Assembly (NCBI GenBank): GCA_964016885.1
Contig: OZ024740.1
Coordinates: 116,250,001-116,314,000 of the forward strand
Direction: 5' to 3'
Origin: Eledone cirrhosa
Taxonomy: Eukaryota
DNA length: 64,000 nucleotides
The notes beneath the pieces are model-generated. The model saw only the letters and a program-made list of their open reading frames with translations. It was not told the origin of the DNA and did not search any database. A program made the translations under genes and the position numbers. This document shows positions 1 through 64,000 of the stretch, piece by piece. Numbering within the stretch: the stretch's first letter is position 1; the number at the start of each line of letters is the position of its first letter.

Positions 1-127
1 TTGGCATGTAAACAGAACTGCAGACACTAATGTGTCTGGGTATCACCCTTCATCAGTACAGCTCACTGTTCCCCTGCCAACTTCCAGAGCTAGTGAAAAT
101 ATATACGATTTTAGAAAATATACAATG

Positions 128-232
128 ACTGATCGGCCTGATTTGCATATTAGCAGACTGGCTGATCAGTCAGATCTGCATATTAGTAGATCCACTGATC
201 AGCCAGATTTGCATATCAGCAGACTGACCAGT
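128..232 (+). repeat. 33-bp tandem repeat x3 containing octamer-like ATTTGCAT
   Basis: ATTTGCAT at 141, ATCTGCAT at 174, ATTTGCAT at 207 (period 33); ORF 32..256 shows an 11-aa repeat. Confidence 0.8.
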
Positions 233-299
233 CAGTTTCCTGTATACGAGCCATGAATGGCCGGCTTTGTCACGTTCATATTTAAAAAAAAAAAAAAAA

Positions 300-1062
300 T
301 TATTCTTTTATTTTTTTATTTTATTTTATTATTTTATTTTATTATTTTATTTTTTTATTTTATTATACAATGATGGCAATATGAAAAAGACATAACAAAA
401 TTAAGTAATGAAAAGAGTGGGAAAGCGGGTAAAGAAGGGCAGATCTAGCTGTATAGGAAAGGTCTATAAATACCATAAATGAGAGGAAAATGAGGGACAA
501 AGCAGGGAATGTTAAGCAAGGGAAGAGAGGGAGAGGGAATGGGAGAGAGTGATGGGCTCTATGCCAAGGGTAAGGTGGTGTTTTGGCTGCGCTCCACGGA
601 CAAAATTGCAAAAACATTTCCACTTTAAATGTTCAGCACCAACCACCCCACCTCATGGTCCTCCTTCATCAGACGGGCAGCTGACGCTCCAATTTTACAG
701 ACCTCAGCAGTACGGGGTCCGAGGAGTCCAGAGGTCTCGACGGCGACCGGTGCGAAGAGAAAGCGGCTGGACAAACCACGGTATTTGCTTGTCCTCCTTT
801 CCTCTGCATTGCGGGCCGCAGTACCGGGGTTTGTGGCCGAAGCGACTAGTTGGAGGCGGATAACGTGTCACAATATTTGGCGTCCCAGATGAGGCATTTA
901 CCTCCTTCGAATGCGAGGAGGGTAATTCCGCTGGGGTGCTTTCCGTCTCCGCGGTCGAGGCCTACTGGCTCCAATTGAGATGAGAAGTCAGTGGTATCCA
1001 GGCTCCTTCTGGATCGTTGTGAGCAGCATGTCGGTGGAACCGGCCTGCGCTCTGGCATCCGA
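300..1062 (-). mobile_element. 3' fragment of CRE-like non-LTR retrotransposon (RLE domain, 3' UTR, A-rich tail)
   Basis: Minus-strand peptide LEPVGLDRGDGKHPSGITLLAFEGGKCLIWDAKYCDTL, then FAPVAVETSG, resembles the CRE-type restriction-like endonuclease C-terminus; TTTA-rich tail at 300-365. Confidence 0.65.
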
Positions 1063-1165
1063 TATACAACACCTACAGACACACACATACACACACACCA
1101 CAAACACACACACACACATATATATACATATATACATATATATACATATATATATACATATATAT

Positions 1166-4100
1166 ATTATTATTATTATTATTGTTATTACTCTTTGAGT
1201 CTCAGTCATTGATGTTAGTTAACTGGAAAGTTTGTTGAGATGAATATCAAGCCACTACCTGCAGCCTCAGATATTCAGGACGTATCGGAAGGTTCTTGCT
1301 GTTCCCAGCAAGCATGCCTTTTGAAGCGTTCCAAAAAGCGTGAGGGGGCCAATTTTCGTTAACCATCCCTGGAAACTTTTTGAGATAGTCCCTAGTGCGC
1401 CTATGACAATCGGGATCACTTTGACTTCATGGCAGTTCCAAATCCTTTTTACCTCCCACTTTAAGTCCTGGTATCGGTTAATTTTCTCCCTCTCCTTCTC
1501 TTGCACTCTCGTGTCGAATGGGCAGGCCACATCCACATTCAGGCACGATCTTTTTTCTTTGTCCAAAACCACCAGGTCAGGTCTATTGTGTTCCAGTTTC
1601 TTGTCCGTCTGTATCCTAAAATCCCACAGCACCTTCACCTGATCGTTGTCTATCACCGCCTCTGGCTTATGCTCATACCACTTCTCAGAATGTGGTAAAT
1701 TGTTTACTTTGCATAGGTGCCAGTGGATCACCCTGCCCATCAGATCATGTCTCCAGCCCTTATAGTGAGTCTGGGCTAGGTGTTTACACTCAGATACAAT
1801 GTGATGCACAGTCTCCTCTCTCTCTCTCCACAGATCCTGCACAGTGGGCTAGCCTCCTCCTTGTAAATGTGGTGTTTCAACCACTTCGTTTTGAGAGCTT
1901 GCTCCTGCGCAGCCATTAGCATTCCTTCTGTAGCCTTTTTAAGGTCTCCTCTTTTCAACCAGTTCCATGTCTGTGGATCTCTAAATTCAGTTTTCTCAAA
2001 GAAGGTACTATGAAGGGATTTTTCCTGAAGGCTGCTCTTTCTCCTTGATGTTATTTCCTCCATGGACATCCCCTGGCCTATTGTCCCCTCCTTCAGTACA
2101 GCTCTGAGCATTGGCTCCTTACTATCAGTCACGTATTTGTGTAGGTTGTTTTTCTCCATCTGAACACAGTCCTCTATGCTGATAAGACCTCTTCCACCCT
2201 CAGATCTCCTTAAGTAGAGTCTATCGACATCACTCCTCTTGTGGAACATATTGTAAATAGTCAATAGCTTCCTAGTCTTCCTATCCATTTCTTTTTGTTC
2301 AGCAGCATTCCATCTCAGAATTCCCGCACTGTACCTAATAATAGACACAGCTCGGGAATTTACTGCACTTATGGCATTCCTACTGTTCAGATGTGACTTC
2401 AATACGCTCCTTATTCTCCGAATGTATTCAGTTCTTAACAATTCCTTCATTTTTTTTTTCTTGATGTCATCAGCCTCCAGAACGCCCAAATACTTGTATC
2501 CTTCTTCAGAGTCAATTTCTTTTATCATCTCACCTGTTGGTATCTGGATTCCGTTACTTCTGCTCAACTTACCCCTCCTCATCACAATGACTCCACACTT
2601 ACTAATACCAAATTGCATACATATATCATTGCTGAAAATACGGACAGTGTCAACAAGCACATCCAACTCCTTCTCACTCTTCCCGAAGAGGTTAAGATCG
2701 TCCATGAAGAGGAGGTGATTGATGGTAAGCCCTCCCTTTCCCAACCTGTATCCTGCTCTCACTTTTCGCAGTACACTGGTCAGGGGCATCAGGGCAAGGA
2801 CAAACAACAGAGGGGACAGACTATCTCCCTGGAATATACCTCTCTTGATCTTCACGCTTCCCAAGGATTCTCCAGTTGATGTTAACTCTGTTTCCCAGGA
2901 CTTCATACTTTTGCCCAACAACTGCCTGATGTTATCTGCCACCTTGAAGATCTCCAGGCTTTTGGTGATCCAAGAATGAGGCACCATGTCAAATGCCTTT
3001 TTGTAGTCTATCCATCCCATGGCAAGAGCAGTGTGTCTCCTCTTGCAATTCCTCATTACCATCTTATCAATAAGTAACTGGTCCTTTGTACCACGTGACT
3101 TCTTTCGGCATCCTTTCTGTTCGTCCGGTAACAAGTTTTTTGTGTGGAGGTGATGGTAGATTTCCTCAGACATAATGCTTGTCAACAGTTTCCACATTAC
3201 GGACAGACATGTGTTATGTCTATAGTTGGTAACATCATTATCCTTGATTCGGTCTTTCATTATCAGAACTGTGGTACCCTTTGTCAACCACTCTGGTACC
3301 CTTTGTCAACCACTCTGGTACCTCACCTGACATCAAGCAGTCATTGAACATGGTTGTCAGTTTCGGGTGGAGGGATGTTATGTTTTTAATCCAATACCCC
3401 TGCACACCATCTGGGCCAGGTGATTTCCAGTTGGTTAGTTTTTTGGCCTGCCCCTTAAGAGTTTCAACTGTGATACTCAAATCAGTTTGTTGGCGTGCCT
3501 GTTCACTGATCTCCTTCTGTACTGTCTCAATCCACACTGCCTGGTCATTATGTTTAACATCCTGATCCCATATTCCTCTCCAGAATGTTTTAGTTTGTTC
3601 CGCCTCGGGGATCAAGTCGTTGCCTCTTTCTTTCCCTTCAAGCTATCCAAACAGCATCTTCTGGTTGTTGTCGAACATGCGGTTCTGTTTATACTAGCTG
3701 ACTCTGTTCTCGTATCGCCTGATTTTTGCACTTTTCGCTACAATGCGTTGTTTCAGTTCCTCTATGATAATATTTAGCTTTTTCCTCCTAGTTTTGTACT
3801 TTATTTCCAGTCTATTTTTAGTGTCTATGTTTTTTAGTGTCCCATTCAGTAGCGACTCAAGCTTTCCAATGTCATTTCTCATTTCCCTGATTTGACCACT
3901 CAGTCGTTTCTTCCACCAAGGCTCTGCTCTTTCTTGTCTGTTGTTTCCTCTCGCTTTTATACCAAGTAGTTTCCTCACCGTATTTGCTGTTGCTTTGAGG
4001 ATATTGTTGCACTGGTGAAGGCTCCTCGCCTCAAGTTATGGGATGATTTTGTTTACCTTAGCTGTTGTTTCTTTTAACTTTTTCCTGTCTACAAATCTTA

Positions 4101-4840
4101 GGTTAATAGGTCTCCCACTATCATTGTTCAATTCATCTACCACTAAGTTTAGGATATCTACCAAATCTTGTCCTAGCCCGTCAGCATTCATCTCCTCAGT
4201 GGCCGTATCTCTGTTCCAGGTATTATTTATCTCAGCATTCAGATCATTGTCTGTTTCGGGTGGTTCCTCCGTTCTCTCGACCTCTTCACCTTCATTTCCC
4301 ACTGGCTCGTTTGCCTGGCATACTCCACCCTCCATCTCCAAGCTAATCTCTCTGCCCAGTTCCTCCAGTTCCAGCTCGCTTATCCACGCATTAGTTCTTA
4401 TTACCCGAGCCTGCCTGGCCAGTTTTTGTTCATCTAATTTAAATGGACCAATCTCGTTCCAGATGTTATGCATCCTTTTCCTATAGCCTTTACCCTTGGG
4501 GTTACTCTTCAGGTAACATTGCATAACAGTTCTATTCAATTCTTTCGTCCAGTTGGTTCTGGTCCCTTTCCTTGTTCTTCTTCCTCCGATACCAGCAGTA
4601 TTTGGTTGACAGCCAGGTCCCTGCTGCTGAGCCAGGGAGCACCTGTTGGGTGAGAGTCTGTCACATGACATTCTAGTCTCCATTTCACCGTTATTCGAAC
4701 TGTTTAGGTTCGACATTTAAACACTCTTATCGAGGATTGGCGAATGTATGGTTACATAACCACCGGTGAATTACTTGTCTCCGGTGGTTTCGTCACTCCA
4801 CGTGACTTTTGTGTGGCATTATCACGCTGTAGACGAACCC
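1166..4840 (-). mobile_element. R4/Dong-clade non-LTR retrotransposon, near full length, decayed
   Basis: Single broken ORF with RT and C-terminal CCHC/RLE; 3' UTR ends in (TAA)n at 1166-1190; its 3' part nearly matches the copies at 21950-23330. Confidence 0.9.
1267..4716 (-). pseudogene. R4/Dong RT-RLE polyprotein, frameshifted into ORFs 4716-4036, 3978-3694, 3615-3238, 3287-1776, 1842-1267
   Basis: KSPGPDG, WIDYKKAFDMVPH, IFQGDSLSP, HLLFMDD, YKYLG; CRICG..ETVHHIVSEC; RHD; RPDLVV..DVACP..EKINRY. Confidence 0.9.
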
Positions 4841-5047
4841 AAACAAACAAACAAACAGGCAGAAAAAAACCCCAAAATGAATAAGCATAAGTTTCATTGT
4901 AATGTAGTGTTTGAATGTCTGACTTAGTTTTTCCCTTCCCTTCTCTGTCCGTCCGTTTGTTTTTCTCTTCATTTTTATTTCCTTTACGTTTTCGTTCGTT
5001 GTTGCTGTGCTGCTTTGATTTTTATTTATTTTTTTTTTTTTTTTAAT

Positions 5048-6349
5048 TTTGACCGGGTCATCAATTCAGTCTATTTATATATTTTGATGTTTTCCTCTTT
5101 TAGTGGGAATTCTACAATTTAGCAGCGGATAGCGGGAGAGAATAGCGGCGGTAGTGATACTGAGGCAGCGGCGGGAGGGGGGGGGGGCTGTGCTAGCAGC
5201 AACTAGCAGGAGGTAGTGGGAGGGAATAGCGGCGGTAGCGATAGTGAGGAAGCGGTGGTGGTGATGTGGTCGTATTACTGTAGTGATGGTGTTGAAGTTA
5301 GAGTAGAAATTTGAGTCGACTTGACCAGAGTTTTCATCGTGGTAGTGGTGGTGGTATTGGTGGTGAAATTATCTTTAGTGAAATTATCGTTAGTCGCGTA
5401 TATGTGTTGACATTTACCCATAATATTGGGGTTAAACATTTTGTTAAAACTAAAACTTGATTTAGATTATTGTTTTTTTTTTATTTTTATTTTGATCGGG
5501 TCATCAGTTCAGTCTATTTATATATTTCGATGTTTTCCTCTTTTAGTGAGAATTCTACAATGTAGCAGGGGGTAGCGGGAGAGAATAGCGGCGGTAGTGA
5601 TATTGAGGCAGCGGCGGCGGTGGCGGTGCTGTGCTAGCAGCAACTAGCAGGAGGTAGTGGGAGAGAATAGCGGCGGTAGCGATAGTGAGGCAGCTGTGGT
5701 GGTGATGTGGTCGTATTACTGTAGTGATGGTGTTGAAGTTGGAGTAGAAATTTGAGTCGACTTGACCAGAGTTTTCATCGTGGTAGTGGTGGTGGTATTG
5801 GTGGTGAAATTATCTTTAGTGAAATTATCGTTAGTCGCGTATATGCGTTGACATTTACCCATAATATTGGAATTAAACATTTTGTTAAAACTAAAACTTG
5901 ATTTTGATTATTGTTTTTTTTTTTTGTTTTTTTTTTATTTTGATCGGGTCATCAATTCAGTCTATTTATATATTTCGATGTTTTCCTCTTTTAGTGAGAA
6001 TTCTACAATGTAGTAGGGGCTAGCGGGAGAGAATAGCGGCGGTAGTGATATTGAGGCAGCGGCGGCGGTGGCGGTGCTGTGCTAGCAGCAACTAGCTGGA
6101 GGTAGTGGGAGAGAATAGCGGCGGTAGCGATAGTGAGGCAGCGGTGGTGGTGATGTGGTCGTATTACTGTAGTGATGGTGTTGAAGTTGGAGTAGAAATT
6201 TGAGTCGACTTGACCAGAGTTTTCATCGTGGTAGTGGTGGTGGTATTGGTGGTGAAATTATCTTTAGTGAAATTATCGTTAGTCGCGTGTATGTGTTGAC
6301 ATTTACCCATATTATTGGAATTAAACATTTTGTTAAAACTAAAACTTGA
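5048..6349. repeat. ~445-bp tandem repeat x3
   Basis: Units begin TTTGA(C/T)CGGGTCATCA at 5048, 5491 and 5938; highly similar bodies. Confidence 0.9.
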
Positions 6350-6768
6350 GGCAATAGTAATAGTAATTATTATTATTATGCTGAGATTGGTGGTGGTGGT
6401 GGTGAAATTGCTGTAATCGGGCTGTTGTGTTTAGTGTACACAGAGGGGTGATGGGGTAGGTTGTGTATCTAGTTTCTGATGTTGGTGAAATTGCTGTTAT
6501 TTGGCTGTTCTATATAGTGTAGACAGAGGGGGTTTCCTTCCATTTATAACCATTTTCTTTTTGAATATAAAATGTATAATACAAAATTGAATATTTGAGC
6601 GATATAACAATATATTGTGGATCCGAATATTTTGGGACTCAAGCTGGATGTTTTATGCAACATTTGTACTAAGAATTGTTATTTCACAATTGATTTAAAT
6701 ATGTTAAAAAATCAAAACTTACGGGAGCGATTTCTCGACCTTCTATCCACCATGTGTGTCTTCTTCCC

Positions 6769-6806
<38 letters not shown>

Positions 6807-7014
6807 GGCGACCTACGTAGTAAATCGTATCATCGTGAGCTCCGCAAAGGTTTGTTATTTCCGTTTGTTAAAAATTGCCATTTATGGAACATTTTTATTG
6901 TTAACTATATATAAGCGCACATACATTGTTTTCCGAAAAGGACACCCAAAAAGATTGGGGCCTTGTGCCCAAAATTTAAACTTTTATGATTATCAAAAAA
7001 TTTCTTTTAAAAAA

Positions 7015-8992
7015 ATGGCTAATTCACCTCTGCACCAAGCAGCTGAAAGCCTTCCTCACAAATTAACACCTCACACCGACACCACCATTGTAAATGTTAC
7101 TACGTTTGCCAACACTAAAAAAAAGATAAGCAGTAGCAATATTTTAAATTTGTCTCAGGCAGACATTCATTTCCCGCCATTACCAATGACTGCAGGTGTT
7201 AAAGCCGCCACCACCACCACCACCACCGCGACAACCACCACCCCCACCACCACCGCGACAACAGAAACAAAAGGAAAAAAAATATCAACTCGTGATGTCC
7301 TAATATTTTCAACCAAAATGGACTCTCCCAAACCGACTTTCAATGACGTCACCACCACCACAACTGAAACTAAAATTAATAATAACAAAAATAACGATAG
7401 CAACAACATCAACAATGACATTAAAAAAACCACCCTGAGTTTTGCCAGAGTAGCAAAACAGTTCGAAGCATTTACGGTAACTCAGGAGGATTTAGAAAAT
7501 GGCAAACAAATGGTAAAGAAAGATGGGTACAGGGTCAGCCCGCCCCCCCTCCCCCACCTAATAAAATGGAGCATCGGCGCCTATGCACCGTGTCGTATCG
7601 AACAATAAATGTAAAATCGCGCCGAGTGGAACGGGCATCCGAGTCCCAAATCCAAAAAGCTTTGGGACATGTGTGGGCAATAAAAACCCACATCAGACGT
7701 GGGCAGAAGTATGGAACCGTGGACGTGTTCTTTGAAACACCAGAGGAGGCTAGAGAACACTCCATGGCCCCATTAAGAAGTGACGACTTCACACTCGTCC
7801 CAAGCTATTGTGGCCAGAGACTCGTAAAGATCACGTTCCACCGGCCATCGAAATTCCCTGGCTAATAGCGGCCGTCCTCACCGGCATCGAAGCCAACAAA
7901 GATAATAGCAATAGCAAAAGAAAAGCAGAAGAACTGGTCCGGATCTGGGATGGAGCTCCTGATCCAAGCGGACCAAAAAAGCATTGAGGAGATCCCAGAG
8001 GTAATAGACCTCACTGACGGCAGCCACCTCACAGTAATTGTCGAGGGCAGAAGGCCTAGGTGTGTCGTTTGTGGTGAAGGAACCCACCTAAGGGATTTCT
8101 GCCCTCAGGCTAAAAGGTTGAGGCCACCTCTCCTACCCACCCCAGTGACACAACCATCAACACCACCAGTAGCAGAGATGGCAGCAAAAACTGTAGGAGC
8201 AACAACAGAAGCAACTATAACAGCAACAACCCCAGCAACAGTAGCAAAACCAACACCACCACCACCAGCAAAACCAACACCACCACCACCCAACGCTTCA
8301 GAACTAGCACCAGCGCCTACACCATCCACCACGCCACAACCAAAACTAACGCCTGTGGAGGATTTTCCACTCCCCGGCCTATCACAACTGGAGACAGATT
8401 GTGACGACGAGGAGTGAGAAACGGTATCAGGAAAAAAAAAAGAAACCAAAAAAGAAAAAATTCTCTTCCTTCCCCCTCCAAAAACAAAATACAGAGGGAA
8501 ACAAATAAATTAACAAACAAAAAAGTTAGGACAGATATGCCACCATCCACACCAGCATCACCAATCCCATCAACCCAAACACCAACACCATCATTAACCC
8601 CAACACCACCATCACCTACACCACAAAAGTCACCAAAATGCGAAACAGAAACAAACCCACAACAAACGCAAACAAAACAAAACAACCAAAACGATACACA
8701 CTACACAGCATTAAATTTGAACAACAAGCAATTATTACACTACATCCAACACAACACCAGCATCACAGAAAAAGACTACACAACAACCCAAAATTCCACA
8801 CCACCTCCACACATTCAAATCACTCGCATCACACAGAAAACGTACATGACACTAAAACAAAAATTCCCCAAAGACATCGGAGACTTCCGACAAGCACTCT
8901 CCAGGAGGATTTATAAGGACATCCTTCCTGAGGAGGCCACAAGCAGTGAAAAGGATGGAAAAACCTTCCTTCCCCCACGAGAAGTAAGGTAA
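7015..8992 (+). pseudogene. Tx1 ORF1 (gag-like, CX2CX4HX4C knuckle, Pro/Thr-rich), frameshifted
   Basis: VIVEGRRPRCVVCGEGTHLRDFCP in ORF 7950..8417; split across several ORFs directly upstream of ORF2. Confidence 0.7.
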
Positions 8993-9026
8993 GTGGTCTT
9001 TCCCATCTTTTCCACTCCTTTTCAAC

Positions 9027-12000
9027 ATGACCTCACTCAGAATAGGCAGCATAAATGCGCGTGGCTTGGGGTCGTCATGGAAGCAGGGCCACCTGCTCAA
9101 CGACCTCAGGTCACTAAACATAGATGTAGTGGCCATCAGCGAGACCAGAATCTCCAAAGCACGGGCCTTCGCACCGATCTTCGGCGGCTACGATGTGTAC
9201 GCATCTCCCAGCCGTCCGGGATCGGGGGGAGGAGTTGCTGTGCTTTTTCGGAGAGGTTTGGATCTTGCCCAGAAGGTAAGTTGGTGGTGCTGGACGTGAC
9301 TAGCGGAGAAGGGCGGCATGATTTCTTCCGGCGTCTGGAGACCTTTCTTGGAACGTCCCGCTCTTTAGTGTTAGTGGGCGACTGGAACGGGATCTTAGAT
9401 GCACGCTGGGATTGTGTGGGATTAGTGGATAGGGAAGGAGGGTGCAAGAGTCTCACCAACCTGCTCAGGCGTGTTGAACTGTCTGACAGGTACCGAATGG
9501 ATTTCCCGAATGTACCAATGTGGACTTGGACAAATCGCATAGGGTCATCCAGATCATATCTAGATAGAGTATTTTGTAGGGAAATAGATAGGTCTAGCAT
9601 AGGCTGTGCACAATTCAAGATAGTCAGCTACACGGACCACAAATTCGTGATCTGTGTGCTTGACTTAGATAGGCTTCATAGACGAGGACCCGGCTACTGG
9701 AAGCTAAACGCGTCCTTACCAGCGCGCAAGGCCTACAGAGACCGGATTAGCGAACTAGTTAAGCGGGCGTTGACGGGGGCCATCGTCAACAACAAGTGAT
9801 GGTTTGCTCTGAAAAGAGCAATTAGAATAGAGTCCATTAGGTTTAGTAAGGCTTTAGCAATAGAGAAAAATAGAGCAGAGGGAGAATTAGTTAGAAAATT
9901 AGACGAGGCGCTTAGCAAAGGCATTGCGACCGACGTGCTTGCGGCGAAATTAGCCCTTGACCAATTCTTCAATGCAAAGCACGAAGGCTGCGTTGTCAGA
10001 GCTAGGGTGCGTGCTCTCAGACACGAGGGGACGAAAGCCGTTCAATGGGCCCGAGTGGCGGAGGCGCGTCGTGGCAATAAAGCCACGATCCGGTCTTTGG
10101 TGGACCACGACGGGCGCATGCTACTCGATCCCGGGCAAATGTGTGAAGCTTTTCAGCGACACTTCGTTCAACTGTTCGGGGGCAGTGGCGGGCCGGATCG
10201 AGGGATGGACTTTAGTGTCTACCTCGATGGACTGCCGCGGCTTTCGGCCACTGAGGCGGAGTGTTGCAAAAAGCCGATAACAACCGCTGAAGTACGGGAG
10301 GCAATGACTGGCTGCACAAGGGGTAAATCGCCTGGTTTAGATGGTCTGCCCTATGAACTTTACGTACAAATGCCAGACTTTTTCGGAGGCCTCTTGGCGG
10401 ACGTCTACTGCAACTGGCAACAGAACGGGAGAATTCCCAGCTCTGTGAGCCGAGGAGCGGTGGCGCTGCTGAGAAAGTATGAGAACAAGGGGGATAACAT
10501 AGATAATTTTAGGCCCATAACTCTGCTAAACACAGAGTTCAAGATTTTGGCCAACGTGCTAGCAAAGAGGTTGGCGCTTGTCGTTGGTGGTTTGGTGGCA
10601 GAGGCACAGACATGCGCCATTCCCGACAGATCCATCCACGACAACCTCCACCTCATGCGATACATCGTAGAGAGGGTAGCTAGGGAACCTGGCACGGATG
10701 GGTCTTTGATCAATTTAGATCAGTCGAAAGCCTTCGATAGGGTCGACCATCGTTACCTAGCGGCAGTCCTGAGGGCGGCTGGCTTTGGGCCCGTCTTCAG
10801 AGGCTGGATCGCTGCCATGCACAGCGACATCTGCTCTGTAGTGAGAGTGAACGGTCACCTTTCGGAACCGTTTAACATCATGCGCTCGGTCCGCCAAGGA
10901 TGTCCCCTCTCGTCCCTCTTGTACGTATTGACTCTCGAGCCATTACTGCACAAACTGGAGACGTTGAGGGGAGTCCCGCGCGAACTACGATGCGGAAGAT
11001 CCGTGTCAGCATATGCGGACGATGTCACCGTAGTGGTGTCGAACGCCAAACACATCGAGGCGATCGGCACTACACTAAGAGAATACGAAGCGGTGACAGG
11101 AGCAATGATCAACCAGGAAAAGTCAGTGGGCCTGCAGCTCGTCACCTGGAGAGGCAGGTCCATGCCGTCCAACAGCGTCGTCGGGCGCTGGACGGACGGA
11201 CCGGTTAAATTGCTAGGGGTCTGGTTCGGTCCAGACCTCCAGACGGACAAAAACTGGGACGAGGTGACGAGCAGGGTGGCTTCTCTCACCCAGAAATGGG
11301 CGGAGAGGAAGCTATCCCTGAAAGGTCGAGCGGAGGTGGCTAACGCGTACATCGCGTCCGTCATCTACTACCGCCTGACCGTCGTACCTTGTCCTAAGCC
11401 CCGCCTGACTGCGCTGGAGCGTTTGCTCTTTCGCTTTTTGTGGAAGGGACGTGCTCCGATGGTCAGGCGGTCCATCTGTTGTCAACACCCGCTACGTGGA
11501 GGGCTGGGTATGCCGTGGCTGATGATGCGCAGGCACGCGCTCAGGCTACGACATCTCCACCTCTTCCTCGACGGTGATCAGGTGTGGTCGCCGTTTGCTA
11601 GACACGTTTTTCCCCAGCTCGTCTCCTTGACGGAGCTGCAGTCCTGGGTCAAGCGAAGACCAAGAGGGAGCGCCTGGAGACTGGAATGTCTTCAGGCGCT
11701 CACAGCCCTCGACCAATCGGGCAATGTGATCGGTGGAAACTCCACCTCGGCGTTCTATAGAGGATTAGTGGAGGGTAAGAGCGACGACGTACTTGGGGAA
11801 ACTCTAGGCGTCGACGAAAATCAACTAGCCAATCTCTTCGGAAGAACTTTCGGGCCAGGGCCTATGGACAACTTCCAGAAATCTCTGGCTTGGCAGTGCT
11901 ACCGAGGAACCTTGCCAGTTCGGTATAAACTCTACAGGCATGGAGGTGCCGTCAGCCGGGCATGTCCGAGATGCGCGCAGGGCGACGAAACCGTCCTGCA

Positions 12001-12380
12001 CGCACTCGTCCAGTGTCCGAAAATTGCTGACTTGTGGGTTTATGTCGAACACCTGCTGTCGCGTTTAGGACGGATCCAGCTATCAGCTGAGTCCATCGTG
12101 AGGATTGCCCCGCCCTCCTCCTTTTGCCGGGAAGGGCAGGCAGTTTTTATCTGTCTGGTGGCCATGGCGAAAGAGATAGTATGGTGGACACGTTTGAAAG
12201 GGCTGAAGACGAACACTTACCTCTTCGGTGATGCTCTGATTGACTTTTTCAAATTTCATTTGAAAAGGAAAATCAGGGTAGAGAGGGAAGTGCTCTCTTC
12301 CCAGCATTTTGTTGAAAGATGGGTGAGATAAGCAAAAATGGCCCGAGTGAATGAGCCTACTCTGAGTATATATCTGTAAA
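9027..12380 (+). pseudogene. Tx1 ORF2 (AP endonuclease + reverse transcriptase + C-terminal zinc motif)
   Basis: SINARGL..VAISETR, GDWN, SYLDRVF, TDH, YWKLN; KSPGLDG, DQSKAFDRVDH, RQGCPLS, AYADD; CPRC..ETVLHALVQC; frameshift ~9270, in-frame stops at 9797 and 12329. Confidence 0.92.
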
Positions 12381-12627
12381 TTAAAGGTGGAAAACTGGGA
12401 GAGGGCACTTGCCTTGGTGGTCAGGGTCATTGTGGCTTTTTACTGGGCTTTCTCCACAAATGTCCCTCCGAAGTCTCCCCCCTATTGGGGAATTTTTCAT
12501 TGTTATTTTTTGTTACATCCTCTGTTTTTGTTTTTACACGCAGAAATGCCCATTTGTACCGTCCTGCATTGTCCTGCACTGTCCTTAATGTCTACTTTAT
12601 GTAAACCCTTGTGGTTAATAAAGAAAA

Positions 12628-12658
<31 letters not shown>

Positions 12659-12728
12659 GTTATTATTATTATTATTATCATTAAAATATCGGAGGCCACC
12701 ATCAGTTGATTCAGGTTTATTTAAAACT

Positions 12729-12787
12729 CCGATATACATATTTCACTGAAGACTATCAGTTATGATAGCCTGAGCTCTTCGGACGGC
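12729..12787 (-). ncRNA. Type I hammerhead ribozyme motif (family A, left arm, CCGAAGA variant)
   Basis: Reverse complement: ccgt-CCGAAGA-gctcaggctatc..gatagtcttcagt-GAAA-tatgta-TA-tcgg. Confidence 0.6.
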
Positions 12788-12910
12788 AAAACCTATAATA
12801 ACTTAAAAACACCACACGGTCAGCAGTTCCTGTGTGTCAATTAAAGACATTTTTTAAATTTAAAAATTGTTTTGAGGAATTTTCAATGTTTTCAAGTTTT
12901 ATAGGTATGG

Positions 12911-12976
12911 CTGTCTGAAGAGCTCAGGGTATCAGGGTATAATAATTGATAGTCCTTAGTGAAATATGTATAACAG
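12911..12976 (+). ncRNA. Type I hammerhead ribozyme motif (family A, right arm)
   Basis: ctgt-CTGAAGA-gctcagg..ccttagt-GAAA-tatgta-TA-acag. Confidence 0.75.
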
Positions 12977-12999
12977 AGTTTTAAATAAACCTGAATCAA

Positions 13000-13084
<85 letters not shown>

Positions 13085-13087
<3 letters not shown>

Positions 13088-13268
13088 AACGAGTAGGACC
13101 CCGACGGCTGTGCTCAAGCCGTTTCGACGGCTAACAGAATTAGCCGTCGAAACGGCTTGAGCTCAGCCGTCGGGGTCCTACTCGTTCCTATTACCCACTC
13201 TACTACCCTAAGTATTGAGTACTTTGGTGCGTTATGGTCCGCCTGGTTCCTTACCACATTTCCTTCGT
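13085..13268. mobile_element. Family B short element with fold-back palindrome and HHR 3' half
   Basis: gacggctaa-cagaa-ttagccgtc-GAAA-cggct..agccg-TC-ggggtcc; related copy at 33545-33685. Confidence 0.7.
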
Positions 13269-13354
13269 TATATATATATATATATCAGTTGATTCAGGTT
13301 AAATATATATATATATATATTTCACTAAAGACGTGTATATATATATATATATAT

Positions 13355-14063
13355 ATAAACGGAAAAAATGAAACGAAATTTCATTTCTCACTCTTAGTAC
13401 GGCTGTTACTTAAATATAGGTATGTATACGTACATACATATATGTATACAGACGTACAGTAGTATGTATATATACATACATGCACACATATATATATGTA
13501 CGTATGGTCTCACCTAACATTTATTATAATGCTCGGTGTGTTTGTAAACACATCCATACGTACATATATATATGCATGTATGTATATATATATACTACTG
13601 TAAGTCTGTATACATATATGTATGTAGGTATACATACTTATATTTAAGCAACAGCCGTACTAAGAGTGAGAAATGAAATTTCGTTTCATTTTTTCCGTTT
13701 ATCGTTTTCGGTACCCCGGCCGATTAACTCACTCGATATGCAAATTAGTCTGCTCAGCCGTTAATATGCATAAGGAAAGTATATACTTTCAGACGTTCAA
13801 CCATCTGGTAGGAAGGTATACGTTGCTGACGATAGCTAATAAGCTTGAAACTAGTACAGGGTTCCTTTGTCAGTGTTGAACAAATGAGCAACGATAGTTG
13901 CTAGACACTGTACGGCTTAATTCGGGATGTTTGTTTACAAACACACCGAGCATTATAATAAATGTTCGGTGAATCCATACGTACATATATATATATGTGT
14001 GCATGTATGTATATATACATACTACTGTACGTCTGTATACATATATGTATGTACGTATACATA

Positions 14064-14068
<5 letters not shown>
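13355..14068. mobile_element. Family C ~420-bp HHR element: 1.2 head-to-tail units plus an inverted partial arm
   Basis: Direct repeat 13552 vs 13973; inverted arm 13355-13550; homologous to 53162-53690. Confidence 0.85.
13821..13860 (+). ncRNA. Type I minimal hammerhead ribozyme (family C)
   Basis: cgttg-CTGACGA-t-agct-aata-agct-t-GAAA-ctag-TA-cagg. Confidence 0.75.
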
Positions 14069-14132
<64 letters not shown>

Positions 14133-14268
14133 AGAAAGTGAGGGTTTTTTTACAAACCAAAAATAACCGGTGTCCTACACAAGTGAAAGTATAATGAAAA
14201 AAAGATGAAATCGAAAATGCAACTGGTGTCTTATTTTAAAAAAATATATATATATTTATTTACTTGGT

Positions 14269-14308
14269 TCCTTTACCGGTTTCGCAGTTCTTCTGCTTTT
14301 CAAAAGTA
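14269..14308 (-). ncRNA. Degenerate hammerhead motif
   Basis: Reverse complement: ctt-TTGAAAA-gcag-aagaa-ctgc-GAAA-ccgg-TA-aag; two core substitutions. Confidence 0.5.
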
Positions 14309-14699
14309 GAGTTGAGATGGAGGTTTTTCTCACATCTGGTTGGTCTTTGAATGTTACTTGTTGTATATGGAAAAAAGTGGCTCGAAAGGCCAGGTTTTTA
14401 GAGAAGTAATTTGATTGGTTGGTCAATAATTATAATAAATTTCGCGCCAGTTCGCGTTACAAAGTTCTTCACAAACAAGGGGGGGGGGGGCTCAGGTTGT
14501 TTTTTCATATATGAGTGTTTGAATTTCTTTTTACTTAAAAAAGGGGGCTCACGATGGCTTTTTTTTAATAAACGTAATTTGATTGGTTATAAATGAAATT
14601 ATCTCTGTCACGTGAACAAGTTTTCATTAAATTTCGCGACCTTATTTGGAAATCTATTCTGTAGCCTTTTTAGAGAATTTTATGACAAGCAAAAGATAA

Positions 14700-15606
14700 T
14701 TATTTCTAATTTAGGCACAAGGCCAGCAATTACCCAGTGCATTACTGGTACTTTATTTTATCGACCCCCTAAGGATGAAAAGCAAAGTCAACCTCGGCGG
14801 GATTTGAACTCAGATCGTAAAGGGACGTAACTATGTTGGAAAGCATGGCGTCCGACCCTCTACCGATACTGCCAATCCACGGCCGACAAGCAAAAGATAA
14901 TGGTCAAGAGAAATGGGATGGGAGAATTGTTCTGGTTCAGTGAATATGGTTAGTTCGCTGGAGAGTCAGAATTCAGATTTTCTTTTGAAATAAAGAATGT
15001 AAAGATATGTATGTTTATTTGTGTGCTTGTGTGTCAGTATCGGTAAAGGGTCGGACACCATGCTTTGACGCATAGATTTACGCCCCTTGCCATTCTGAGT
15101 TCAAATCTCGCCGAGGTTAACTTTGCCTTTCATCCTTGCGGGGTCGATAAAATAAAGTACCAGTAACGTACTATGGTCGATTTACTCGAATTGTTTTCCT
15201 CCAAAATTGTTTGTTTTGTGCCTAAATCGGTAGAAAGTTGGACAGCATAGAGTTACAGCTCTTTACAGTCTGAGTTCAAATCCCGCCGAAGTTAACTTTG
15301 GCTTCATCCTTACGGGGTCGTTAAATTAAAGTACCAGTAATGCACTGGGGTAATTTCTGGCCTTGTGAAAAATGTAGAAGCAATTATTATAGGTGGGTAG
15401 ATTGGCAGCATCGACAGGGCGTAGGACAACATGGTGTGTAGAATAGAGGTACGGCCCTTTACGTTCTGAGTTCAAATCCCTTCGAGGTTAGCTTTGTCTT
15501 TCATCTTTATGAGGTCGATAACGTAAACCACCAGTAATGCACTGGATCGATTTAATCTACTTTCTCCTATCCTCAAATTTGTTGGCTTGTGCCTAAATCA
15601 GAAACT
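14700..15606. mobile_element. Cluster of four copies of an abundant tRNA-derived SINE (one -, three +)
   Basis: Shared GAGTTCAAATCCCGCCGAGG (B-box-like) and TTTCATCCTTACGGGGTCGATAAAATAAAGTACCAGT body. Confidence 0.8.
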
Positions 15607-16277
15607 ATAATAATAATAATAATAATATATATATATATAATCATATATATATATATGGGGGAGGGGGTCTCTATCTTTTTCTCTCCCCAAACCCCAAATA
15701 TGTCTTGCCTTTTCTGTTTCTCCCCTCGTGCTCAACCTCTTATTTTCTCTAACTTTCTCTCAGTCTGTCTCTGTGTTCCCTTCGCCCTCTCTCTCTCTTT
15801 GTTTTTCTCTCTTACCAGTCTCCTTGTTCCGCCACATTCTCCCGACATTTTCACAATTTTAAACGTTTTTCCTCTTGTTTTCACAAAATCTTGTTTTTCT
15901 CTAATTTTTCCTATTATATACACCTCCCCACTTTCGTAACACCCCCTACTTCCGTTTTTTTCTATTCCATTTCCTTTTGTCCTTTTTATTTTCTTTTTCT
16001 TGCCTCATTCACTTCATTTCTATCATTCCTTCTATTTTCTTTATTACTTTTCTGCTACAATTTTATCTCCTTCGCTTTCTATTGTTGCTATTTACAATCA
16101 TCGTTATCTCTACCCATTCTCTTCTATTTTTACTGAGACATAAACTTGGAAGACCAGAAACATACAGGGTTTATTGTAATATAGGTTGTCCCCACATGTC
16201 CGGCGCCTAGGTATTCAGCTATTTAATCTAGTTCTACAATGTGTGCCTCTTTCTTGCATCTCATTCTTCCAAATATA

Positions 16278-17020
16278 ATTATTAAAAAATTAAAGGTTTG
16301 GGTTGCGAGATTTATTTAATGAAATTACGGAAATTACTGTAATTTCATTACATAAATCTCGCAACCCAAACCTTTAATTTGTTAATAATATTTTAATTTT
16401 TAAATTTAAATTTAAATTTTTAATCCTATAACTCTAAACATAAGTTTAACGTTCCAATTTTTTGTTCACACATTATACCATACATTATATATGCCTCTGT
16501 TAAAATATAGGTTCTTTGGAATAACATTTTTCGCGGCGATTTCTAGCCTGACTGTAGTGTGACCCTTACGCTGACTTTTCTTCTTTCTTTCTTCCTTCTT
16601 TTTTTTTATTCTCTGGCGGAGAGGTGGTAGTACATTATAAGCCTTCGGCCCCTCACCAGATGGCGACTGACCGAGATGAAAGCAGCTAGTTGGTCAGTCG
16701 TCCTCTTTGTCTTTGATTTTCGGACCCATGGATTTTATCTGTTATATTCCTTTGTTATATTTCGAATAGCTGATGATATCACCGGATTCATACGGAACCC
16801 GGTCATTGAAATGATCATAGTATAATAAACCTTTCAAGGATTTACACCAGTCCAGCCTCCTGTTATTTTATTTATAATAATTAACTCCGTATTCGCACCA
16901 CCAACTATACAAACGAAGACGGGTGAGTTGCATTACGTTGAGTAATCTCCATAATATTACATCAAGATTGACCCTACGGAATGACCAATTCTATCCAGTG
17001 GTGAACAAACAAACCTAAAT
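16278..17020 (+). mobile_element. Penelope-like element 3' remnant with short 5' inversion
   Basis: Palindrome 16278-16389; decayed RKLL*FHYIN..FN resembles the PLE GIY-YIG C-terminal motif; downstream HHR; ends at (TA)n. Confidence 0.55.
16766..16823 (+). ncRNA. Type I hammerhead ribozyme motif
   Basis: atag-CTGATGA-..accgg..ccggt..-GAAA-tgatca-TA-gtat. Confidence 0.7.
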
Positions 17021-17106
17021 AAATATATATATATATACATATATATACAGAGAGAGTGTGAGAGAGAGAAAGAGAAGAGAGAGAAAGAGATAGATAGAGA
17101 GAGAGT

Positions 17107-17455
17107 TGATCAACCTTGTCGAAGGCCTTTGCAAAGTCGAGTTATATCACATCTAAGTTCGAGTGGTCTAGCAGCTGTTTGGGTGTCCATTCATAATGGT
17201 GTAACAGCTCCGTAAGCCAATTTCTACCCGGGCGAAAGTCATGCTGAGTGTCGACTAGAAGACCATTTTCCTCTAGAAAAGTGATCAGTTTCCTTCTGAT
17301 GAATTTACTGATATGTGAGGTCAGGGAGACAGGTCTGTAGTTTTTAGTATCTGATCTGCTTCCTCTGTTATGGATAGGAAATATTATGCCTTCTTTTGGT
17401 TTTCCGGGTAGTTTACCACTTGCAAGGTATATTTGGAAGAGGATCTGCAGCGACA
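17107..17455 (-). mobile_element. CR1/L2-like LINE RT fragment
   Basis: NYRPVSLTSHISK..QHDFRPGR..LDVI*LDFAKAFDKVD. Confidence 0.8.
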
Positions 17456-18318
17456 GACACGCATACACACATATTCAACAGTTCAAAAACAATGAATGTT
17501 CTCCATATTTTATTACCTTCAAAGTGACTACTAGTATATTTTATACCAGTGACTACTAGCACATGTTATAATGGTTTCTAGTTTAGCCACAAGCCTGGTG
17601 CTTCATTAGTCCGGGGTTTATTCTGGTTTTCATTGGAGTACAAGATATTCCTATGGACAGGATGCCTGTAAATAACAAGGTTAACTCCTAGCAACCGTAC
17701 CTCAAATTCAAAGGGCCAGCTTTGTCACGCACTGTGTCACGCTGAATCTCCCTGATCCAAAATATCTCGGATCAAAGACAGTCTATTGTATTTGTTTAAC
17801 ACCAAGTCAGTCCTGATCCAACAGATCTACGATAAACAGCAGTCTGTTAAGGGCACGCGTGTCTGAGGAATGCACAATCACTTGCACGTTAATTTAATGA
17901 GCAGACTCTTCTGTTGTCCGATGAACTGTAACATTCGTTATCAGAACCGACGGAGGTCCAAAGCGTGCACACACTTACACACACACACGCACACGCGCAC
18001 ACACACACTCACACACACGCGCGCGCGCGCGCACACACATACGCACATATACACACATTCATCCATCCACCAGCATTGTCATACTAAAATATGTAACATG
18101 TCACCAGATTAAACAGCTTCTCTATTTAATCTCATCAGTTATTTAGCTTATTTATTATCTAGGTCATAATTCTTCCGTCTTCTTAATTGTTAATCTCTCG
18201 CTATTTTCGACAATTATTGTCTCTACTTATGTTTTGATAAAGGATATCGCCACTTTGGCTTATAAAACATGAAACATTGAGACGTCGAACAAAAAGCCGT
18301 AGAAACATGTCTTGTTGC

Positions 18319-18359
<41 letters not shown>

Positions 18360-18380
18360 TATATATATATACATATATGA

Positions 18381-18444
<64 letters not shown>

Positions 18445-20375
18445 CTTTGACCCTAGTTGTGCTTGATCCGGACTGGCTTTGTATTAGGACTGACTTGGTG
18501 TTAAACAACTTCTACAAGCTACCGTTGATCATATATCTGCTGAACCAGGACTGAATTATTAAACAACTAGAACAAACTGTCTTTGATCCTATGTCGCAAT
18601 CATTAGATCTCGGGTGTGTTCCACTACGTGGTTTCTTGCCACGGTGTCATTTAGCAAGCAGTGGGACTGAACCCGAAACTATGTACTTGCTCCTATGTAA
18701 TTAAATGAAAACCAGTTCAGAACCTACTGGCAACTAATTGTAATCTTTGATAACAAAACGTGATTTCTTATAATGGTATTTTTACTTAATATTTTTCATA
18801 GTAGGAACGGGGTGGTTGTAAGTCTTTTCCTTAAAAGTTACAGCGTTTCTTTTGAAGCAGTTCTGACCGAAATCAAATTGTAGACACGCCAAAGCATGGG
18901 TGTAATTGATATAGCTAAATGGAACATTCTAGACTACAATGTATTGCTTCACGCTCCATAGATAACTATTTCACACCTAATTATACAATGTTCTTAGAAG
19001 CCTGGATTGAAGTTCCTGCTTGAAAGCAATTATTCACATTCAAAGCAAACATTTCATTATTATTTCGATGAACAAAAACATTATAGATGAGGTGTAATTT
19101 AGACCCAACTTTTAGAAAATGCGGCAATCTTTCTCTTGTTTCTGTGCTGGGACAACGTTTGTTTGAATATTCAGTTCTCTTTTTATAAATCATATTAGAT
19201 TTTGAAATTCAGAGTAGATTCGAAAATGCCGAATGGATACGGTTTCGACCTTTGTTGAAGATTCATATGTTATGATCTTTCGCTTGTATAGTAGTGTACC
19301 TTGAATGAAGGGTCATGTGTTGACCAATTTCTGGTGTAGTTGTGAACCTTGTGTGAAAGGTCGTACATTACAACCTATCATTGCAACAGTGGTGGAGAAA
19401 GTTATGACCCATCGATGGTGTAGTAATGAACCTTGGATATGGGTACATGGATTATGATCTATCCACCGATACATTGGATGAGAGGTCATAAGTTATTATA
19501 CATTGGATGACAGGTCATAAGTTGTGACCCATTAATGATGCAATCGGGAAGAATTGAATGAATCCCTGCTGGGATTTCGACGATGAGCGTTCCAGTTGTT
19601 TGACCAGAAGGTCAAACTGGTCATAAAATTAACATGTATGTGATTGAGCATTTCAGAGACACGCATACCTTTAATGTAATTGTCAGGAAGAAATGATATT
19701 TCAGCTCAGAGTTTAGGGTCAAATACCAAGGCATTTAATCCGATGTTCTAGCGACTCTACCAATTCGCCATCTGATAAAAGAACAGCCTGATTATGCAAT
19801 GTCTGACTAGAATGAGAATTCTGTTTCTTCGTATTTTTAATGTGTTGCTGCTGCACGTAAGTGGACATAGCATGGTCAGTTTCGTTGGCGAGTGTTTTAG
19901 TTATTCGATCAACGGAACAACCTGCTCGTGAAATTGACGTGCAAGTGGCTGGATATTCGATTGACACGTGTACCCTAAACATATTTCTCGCCAAGATTCA
20001 GCGAGATTCAACGTGTGACAATGCTGGCCTTTCGAATTACTGTTGGCCTTATTTATAGCACCGGCTGTGTCAAGAATCTACTGTAATAGAAGGGACTTGT
20101 TAGTTGTTGTCATATACGTGAGGTTTGCCAGACGTGGTAACAAGTTTATCTGCCTATCTTCTGTCACCAATCAGTTTGTAATAACTAATATCATTGACAT
20201 TAAAATGGGGACGTTAATGAGGGGTAATTTAATTACAAGGTGAAATATATAATTACCTTATTTGCTAATGAGATGTAATTCAGTTACAAGGTGTAATATA
20301 TAATTACCAACAGAAAGATGAAGCGTTTATTGTCGGCTGTCAGTTCTCTATGTACCTTCTGTCATCACATGGCCG

Positions 20376-20513
<138 letters not shown>

Positions 20514-20864
20514 TTAATTTGTTGTAAAATGTTAACATAAGTGGACATAGCGACGTTATCTGTGGAGGGCAGATGTCAGTGTAGTGTTGGTGTAAAAGTC
20601 AACAAGGGAACTGGGGGCTTTATAGAGGTGAATACTAACATAGGTGGACATAGTGGCGTCTTCTATACAGCCCAGAATCCACTGAATTACTGCTTAATAT
20701 AGTGGTGGTGTGTAGAGGATGAACATGAGAATTATAGCTTTGTATAGTGTTGTGTAAGAGATGAATTAGTGAACAGTGGAGAGAGTATAGCATGCTCAGT
20801 CTGTCGTACTGTACCTCACATCACAACATGTCCACATTGTACCTCATACGTTTCTTCAAAACAT

Positions 20865-20926
<62 letters not shown>

Positions 20927-21009
20927 TTACTACTGATGATGCTGCTGCTGCTAATGATAATAACAATATCATCAAAAGATCGTGCCTGATTGTAGTTGTA
21001 GCCCCCCTC

Positions 21010-21916
21010 CCTTTGACACAAGTGTGCAAGAAAAGGAGAAAATTAACCGATACCAGTATTTAAAGAGGGAATTAAAAAGGATGTCCAAGGATGGTTAAAG
21101 AACATTAGTCCAGCCCTTTTTTTTTAACACTTCAACGGGCATGATTTCTGGGAACAGCCAGTAGCCTCCGATACGTCCTGAATATCTGTGGCTGCAAGTA
21201 GCGGCTTGATGCTCATTTGAACAAACTTTCCAGTTTAATAACGTCGATGACTGAGAGTCCAAGAAAATAAAACCTAAACAGGCATGACAGAGCTGCACAA
21301 TACATACATTGGATAATGTGTAAGCATTTTCACCTGCCCCATCAAAAGAATTGGTGGGAGCATCAACCACCTCCCGTACTCGAAAAAGATCACATCTCAA
21401 TCTTGTGGAACTTTAGCATCCAAACATACCGAAAAATAGATGCAAATAGACCTGATATAATACTGAAGGACTTTCAAAAGAGGGTATGCCTGCTAATTGA
21501 TATGTCCGTTCCAATAGACAATAATGTATCAATAAAAACATTTGAAAAATTGAGCAAGTATAAAGACCTGGAGATAGAAATTGGAAAAATATGGAAGTTG
21601 AGAACTAAAACAATACCAGTGGTTGTAGGCGCTTTAGGAATGATACATAAGGGGGCCTTATGATTACTTATCCCAAATCCCAGGAAACCCGCGTATAGAA
21701 GAAATTCAAAAGATAGTACTAATGGGAACTGCCCATATACTAAGGAAGATTCTGTCAATATAAGTACATCACAAGTCTAAACACCCAAAGATACATGTGT
21801 GTGTATATATGTTCTTTCTTGAACATGGCGGACCTTGTTGTCTCTTGAGGTCACTAGTTGTGACTTGGTGATAACTCGTATGAACATAAAGCAAGATAAA
21901 TGCAATAATAATAATC

Positions 21917-21956
<40 letters not shown>

Positions 21957-24020
21957 AAGTGGGAGGTAAAAAGGATTTGGAACTGCCATGAAGTCAAAGT
22001 GGTCCCGATTGTCATAGGCGCACTAGGTACTATCTCAAAAAGTTTCCAGGAATGGTTAAAGAAAATTGACCCCGCCACGCTTTTTGGAACGCTTCAAAAG
22101 GCATGCTTGCTGGGAACAGCAAGAACCCTCCGATACGTCCTGAATATCTGAGGCTGCAGGTAGTGGCTTGATATTCATTTCAACAAACTTTCCAGTTAAC
22201 TAACATCAATGACTGAGACTCAAAGAACAATAATAATAATAGGATAGGATGACTAGGAAGCTATTGACTATCTACAACATGTTCCACAAGAGGAGTGATG
22301 TCGATAGACTCTACTTAAGGAGATATGAAGGTGGAAGAGGTCATATCAGCATAGAGGACTGTGTTCCGGTGGAGAAAAACAACCTACACAAATACGTGAC
22401 TGATAGTAGGGAGCCAATGCTCAGAATTGTACTGAAGGAGAGGACAATAGACCATGTCCATGGAGAAAATAACAACAAGGAGAAAGAGCAACCTTCATGA
22501 AAAATCCCTTCATAGTACCTTCTTTGAGAAAACTGAATTTAGAGATCCACAGACATGGAACTGGTTGAAAAGAGACCTTAAAAAGGCTACAGAAGGAATG
22601 CTAATGGCTGCGCAAGAGCAGGCACTCAAAACGAAGTGGGTGAAACACCCTATTTACAAGGAGGGGGCTAGCCCACTGTGTAGGATCTGTAGAGAGAGGA
22701 GACTGTGGCTCACATTGTATCCGAGTGTAAACACCTAGCTCAGACTCACTATAAAGGCTGGAGACATGATGTGATGGGCAGGGTGATCCACTGGCACCTA
22801 TGCAAAGTAAACAATTTACCACATTCTGAGAAGTGGCATGAGCATAAGCCAGAGTCGGTGATAGAAAACGATCAGGTGAAGATGCTATGGGATTTTAGGA
22901 TACAGACAGATAAGAAACTGGAACACAATAGGCCTGACCTGGTGGTTTTGGACAAGGAAAAAAGATCGTGCCTAAATGTAGATGTAGCCTGCCCATTTGA
23001 CACGAGAGTGCAAGAAAAGAAGAGGGAGAAAATTAACCGATACCAGGACTTAAAGTGGGAGGTAAAAAGGATTTGGAACTGCCATGAAGTCAGAGTCGTC
23101 CCGATTGTCATAGGCGCACTAGGTACTATCTCAAAGAGTTTCTAAGGATGGTTAGAGAAAGTTAGTCCAGCCCCGCTTTTTGGAACACTTCAAAAGGCAT
23201 GCTTGCTGGGAACAGCAAGAACCCTCCGATACGTCCTGAATATCTGAGGCTGCAGGTAGCAGCTTGATATTCATTTCAACAAACTTTCCAGTTAAATAAC
23301 ATCAATGACTGAAACTCAAAGAACAATAAAAATAATAATAATAATAATAATATAGCCAATGTTGTCTCAGAATGCTCGCAAATGAATACAAAACTTGGAG
23401 ATATGATAAAGTGGCAGCAGTAATACATTGGGGATTATGTAAAAAGTTTGGGTTCAACTGTAATGGAAAATGGTATGACCACTTTGTAACAAAAGATATG
23501 AAAGTACTGGAAAATGAAGAAGCCAAATTTCTGTGGGAAATTAATATGATAAGATTTATATAAACGGAAACAAAGATTGATCACAACAAAGACATAGTTC
23601 TGATAGTCAGGAAAGAAAGAAAATGTTTTATTATAGATGTAGCATGTCATTTTGACACGAGAATAAAAGATAAATAAAAAGAAAAGAAAAAACTACTCCA
23701 ACGATCTCAAATATAAAGTATTGAGGGGTGAAGTTAATAAGGTAATATTGGTACCAATAATTATAGGTACCCCTGTGATGTGTAACATACAATCTTACAA
23801 AGATTTGCAACAAATTGGATTTGATATTGGTATAGAGGCTGTACAATAAGCATGCCTACTTGGCTCTGCCAGAATAATTAGAAAGGTGATGGATACCACC
23901 TAGAAGATTAAAAAGCAAATCTTATCATCTTAAGCTCTGAGATGAGGCCTGATGGTAAACAGAAAAATACCGGTAGTTAACATCTCAACACTGGGCAATG
24001 ATAAAGATAACATTTAATAA
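21010..24020 (+). mobile_element. Stack of five 5'-truncated R4/Dong 3' ends
   Basis: Pieces at ~21010-21230, 21260-21900, 21950-22230, 22241-23330 and 23355-24015 carry RLE C-terminal motifs (RPD, KY.DL, PIVIGALG); the last four each end in (TAA)n. Confidence 0.85.
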
Positions 24021-24462
24021 TAATAATGGTTTCTGAATTAGACAAAACACCAACAATTTTGGGGGAGGGAAAATCGATTAAATCGACCCAGTACGTTACT
24101 GGTGCTTTATTTTACCAAACCCGCAAGAATGAAAGGCAAAGCTAGCATATTCAACAACACCATACAGAAATAAAGTGGTCGATGGAAAGAGTACAATATG
24201 TCCATACTGTCAAACTCTACCTCACACGATTAATCACCTCATCCATCACTATAATGTATGGTCCTCAGATAAGCCAGAGACAGGGCCGGATTAAAACAAC
24301 TAAGGGCCCTGGGCTGCAGCGCACTTAGCTCATCTGTAAATCCGGTACAGGCCTGAAACATTGTATATCTAGAACAATAAGATTTCTAAGTTGTACTTTT
24401 GTCGTTCAGCTGTCAAAGTGCGTGCCATAGGTTTATTGGATCGCGGCTGACCTGGGGCTACA

Positions 24463-24820
24463 CAACAATAATAACCACCACCACCACAACAACAACAATA
24501 ACAACAACATCAACAACAGCAACAACAGCAACAACAACAGCAACAACAGCAACAACAACCACAGCAATGACAACAATGATGATAACACCAGCAGCACCAA
24601 CGAGGACGACGTCAACACCAGGAACAACAAACATAACCACCACAACAACAACAACATCTACAGCAATGACAACAACGACGACGACAACACCAACAACACC
24701 AACGAGGAGGATGTCAATACCAGCAACGACTACCATAACCACCACTACCACAACAACAACCACAGCAATGACAACAACAACGACAATATCAACAATACCA
24801 AAGTGGACAATAACAACATA
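24463..24820. repeat. (ACA/ACC)n low-complexity trinucleotide repeat
   Basis: Direct inspection. Confidence 0.9.
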
Positions 24821-25045
24821 TTTATTTGTTTCGTCTTTATTAGAAACAAGATTTAAAATGTTATATTTTTCTCCTCCAGAAATGCAAGACTATCACGCCA
24901 TAATAAAAATTGAATCATATTTAAAAACAATAGATCTTTTCCTTTATCCCCTTGTGTGTCAGTGTGTGTATGTTTGTGAATGTGCATATATATATATATA
25001 TATATATATGTGTGTATGTGTGTGTATGTGTGTTTGTGAATGTGC

Positions 25046-25081
<36 letters not shown>

Positions 25082-25118
25082 ATGTGAATGTGTGTGTATG
25101 TATATTTATATATATATA

Positions 25119-25281
25119 TTACGTTTAGACAGCTTAGCAAATTGAAGACAGCGACCGATAGGCGAGCCGCAGTGACCAAAGCGACGGGTTTCCCGAGTTC
25201 AGTTTTTTTTTTTCGTCGCTTTGGTCACTGCGGCTCGCCTATCGGTCGCTGTCTTCAATTTGCAAAGCTGTCTAAACGTAA
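25119..25281. repeat. Inverted repeat with ~68-bp arms (family E)
   Basis: 25119-25186 is the reverse complement of 25214-25281; GAAA-CCCG-TC half-core on the minus strand at the inner edge. Confidence 0.85.
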
Positions 25282-25594
25282 TGTTATTATAACTCTAAGG
25301 TAATATACCTTATTGAGTGCTTAGCTGCACACCCCGATTGCATTCGTTAGCTTAGCTGCAGCCAGAGCTTCGATTATGCTGTACTAAATTTTGTATATAT
25401 ATATATATATATATATAATAATTAAGTGGGGGTTCTCAGCCGGGGTTTGAACCCCCGGGGAACCCTTTGATTAAAATGAAATATACGCAAGTAATCAAAT
25501 GGACATGAGCCCACACACGCGTCAAGTTTCATCAAGATCGGTTTGGTAGTTTTTGAGTTCTAGGTTCACAAACACACAAACAGAAATTGCCATT

Positions 25595-25657
<63 letters not shown>

Positions 25658-25660
<3 letters not shown>

Positions 25661-25806
25661 AATAATAATAAATTTGAAGACTAAAATCCAAGAAGGGCTC
25701 GATAAGGATAAATATATATCAGATATATAAGAACCGTAGAGCAAATATTTATTAAAATAACAGATTAAAGTTTAAGCAAAGAATCGCTGCTTTCACCCTT
25801 AACGGG

Positions 25807-25812
<6 letters not shown>
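25658..25812 (-). mobile_element. Family F short element in microsatellite with partial HHR-like end
   Basis: Reverse complement GAAGA-tccc-gttaa-gggt-GAAA-gcagc; other copies at 30600-30755, 46278-46366, 47966-48066, 29889-29940. Confidence 0.7.
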
Positions 25813-25895
<83 letters not shown>

Positions 25896-26127
25896 GTGTA
25901 CGTGTGTGTTATTCAGTCAAATTTGTAACTTCATTAATTCAAGACCTTTAGATTACAGTTGAAATTTCTCACAGCTGACAATATAAGGATAGCTTTATCA
26001 ACAGTTTTACCCAGATTCTACAAAGCTCACATTGTAAGACAATAAGGTTCGAGGAAAATCGTTTTCCATTCCACTATAGCCATTATTTCTGCAATTACCT
26101 ATTCGTAAATTTTTTTCATTATGTTAC

Positions 26128-26460
26128 TGGCTCTTCCAGCGCATCTCCCTTACCATCCTCCGGGAAAATGCCTTCTCTGCCGGGCTGAGGGGCGGCCAGC
26201 ACATGGGACCCCATTTTCTCATAATACAGAGAGATGGGGAGGGCGAGAGAGATGGAGATGATGACAGTGGGAGTTTGGTTCATCCGTGTTCGGACCTGGT
26301 GTGCAGCGTTAGTTGTCCGTAGGGAGGTTTGTACTTAGTGAAGGTTTTTAGAACTTTGTGTTTGCGATTCCTTTATGTATTATCGGGCCCATTGTGTTCT
26401 AAATGTTTTCCCTCTAGCACAATAATTGGAATCTGTATCTTGTCTTTTAAAATCGTGTCT
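26128..26460 (+). mobile_element. CRE-like LINE extreme 3' fragment
   Basis: LFQRISLTILRENAFS resembles the CRE C-terminal motif. Confidence 0.5.
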
Positions 26461-28345
26461 GTCAATCTTAAGAACCTACAGCACCGGCCATTGTCGAATG
26501 TCTAATTTACCGGGAGTTATTATTTTCTTCGAATCGCGCAGCAGTATCGGAAATGCTGCTGGATAAATGTTTTGATAATTGAAACAAATAATATTTTAAT
26601 ATAAAATAATTGAATTTAGTAATTAAAAAACTTTCACTACTTTTACTGTTGTTGTTATTGTTTTCGTTGCTGTTACCAACTACTACCACTATAGCTACCA
26701 GGTTCAATGTTGGCGACCAATCAAAATTGCTCAATGTAAGATTTGTTTTATCAAAAGTTCTACTGAAATTGCACATAGCTGACGATATTAGAATAGGTTT
26801 TTTTTTCCAACGTTCAACTCAGATTCCACATGGTTGACAGTGTAAGATTATTTCGGGGTTGTAGTTGTCTGGCAAGTGACTTGAGTGTGTAAGAGTTATT
26901 TTAGCTACAGTTGTACATGTCTAGCAAGTGACTTGATCTGAGACTGTGTGTTGAATTAAAGCTTTTATATCGCGGAAGAGTTATTTTAGCCATTTAAAAC
27001 TCATTAAAACACTGTTAAAATTACTTTATATTCGTTATTTATTTCTAGGTGTCAAAGTTTTCAAGGCACTCTCTGCGATCTGGTCACTGATACAGTTCGA
27101 CTGCAACAAAAAGTTTGATATCAAGAAATAAATGATAAATATGATGTGAAGATAACGACAACAATGACTCTTCTACTGAGTGAATATAGTTTTATCAAAC
27201 ATTCAACCGAGATTCTACATAGCTGACAACGTAAAAACAATTTCAACAGAGCAAAGACAACGATGAAATATCTTATGTTCATTAATGCATGGCAGCCGAT
27301 ATTGCGAGGTAGGGTGACCAACTTGTGTGTGCAATGATGTATAACAGGGGTTATTGATAGGTAGGGTGACCAACTTGTTAAAAAAAACTGGCCCAGATTC
27401 AGAGAAAATATTTATCTTGGCAAAAATAAATAAAAGAAAAAGAAAACAAACCCTAATGAGGAAATTTACTATGAATGTGTTTTAATAGGGCTGGCGCTAT
27501 CATTAAAATTATCTAGGTATCTGGCTAGAGGCAGACATAAGAGAGGGGTATTACTGAACATAAAATTATCAAAGTTTTATTCAAATTTGTAGAACTAAAT
27601 TAAATATATAATAATTTGCTAAACATTTTCGTCGCGTATCAGCGTTGTGAAAATATCGAAAGTGGTGGTGAGGATCATATATTGTCCGTAACATGATTTG
27701 GTGGGTGAATATGGAATATGTTGTAGAAAATGTAGGTTTAGTAATATTTCTTTGGGTAGTCACAGCAAGAAATGTCAAAAATTAGGTCAATCAGCCTCCT
27801 AAACTTTAAGGCGAAATTATTCTATTTGGCAGAATGGGGCGCATAATTATGAAAGCGCCACGCATTGTAGAGCCAACATAAAGCATGAAACACCTGGGTG
27901 GTGGTTCTGGTGAAGCTTGCTCGGACTGGTTGGAATCAAGCCTGCACAGCATTTGGGAGGTCAGCAGAACAATATGCCATGGCTGTACTACTCTGGTCTA
28001 TGAAGTTTTTTGTTGCTGGATGGCTGATTCATATATATATATATATATATATGTCTGGGGGGGGGGGGCTGTGTTAGTGTGTTTGTCTGTGTGTGTGTGT
28101 GCGTGTGTGTTATGTGTGTGTGCGCGCGTATGCGCGCGTGTGTGCGTGTGAGTCCCGGGTTCAATCGGGGATATCCGCAGTAAGTAAGGTACTCAATACA
28201 TTAGTAGAGTATAAACATCATGTTTAATATAGAAATGGCTTCTACAAGACTAGAACTGTTTCATTCAAAAGAGAGAAAGAGAAAATAAGTGAGAGAGAGA
28301 GAGAAAGAGAGAGATAGAGACGGAGAGAGTGAGAGAGATAGAGAC

Positions 28346-28397
<52 letters not shown>

Positions 28398-28398
<1 letters not shown>

Positions 28399-29885
28399 TG
28401 GTTCTTTATTAGCCACAGGGACACAAAAGAAGGGGACAAATACAAAGGGGGGAGTTTACATACAATAAAAACGTGCAAAATACTATCACAAATGCAATTT
28501 AAAAATTAATCGATTTTCCCCAATAGGGGGAGACATTACATATGGGTAACACATACCCCCGAAAACATGTGCAACCCTCATCTCTAGGAGTACGAAGAGT
28601 GAGTACGCCTTTCCTATCTTCCTCTTTTCCCTCAAACTACAGGCTGAACTACATTCACTCGGGCCATTCTCGCCACTTTTACCCACCTTTTATAAAACTT
28701 GCTGGGGTACAGCACCTCTCTCTCCATCCTGATTCTTCTTCCAAAGTCAACCATACAACCTCTTTCGCCATAACTATCACACAAAGGAAAACCGCCTCTC
28801 CTTCATTTTTGAAGGAGGGTGGCGGTTTGATCATGATAATGGACTCGGTGATCAGCCGGATTGGTCCCACCCGCGACAATAGTCGTTCTATATAGCCCCA
28901 CAGGTCGGTAACGCCCGGGCAGTGTGCAAATGCGTGCGCGACGGTTTCTTCGTCTCTCACGCATCTCGGCGAGATCTTTTTCGAAGGGTTCCTGCCCGGG
29001 TGCCCGTGTCTGTAGAGCTTGTCTCGAACTGGTAGAGGTCCTCGATAGCACTGCCAGGCCAGGGATTTTGGAAGTTGTCCTTCGGTCCTGGGCAGAAGGT
29101 CCTACCGAACAGACTGGCCAGTTCGTCTTCCTCTACGACTAGAGTTTCTCCGAGCGCGTCGTCGCACATGCTGCGGACCAACCCGCTATAGAATAACGAA
29201 GTGCAGTCTCCACTGATCGCCGGGTCCGCCTGCCAGAGGGCTGTGAGCGCCTGAGCGCATTCGATGTGCCAGTCGCCCATTTTCCTCGGTCTTTGCTTGA
29301 CCCAGGACTGCAGCTCGGTCAGCGAGACGAGTCGTGGGAAGGTTCGCCTCACGAACGGAGCCCACACCGGTTGCCCCGTGAGGAATACGTGGAGATGCCG
29401 CAGCCCGAGCGCGTGTTTGCGCATCGTTAGCCACAGCATCTCCAGCCCTCCGTTGGAAGAGTGTGGCAGCAGATGGATCTTCTCACCAAAGGAGCCCGCT
29501 TCTTCCAAAGGAATTGGAAGAGCGCGCGCTCCTTTTTGGTGAGCGTTTTGGCTGGACAAGGCACGACGGTCAAGCGGTAGTAGATGATGGACGCTATAAA
29601 AGTGTTCGCCACCTCCGCTAGACCTTTCAAGGATAGTTTGCACTCGGCCCACTTCTGGGTGGGTGCAAACACTTTGGCCGTCACTTCGTTCCAGTTCTTC
29701 TCCACCTGGAGGTTCAGACCAAACCAGACCCCGAGCAGCTTCACCGTTCCTTCCATCCAGCGTCCGACGATGCCATCGGAAGGCATCGGTTTGCCTCTCC
29801 ACGATCCGAGTTGAAAACCGATGGACTTGTTCCGGTTCAGCTTCGTTCCTGTGAACCTTTCGTATTCCTTCAGTAAGGTGCCGAA
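28398..29885 (-). mobile_element. 5'-truncated Tx1-clade LINE ending in (TATC)n
   Basis: VKLLGVWFG..LSLKGLAEVANTFIASIIYYRL, ETVAHAFAHC, paralogous to the ORF2 C-terminus at 11150-12300; AATAAA then GATA repeat. Confidence 0.9.
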
Positions 29886-30051
29886 GTTCTTTGCTTAAAC
29901 TTTAATCTGTTCTTATAATAAATATTTTCTCTACGGGATTATATATATATACGTGTGTGTAATAGTAGCTATGGTGCTTCCATAAGCGATATGCCAAAAT
30001 TAGCACTCAATATTCATACAGAGCAGAGTGTGAATAATATAAAAAAACGAA

Positions 30052-30253
30052 AAATCAGTGATGCATCTGGACTCAGTTTATTGCGTGTTACAATTGTTTC
30101 GCCGGCAAGTAGCTCGAGACATGATCACTGTATGGATCTGGCTGATTCTACGGCTGCATGTTCCTTCGGACACATGCAATTCGTTCGGAGCAAATTTTCA
30201 GTGAGAAACAATTGCAACACGCAATAAACTGAGTCCAGATGCATCACTGATTA
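30052..30253. repeat. Inverted repeat (family H) with HHR 3' halves
   Basis: Arms 30052-30100 and 30205-30253; GAAA-caattg-TA/CA-acacgc. Confidence 0.8.
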
Positions 30254-30265
30254 TTCTTTTTATTA

Positions 30266-30323
<58 letters not shown>

Positions 30324-30444
30324 CAAGGAAACGATAAAACAAAGGTACAAAAAGTCCTATTAGTTTAGTTCATATATATATATACATATATTTATTGAAC
30401 AAGCCGGACTGAAAACATTTGATTTAAGATTTTAATTCCGTAAA

Positions 30445-30519
30445 ATCACTATATATATTTCGATGGCCCAGCTCCATCATCCAAATATGATGGATGACAG
30501 GACGATCTCATCAGGCAAC
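30445..30519 (-). ncRNA. Type I hammerhead ribozyme motif
   Basis: Reverse complement: gttgc-CTGATGA-gatcgtcc..tccatcat/atgatgga..gggccatc-GAAA-tatata-TA-gtgat. Confidence 0.8.
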
Positions 30520-30857
30520 TTCCACGGAATTACATAACAGGGTTATGTTATATATGTTTTATATATACATATATACATATATATATATATACATATACAG
30601 AGAAGATCCCGTTAAGGGTGAAAGCAGCGATTTTTGCTTAAACTTTAATCTGTTATTTTAATGAATGTTTGCTCTATGGTTCTTATATTTTTGTCATATA
30701 TTTATCCTTATCGAGCCCTCTTTGGATTTTAGTCTTCACATTTATTATTATTACAGTACATACATATATATATATATATGCGAAAAGTAAACAATACAGG
30801 GCAACGAAAATATATATTAGTTTGACGCTTGATATAGTAGGAAAAGTAGGAAAATAT

Positions 30858-30893
30858 TCTTAACGTTTCGGATGCTAGTCCTTCATCAGAAGA
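30858..30893 (-). ncRNA. Minimal type I hammerhead motif (PLE type)
   Basis: Reverse complement: tctt-CTGATGA-a-gga-ctagca-tcc-GAAA-cg-TT-aaga. Confidence 0.75.
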
Positions 30894-30984
30894 TAAATTT
30901 ATGTGAGTGTACGTACGTCTGTATGTATGTATGTATGTATGTATGTATGTATGTATGTATGTATGTATGTATGTATGTATGTAT

Positions 30985-31415
30985 GGCGGAGGAACTCATA
31001 AGAGTCAATGGCCATCCAAAAGTGTGTAAATATGTATATACACATGTACATATGTATGTATATGCGCGGGGACATAGAAATAGTCGGGCTGGACACCCGA
31101 TCGCGTGGTTAAACCACTGGGAGTGAAGGAATTCTAGCCTTTGTCCGGGCATTCTTCTAGGAGAAGGCAACTCAAGAAACTGGGATAACTTCGATATAAA
31201 ACCTGCGGCCCAGTAGTTACCGATGATGTTGATCTTTTCTTCTTTTCGGGTTATAGCTACTGTCGCTCAGAGAGTGGGATTGGCTCAGTGCACAGTCTTT
31301 CCTCACTTTAAATAATATCTTCACGCACAGGCATTGCACGATAGAATTAATTAATAATTATTAATATTGGTATATCGTGCAATGGCCATACTCGATAACG
31401 AGGGGGCAGCCATCA
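30985..31415 (+). mobile_element. Non-autonomous RTE-derived element flanked by (TATG)n
   Basis: TCTAGGAGAAGGCAACTC RTE 5'-UTR-like motif; homologous to 54675-55280. Confidence 0.6.
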
Positions 31416-31852
31416 TGTATGTGTTTATGTATGTATGTATGTGTGACAAGTTATTCTTGAGTGTTTCTGGCAAAATGTAATGCATTTTTTGAAATTATCA
31501 CCAGTGGAGGGTGAATAGGTCTCTAGTCCAGAAAGAAGGAGGTTTTTTCCTGAGCTCGGTAACTACGTTTATCTGTCCGCATGTGTGGTGGTGTGATGGT
31601 ATGGAGGTCACATGGATCTGTATGTGTTGAATATATATGTTCACATATACATATGTATGTATGTATAGCTCACACTTATGCATGGCCACCTAGATGGTTG
31701 CTTCTCAGAGGAGCTTTCTAACCTTTGATGAAAAGTAACGTAAAATAAAGTGCCATGCTTAACAAAACAATGTGCCGCGCGGTGCAGGTATCGAGCCCCT
31801 GCTCTTATAATCGAGAACCCAACGCTCTAACCACTAGACAACGAGCATTCAT

Positions 31853-31936
<84 letters not shown>

Positions 31937-31952
31937 TATGTATGTATGTATG

Positions 31953-32055
<103 letters not shown>

Positions 32056-33021
32056 GCATATGTATATGTACGTACAAACACACATATACACGCAGATACA
32101 CACATGAATACATAAATACACACATGTATGCACGCATGTACGTATATGTACGTGTATGTTATGTTTGTATGTGTACATATATATATATATGTATGTATGC
32201 ATATGTATATGTAGCATACATGTGCGTATTTATGTATGCATGTGTGTATGTGCGTGTTATTAAACCTTGTTATCTTTCATTTGTGGCCCCTAAAAGCCCC
32301 TATACCCTGTTGCACCTCAGCTTTCCCTAATTTCACCTGTTTTCGTCATTTGTTACTTGTCACACACCACACACACCACTAAACACATCTACTACACACA
32401 CACACACTATATCATACACATATAGTTACATAAATGCATACATATACACTATATACATACATACGTGCTTGCAAACATACATACATAAATGTATATATAC
32501 ACACATACACACACTTACATTTACACACATTTACATACGTACACTTACATTTACACACATATACACACGCACACACACGCGCATCATAGACACAAGGGCC
32601 TACGGCAGTTTAGCTCGGTTGTGCCAGCTATGTAAGGTATTTCAATCGTCCCAGCTATGTACTATATCACTTCTGGCGATATATTAAAGTCACTACTGCT
32701 GCTTTCCTGTCGCTAGACCTTTGTTGCTACTCTTTTTACTTACTGCCACTGCAACTAGTGCTGCTGCTGCTGCTGCTGTTGTTGTTGTTGTTACTCTCTC
32801 TGTGAAAGGCCTTTGGACACATACACACACACATATATATATATGTGTGTGTGTATACACATACGTATACTTATCTATCTATCTATCTATGTATATATAT
32901 ATATGTAAGTATGTATGTATGTATACGTACATACATATACGTATACATACATACATACTTACATTTAAGTAAGTGCCGTACTAAGAGTGAGAAATGAAAT
33001 TTCGTTTCATTCTATTCCATC

Positions 33022-33101
<80 letters not shown>

Positions 33102-33226
33102 GGAGATGAGTTTTATTGTAGTACAATAAAGCAATGCAGATATCGCATAAGAAGCACTCTACAGTTTGTAGGACTGGAGTATACATAATATATAAGAACA
33201 AAAGATGGTTAAAAGAGTTCCATGTA

Positions 33227-33293
33227 TTTTATTATGCGCATTTCAAAAACAAATATCATCATGCAATAATATTTGTGTTTTCATCAGATAAAA
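33227..33293 (-). ncRNA. Type I hammerhead ribozyme (family K)
   Basis: Reverse complement: ttttat-CTGATGA-long stem II-GAAA-tgcgca-TA-ataaaa. Confidence 0.88.
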
Positions 33294-33418
33294 CAGGAAA
33301 ACATGATATGAAGGTTAAAAAACACTTGTGGATAGTGCAGTTTTAATATATGTTGATATGTTGATTTAAAACTGCACTATCCACAAGTGTTTTTTAACCT
33401 TCATATCATGTCTTCCTG

Positions 33419-33485
33419 TTTTATCTGATGAAAACACAAATATTATTGCATGATGATATTTGTTTTTGAAATGCGCATAATAAAA
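33419..33485 (+). ncRNA. Type I hammerhead ribozyme (family K)
   Basis: ttttat-CTGATGA-aaacacaaatattat..atgatatttgttttt-GAAA-tgcgca-TA-ataaaa. Confidence 0.88.
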
Positions 33486-33544
33486 TACATGGAACTCTTT
33501 TAACCATCTTTTGTTCTTATATATTATATATATATATATATATA

Positions 33545-33685
33545 TCGAAGGAAGTGTGGTAAGGAACCAGATGGACCATAACGCACCAGAGTACTCGATA
33601 CTTATGGTAGTAGAGTGGGTAATAGGAAAAGAGTCAGGACCCCTACGGCTGAGCTCCGGCCGTAGGGGTCCTGACTCTTTTCCTC
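33545..33685 (-). mobile_element. Family B copy with fold-back palindrome
   Basis: Reverse complement of 13155-13268; palindrome aggaaaagagtcaggacccctacggc..gccgtaggggtcctgactcttttcct. Confidence 0.75.
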
Positions 33686-33870
33686 TCTCCATATATATAT
33701 ATAATATATATAGAAATGCGCAACCGGTAAAAACTTAAAACAAAAACTGAATACTAACCAATACTTATTACTAATTTATACTTATTCCTAATTAAACTAT
33801 TTTTCACTGGGAAAAATTTGTCAGCATTTTCTTTTCCTTTTACTAATATATCACAACTCGTGTGTTACAC

Positions 33871-33983
<113 letters not shown>

Positions 33984-33987
33984 ATAT

Positions 33988-34243
33988 AGAATAAGGAAAA
34001 GCGAAGTAGTTTCAGATGTTCAAGCCCTAATAATGCTGTGATATATATTTCAATGGCGAAAGTGGCCACACTGTTCTGGGCGCCAGTCTCGCGATATCGT
34101 CAGACAGCTTGTTACATAAAAGGTTATGTTTCCGAGGCAATCCAAATTGAATCGACATGGTGGCCACTTTCACCATTGAAATATATCACAGCATTATTAA
34201 TAAAGGACTTGAACATCTGAAACTACTTCGCTTTTCCTTATTC
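33988..34243. repeat. Inverted repeat (family L)
   Basis: Arms 33988-34069 and 34160-34243. Confidence 0.85.
34035..34108 (-). ncRNA. Type I hammerhead ribozyme (family L)
   Basis: Reverse complement: gctgt-CTGACGA-..gcgagactggc..gccactttcgc..-GAAA-tatata-TC-acagc. Confidence 0.82.
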
Positions 34244-34319
34244 GATATTTACTCCGTCACTCCTATGTGGAATGAGTACATTGAGTGCTTGATTTGAATT
34301 GCATCAATATTTACCCTAA

Positions 34320-34391
<72 letters not shown>

Positions 34392-34439
34392 CTATCTTAA
34401 TCTCTGCAGCTCTCTATCTATCTATCTATCTATCTATCT

Positions 34440-34540
34440 ATTGCATTTGTAATAACATTTTACACGTTTTTATTGTATGTAAACTTCCCCCTTTGTATTT
34501 GTCCCCTTCTTTTGTGCCCCTGTGGCTAATAAAGAAACAT
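34440..34540 (+). mobile_element. Tx1 3'-UTR fragment inside (TATC)n
   Basis: Matches the reverse complement of 28400-28497; TATC repeats on both sides. Confidence 0.8.
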
Positions 34541-34559
34541 ATTTATCTATCTATCTCTA

Positions 34560-34604
<45 letters not shown>

Positions 34605-35019
34605 CCCTCTGTCTCTCTTCCTCTCTCTTTCACTATATATATATATATGTGTATGTGTGTGTGTGTGTGTGTGTATTTATACATATATGTTTATACATAC
34701 ACAGCGACTAACCTGACACTTTGAAGTCACTAACACTTTTCTATGCAGAAGATAAAAATTTACACTCTAGATACACGTATTGAGTGTTCATTCCGTTAAG
34801 ATTTGAATGTTTTAAGTACTTTAAGTATTTCATACACACATTGTATTCTTTTATATATATACGTATACACACACAAAAGTATGTGTGTGTGTTAGTAATC
34901 AAAAACAAAGAAGACTAGATATAATTCAATACTTAATTTATATCAATAATTAATCTGTATATATAGAGAGAGAGATTCTTTACTTGTCAGGCCTTGGCTA
35001 TTGGGAGTCGACTAGAAAA

Positions 35020-35390
35020 ACTCGAATTCTATCCTCTCCAACGCCGCTGAGAGCGCTACATTATCTGCATGATGTGGAAATTATTCCATTAGGATTGCCC
35101 AAATGATGTTGGTATCACCTTTAAAGTACACCCAAGGCTTGGGCCCCATGCTATCCGCCCACACCAAAAATCAAACTCGCATCTCATAACAACAATACGG
35201 CACAATTATTTCACCTCAATTGGCCCCGCTCTCTTTAACATTACACCAAGACACATTAAAACAGAAACAGACTCCAAATCCCGGAGAAACCTCCTACATC
35301 CGGATATGTCTCCGTAAACAATAACTCCCTACTTGAGTGAGCCATGGTGTCCAAATCCTGATTTGAAAGACTTCGCCAGGTGTTGCTATT
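35020..35390 (+). mobile_element. CR1/L2-like LINE 3' fragment
   Basis: RRERY-like motif and HNYFTSIGPALFNITPRHIK peptide. Confidence 0.5.
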
Positions 35391-35499
35391 AAGTTAGAGA
35401 TGGCCTGGGCCAATACTTGCCGAAACCCATCAAAGTTATATATGTGTGTGTGTGTGTGTGTGCGTGTGCGTGTGCGTGTGAGTGTGTATGTGTGTGTAA

Positions 35500-35548
<49 letters not shown>

Positions 35549-35941
35549 TGTGTATAGATATAAATATATATGTACATATATAATTAAGATTGCTTTTCAG
35601 AAGAGACATGGATCAGAACCACACTCAACTAAGGTATTCAATACATTAGCAGTAAAGGTACATTTTTTTTAAAATATAGAAATGACTTGTACAGGATTAG
35701 AACTGTTTCATTCGATCAGAAATTCAAAAGAATGAAACAGTTCTAATTCTGTAGAAGTAATTTCTATATGAAATGAATATATACATACGGGTAGTGGCAG
35801 TGTCCCAGTATGGGCTCAGCTAGCCAGCTGGAACAGGTAAAAATGTAAAAGAGTCTGCCTCTCTATGTGAGAGTGTGTATATTATATGTAGTTATAACGT
35901 CATTAATTTTGAATTGTTGTTATTATCAATAAATATATTTC

Positions 35942-36090
35942 ATTATTTCTGAAGACGGCATATATGTGTGTTTGGTATGTATATTTAATCTTGATAGTTT
36001 GTATAATTTTGTATAATCTTGTACATAGATCTGTTGAATATGCATGCCAATTCTAACACATATATATCCTAGAAACGATCGTTAAATAAT
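35942..36090 (+). ncRNA. Type I hammerhead ribozyme with ~115-nt stem II
   Basis: attattt-CTGAAGA-(atatatgtgtgtt..tggtatgtatatt / aatatgcatgcca..aacacatatatat)-GAAA-cgatcg-TT-aaataat. Confidence 0.8.
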
Positions 36091-36287
36091 GAACTTTTTT
36101 TGTTTAATATAAGGAACTGTTTCATTGTTTTATTCATTATTTTTTTAATATTTTATCTTGACTCTGTATTCCGTTTATCTTTCTCCGAAAGTGATTTTTC
36201 ATTGCATCTCTTCTTTCCATGATATCCGGACTACATTGAGTTCTCCATACGGATTGGACACTACCGTAAACTCTTGGTAGATTTATC

Positions 36288-36347
<60 letters not shown>

Positions 36348-36374
36348 GAAAGTGAACAACACACAATATAACTA

Positions 36375-36442
36375 CTCCATTACCAAAGGTTTCTGGATCC
36401 CAGACAATAATAATATACGTCTGGATCGGTCGCCAGACAGAG
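36375..36442 (-). ncRNA. Type I hammerhead motif (CTGGCGA core variant)
   Basis: Reverse complement: ctctgt-CTGGCGA-ccgatccagac..gtctgggatcca-GAAA-cctttgg-TA-atggag. Confidence 0.7.
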
Positions 36443-36513
36443 ATGTTATGGAAAAAAGATATGATATGAGATTTTAAATCTTTTTGTTTTTCCTTCGGAA
36501 TTACCTAACACAA

Positions 36514-36745
<232 letters not shown>

Positions 36746-36870
36746 TGAATGCATACATACATACATTTCAGAAATTCTGCCTGTAATAACTGCATATCAC
36801 ATGTATAGACACAGAAACATATGCACGTGTACACATATGACTCAAAACAAGAAGATCCACACATATAATA

Positions 36871-36902
<32 letters not shown>

Positions 36903-36904
36903 GC

Positions 36905-36944
<40 letters not shown>

Positions 36945-37369
36945 TCTCTCTATCTCTCACGCACATACACACAAATAGAGACATGCATACGTACTTAGCT
37001 AGTTGGTGGTGTCTAAAATTCCAATGAAAAGTGCGCGTTTTAGAAACCGACTTTCTATTGGTGAACTGTATACACTAATAAAAGCAGAACATATATACAT
37101 ACAAACATACATGTATACACGCTTATGTCTACATCTATTTGTGTATATACAATATGTGAGTGACAGCAATGTAATACAATAGGTCTTCACAATGCATGGA
37201 TTCAAAACCTTGGGTACATCATCAGTGTTGGAGTCACTGGGTGTACATACACCCTCATCTATGTGACCCAAGCAAAGTTGTTCAAGTCTCAGTATGTGTC
37301 CAAGTGTCATACATACTTCTGGCTACAATACAATACATAATAAAATGATATAAAACAATGTAATATTAC

Positions 37370-38437
37370 TTCTAATGTAATGATTTCATAGGCTGAAGGC
37401 CAGCAATTTTAAGGGGAGTGAAAAGTTAATTACATCGAACCAGTACTTGACTGGTACTTTTATTTTATCGATGCTGGAAGAATCAAAGACAAAATCGATC
37501 TCAACAGGATTCGGAACGAGAATATAGAGGGCCCTAATGAAATACAGCATGCCTTTAATCAGGTACATTAACGGTTCTGCCAATACACTACCCATATAGT
37601 ATAATATAATAAAATTGTTTCTACTTTTAGCACAAGGCTAGCAAATTACCCAGTGTATTACTGGTACTTTATTTTATCGACCCCGTAAGGATGAATGGCA
37701 AAGTTAACCTCAGCGGGATTTGAACTCAGACCGTAAAGAATATAATATAATATAATATAATATAATATAATATAATTGTTTCTACTTTTTGGCACAAGGC
37801 CAGCAATTACCCAGTGCATTACTGGTACTTTATTTTATCGACCCCGTAAGGATGAAAGGCAAAGTCAACCTCGGCGGGATTTGAACTCAGATCGTAAAGG
37901 GACGTAACTATGCTGCAAAGCATGGCATCCGACCCTCTACCGATACTGCCAATCCACCGAATATAATATAATATAATATAATATAATATAATATAATATA
38001 ATATAATATAATATAATATAATATAATATAATATAATATAATATAATATAATATAATATAATATAATATGATACAATATAATATAATATAATATAATATG
38101 ATACAATATAATATAATATAATATAATATAATATAATATAATATAATATAATATAATATAATATAATATAATATAATATAATATAATATAGTATAATATA
38201 ATATGATACAATATAATATAATATAATATAATATGATATAATATAATATAATATAATATAATATAATATAATATAATATAATATAATATAATATAATATA
38301 ATATAATTATTTCTACTTTTGGCACAAGGCCAGCAATTATTTCAGTGTATTACTGGTACTTTATTTTATCGACCCCGTAAGGATGGAAGGCAAAGTTAAC
38401 CTCGGCGGGATTTGAACACAGATCGTAAAGGGACGTA
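37370..38437 (-). mobile_element. Four SINE copies interleaved with (TATAA)n satellite
   Basis: SINE body at ~37370, 37615, 37777 and 38308; (TATAA)n at 37740-37775 and 37960-38306. Confidence 0.85.
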
Positions 38438-38534
38438 ATGTCTTTGAGGTGTATTTGTCAAACTTTCTCGTTGAAACACCCCATACATAGATGTATTCCT
38501 TCTACCTCACCTCAAATATTGAAACATCTGAAAG

Positions 38535-39180
38535 CAGCTACTACCACGACTAACACTATCACCAACATCACTAACAGCAAAACCATCACCGCCACCATCA
38601 CTACTATCACCAACATCACTAATACTATCACTACCACCAGGAACACTGCTATCATTACCATCACCATCACTACTACCATCTCTACCACAACTCCACCACC
38701 ACTACAACAACAACTGCCACCACAGTCACCGCCATCATTACTACCAGCAGATCATTTCCACCCCCCCCCCACCATCACCCCCCCCCCCCCCACACACACA
38801 CACACCACCACCACCACCATCATCGTCACTACCCCACAACTGTCACCACATCCACCACCATCATTACTACCAGCAGATCATTTCCACCCCCCACCATCAC
38901 CCCCCCCACACACACCACCACCACCACCATCATCGTCACTACCCCACAACTGTCACCACATCCACCACCATCATTATTACCAGCAGATCACTTCCACCCC
39001 CATATCACCTGTACAACCACCCCCCATAACACGCCGCCGCCACCACCACCACCATCACCACCAGTACCACCTACTACTACTACTACTGCTGCTGCTACTG
39101 CTGCTGCTGCTGCTGCTGCTGTTACCACAACCACAACTACCACATACTAGTACAACCACCATCATCTACTACTATTACTA

Positions 39181-39225
<45 letters not shown>

Positions 39226-39234
39226 TTACTACTA

Positions 39235-39330
<96 letters not shown>

Positions 39331-39332
39331 TA
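38535..39332. repeat. ACC/ACT/GCT low-complexity region with an internally duplicated unit
   Basis: ccatcattactaccagcagatca occurs three times; (CTA)n tracts. Confidence 0.85.
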
Positions 39333-39570
39333 GTTATCATATGTGCCTTGTTTAATTTCATCATATACACACATATATACACACGTTAATTAATATCTAT
39401 ATATCGAACACCACCTTTCAAAGAGAATCATACGTAAACTTATTGGTTTTAGCTAATTTGCCTATTAATTATACTAAACGGTAGACAAACATACATATAT
39501 ACATTCATATATATATATATATACACACACACATACATACATATACGCACGAAGAGACACATATATATAT

Positions 39571-39627
<57 letters not shown>

Positions 39628-39735
39628 TAGACCATACCCCCTCCCCCCCACACACACACCTGCGCCCATGTGTGTGTACGAGTGTATATATAAATAACAT
39701 ACATGTGATCATATATATATATATATATATATGTG

Positions 39736-39766
<31 letters not shown>

Positions 39767-39773
39767 AGGTGTG

Positions 39774-39804
<31 letters not shown>

Positions 39805-40191
39805 AGGTGTGGGTGCATGCATATGTATATATTTACATATGCAAATGACTTGAAAATGTAGCCCGGATACACACACACACACTCACATATACAGGAAATT
39901 GGAGGCTTTTTGTCATTGCTTTGCATGCTGGCTAGAAGCGTACAAGTGTTGTAATGCTAGTAGCTATGCAGGTTCGTCTGGGGATTACCTACGGAGCATG
40001 GGATACAAGAAATACACCCGGAAATACTTCTCTTTTACGGAAAAGTTATACATAACAGCCGAACAATCCAAAGTGTAATATTTAGTTGAAAGTTTGCTTG
40101 AAGATCTTAGTGAACAGGTTACAAGTACAAGGTACGAGTGTCTTTGTTCTGTGACATATTGATCCAGTACACACAAACAATTAAACAATAG

Positions 40192-40257
<66 letters not shown>

Positions 40258-40275
40258 CTATATATATATATCTAT

Positions 40276-40402
<127 letters not shown>

Positions 40403-40629
40403 CACATACACGTACAAACATCCATATAAATAAATATATAACATACAGGCACATACACACAGATAGGTGTAATTTACGATACACACACACGCATACATAC
40501 ATACGCACACATACATACATACACACACATACATACACACAGACACACATACACACATACACACACATACATACACACACACATACATACATACACACAC
40601 ATTCATACATACATACATACACACACATT

Positions 40630-40666
<37 letters not shown>

Positions 40667-40760
40667 GCATCCATACATACATACATACATACATACATAC
40701 ATACATACATACATACATACATACATACATACATACTTAATAGGTGGAGGTCTAAATGAC

Positions 40761-40908
40761 ATGAAGATGGATGGAAAATTGTACCACATGGAGAGGAGGA
40801 AGGGACTTTACTTGTGTCACCTCTACCCTAAAATATTTCAGAATGGGCCAACACTACATGTGCTCCTTATTGCTATACTTGGACTTTTTCTCCCAACCAC
40901 AAATGCAG
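40761..40908 (+). CDS. Candidate first coding exon of a host secreted or membrane protein (signal peptide)
   Basis: Unique sequence between microsatellites; upstream TTAATAG acceptor (40743); M..HVLLIAILGLFLPTTNA-G followed by a CAG|GTATGT phase-1 donor. Confidence 0.5.
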
Positions 40909-41039
40909 GTATGTCATGCTCTATTACTACTATTCTTAATAATACTATATTTACTACTAATACTACTAACATTGTTACTATTAGTGTTGTTACTATAACT
41001 ACTTTTACGTCTAGTTCATGTGGTCTTTACAGTCATTAT

Positions 41040-42015
41040 ACACAGTCACACACACTTATATAGACATACACATTATACAGAGACACAGATAGTTGTACAT
41101 ACACAGATCAACAGACACACACTTATACATACATACACAAACACAGACACACTTATACATACATACACAGATCAATAGACACGCATTTATACATACAAAC
41201 ACGAACACAGACACACACTTATACATACAAACACCAACACAGACACACATTATAAACACAAACACAGACACACACTTATACACACAAACACACACTTATA
41301 CATACAAACACCAACACAGACACACATTATAAACACAAACACAGACACACACTTATACACACAAACACACACTTATACATACAAACACCAACACAGACAC
41401 ACATTATAAACACAAACACAGACACACACTTATACATACATACACCAACACAGACACACACTTATACATACAAACACAGACACACACTTATACACAAAGA
41501 CACTTTACATACAATGACGAACAAGCGCATTTATACATAGAGACACCAGCATATACACACACACGCGCAGATACTTATACATAAACAAATCAAGACACAC
41601 ACTCACACACACACATTTATACACATACACTACACTTATACATACATACACCAACACAGACACACACATTTATACACATACACTACACTTATACATACAA
41701 TGATGAACAGGCACATTTATACATAGACACGATCACGCACAAATGCTTACACACAGATAAAAACATTTGTACATAAACAAATCAACGGACACACTTATAC
41801 ACACACACACATCTATACACAAAGACACTTATACATACAATGACGAACAAGCACATTCATACATACAGACACGAGCCCACACACACACACGCAAACACTT
41901 ACACACAGATAAAAATACTTATACATAAATAAATCAACGGACACATTTATACACAAAGACACTTATATATAATATGACGAACGAACACATTTATACATAC
42001 AGACACGAGCATACA

Positions 42016-42109
<94 letters not shown>

Positions 42110-42370
42110 TATACATAGACCGAGAAACGCACAGATATATACACAAAGGCATATATACACAAAGGCATAATGTGCCCACAGGCTGATGCTTATACACAGA
42201 GAAAAATGAACAGAGACACAGATTTATAAATACACAAAGACACATGCAGACATAAATACAGTTATAAAGATACACACAAACACAGATACACAAAGACACA
42301 CATACCTTCCAGAAACAAACAGACATACAGGCAATCCCACATGAACATAAATACTCACAGATACAGAAAC
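41040..42370. repeat. CA-rich degenerate minisatellite
   Basis: Recurring acacacttatacatacaaacac units. Confidence 0.8.
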
Positions 42371-42703
42371 ATAGTTCATTATACCCTTAACAAATTTAGG
42401 GGTGCACTGAAAAAAACATAAAATTCGTTCTCTGCTATTTATCCTGGGTAAAGAGAGTTTTAATTCCGAACTTAATGGACCACTTCGATAATATACTTAT
42501 TTAGGAGATACCCAGGTGGGAATAATACTTATATTTAAAGGGTAGCTATTTAATGGGACCTAAATGGGTTATACAATTATTTTGGGGTGGCCAGTTTCTT
42601 GAAATATAGAAATCTATCTACACCCACTCACACCCACTATATATATATATATATATATAAATGTATAACCCCGACGGCAGAGCTCAAGACGGCTATTTCT
42701 AGA

Positions 42704-42763
<60 letters not shown>

Positions 42764-42800
42764 ATATAAGATCAAAAGATGGTTAAAAGAGTTCCAAGTA

Positions 42801-42867
42801 TTTTATTATGCGCATTTCAAAAACAAATATCATCATGATATGATATCTGCGTTTTCATCAGATAAAA
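42801..42867 (-). ncRNA. Type I hammerhead ribozyme (family K variant)
   Basis: Reverse complement: ttttat-CTGATGA-aaacgcagatatcat..atgatatttgttttt-GAAA-tgcgca-TA-ataaaa. Confidence 0.85.
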
Positions 42868-42970
42868 TAGGGATACATGATATGAAGGTTAAAAAACACT
42901 TGTGAATAGTGAAGTTTTAAATCAACATATTTTGCATTGCTTTATTGTGCTACAATAAAACTCACCTCCT

Positions 42971-43021
<51 letters not shown>

Positions 43022-43160
43022 TATATATATACACACATATATATATGTATATATGTATATGTATATGTCTGTATATATATGTGTGTATGCGTATGTATAT
43101 ATATATATATGTAATTGTATATATGTGTATGTATACATATATGTTTCTACATATGAGATC

Positions 43161-43222
<62 letters not shown>

Positions 43223-43293
43223 AAACCCGGGGTAACCACAGTAAATAAGGTACTCAATACATAGCAGAGTATAAATATTTAATATAGAAATGG

Positions 43294-43340
43294 CTTCTAC
43301 AGGACTAGAACTGTTTCATTCGGGAGAAATCATCAGGAAA
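43294..43340 (-). ncRNA. Type I hammerhead ribozyme (family G)
   Basis: Reverse complement: tttc-CTGATGA-tttc-tccc-gaat-GAAA-cag-ttctagtc-ctg-TA-gaag; family also at 28154-28268, 35620-35770, 51413-51583. Confidence 0.75.
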
Positions 43341-43433
43341 TGTTCACATATATATGTATATATACATCGATCTCATTTTATATATATATATATTAAAATA
43401 ACATATTTTAGTCTTCACATTTATTATTGTTAC

Positions 43434-43468
<35 letters not shown>

Positions 43469-46197
43469 TAATTTTAATATATATATAAAATCTGTTATTC
43501 AAATATATATATAAAATCTGTTATTTTAATATATGTATAACGAGATGTATATATACATATATGTAAACATTTTTATATAATTATAACTTAAGAAATGTTC
43601 TTCTTTGTATATCTTATTTATTTATTTGTCTAATGCAGTAATTGAAAAGAAAGATGATTTAGGACAAATATATGTGAAATTTGAATTCTCGCCCTGTTAC
43701 TTTTCATATGCATTGGTTGAGTTTTGGTGGTGGTAATAGTGTTGTTGTTGTGAACAACAGTAGACTTAACTCTAACGTGATCAAAGCACAAATTATTATT
43801 ACTAGGGCATTGAGGGTGGTGGATTAGCAGAATCAGTAGAGCGTCGGACACCATGCTTTGCAGTATAGAGTTACGGCCCTTTACGGCCTGAGTTCACATC
43901 CCGTCGAGGCTAGCTTTGCCTTTCCTCCTTATGAAGTCGAAAAATAAAGTGCCAGTAATGCACTGGGCTCGATTTAATCGACTTTCCCCTCCCCCAAAAT
44001 TGCTGAACTTGTGCTTATAGTAGAAATCCTTATTATTAGAGCTTTGCTGACCCTCTCCCATCAAATTGCTGTCCTTGTGCATAAATTAAAAACCCTGATT
44101 GGCAGAATCATTTGAGCATCGGATAAAAATGCTTTGTGGCACTTAGTGCCTCCCGTTACGGTCAACTTTGTCTTTCATCCTTCTGAGATCGATAAAATAA
44201 AATATTAGTAAAATACTGACCTCAATATAATTGACTTTCCCCCCTCCCCACATCCCAAATTGCTGATACTGAACCTAAATTAGAAACTTTCATTACAGAT
44301 AAGGTATGCTAAAAAGTTATTTAGTGAAATGTTTATTTTTCAAACTATAAATATTTATTTTGGAATACTCATTCAGCTTACCTGAAATAATAGTTAATTA
44401 GATGAGGATGTGGAAGGGGTGGGATCAAAAGATGAAGTCTTGACTTTCATGCATTTCAATCACTGTGGTGAAGGTGCGTGGACTAATGGTTAGGGTGTTG
44501 ATTTCACGATCATAAGATTTTCCGTGATAAGACTGAAGTTGTATCTCATAGGAAGCTTTTGTTTTTGTTTTGTTTTTTAATTATTGAGGCCATAGACCCA
44601 TCATGTTGTTACAGCTTACAACTATTTAGGTTTAACGGGTCTCCTGCGTGGTTACATCACACGTTTCTTCCATGTTTTAATGTTTTAATGATAGGGGCTC
44701 CAGGTCTATGATGCTGTTGCCACTGTTTGCACATATGTAAATTTAACTGACCTCTTACGAGGTTGCAGCTCATATGAGGCTTCTTGGGTGTTTTAATGGC
44801 CCTAGGTCCTATTATGTCGTTTTATACACAATATCTCAACGTATTTTAGCCGATGCTCTTCTGAATCTTCTATCTATCGTCTTTATTTTTTCACTAAATA
44901 TATAGGCCAAACTTTGCCCATAGTTATTAGATGTAGGAGCACAATAAGGCAGATGAAATAGGTGTACTTTGTCTAAACGCTTTAATGATTCTGCAAAATA
45001 CTAATATCTGTAAGATCTTTAAGGAAAGGAAAGTGGTGGTTGCAACCTTCTTGGCTTCTCCAAGACAACAATTTTTATAGTTTCTTATAGTCCCTAAATG
45101 TGTCTGCCCCCTCGTGATCCCATACCCCGACCCGACATCAGGGGATAATGATAGTTACAGTGAACCCTTATTTTAACATGTGCTATTGTCTTTACGGACG
45201 AGGATGAAAGGTGAATGAAGACAATGGTGGATATTTGAAGAAAGACATGTGAGGAGCCAAACTAGACACCTTTACTCCATTATCCACTCCCACCACCACA
45301 ATGACACCACTTATCCAATGAAGGGAGCTTCGTATGCTAAAAATAGCAACTATATCTCTCTCAACTCACACTCTAACGTTTTGAATTTTTTTTAAATGTA
45401 CATATTGGATAATGTACTCGCGTCACATAGAGTATATCGGGGAAAAATTCGTGATGGTCACGGCTAGAACACCTTTGGTTATAGGTCTGTTACATATGGG
45501 CAGAGATCAAGGGCTAAACAACGCATTTAAATTATAAAGGTCATAATAAAGTTTTGAGAAATGTCAAAAAAGTATAGACACAGGCATAACAGTGTGATTA
45601 AGGAGTTCAGTTCCATAGAGTGGCACCATGAGCATGTGTCTTTAACTTTTGTGTTGAATTGAACAATGCGTTTTAAGTAGAATTTGCTAGACGGAAGCAA
45701 CTTTTAAAGCCAGCTCAAATGTTTGCGCCGTTCTAATTAACTGTGAATTTTTAAGACCTCAAATGTGTATACCATTCTGACTAAGAGGGAGTTTAAGACC
45801 AGCTCAAATGTTTGTGATGTTCTGATTAACAGTGATTTGTAAAGAGCCCTTCAGATCCATGTACCGTGATTTAAGGATCAGCTCAAGTTAATTAGAACGG
45901 CGTTATAGTATAACTCATATACAATATGTTTATGTATAGTAAACCTACATAAGTCTCGCTGTGAGTATTTTATAGTGAGATCATGTTACAGCCACACACA
46001 TGGTTACAATAAAAACCACCATTTACTATTTAACACACACGTACACACATTTCTATAATATTTACTTATTTCTCATATTTAATTACCAGCCGGACAGGGA
46101 GGGTTAATTTATCGTCAAGCTCAAGGTTTACTAACCTATTTATTAAAGACCTTTATAATACATTTCTCCTATACTCATTATGTGTAAATGTGTAGTG

Positions 46198-46277
<80 letters not shown>

Positions 46278-46602
46278 GTAATAATAATAAATTTGAAGAC
46301 TAAAATCCAAAGAGGGCTCGATAAGGATAAATATATATCAAATATATAAGAAGCGTAGAGCAAATATGTGCGCGCGCGTGTATGCGTGTGTGGGTGTGGA
46401 TATGTGTGTGTGTGGGTATGTGTTTCTGTGTGTCTGTTTGTCTGTGTATGTGTACCTATGTATGTATATGTATGTCTTTTTGTGTGTATCTGTATATATA
46501 TATGTCTGTGTATGTATGTGCTTAAAACTTTGACTTCTGTATCGGCTGTAAATGTATTGTCATATGTTAATTATACTTTTAAATTAACACTGATTTACAA
46601 CG

Positions 46603-46633
<31 letters not shown>

Positions 46634-46689
46634 GCAGATGTGTGTGCGGTGTTTGTTACAGGAGACCAAGTTTCATTATATTTATTATA

Positions 46690-46880
46690 GGGCGGTGGAT
46701 TGGCAGTATAGGTAGAGGGTCGGACGCCATGCTTTGACGCATAGAGTTACGGCCTTTGCCATTCTGAGTTCAAATCCCGCCGAGGTTAACTTTGCCTTTC
46801 ATCCTTACGGGGTCGATAAAATAAAATACCAGTAATGCACTGGTGAATCGCTGGCCTTGTGCCAAGAGTAGAAACAATTA
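46690..46880 (+). mobile_element. tRNA-derived SINE, full length
   Basis: TGGCAGTATAGG A-box-like and GAGTTCAAATCC B-box-like motifs; same family as 14700-15606. Confidence 0.8.
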
Positions 46881-46967
46881 TATTTATTCTGCGGCTTCAG
46901 CCGTATATCGTTGTTTTAAGTTTGTATTTACACATTCGTTCAGGCGTAATTATGGCGCAATGTACAT

Positions 46968-47038
<71 letters not shown>

Positions 47039-47650
47039 TATTTATATATATATATATGTATGTATATGTATATTAGAAAGAATCGGAGCCCGATGACCGA
47101 GCTCTTGCCATGCCAGACTGTTGACAAAACTCCCTGTAGTGTACTTGCCATCTCGTCAGGGGCGTGACATAATTGATTGACGTGCTGTTTAAATAAGCTG
47201 TCCATATAAGAGTAAAGGTTCGTTATAGATTGTTAAAGAAACATTTTAGAATAAATTGGTTATATTTGGGGCATTTTCTATATATATTTCGGGGTTGGAG
47301 TGATTGGTGTGTGTGTGTGTCTGATTCATTACTTATGTGGGGATGGGTGTAAAAAGCTGTGGTATTGCAGTGGTGAATTGAAGAATTGTCAAGGGGAAAC
47401 GGAATGTAGTTTTGCTATCATACACGTCACACTCCACTATCACAAGTATCGAGTACTCGGTCAAATAATGGTCTTGCTAGTTTAATACTGGTTTAATCCT
47501 GATATATATATATGTGTGTGTGTGTAGAAGGTGAGTAATATTATAGAACAATAAAACTATGCATATATCAGATAAGTAGCACTCAACAGTTGTAGAACTG
47601 GAGTATATATTAAAGAAGAAATTAAAAGATGGTTAAAAAAGTTCCATATA

Positions 47651-47716
47651 TTTTATTATGCGCATTTCGAAAACAACATGATCCTGGGACAAAAATTGTG
47701 TTCTCATCAAATAAAA
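47651..47716 (-). ncRNA. Divergent family K hammerhead (TTGATGA core)
   Basis: Reverse complement: ttttat-TTGATGA-gaacacaat..gttgttttc-GAAA-tgcgca-TA-ataaaa. Confidence 0.7.
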
Positions 47717-47767
47717 TAAGGTAACATGATATGAGGCCTAAAAACACTTGTCAACAAGAAAGTGTTT

Positions 47768-47855
<88 letters not shown>

Positions 47856-47925
47856 TACACATATATATTTATTAAAATAACATATGTAACCCATGTGCAA
47901 CCACGCAGCACTCAATTCTTCTCAT

Positions 47926-47969
<44 letters not shown>

Positions 47970-48060
47970 ATAATAATAAATTTGAAGACTAAAATCTAAA
48001 GAAAATCCCATTAAGGGTGAAAGCAGCGATTCTTTGCTTAAACTTTAATCTGTTATTTTA

Positions 48061-48114
<54 letters not shown>

Positions 48115-48459
48115 ATGTGTGTATGTATGTATGTATGTATGTATGTATGTATGTATGTATGTATGTGTGTGTGTGTGTACGTGTGTATAAACACATGTAC
48201 GTGTGTATCTGTATTTCACGAGTCGAGAGTAGAATACTCTAGAATGGGGTTCAATTGGAAGAAATTATGTCCAATTGCCTTAAGTGTGTGTGTGTGTGTG
48301 TGTGTGTGTATAGTTTCGCGTATGTATTGAAAGGGTCATCAGAAAAGACGCTAATATAACGTCTTCGACAAAGTTGATCTTGGCGGCGGGATTTGAACTC
48401 AATGTGCAGAGAACTGCAACGAATACCACAAAGCATTCTTTCTGATGTCCTAACGTCTA

Positions 48460-48505
<46 letters not shown>

Positions 48506-49040
48506 GATTAAAGGCGGCCAAGAAACGTTAAACAGTTGGATGTTTGATTCTTGTCTCTGTGTTCTGAGTTCAAATCAAGTTGACGTCTACTTTGCCTTCA
48601 TCAATCCTGGGGCGATAAAGAAAGAATCAGCCTAGTGCTAGTGCAACCTTCCCTCCTTCTAGTTGCCACATTCTAAATGTTCCACTGGATCAAGATAGGG
48701 AAGGTCGAGACGGTGTCAGTGCCTGCCCGCAATTGCTTGGGAACCTAAAACCCTAAAAGTATCTTATATATATACTACCAAATCATATTCAATTGCCAGT
48801 GACGGCTGTAGTTAGTAGAGGTAACTCAGAGAGATATTCCCACCTATAGTAAAGATGACGATAACAATGACGTTATCATAATAGTGTGTTTATTTATTTA
48901 GCTGGCTTATTTGTTTATTGTATAAACTATACATAGAAGACTTTACTGTTGTCACTGACGCTATACACTAGCTACTGAATGTATACACTGTATGTATGTT
49001 AATGTACGTATATATGTGTGTATATATATATGTATGCATG

Positions 49041-49096
<56 letters not shown>

Positions 49097-49213
49097 TGTG
49101 TACACATGTATATATGTATGCGTGTACATGAACTGTACATAAACAAAATGTGTTGTCAATATACCTACGGTAACTACTTAGCACATTAGCACACACACAC
49201 ACACACACACACA

Positions 49214-49279
<66 letters not shown>

Positions 49280-49420
49280 AATAGGGGGTGTACAGGACAC
49301 AAACATTAGTAAAAACAACCGGAAAACGGACAATCACATCTCTTCAGCCAACCTCTGGAGATCACTACGGTTTCGGTTTAAGATATACATATATGTGTGT
49401 GTGTACGCGCGTATTTGTGT

Positions 49421-49569
<149 letters not shown>

Positions 49570-49599
49570 AACAAAAGATGGTTAAAAGAGTTCCATGTA

Positions 49600-49666
49600 T
49601 TTTATTATGCGCATTTCAAAAACAAATATCATCATGCAATAATATTTGTGTTTTCATCAGATAAAA
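49600..49666 (-). ncRNA. Type I hammerhead ribozyme (family K)
   Basis: Same motif as 33227-33293. Confidence 0.88.
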
Positions 49667-49794
49667 CAGGAGGACATGATATGAAGGTTAAAAAACACTT
49701 GTGGATAGTTCAGTTTTAAATCAACATATTTATATGTTGATTTAAAACTGAACTACGCACAAGTGTTTTTTAACCTTCATATCATGTCCTCCTG

Positions 49795-49861
49795 TTTTAT
49801 CTGATGAAAACACAAATATTATTGCATGATGATATTTGTTTTTGAAATGCGCATAATAAAA
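49795..49861 (+). ncRNA. Type I hammerhead ribozyme (family K)
   Basis: Same motif as 33419-33485; right arm of inverted pair 49565-49990. Confidence 0.88.
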
Positions 49862-50010
49862 TACATGGAACTCTTTTAACCATCTTTTGTTCTTATATAT
49901 TATGTATACTCCAGTCCTACAAACTGTAGAGTGCTTCTTATCCGATATCTGCATTTCTTTATTGTACTACAATAAAACTCACCTCCTACATATATATATA
50001 TATATATATA

Positions 50011-50077
<67 letters not shown>

Positions 50078-50689
50078 TATTATGGAACCACTGTCAATGT
50101 ATACATGTACACAAGCACGTGGTCCTTGTAAACACACACACGACCGCGCACCCATTTTGATCACGCAATGTGTACATACGTACACGCATTTACAAACACT
50201 GCCTTAAGCATACACAAGCAATCACACTGTCACAAACATACACAAACAAACACATACAAACACACGCTTTCGACTTTTGTCGGTTTCGATCATGAGTTTT
50301 CCAGTTGTTTGATTAACAGAACAACCTGTCGTGAAATTAACTAGATATACTGTCTGATTTGGCTGTATTTCTAGTAGATCGAAAGACCACGTAAAGGTGC
50401 TCTCTCTTTCTTTCTCTCTCTCTCTCTCTCTCTGTCTTCCTCTCTCTCTTCCCCCTCTCTCTCCCCTTATCGTTGTCTCTATACATATTGTTGCTGTTAT
50501 TGTTTAACCTCAGACCACATACGTTCCAACCGTGACCATCCCGAGCTACTGGCCATTGTGAATCTGACTATATTAGCCGTATGTTCTCCTTAAGGTTGCG
50601 GCACATTATGTGCGGTATTTGATCTGCATGCGTGTCGGGTTCAACACACATAAATAGCGCAAGTGTTTGAGGTGAGTTGGACAATTTAG

Positions 50690-50777
<88 letters not shown>

Positions 50778-51492
50778 CTGTGTCAGTGTGTGACTGTGTC
50801 AGTGTGTGAATGTATGTATGTGTGTGTGGATGCATGATTTAGAAATTAGCTTTGCAGCCAGGTGGTCCTGGTTTTGATCCCACAGTATGACATCTTGAGC
50901 TGGTGTATTTTACAATAGCATGGAAACAAACACACACGGATACACGCTCAAACATACACAGGAGCGCGCGCACACACACACACACACACACTCACACGCA
51001 CACTCATATATTTATTTATTTATTCATAAGCGTTGGTGATCGCCAGAACGAGAATTCTATACCATAGTAGAGATTACTGGTCCAAGGAAACAAGCTACTG
51101 GATCAGCCTTAATAAACTCTATATATAGTGCAGTGTAAAAGGTCTGTGGTGCACACACGCACACTAACATATAACTGGTAGTCGTTCATTATGTCATATT
51201 TGCATCTGCAAATTTCCTCTCTAAGGCGCAGGCCTCTCAACACCAACACTTACCCGAGCATGCCAGTATCTCTTTTCGTCGAGATTGTTCAACGAAAAGG
51301 AAAGGGTTTTATACAGCTCGTCAACAGGTGCAGATCTATGGTCTAGCTAGATATATTAGGATCTTAGATGAGTGTGTGTATGTGTGCCCCTATATATATA
51401 TATAAAGTTTATCCTGGGTTCAATCGGGGGGTAACCACAGTAAGTAAGGTACTCAATACAAAGCAGTGTATAAACGTTTAATATAGAAAAGG

Positions 51493-51536
51493 CTTCTACA
51501 GGACTAGAACTGTTTCACTCGTGAGAAATCATCAGG
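51493..51536 (-). ncRNA. Family G hammerhead, stem I 5' strand lost at the inversion junction
   Basis: Reverse complement CTGATGA-tttc-tcac-gagt-GAAA-cag..ctg-TA-gaag; inverted arm 51541-51583. Confidence 0.65.
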
Positions 51537-51741
51537 TCCTGAATGAAACAGTTCTAGTCCTGCAGAAGCCTTTTCTATATTAAATATATATATATGTACA
51601 TGTGTGTGTGTGTGTGTGTATGTGTGTAAAAGCTGAAACAGCTTGGCGCCGCAGTCTAGATTTTACATATCTTTATTATACCCACTCTGCTTATTCCCAT
51701 GGATCGAGTACTCTCATGATTAGTGGTCTCAGCTCCACAAA

Positions 51742-51789
<48 letters not shown>

Positions 51790-53161
51790 TCATCACACAC
51801 AAACTTTTGTGTGTGATGAGTCTATATCAATATCTAATATATATTTCTAGATACTATTTCATTATTTAGAATCACCAAACCACAACATAAAATCAAATAA
51901 TATTGTTGTTTATTTTCTTTACTCAAACATTTTCCAAATTAACCTATTTATATATAATTATCTACTTTAATTACCACTAATTAGCACTAATTATCAAATT
52001 TACACGGAATGGTAACATTTTCACCTTTTTACTGGAAAGTAAATATTCATCAACAATAGCCAATTTCAATGAAAGTAAAAACAACTCCCGCAAACTGTTG
52101 GCCATATCAAGCGCTCGTTATGTCTCTCTAAAATCTGTCTGGAGAGTACGATACATAGAAAGAGAAACTAAGCTTACTTCAATGGTAGATGAAGAAACCA
52201 GATCTTAAATAGGTCTCAATGTTAATCATGGGCAGGACTCAATGTAATAACGATGAACAGGAATAAATGGAGGAAATATTGTTCATGACATTTTATACAC
52301 TGCTGTAAGCGGAAATAACGATTTGGCATAGTAAATAATGAATATTCAGTTATAGTCTGGTCGGTATGAAATACTGGAGAGGAAATTTATATTTTTAATC
52401 TTAGTCAAAGAAAAAAACGCAGAGTACTTTACCCTTTCCCGGCTTTATGGGACTAGTGACAGGGCTGAACGTATTTTCAGAGTGGAAACCGTACCAAAAT
52501 ATTTGGAACGGCGCTTAGCCTGTTAAAGGTATCCGAAAATATGACTAAATCACTCAAATGCGATGCCTCAGCATGGTCGCAGTCTAATGACTGAAACCAG
52601 TAGAAGAGTAAAGTATGTGCGCGCGTGTGTGTGAGAGAGAGAGAGAGAGAGAGAGTCGGGATTCTGCACAATTTCTGCTTATCAATTTTGCTTACAAGGC
52701 ATCGGTCGACCGAGTGTGCAGTGTCGATCAGTAGCAGTAGCGAAGCGAAAGTCTTAATCACATAGTTATACCTAATCACTCCTTCCAAAAAACTGCGTGG
52801 CATTATACCTCACTTAGAAAACATATTGTTTGCTCAATATATAGATAGAAGAGTTAAAGACTAAACTATGTTTCCATTTCGGATACCATCTGCCGGTCAC
52901 AATTCCTAGTAGAAAAAGGTGGAACACATATAATTCGGTCAGTTACTACAAAGTAACTCGCCCGACAAATGAACAAGAGGACAAAACCATTAATGCAGAG
53001 AACGGTCAGCAATACCCACTGCATCTGCCATTCCACCCCGCGGGGCTCGTTTCTCAGGCGTGATGCCCACCTATCGATTTGGCGGGGGAAAACAGCAGTA
53101 GCCCGGATACCAAGAATTTGTTTTGTTAATCTTGGCATTTATTAGAGGAAATTATATATAT

Positions 53162-53687
53162 ATAAACGGAAAAAATGAAACGAAATTTCATTTCCCACTC
53201 TTAGTACGGCTGTTACTTAAATATAAGTATGTACACGTACATACATGTATGTATACAGACGTACAGTAGTATGTATATATATATATACATACATGCACAC
53301 ATATATATATGTACGTATGGATTCACCGAACATTTATTATAATGCTCGGTGTGTTTGTAAACAAGCATCCCGTATTAAGCCGTAGTGTCCAGCAACCATC
53401 GTTGCTCGTTTGTTCAACACTGACAAAGGAACGCTGTACTAGTTTCAAGCTTATTAGCTATCGTCAGCAACGTATACCTTCCTGCCAGATTGTTGAACGT
53501 ATATACTTACCTTATGCATATTAACGAGTGAGCCCAATTTGCATATCGAGTGGGTTAATCGGCCGGGTGCACCGAAAACAATAAACGGAAAAAATGAAAC
53601 GAAATTTCATTTCCCACTCTTAGTACGGCTGTTACTTAAATATAAGTATGCACACGTACATACATATATGTATACAGACGTACAGTA

Positions 53688-53690
<3 letters not shown>
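53162..53690 (-). mobile_element. Family C ~420-bp HHR element, 1.26 head-to-tail units in (TA)n
   Basis: ATAAACGGAAAAAATGAAACG at 53162 and 53581 (period 419). Confidence 0.88.
53431..53473 (-). ncRNA. Type I minimal hammerhead ribozyme (family C, intact)
   Basis: Reverse complement: acgttg-CTGACGA-t-agct-aata-agct-t-GAAA-ctag-TA-cagcgt. Confidence 0.85.
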
Positions 53691-53744
<54 letters not shown>

Positions 53745-54019
53745 CACATATATTTTTATTTGTTTGACCCGAATTACTTGGTCGTTTTTATGGTTGTGCA
53801 GATGATTGTTTAACCATCGTCTCAGTGCTTGGCCTTTAACGTATGTTGTAGCTCTGGTTCATCTGAATCATTGAGCGCTTGCCACACATCTCGGAAGTTG
53901 TTTTTCGTTAATTCCTAAGCCGAAATACGATTCTCGCTAATTTATATTTGTATATATATATATATATATAATCCATGTATATATATATATAACATGTATG
54001 CGTGTATGTATGTATGTAT

Positions 54020-54610
54020 GTTCTTCTGGTTTTATAATTTCACAAATTGTTTTCCCAATAGAGAGAGAGTCGGTTTCTAACATAGACACAGGACTCTCTC
54101 ATTGGAATTTACACAACATCAACTAGGTAGATTATGTATGCATTCATGTGTGTGCAGGTATGGATGTTATTGTATGTGTGGATGTGGATGTTTTGAGTTG
54201 TATGTGTGCATTTGTATATGCTTTGTATCTGTACATGTGTATATGCAGTTATTAGATGAAAATTCTTTGGAATGTTTTACATATTTTTACTGTTCCATTA
54301 ATGGATTGTACTTGTAATTTCCTAACTAGTTGTGTTCTTTCTGTTCCTGTGAAGCGTAGCTTCTCAAGATTTGTATTGAGGCAGTTATTAACATACCTCA
54401 GTGCCCCAATAATCACAGGCATAAATCTGAAGGTGTAATCAGGGTGGAGTATCTGCAGATTTTTCATCAGTTCTGCATAAATATTCTCCTTTTCGCTAAT
54501 CTTTGATATTATATTGGCATCTGCTGGGCAGCTAACTTCCACTACTGTGTATGCCTTCTTTTCCCTGTCCCATATCATAATATCTGGTCTGTTATGCCTT
54601 CATTTTATTG
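54020..54610 (-). mobile_element. R4-like LINE 3' fragment flanked by (TATG)n
   Basis: HNRPDIMIWD..VVEVSCP..EKENIY..MPVIIGAL RLE motifs. Confidence 0.8.
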
Positions 54611-54674
54611 GATGTATGTATGTATGTATGTATGTATGTATGTATGTATGTATGTATATATGTATGTATTATGT

Positions 54675-55280
54675 CAGGTCACCAGTTGGTGCTACTGGTA
54701 ACATGTATCCCAGTACAACCTGTCTCATGGTCGGGTCGTTGGCGACTAAACTGGCAACCCCACCAATGTTTCTTGGTGAGGAGGGTGACTTTGGACATCC
54801 TGCAGGACTAAAAACAAAACCTGTCAAAGGGCAAAGGAGCTCTTAAGAGTCAATGGCCATCCAAAATCACCGGGAGAGATGACCCCTTAGCCTTTGTCAA
54901 GGCAGAATTCTAGGAGAAGGAAAACTCTGATATAACACCTGCAACCCTGGTGGTATCCAATGATGTTGACTTGTTCTTCTTTTTGGTAAATATCATATTG
55001 TTTAAGAGAGTGGGACTGGCTTTGTGCAGTGCCTTTGCTCACTATAAAAGCTTCACGGCACAGGCATTGCTTTATATCTGGAGATCTCTCTACACTTGTC
55101 GTCACATGGTACCATGGGGCCAGCACTATGTGTCAATAATTGTCACAAGTGTAGTGTTTGTACCAGAGTTTTCAAGTCGCTGGCTGGACTGAAAAGTCAC
55201 ACTCGTTCAGCGCATCGGAAGGGGTTCTCCTACATGGGTATAAAGTAGTGGCCGTACTCGAAAACGAGTTGGCAGCCACT
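54675..55280 (+). mobile_element. Non-autonomous RTE-derived element flanked by (TATG)n
   Basis: TCTAGGAGAAGGAAAACTCTGA motif typical of RTE 5' UTRs; no RT ORF; homologous to 30985-31415. Confidence 0.6.
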
Positions 55281-55353
55281 ATGTATGTATGTATGTATGT
55301 ATGTATGTATGTATGTATGTACGTATGTATGTATGTGTATGTATGTATGTATG

Positions 55354-55404
<51 letters not shown>

Positions 55405-56929
55405 GTATTTGTATATGTGTGTGTGTGTGTGCATGCGTGTGTGTGGACACGTTCATACATAATTTCTACTAATAAATGTCACATGAAAAGAATCGACTCC
55501 AATATAAGTCTGGTATTTATTTTTTATTGATTCTGAAAATAAAGTTGAAGTCGGATTAGAGGGAACTGGAACCTATGTACGTCGGTATTCGTCTTGATGC
55601 TCTAGCGAATCTGCCAATAGTCCGCACTCGCCGAACTCAGCTACAAAGTTTTATGGTAGCTTTACATTAAACATCGGGCGACCATGTGTCTGAAATCCTT
55701 ATTTTTGAATTTCATAAACACATTCTGACGGTTTTTTTTAAAACCAAGATTATAATGTTTCGAACCATTAATTTCATCTTTGAAGATGATTTTAATAATT
55801 ACATCTGTGCTGTTTCGATCGGTTGGGTTTACAGTCGTCATCAGGTTTTTCATTACTGGAAGAGTATATAGAACCAGATTAGATTCAAACTTGGAATGCT
55901 TGTTTTAAGGAAAAAAACTAATCGTGAGATCCGACCAAAGAAACTGTTTCTATTGACCATTCCACTGGGAACGTGATGACAGGCGGTGGAATTTGAACTC
56001 GAGACGCTCAAAGTCGGATCCAACTTTTTAACAATTCTACCAATCCACCACTTCTGAAATAGTATTTCATTTATCTACCCCGAAATGATGAAAAGCAAAG
56101 TTGACCTCGGCGGGATTTAAAGTCGAAAGTAAATACTGCAAAAGATTTTGCCCGATGATCTCATGATTCTGCCAAGTGTACTTTACAATAGCCTTCAGTA
56201 GACCCAAGCCTTTTGAGTGAGATTGGTTAAACGTGTGTGTGGAATGCTCAGTTACAAGTTAATTTAATGAGTAGGTTATTCTGTTGATTGCACAAATGAA
56301 ACATGTCACTGAAACTGACGGAGGTCCATTCCGTATAGCATCTAAGCTTTGTTCGAATTTCTTCAACTGTTCCTCTTTCTTTTTAAGAAAGCAGATATGT
56401 TATTCTCCTCGTTGCCCGTTTACAGATGTATTTTAAAAAGAAAGAGGCACTGCCCCTTGTAACATATCTCTCCCATGTCGTTCGCATTTCAAAGATCTGA
56501 CCTATATCGAGTATATATTTGATTGGCAATGATAAGACAGCAACTACTGTTCTTATTATGCCAAAAGTAGAAACAATTATTAAGGGTATCAGAAAATTCG
56601 TTATATATAGTTTTACATTTGTTAGAATGTAAATGTTTGTTGCGTTTGATTGTTTAAATGAATGCATTATATTTTTTCTGTTTTTTTTCGTATTTATATT
56701 TAAAAAAACAACTTATTTTCCAACATTTTTTTTTTTGGAGACGTAATGGATGCTGTCTCGTTTGTTTCAAGCGAAATACACATGAAAACAAGATAGGCTG
56801 GGAGCCTTACACTGAGTAACGGGGTGTGTTTAAACAATAAAAATAATGGCTTCTGATTTAGGCACAAGGCCAGCAATTTGAAGAGAAGAGGAAAGTCGAT
56901 TTAATGACACATTAATTAATAGATAATAA

Positions 56930-57260
56930 TAAATAATTAACAGTACAGAACAAATTAGGAAACCAGAAAGGATTATTAAAAAATGAAGGAAAATTGTTAC
57001 TCCAGATTACCCAACTATATACCATATGCAGTGCCTTCTCCCAGTTTTTGCCACCTAGCCTGCTGCCACATAATTAATATGGAACCATTTATCCACGACA
57101 TTTTTGGCCACCCTCACCCACCTTTCATAAAATTTACTGGAGGGCAACAGCTCTCTCTACCCCACCAGATATTGGAAAAGCCTAATGACAGTTTTGTCTT
57201 CAGAAGAAATCTGTCCTCAAACGTTTCAACTACAATTACCATATCTCTTTTTTCGCTTTA
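56930..57260 (-). mobile_element. Old Tx1-like 3' fragment
   Basis: CACCCACCTTTCATAAAATTTACTGG..ACAGCTCTCTCT resembles 28680-28725. Confidence 0.5.
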
Positions 57261-57269
57261 GAAATAATA

Positions 57270-57735
57270 ATTCTATCTAACACTTGCACAAGGCCAGCAA
57301 TTCGGAGAAAGGGGAAAATCAATTATATCGACCCCAGCATTTGACTGGTCTTTTATTTATTATCCTCGAAAGGATAATAGGTAAAGTTGACCTCGGTGAG
57401 ATTTTACCTTAGAACGTAAAAAAAACGTAACAAATTGTCGCAGGGTGTTTTGTTTGACGCTCTAATGATTCTCCTTTAGGCACGAGGCCAGCAATTTGAA
57501 AAAAGTCAATTAAATCAATCCCAGTACATTATGGGTGGTTTATTTATCGACCAATAATAATTGGTTCTACCTTTGGCACAAGGCCAGCAATTACTCCAGT
57601 GTGTTACTAGTACTTTATTTTATCGACCCGTAAGGATGAAAGGCAAAGTAACCTCGGCGGGATTTGAATTCAGAACGTAAAGGGCCATACCTCTATGTTG
57701 CAAAGCATGTTGTTCAACCCTCTACCGATACTGCA
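57270..57735 (-). mobile_element. SINE cluster
   Basis: Repeated GGCACAAGGCCAGCAA..TCGACCC SINE 3' parts. Confidence 0.7.
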
Positions 57736-58039
57736 AAAGGCATTGCATATACATTATGAAGATTTTTTTTCAAGACAATAGAAACAGTACCAAAGAAACA
57801 CTTCCCATGCCCAAGGTACAAAGAAGCTACTTCTGTAATGCAATGACAGCATGCAATGAAAATAAGGCTGACAATCATGATGATTATAATAATAAAGAAT
57901 CTAAAAACAAATAGCATTCAGCCAACCTGTTTCTCAGTTAGTTCTACTTAGTTACAGAAACAAAGTCTCGCTTTATAATACATTATATTTCAGGTTTTTG
58001 TTTTTTACATTTAAGGAAATGCTACACCACTGACCTAGC

Positions 58040-58075
<36 letters not shown>

Positions 58076-60323
58076 ATATATATATATAATGTGTGTATGT
58101 GTGTGTGTACATACATACATACATACATACATACATACATACATACATACATACATACATACATACATACATACATACATACATGCATGCATACATACGT
58201 GTGTGTGTGTGTGCGTGTGCCTGTATGCATATGTATAAGTATATATAGTATATATGTATATCTATGTATGTGTATGTATGTGCGGGTTTGTGCGTGTGTA
58301 TGTATATGTGCGCACGTACACAGTGTTTTATTTTCCAGCTCTGCCGCACCTTTAACGTTTTAACATCATTACAGCAGGGGGAGGTGGAATAGGAGGAGCT
58401 GGAGTAGGAGGAGAAACAATAGACAGAAATCATCTTGTGGAATGATAAGTGACAACAGTAGCAATTATCTCTAAGTGAAGCACAATGCCAGGAATTGTAG
58501 GAGAAGGGCTGAAGGAAGAGGGGCCTTCTGTAGTAATTTACAGCGGCCCTTTTTAATTCTTACTTATTTCAGCAGCTACCTCCAAAATGGCAGCGTTGAC
58601 CTTGGTAGGGGTCGGCGAAATTGGAAAATTTAATGGGCCGAAACTAAATGCTGTAAAACATTTGGGTCGACGCTCTACCGATTCTGGCAAGCAGTAAATG
58701 ATGAATGATTAAAGAAGCAGTGGATTGGCAGAATCTTTTGAGCATCGAGTACAATAACTCGCATTATTTAGTGACGTCTCTTTAAATTCTGAGTTCAAAC
58801 TCCATCGAGGTCAACTTTGACTTTTATCTTTCCAGGGTCAATAAAATAAAGTACTGGGGTTCTCCTCCCTCTAATTATTTACCTTGTACCAAAGAAAACA
58901 TCATAGAGACAACTAGAAATACGTAAATGGTGGAAACAACTTTGCAACTATGACAACAAAACAAAATAAAATGAAAATGGAAAGGAGCCAATCGTCAAAT
59001 CTGACAAAGGAAACAATGGAACAATATTTCCTTTTGTATTTCTATTGCTGATACTCCCTGCCGGTTGTAACTTCTGGCAGGAAGAGGGATTAGAACTCAG
59101 AATGCATAGAAATGGTTCAGACTAATTCATTAACAATTATGCCAGAACTCAGAATATAAGAATACGGAACTAAATACTGTGAGGTATTTTGTCCATCAAT
59201 TTAAAATGTTATTTAAATAAATAGAAAAATACATAACTAGATAAACAACGGGTGAATGGATAACTAGATAGATTTATAAACATATAGATATATTAAATAA
59301 GTAGATAACAATAGTAGTCATGTCCATAGAATGACAATAACAGCAAACAATGTATTGGCAATGAAAATTTCTCTCTCTCTAGCATGATAGAAGTAGCATA
59401 TATTTTTAGAGAGTTCTAGAAGAGTTTGACATAGGTACAACAGTGCCTATGATATAGTGAGAGGGAAATAGTAGACCAATTTAGATTATTCAAGCAATAA
59501 TAATCCCCCATTGCTTATGGCTGACCATAGGTTTGCATTTGGAAAGATCCCAAAGGCGTAACCCAGGCAAGGTATTTTGTTGAAGACCAACAGATATCCA
59601 TGCATGTAAATCTCTCATCTTCAGGTCACCGATGTTGTCCATGGAAAACACAGGTATGTAGCAGCAGGTGAACTCAGAACACGATATAGTGAAAAAGATA
59701 CTGCAAGGCTTAATGTCCGATGTTCTAACAATTCCACGAACCATCACCCTGTTGAAGTTTTAACTGTCAGCATTTGAGGGTCGATAAAATAAAGTACCAC
59801 TCAAAAAGTGAGGTCGATATAATTAACATTCCCCTGCATTGTTGGCCTTGCGCCTAGATTAGAAACCATAGATATTATTAATTCGAAGTCCAACTTGTAT
59901 TTCAGATAAACAATATCCACATGTCTAAAATATGTTATTGATATTCGGTAGTAGAGTGTGATATAAATGAGTGCCGACTACTATTTCTAGCATATACAGA
60001 TCCTCCTGTTCGTTGATTTATTAGTGGTATGTGTATGTCCTTGAGAGGATAAAAAGCAAGCCCTACCACTGACAGTGTTTGAAATTCGACTTAAATTGCA
60101 TTAAAGCAGGTGTTGTAGTTTTCCCAGTATATCACACAACGTCTTCATTGAAGAACCGAACTAAATTCCCCTTAAAATTACCGCCCGCAGGCTTAGAAAA
60201 GTAAGGATACATTAGATAACTTAGTCTTGAAAAAAGACGGGTTGGTAACAGCTGGAACACCTTTGTTCAACCAGAATGACTTTGGGCTAAACAACAACAT
60301 GCGCAACAACTTTTTCATTTAAA

Positions 60324-60399
<76 letters not shown>

Positions 60400-62304
60400 A
60401 CGCGCGCGCGAGTATTCTAAGGAAATCTTAAGGTATATATAACTACCGTTTTAATTTAAAAGCCTTCACTTTGAAAATAATGAATTATTTCTACGTACAG
60501 AGAAAAACATGACATATATAGCAAAGCTATATGTGTCAAACAGAGTATATATATATATTCTGTATGGCAGAATATGAAGACAGCTCGTTATTCTATTTCA
60601 TAATGGAATTCATAGTCCTTTCTCATATAGGCTCAAGGCCACCAATTTTGTTGATGAGGAAAGTCGGTTAAATCGACTCCAGTTGTGGACTAGTACTTTA
60701 TTTTATCAACTCCGGAATGTTGAAAGGCACAATTGACCGCGGCAAGATTTGAACACAAAGCGTAAAGAGCCGAAGGAAATACCACAAAGTACTTTATCTG
60801 ACGCCCTAACTATTCTGAGAGTCTACCACTTTTGGAATGGAATTCATTATACAAATATAAACTTAGGTATCAATCCAACAAATCAATCATTATTCTTCTT
60901 TTACTGGGTACGGGATTTTCCTGTATTTGTCCATAGGTTTCAAATCTGGGTGCCGAAATTCCAATTTCTGTCTTTTTTTTTTTATTCACCACCCCCAAAC
61001 ATGTGTGTTGTCGCACTGTTTCTTTTGCAATTTATTAATGACATTTTTTGCTGGGTTTGTTTGAATTAATCACCATTTTTTTTTCTTAATTTCTCCTTGC
61101 GTGGGCCTGAAGTCTTAAAGGAGAAACTAGAAACCCCCACGTTGCTACCTTTTACAAGATCATTCCATGACATCCATGAGCTCATAACACGCGAGGAAAT
61201 CGTAGGGGCACCGTAGTGACATACATGTATCAGGCATGTAAACGTAGCGGAAACCATCCCTCTCCAGTTCTGAATACAGCCGCACCGGACTGGTATTTTG
61301 GTTATTGACCTCGAAAGGATAAAAAGTAAAGTTGACTTCGACGAGATTTGAACTCAAAGCACAAGGAGTCAGAACAAACTCCACAAAGCATTCTAATCGT
61401 CATTTTAACGACTCCGCCGATATGTCGCCTTTTATACGATCGCTACGAAACATAAACGACTTCAGTGGGAGATAAAACGGCAGTTATATGTAATTGGTTC
61501 TTTAGCTTGTCTGAAGTTTAACTCAGTAGTAAAGACATTCGTCATCACATTCTTTACTGCACGGTGTAACTTATCTGAACTCTCCTGTTCAAACATTCCA
61601 CACATAGTGTTCGTAATATCAGTAAAACACACGTTGGATTTATCGTAGACTTCATATAGCTGTGTAATATCCGGTGATAGAAACCTGTGTCAACTAATGT
61701 AACATTGACCAGAACTAACACCTAAAACTGCGACTTGCTTTCGATTTTCCCGTCGAGGTTAGCTTCGCCTTTCATCCTTACGGGGACGATAAAATAACGC
61801 ACCAGTAATGCACTGAGGTCGATTTAGTCGACTTTCCCCTCCCCCAAAAATTGCTGGCCTATAGTAGAAATCCTTATTATTACTAGGACGGTAGATTGGC
61901 AGGATCGTTAGAGCGTCGGACAAAATGCTTTGCAGCATTTAGTTACGTCCCTTTGCGTTCTGAGATCAAATCCCACCGAGGTCTGCTTTGCTTTTATTCT
62001 TCCAAAGTACCAGTCAAGTAGTGGAGTCAATTTAATCACCTTTCCCCTCCTGATAAATTGCTAGCCTTATGACTAAATAAGAATCATTAATTTTATAACT
62101 TTTATCAGTCAAATTCTCCATCCTTCCGCTAATCCCAAATATGTCATGCTATCATTAATCAATTCACTGCCTGGGCGTATGTAGTTTTTACTGGAAAACA
62201 TTAATTCAAGGCTTGCTAACTAGATGTTGTTAAAAGAAATCCCAATATACAACTGAGCCACAAGTTTAAATAATTAAATGCTAAAGTATTCAAATGGGAA
62301 GTCA

Positions 62305-62504
62305 NNNNNNNNNNNNNNNNNNNNNNNNNNNNNNNNNNNNNNNNNNNNNNNNNNNNNNNNNNNNNNNNNNNNNNNNNNNNNNNNNNNNNNNNNNNNNNNN
62401 NNNNNNNNNNNNNNNNNNNNNNNNNNNNNNNNNNNNNNNNNNNNNNNNNNNNNNNNNNNNNNNNNNNNNNNNNNNNNNNNNNNNNNNNNNNNNNNNNNNN
62501 NNNN
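62305..62504. other. Assembly gap (200 N)
   Basis: Run of N. Confidence 1.
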
Positions 62505-62979
62505 AACTTATAAACATATCTAGACCTCTACAGACTAGCTAGAAACAACAGTCAACTCTTCTTAAAGTCACACATTATTGTCTTAAACGAATGAGGCATT
62601 ATAGAATGATGTAATAGATACATTATCACACGCATGAATGAATGGTTAAGAAGTCCACTTCACCACCATAAGGTCCCGGGTTCTTGGGCAAGTGTTTTTT
62701 TTTTGTTTTACCATAGTCCCGGGTTGGTTCAAGCTTTGTAAGAAAATCGAGAGCGAAATCGTCTGAAGCGAGTCAGACGGACTGTACCTGTAATTCAAAG
62801 GTCCCGTTTTGTCATACATTGTGCCATGTTGATTCCTCTCGGGAATTACTTTAAGAGTACACGTGTTTGTGGAATATTCAGCAATCAACGTTAATCCACA
62901 AGTTGGACGTTGAGTTGGTCGAACAATTGAATTATCATCATTATATATATGTATATAATATATATATATATAATGATAA

Positions 62980-63153
62980 TTGTTTCTACTTTTGGCACAA
63001 GGCCAGCAATTACCCAGTACATTACTGGTACTTTATTTTATCGACCCCGTAAGGAGAAAAGGCAAAGTTAACCTCGGCGGGATTTGAACTCAGACTGTAA
63101 AGGGACGTAACTATGCTAGAAAGCATGGCGTCCAACACTCTACCGATACTGCC
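62980..63153 (-). mobile_element. tRNA-derived SINE
   Basis: Closely matches 37777-37955. Confidence 0.8.
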
Positions 63154-63306
63154 AAATGATAATGATGACATGTTGAGAGATCCTATCCTCTTTGCTGAAG
63201 GTCGCAGACCATTGACAATTGCACCAATGCCCATCTATATGTTGCTGTATGTCCATGATTTTCATCGGGAAAAAAGTGACATTAGTGGGTCCCGAATCCT
63301 TTTCCG

Positions 63307-63892
<586 letters not shown>

Positions 63893-64000
63893 TTCGTTTC
63901 TGAATTTATTTAGCAAGATTCTTTATCTGAAAACGTGTGTTGAAACCGATATTGTTATACTTTGGGAGGGTCATGTTGCCAATAAGAAACACACGCACCA

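Follow-up and report, generated by a model that had tools for sequence, protein, structure and literature searches.

Why do short repeats bearing hammerhead ribozyme motifs lie in this DNA as inverted pairs, with the 3' ends of both arms pointing outward into (TA)n? The question recurs across the window (the whole 64-kb stretch of DNA that was analysed), which is AT-rich, eukaryotic and rich in microsatellites and contains LINE-type ORFs, read by eye. We located the inverted structures by self-comparison of the window, and our counts cover the window and one comparison of sequencing data with a single arm. The preliminary description had attributed the layout to the (TA)n tract itself. We find that the reported orientation is real and already known. 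What is new and testable, as a detail of a known kind of element, is a one-sided tail combined with a shared hairpin where the second start lies.

One such pair, of the family labelled K, is built as follows:

33022–33098, no strand: (TA)n run adjoining the distal 3' end of the left arm of K; a solo C copy, which ends at 33024, shares it
33099–33346, minus strand: long K arm with hammerhead, internal (proximal) end site and tail (alignment of the arms)
33099–33180, minus strand: K tail of 82 nt, missing in the right arm (comparison of the arms)
33156–33180, minus strand: tail hairpin, in the order ACTC, stem, loop, stem, 2-nt bulge, GAGT (hairpin descriptor, alignment and folding)
33233–33295, minus strand: predicted type I hammerhead of the left arm, core start 33287, bounds approximate (descriptor)
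33347–33365, plus strand: centre, made of the 5' end of the right arm and a short tandem duplication, part of the tail-less arm (alignment)
33356–33527, plus strand: short K arm, from the 5' hotspot to an internal TA-like end, without tail (alignment)
33417–33487, plus strand: predicted type I hammerhead of the right arm, core 33425–33431, with palindromic stem III (descriptor)

The two arms, 33099–33346 and 33356–33527, are identical at 165 of 167 aligned bases, and their hammerhead cores lie at 33287 (minus) and 33425 (plus), the right-arm ribozyme having a predicted cut after 33479. On its 5' side the long arm ends 10 nt before the 5' breakpoint hotspot. The right arm extends 10 nt beyond the left in the 5' direction and bears the short duplication. 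The remaining contiguous pairs are listed below:

12701–13003, both strands: A pair, head-to-head, with 99/110 identical positions between the arms
13086–13268, both strands: B pair whose right arm bears the tail; its centre falls within a hairpin that we read as hammerhead stem II
13355–14069, both strands: C pair, tail of 59 nt on the left arm with no hairpin found in it; the right arm is a partial tandem, reaches further 5' and has no tail
25119–25393, both strands: E pair whose right arm has the tail, hairpin included (alignment and hairpin descriptor)
29955–30266, both strands: H pair whose left arm has the tail, hairpin included (alignment and hairpin descriptor)
33547–33690, both strands: B pair whose left arm bears the tail; its centre coincides with the loop of the palindromic stem III
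33989–34320, both strands: L pair, full hammerhead on the tail-less left arm, tail on the right arm (descriptor and alignment)
35585–35769, both strands: G pair, tail with a degenerate hairpin on the left arm (alignment)
42768–42972, both strands: non-overlapping K pair, a tail-less minus arm to the 5' hotspot and a tail-only plus piece, with 4 nt of microhomology at the junction
43393–43436, both strands: non-overlapping F mini pair, absent from the preliminary description (alignment)
47967–48064, both strands: non-overlapping F pair, a tail-only minus piece and a tail-less plus arm, with about 5 nt of microhomology at the junction
49567–49989, both strands: K pair whose right arm bears the tail and whose two arms both attain the 5' hotspot
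51404–51586, both strands: G pair, tail on the left arm (alignment)

All 13 pairs described at the outset are present with the polarity given for them, left arm minus and right arm plus, and the added F pair at 43393–43436 has the same polarity. Contiguous inverted pairs are thus head-to-head, with 3' ends outward, in 14/14 cases from 9 families (P = 0.0001 at 50:50, or about 0.004 if the 9 families are counted, by hand arithmetic); palindromes at 16278–16389, 31332–31384 and 51787–51822 were left out of this count, none of them having a usable sense marker. The claim of no opposite case holds for contiguous pairs, but the A copy at 12887–13004 (plus) faces another at 13290–13334 (minus), tail-to-tail, across TA runs and a B pair, most likely as two separate insertions. 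Other parts of the initial account stood in part. By eye, TA begins within about 10 nt of 25 of the 28 outer ends, the exceptions being the left end of A, the right end at G 35769 and the right end at K 42972; a ribozyme is present in both arms of A (with a mutated left core), K 33098 and K 49565 but not of the remaining pairs; and most pairs overlap into palindromes, but the arms of K 42770 and F 47966 are non-overlapping parts of their families. Arms within pairs diverge by 1–10%, and their flanks are unmirrored. Because any target-primed inversion gives 3' ends outward, orientation alone picks no mechanism.

Several arrangements around the pairs deserve mention in their own right. At 12701–14128 and 32845–34379, different families follow one another in chains that share (TA)n runs, with neighbouring families facing tail-to-tail, which suggests repeated insertion into one tract. 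In the A fragment at 13290–13334 (minus), an expanded TA run has replaced the palindromic stem III and the part downstream of it. A tail motif on the minus strand is joined to the F proximal end at 47866–47930, with a polarity that misfits a simple head-to-head pair; a solo K copy at 47730–47770 ends in an 8-bp mini fold-back and then (TA)n; and the palindrome at 51787–51822 is TA-flanked, with an outward-facing TGATGA-like word.

What are these repeats? Our type I hammerhead descriptor found 10 exact-core motifs in the 64-kb window and none in each of 10 shuffles, so that, judged by sequence, the predicted hammerheads are real; the calls rest on this descriptor of our own, since Rfam at gathering thresholds gave 0 matches in the 64 kb. 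A full type I motif marks sense in K, A, L, C and one solo G copy, a half comprising GAAA and stem III (by eye) marks it in B, H and E, and the tail hairpin alone does so in F, in which no hammerhead was found. The predicted type I hammerheads of the terminal repeat have a short palindromic stem III. Solo hammerhead-like motifs of three more families lie near TA runs at 30514, 30889 and 36436 (all minus), and such families number a dozen or more in the window. The pairs are real head-to-head stumps of Penelope-like elements (PLEs), and we infer that a PLE enzyme moves these families. Copies of these families in the window have no ORF. By eye, no PLE protein was recognised among the 64 ORFs of at least 120 aa in the window, nor was an ORF linking a PLE reverse transcriptase to a GIY-YIG endonuclease, the mark of an autonomous partner, found there. 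We considered, and did not adopt, the tail as the beginning of a PLE ORF. One reading frame crosses the hairpin without a stop in K, B and G and meets a stop shortly downstream of the hairpin in L, H and E; one protein search with the 43-residue K tail frame, a weak test, returned no homologue. Neither metagenome contigs nor viral contigs matched a 21-nt K motif (0 in each set).

The head-to-head layout itself has already been described. It is the commonest PLE arrangement, for which self-priming on an antisense template has been proposed (Arkhipova 2013, PMC3846280), and Craig 2021 (PMC8557442) reports an inverted 5'-truncated copy, a tail that is often one-ended and a (TA)n bias, while calling the mechanism unresolved. 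The endonuclease-bearing (EN+) PLE insertions in these two sources share with ours the head-to-head inverted 5'-truncated copy, the one-ended tail, the (TA)n target bias, partial tandems (here in C) and hammerheads in the repeat. They differ in that published tails measure 30–40 nt, compared with 59–111 nt here, and in the lack of an ORF in our copies; a hairpin common to several families and non-overlapping pairs, both seen here, are absent from the published descriptions in the parts of PMC3846280 and PMC8557442 available to us. Minimal hammerheads and opposite-strand pairs of them are also known (Cervera 2014, PMC4209133): retrozymes and PLE minimal hammerheads (PMC4209133; 10.64898/2026.07.22.740005) are, like our families, short, non-coding and equipped with type I hammerheads with palindromic stem III, and in Schistosoma opposite-strand hammerhead pairs lie 100–700 bp apart (same two sources). 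Retrozymes, unlike our families, form a tandem array with two complete hammerheads; among our hits there was no same-strand tandem of two complete hammerheads, C being a partial tandem with one. A C element of this partial tandem form lies at 53153–53730 (minus); it is retrozyme-like, bears one hammerhead and repeats at about 428 nt.

The tail provides a handle on mechanism that orientation does not. In 13/13 testable pairs exactly one arm carries a tail, 59–111 nt long, and the other arm ends 59–111 nt short, at an internal site specific to the family; the A pair was left out because its left arm runs on for 21 nt and then meets (ATT)n. The expectation that both outer ends are the same 3' end therefore fails, since one arm of each testable pair is without the 59–111-nt tail. 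Whether the tail falls on the left or the right is patternless, and centres, arm lengths and tail side vary between copies within K, B, G and F.

The arms also differ at their 5' ends. In 7/13 pairs (K 33099, K 42768, C, L, E, F 43393 and F 47967) the tail-less arm reaches further 5' than the tailed one, the place of E among them depending on its spacer being read via the hammerhead half. Four pairs are nested (B 33547, both G and H) and two symmetric (K 49567 and B 13086), so that a second arm lying fully inside the first is compatible with 6/13 pairs and violated in 7/13. Three of the seven have non-overlapping arms with 4–5 nt of microhomology at the junction, each with a substitution in or adjoining the microhomology; across all pairs, two inverted non-overlapping pieces with an internal deletion and junction microhomology occur in 3/14, and the others overlap. 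Since seven of the 13 pairs are not a copy of one arm, the geometry supports priming from both sides of a break. A tail-only F copy at 46277–46370 (minus) stops at the proximal site, as expected if a distal copy halts where the second one starts.

Beside the internal site lies a bulged hairpin, RCTC...YY-GAGY, common to seven otherwise unrelated families, in which GAGY pairs with the upstream RCTC, the bulge is 2 nt long and the inner stem is variable. The short arm ends 2–9 nt upstream of the hairpin base in 11/12 pairs (three offsets were re-read by eye), the exception being one G pair at 18 nt. The word ATYGAGTRCY is common to the tails of B, E, G, H and L, with variants in K and F, and has 11 matches in the window against 1.0 expected, a number reached in 0/100 shuffles; the hairpin descriptor has 17 matches against 2.6 in 100 shuffles of the window. 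In an alignment of 16 copies (15 distinct), 88% of cells are paired, against 10–49% in slid registers; both sides have changed in 5/8 base pairs of the hairpin, F having G-C where the others have A-U, and the covariation score was attained by 0/500 shuffles. The descriptor was drawn from the copies it scored, which makes the descriptor and covariation tests partly circular; the counts include related copies, and row E is misaligned in the covariation alignment. The position of the short-arm ends lends independent support, as do two clean copies outside the defining set, at about 16885 and 53851, which belong to other families. Folding is weak (z of -0.2 to -2.2), the exact hairpin being the minimum-energy structure in 4/7 tested and B favouring another fold. 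A covariance model recovered the 16 training copies and five weak hits (E 0.28–4.1), of which those at 35630 and 16868 are plausible, and at E up to 5 it missed the copies at 53851 and 34766. Three more solo families with the tail hairpin lie at 16770–17025, 53741–53945 and 34700–34830 (all plus), the one at 34766 being imperfect and the first having also a hammerhead-like core at 16770. No description of a shared PLE tail hairpin was found in the mostly open-access literature searched.

We lean, with a little more than even confidence, towards programmed twin priming from two fixed sites by a PLE reverse transcriptase-endonuclease that copies hammerhead-bearing end modules. The enzyme would nick both strands of a (TA)n run; because the target is symmetric, both strands are presumably equally good substrates, and the symmetry may raise the rate of inversion. 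One nick would prime at the distal start, which is the end of the tail, and the other at the proximal start, which lies, by position, 2–9 nt upstream of the bulged hairpin, where the conserved hairpin may keep the enzyme on the RNA. Both cDNAs would then extend toward the RNA 5' end and be joined by end-joining or short microhomology, a scheme in which every product is head-to-head and has a tail on one arm only, which is the pattern observed. Where the distal enzyme stalls inside the tail, non-overlapping arms would result, as may have happened in three cases; where it reads through RNA already copied, it would leave a palindrome; the PLE reverse transcriptase is not known to have an RNase H. 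One RNA may serve both arms, and a few nucleotides of TA pairing would adjust the exact start and not set it. More tentatively, and at less than even confidence, we propose that the bulged RCTC/GAGY hairpin is the enzyme binding site that fixes the second start, with a dimer writing both arms from one RNA.

Biochemistry of a related enzyme bears on programmed twin priming. PAc, from the Poseidon PLE of Anolis, cuts and extends both strands in vitro, uses two internal starts flanking the tail, depends on RNA downstream of the start, primes at RNA sites non-homologous to the cut DNA and is modelled as a dimer (Frangieh 2024, PMC11167929). Our pairs likewise have two 3' ends bounding the tail and, on the twin-priming reading, an internal start downstream of the hammerhead and extension of both strands. 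The PAc start sits in an AC-rich stem-loop (PMC11167929). PAc differs in having been studied in vitro with an autonomous element, and the main text of that source draws no link to inverted insertions. Twin or dual priming of L1 (PMC2837659, PMC11702581) likewise yields two inverted cDNA pieces with 3' ends outward and, as in three of our pairs, an internal deletion with junction microhomology. The L1 internal site is variable and set by microhomology, whereas here it is fixed per family beside the hairpin; also unlike L1, most of our pairs overlap into palindromes, there is no poly(A), and target duplications are illegible in (TA)n. In the eel LINE UnaL2 and its SINE (PMC1636434), a 3' hairpin with an internal loop is a cis-element for the enzyme, to which the tail hairpin may be likened by analogy only, UnaL2 being a LINE system. 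We found no paper on PLE mechanism that combined Penelope with twin priming in the literature searched.

How the PLE layout forms is posed as an open problem in PMC8557442, and the sole printed proposal that we found is self-priming on an antisense template (PMC3846280). The window offers a structural test between models, through nested versus non-nested arms and the side of the tail, and the tail hairpin is a candidate cis-element that could be mutated in the existing PAc-type assay. If programmed twin priming is true, the two start sites of reverse transcription in vitro would be tied to inverted insertions in genomes, and one hairpin would account for the tail, the inverted pLTR (the PLE terminal repeat) and the use of one enzyme by many unrelated short families.

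The strongest alternative is that one cDNA snaps back at a hairpin or at its ATAT end and copies itself; either copying of the second arm would halt at the tail hairpin, or an endonuclease would trim the tail from one arm of a hairpin intermediate. Self-priming is in print (Arkhipova 2013, PMC3846280), as is endonuclease resolution of the tail (Craig 2021, PMC8557442); the 6/13 nested or symmetric pairs fit equally well, both B centres fall on natural hairpins or palindromes of the element, and the arms of one K pair share locus-specific bases. Yet plain fold-back cannot give the seven pairs with private sequence in each arm unless trimming removes the tail, tail-less TA ends are common in the reads, and PAc directly shows internal starts on RNA (PMC11167929). 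As a general account we regard it as possible but unlikely; it may well be the source of some nested pairs.

We consider improbable the dual priming first put forward, in which the two ends of a break in (TA)n both anneal to the 3' terminus of a TA-ended RNA. Its premise of priming from both sides is favoured by the seven of 13 non-copy pairs and by extension of both strands by PAc in vitro (PMC11167929), and 25/28 outer ends do lie in TA. Its specific prediction, annealing of both ends to the same TA-ending 3' terminus, is contradicted by the arms themselves, which share a 3' end in 0/13 testable pairs, and no TA-ended RNA was seen. Alternating TA overlaps the short-arm end only modestly: the mean over families is 2.6 nt where 1.4 would be expected (P = 0.03; by pair, P = 0.001), and in 4/14 pairs the overlap is 0–1 nt. 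Head-to-head inverted pLTRs occur in a rotifer with ordinary target duplications of 8–10 bp (PMC3846280), and since PAc also primes without homology (PMC11167929), a (TA)n primer is unneeded. TA pairing may tune the exact start without explaining its place; TA-complementarity is not supported as the explanation, and the best reading of (TA)n is as a symmetric target, not a cause.

Mobile palindromic units, such as MITE-like DNA transposons or hairpin RNAs that insert into (TA)n, would also have inverted ends in TA flanks, and arm lengths are similar in K 33099 and K 49567; but copies of one family vary in centre, arm length and tail side, some copies are solo or non-overlapping, and the arms bear hammerheads, which leaves this account very improbable. 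Least credible of all is an assembly or library fold-back artefact, for although the centre of the K 33099 locus is nearly without read support, arms differ by 1–10%, the flanking DNA shows no mirror symmetry, the breakpoints in 9 families coincide with features of the element, and opposite-strand K joints occur in raw reads of two other samples.

The read evidence comes from four of 23 listed runs, compared with 33096–33362 at 85% likeness. Two contig sets from one sample, perhaps the source of the assembly and so not independent, gave 3,909 and 3,851 contigs, and two raw-read runs from two other samples with the same species label gave 5,107 and 5,754 reads, numbers that make K a large family. 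TA loose ends occur at 33097 and at 33180–33200 in contigs and raw reads alike, which indicates that both K 3' ends are family-wide. Among four joints listed, from reduced-representation libraries, three change strand, linking 33129, 33192 and 33232 to 33346, each with 1–3 read starts; we judge them head-to-head from their geometry, as so little reference lies beyond 33346, and none of the joints listed was tail-to-tail, at low power. At the centre of the 33022–33546 locus the last bin has a depth of 1 in the two raw-read runs and 0 in the two contig sets, and no piece among those listed spans the 33096–33362 stretch; an insertion-free allele was not seen either. RNA runs are absent from the 23 listed as carrying K sequence. 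A strictly fixed K 5' end was considered and rejected: reads continue beyond the hotspot, and the few letters that follow it are often identical, so that K may form one terminus of a longer element.

Elsewhere the window holds a 448-bp unit repeated three times in tandem at about 94% likeness (5014–6349), an assembly gap of 200 bases (62305–62504) and an abundant SINE-like family in both orientations (14692–15600 and many other places), whose copies include near inverted pairs without hammerheads. Judged from their ORFs, read by eye, 6810–12683 (plus), between (ATT)n runs, is presumably a degraded LINE of L1/Tx1-like type, and 1267–4716 (minus) presumably a degraded LINE of the restriction-like-endonuclease type.

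Follow-up and report, generated by a model that had tools for sequence, protein, structure and literature searches.

A family of ORF-less 420-nt candidate retrozymes in Eledone cirrhosa with a PLE-like insertion footprint

The window analyzed here is a stretch of 64,000 nt from the microsatellite-rich, 3.0-Gb genome of Eledone cirrhosa, and it carries three copies of a repeat of about 420 nt, of which the third is older and truncated (Table 1). Positions in the repeat are given as u, numbered along the reverse complement of window 53162-53580 (419 nt). Copy 1 consists of one full unit and ~110 nt of the preceding unit, with 96% identity over 133 nt at a period of 419. Since a long (TA)n tract borders it on the 5' side and a short one (53153-53161) on the 3' side, copy 1 lies inside a TA tract. 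In the main arm of copy 2, the starting bases reappear 421 nt downstream. Both copies read through a common junction (..CCGTTTAT joined to YGTTTTCGG..), located between 53581 and 53580 in copy 1 and between 13702 and 13703 in copy 2, and in both the 3' end is a TTAT that merges into (TA)n. The first-pass annotation had described a ~420-bp unit present head to tail in more than one copy at two loci, with one hammerhead, no credible ORF and 3' ends at TTAT sites running into (TA)n, and each of these points stands: a single type I motif was found in each of these two copies, and the longest ATG ORF encodes 51 aa. This ORF is of low complexity, and no longer ATG ORF was found inside a homogeneous array of the unit. 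It had also taken the main arm for the whole of copy 2; the stretch is real, but an inverted arm on its 5' side was overlooked, and copy 2 is thus a two-arm insertion.

Table 1. Positions in the window of the 420-nt repeat and its parts
Feature	Position	Strand	Remarks
Copy 1	53162..~53690	-	single-arm insertion of 1.26 units (u~310-419, then u1-419); ends at the long 3' site
Complete unit, u1-419	53162..53580	-	419 nt
'Tail', u361-419	53162..53220	-	~59 nt, bounded by the two 3' end sites (short and long)
Type I hammerhead motif, copy 1	53431..53473	-	core and stem anatomy; predicted cleavage after A53437, between 53437 and 53436
(TA)n	53690..53739	.	5' side of copy 1
Copy 2, main arm	13552..14068	+	u259-419, then u1-360; short 3' site, in (TA)n 14066-14127
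Copy 2, inverted arm	13355..13555	-	u211-419; ends at the long 3' site, in (TA)n; its 5' end joins that of the main arm
Hammerhead motif, copy 2	13820..13862	+	one stem I pair broken (G-G)
Third, older copy	32860..33024	+	5'-truncated, u262-419, 78% identical; long site, in (TA)n

The unit as a whole shows strong predicted self-pairing (z = -8.2), to which a TA-rich hairpin at u258-358 contributes part, and the tail contains a predicted 9-bp hairpin immediately upstream of the long site. Elsewhere in the window, LINE-type remnants occur at 1267-4716 (-), 9800-12331 (+), 28679-29901 (-) and 21271-23145, with frames of 843 aa and 509 aa that both contain RVT_1, the former also zf-RVT. A 448-bp unit is repeated three times in tandem at 5014-6349 (94% matches), and no hammerhead motif was found there.

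On the minus strand, from 53473 to 53431, the hammerhead of copy 1 reads ACGUUG CUGACGA U AGCU AAUA AGCU U GAAA CUAG UA^ CAGCGU, with the caret at the predicted cleavage site. Stem I comprises 6 bp (ACGUUG/CAGCGU) around a CUGACGA..GAAA core; stem II comprises 4 bp (AGCU-AAUA-AGCU) with U.U at its base (positions 10.1-11.1); and stem III is a single A-U pair with a palindromic CUAG loop, the sequence ACUAGU being self-complementary. A 33-nt pattern of this hammerhead has 9,643 exact matches in the genome and its reversed control has 0, which argues that the motif does not occur by chance. Searches of the window with Rfam returned no match of any kind at the gathering threshold and no hammerhead among 49 matches at E<=10; these 49 sub-threshold matches were mostly microRNA models on the TA-rich hairpin and were judged to be chance. 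The assignment therefore rests on motif anatomy and covariation. For the latter, six related sequences were aligned, a sister family among them and the others spanning 97% to ~73% identity; in this small set, 5 of the 12 pairs are altered on both sides, and all slid controls gave far lower values. Moreover, one stem I pair occurs as U.G, A-U or G.U in 84, 24 and 8 copies, respectively (commonest otherwise-identical forms, 209 motif contexts), and the core is intact in two relatives found without selecting on it (loci L086 and L238). At the level of the alignment, these compensatory changes show that the hammerhead has been kept under selection.

The isolated hammerhead folds no better than shuffled sequences (z = -0.4), as expected for a stem III of only 1 bp. 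The U.U at 10.1-11.1, which is present in five of the six aligned relatives, and this short stem predict weak cleavage. According to the available excerpts, hammerheads of this kind are poor as monomers and cleave as dimers (Cervera and de la Pena; PMC4209133; PMC7229834). A co-fold of two copies paired through stem II and did not form the double hammerhead, so the putative dimeric form is drawn from the palindrome and the literature only. As copies 1 and 2 each carry a single hammerhead, neither could release a monomer by itself.

The ends of the family were mapped at 80 distinct loci, taken from the first 100 motif matches along contig 1 (86 loci, of which six duplicates were dropped), giving 125 arms. 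Since this sample was picked by an intact hammerhead motif, short copies are under-represented in it; low-identity palindromic echo matches were removed. At the mapped loci, the arms are made of the unit alone, which is 419-422 nt long with one motif each, and the LTR layout is absent. The 3' ends fall into two hotspots ~59 nt apart, a short site at u350-368 (50 arms) and a long site at u404-419 (55 arms), with 20 ends elsewhere. An (AT)4 lies within 24 nt of 86 of the 105 hotspot ends and of 6 of the 20 others. The 5' ends scatter along the unit, and 2 of the 125 lie within u135-155 around the cleavage site; 19 appeared to lie near u1, of which 14 run on into the preceding unit and five stop at the inversion point. 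Thus, of the circularly permuted endpoints expected in the first-pass annotation, the scatter was confirmed for the 5' ends, but 3' ends sit at two fixed internal sites in 105 of the 125 arms; its proposal that copies were primed on TA tracts is supported by the proximity of (AT)4 to the hotspot ends.

The u419-to-u1 junction is crossed at 53 of the 80 loci, and at least two hammerheads are read through in 17 of the 125 arms, at 17 of the 80 loci. Array sizes range from <1 to ~36 units, and arrays reaching ~9 identical units hold no ORF. Genome-wide, the exact 12-nt junction between the long site and u1 lies upstream of 3,558 of 4,764 exact matches to u5-26, a share close to what 2-3% divergence alone predicts, and junctions between the short site and u1 number 0. 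The template was therefore continuous through the u419-to-u1 junction. Evidence of this kind backs the earlier claim of reverse transcription from a circular or multimeric, i.e., more-than-unit, RNA. Two alternatives were rejected. Template jumping at an RNA 5' end fixed at u1 is countered by the lack of a true 5'-end pile-up there and by the 0 short-site junctions. A cleaved linear monomer is countered by the distribution of ends around the cleavage site, where 2 of the 125 5' ends and none of the 3' ends lie.

Insertions with two arms, joined 5'-to-5' with their 3' ends outward, were found at 35 of the 80 loci. When both ends lay at hotspots, one arm ended at the long and the other at the short site in 24 of 24 pairs (13 of 37 pairs with an end outside the hotspots were left out). 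Over four non-redundant locus sets, the same pairing was observed in 61 of 63 cases (p = 4e-16 against 50%; 22 of 85 pairs with a non-hotspot end were left out), the exceptions being one long-long and one short-short pair. A further 13 loci read by eye gave seven long-short pairs and one long-long pair, and copy 2 in the window obeys the rule as well. Target duplications are not readable inside (TA)n; in two non-microsatellite targets, 12-bp duplications flank the insertions at L270 (AAAACAAAAATA) and L004 (TTTCTTACTTAA). With u46-58 and u256-366 masked and L184 left out on account of local duplications, 34 of 193 rare non-CpG variants were common to both arms of an insertion, compared with 1.3% in shuffled pairs (maximum 4%). 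Part of this sharing is subfamily signal; it nevertheless supports a common template source for the two arms. The omitted locus L184 (G000:C1:19617000-19626900) holds four two-arm insertions in 7 kb, in two near-duplicate pairs, probably through local segmental duplication.

The combination of two 3' sites, paired arms and duplications has the form of the 'tail' footprint of Penelope-like elements (PLEs), and it points to a PLE reverse transcriptase/endonuclease, an agent absent from the first-pass annotation. As far as the excerpts of these studies describe it, PLEs carry a tail on one of two inverted pLTRs and make 8-10-bp duplications (PMC3846280); tails, inverted copies and a (TA)n bias are likewise reported, Naiad PLEs also targeting (TA)n (PMC8557442). 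For a PLE from anole, the protein was found to cut and extend both target strands and was predicted to be a dimer, and two internal RNA start sites for reverse transcription bound the tail (PMC11167929). On these grounds, mobilization of the family by a PLE is considered highly probable. A satellite-like or LINE-mobilized repeat, spread by DNA duplication or by ordinary target-primed reverse transcription from the 3' end and bearing an incidental hammerhead-like motif, could account for the DNA-level expansion of some arrays, and would be in keeping with the LINE reverse transcriptase ORFs in the window and the lack of a hammerhead match in Rfam. However, satellite spread and LINE copying primed at poly(A) are at odds with two internal 3' sites divided one per arm (61 of 63), with inverted arms whose tails point outward and with the covariation in both stems, and this origin is scarcely credible.

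A PLE would thus be expected to act on the repeat in trans, and candidates are abundant. The genome contains 10,595 GIY-YIG candidate places, a sample of which revealed open frames of up to 938 aa with a reverse transcriptase followed by GIY-YIG and a CxxxxCxxC-type linker. These frames we take to belong to the Neptune clade, on the basis of clade motifs and of PMC8557442. From the 75 places sampled, 73 gave a translated segment, yielding seven families and one spurious match; in several of the Neptune-type families the 3' UTR contains a hammerhead of its own and the element ends in (TA)n. The choice of a Neptune-type PLE as the putative motor is based on abundance, TA targeting and these clade motifs, although (TA)n is a target of Naiad PLEs too. 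No homology was found between the unit and the 3' UTRs of the seven families at the 75 sampled loci, none of which has the unit as a terminal repeat; it is present at 3 of the 75, away from the ORF and at 73-85% identity. In the window, 14056-15040 (-) is an 86% identical fragment of the 3' UTR of the Neptune-type family represented at L076; the fragment carries a U3-A8 variant of the hammerhead core and ends in the (TA)n tract of copy 2.

These data also bear on the idea that the unit itself belongs to an autonomous PLE, as its pseudo-LTR or 3' UTR, the copies being 5'-truncated partial tandems. Tailed partial tandems as well as inverted structures are indeed formed by PLEs, whose pLTRs contain minimal hammerheads (PMC4209133 and PMC8557442, in the excerpts available), several Neptune families of this genome have hammerheads in the 3' UTR, and the GIY-YIG survey covered just 75 of 10,595 places. 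Nevertheless, no sampled arm runs upstream into an ORF; arms that pass u1 enter u419 instead, the unit's own junction precedes 3,558 of the 4,764 u5-26 matches, and arrays extend to ~9 identical units free of ORFs. At the three PLE loci that contain it, the unit is distant from the ORF and diverged. This reading is accordingly held to be very improbable, and the family is best described as a PLE-mobilized sequence in behavior, not as an autonomous PLE, given that the unit encodes no ORF with a telomerase-like reverse transcriptase and GIY-YIG endonuclease.

A further question concerns the form of the template, for which variants private to single, young two-arm insertions are informative. At L183, where arms of 3.9 and 5 units are nearly identical, ends included, u66A>T occurs in all nine units of both arms, and all eight genome matches to a 38-nt pattern with this variant lie in that insertion. 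Similarly, at L271 (4 + 1.2 units) a private variant is present in every covering unit, with five of five matches inside the insertion. Such a pattern arises when the change in one RNA unit is copied throughout, as a circle would give; a source array on the other haplotype may, however, be absent from the assembly. In a third instance, L255, the private-variant test failed: the variant was found in 39 units at many loci and was discarded as evidence for a circle, because a homogeneous array could have been the template there. Across insertions, 17 rare variants occur in all covering units and 37 in some, of which 18 come from L096 and L182; variants in some units cross arms at L115, L182, L186, L189, L191, L194 and L195. 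Those shared by only some units point to heterogeneous templates or gene conversion. The arrays at L096 and L182 are of the form (AB)n with terminal units that differ from the repeated pair, so that long arrays alone do not prove rolling-circle copying; together with the diverged array of ~36 units at L251-L252, they are consistent with growth after insertion. A dimeric circle suggested by alternating periods of 420 and 422 was rejected on the same terminal units, which fit unequal crossover after insertion.

Thus, PLE-driven insertion from a linear, uncleaved transcript of a multimeric array has to be weighed, with a hammerhead that acts slowly or occasionally and arrays lengthened afterwards by unequal crossover. 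Post-insertion expansion is real at the arrays just named, variants present in a subset of units occur across arms, and the L255 variant is also found in a 9-unit array elsewhere, a possible source. The weak stem III and the U.U pair are in line with such a template, as is the report, in the excerpts available, that uncleaved RNA was the main substrate of the anole PLE in vitro and hammerhead cleavage was dispensable for insertion (PMC11167929). What speaks against it is that the L183 and L271 haplotypes fill all covering units on both arms and are absent elsewhere in the assembly, that the 8.6-unit arm of L270 is the longest to bear its variant among all 39 matches, and that compensatory changes indicate a hammerhead under selection. 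A linear multimer is consequently regarded as unlikely. A circular template is supported, although not proven, and would, if a PLE mobilizes the family, be the fairly probable one.

Taken together, the repeat is probably an ORF-less, 420-nt non-LTR retrozyme mobilized in trans by a Neptune-type PLE, with a circular monomeric RNA as the likely intermediate. Under the proposed mechanism, loci with at least two hammerheads would be transcribed, and the 1-bp stem III and the palindrome ACUAGU would let two hammerheads pair as a dimer and excise a monomer, which a host ligase would circularize. The PLE protein, probably as a dimer, would bind the RNA near the tail and introduce nicks ~12 bp apart in the two strands of an AT-rich target. 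From each nicked strand, cDNA would then be primed at one or other of the internal start sites, perhaps aided by microhomology of 3-5 nt (TAT/TATAT), and each reverse transcriptase would travel a variable distance round the template, from a fraction of a unit to about nine units, before 5'-to-5' joining of the pair of cDNAs. Failure or loss of one arm would account for copies with a single arm, copy 1 being an example. Put more specifically and more tentatively, one PLE dimer on a single 420-nt circle may make two coupled rolling-circle starts, at the long and the short site, with cuts ~12 bp apart. We consider this version possible, although somewhat doubtful. If true, it would explain the tail, inverted arms and tandems of PLEs together, and would provide direct genomic evidence that the circles of animal retrozymes are PLE substrates.

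The first-pass identification of a retrozyme is upheld by the ORF-less unit, whose length falls in the ~150-450 bp range of such tandem units, the type I motif and the ~10^4 dispersed monomers and multimers, and on sequence-level characters, which agreed in all tests, this is a new family of non-LTR retrozymes. As described in the accessible portions of two studies (PMC7229834; preprint 10.64898/2026.07.22.740005), metazoan non-LTR retrozymes of coral, mussel and axolotl are also ORF-less tandems of a few hundred nucleotides with low GC; they likewise have one type I hammerhead per unit, thousands of monomers and multimers, self-pairing and co-resident PLEs. The hammerhead resembles HHR_Amex1 of axolotl in its 1-bp stem III and palindromic tetraloop, and HHR_Amex2 in having U.U as the basal pair of stem II. 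In contrast, two fixed 3' ends, long and short inverted arms and (TA)n targeting are found here and are not described for metazoan retrozymes in those portions. Furthermore, Repbase elements, almost exclusively PLEs, are matched by 24 of 57 Xenopus families, according to the portions available, whereas no homologous autonomous pLTR was found here.

With endonuclease-positive PLEs (Penelope/Poseidon, Neptune and Naiad), the family shares partial tandems, 5' truncation, an inverted 5'-joined arm, an optional tail on one arm, AT-rich or (TA)n targets, ~10-bp duplications and a small type I hammerhead, as the excerpts present them (PMC11167929; PMC3846280; PMC8557442; PMC4209133). It departs from these elements in lacking an ORF, the whole element being the repeat, and in a tail of ~59 nt compared with 30-40 nt; unlike in the pLTR-ORF-pLTR layout, the tandem goes on indefinitely in the same unit. 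Plant LTR retrozymes are also non-autonomous and hammerhead-bearing, and circular RNA has been proposed as their reverse transcription template (excerpts of PMC7229834 and 10.64898/2026.07.22.740005). However, their hammerheads are of type III and lie in LTRs, and they possess a primer binding site, a polypurine tract and 4-bp duplications; in the present family the motif is type I, the LTR layout is lacking and the duplications are 12 bp long.

Since the class of element is already known, the value of the family lies in evidence of mechanism, and it offers unusually direct genomic evidence for PLE mobilization of a retrozyme, as judged from its insertions. A dependence of animal retrozymes on PLEs was proposed earlier (PMC7229834), and Li et al. 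argued for the link from ribozyme type, co-occurrence and pLTR phylogeny (2026, 10.64898/2026.07.22.740005), both as given in the excerpts. PLE biochemistry has identified two start sites, with coupling between strands not shown in the portion available (PMC11167929). Thousands of copies of this very young, short and ORF-less family are available, and the footprint can therefore be counted. It bears on two open questions, how animal retrozymes move and how the tandem, inverted and tail structures of PLEs originate, and gives specific predictions for the in vitro PLE system, namely strand-paired start sites and the use of a circular versus a linear template. A search of the literature, largely outside subscription journals, found no description of this family, of a PLE-tailed retrozyme or of a count of long-short pairing; supplements and Repbase or Dfam entries may hold the family.

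Several subfamilies can be distinguished. The youngest (L250, L256-L259, L262 and L270) is 99-100% identical between loci, with 1,719 exact matches to a 41-nt motif; it is possibly still active and might provide a minimal template for integration that copies a circle and targets (TA)n. Older subfamilies (L086 7784-9001, where the period is ~511; L234 1799-2424; and L057) are 73-86% identical with an intact hammerhead and show, from their divergence, a long family history. A sister retrozyme family at L238 3585-4500, with a period of ~466, is represented by a two-arm insertion; it has the CUAG loop and the 3' hairpin of the unit, but its stems are different, with a canonical G-C as the basal pair of stem II. 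In addition, pieces of the unit occur at low depth in sequencing runs labelled organisms B and C.

The window contains other small elements. A palindromic two-arm element in (TA)n, at 13083-13270 and ~33540-33680, has a tail of ~80 nt on one arm, and its end recurs beside L031, L052, L053 and L123; no hammerhead was seen in these truncated copies. Isolated hammerhead-like core matches lie at 30889 (-), 48342 (-) and 55844 (-). A third hammerhead-like family, at ~51400-51590 and ~43220-43360, carries a short motif (CUGAUGA..GAAACAGUUC), and its copy at 51.5 kb consists of two inverted arms between TA tracts, one with a longer end. Finally, a second hammerhead-bearing family, inserted in (TA)n, occurs at 33098-33530, 49568-50010 and 42770-42990; two of its copies stand back to back as arms, and a single arm bears a tail of ~95 nt, again a long and short pattern.
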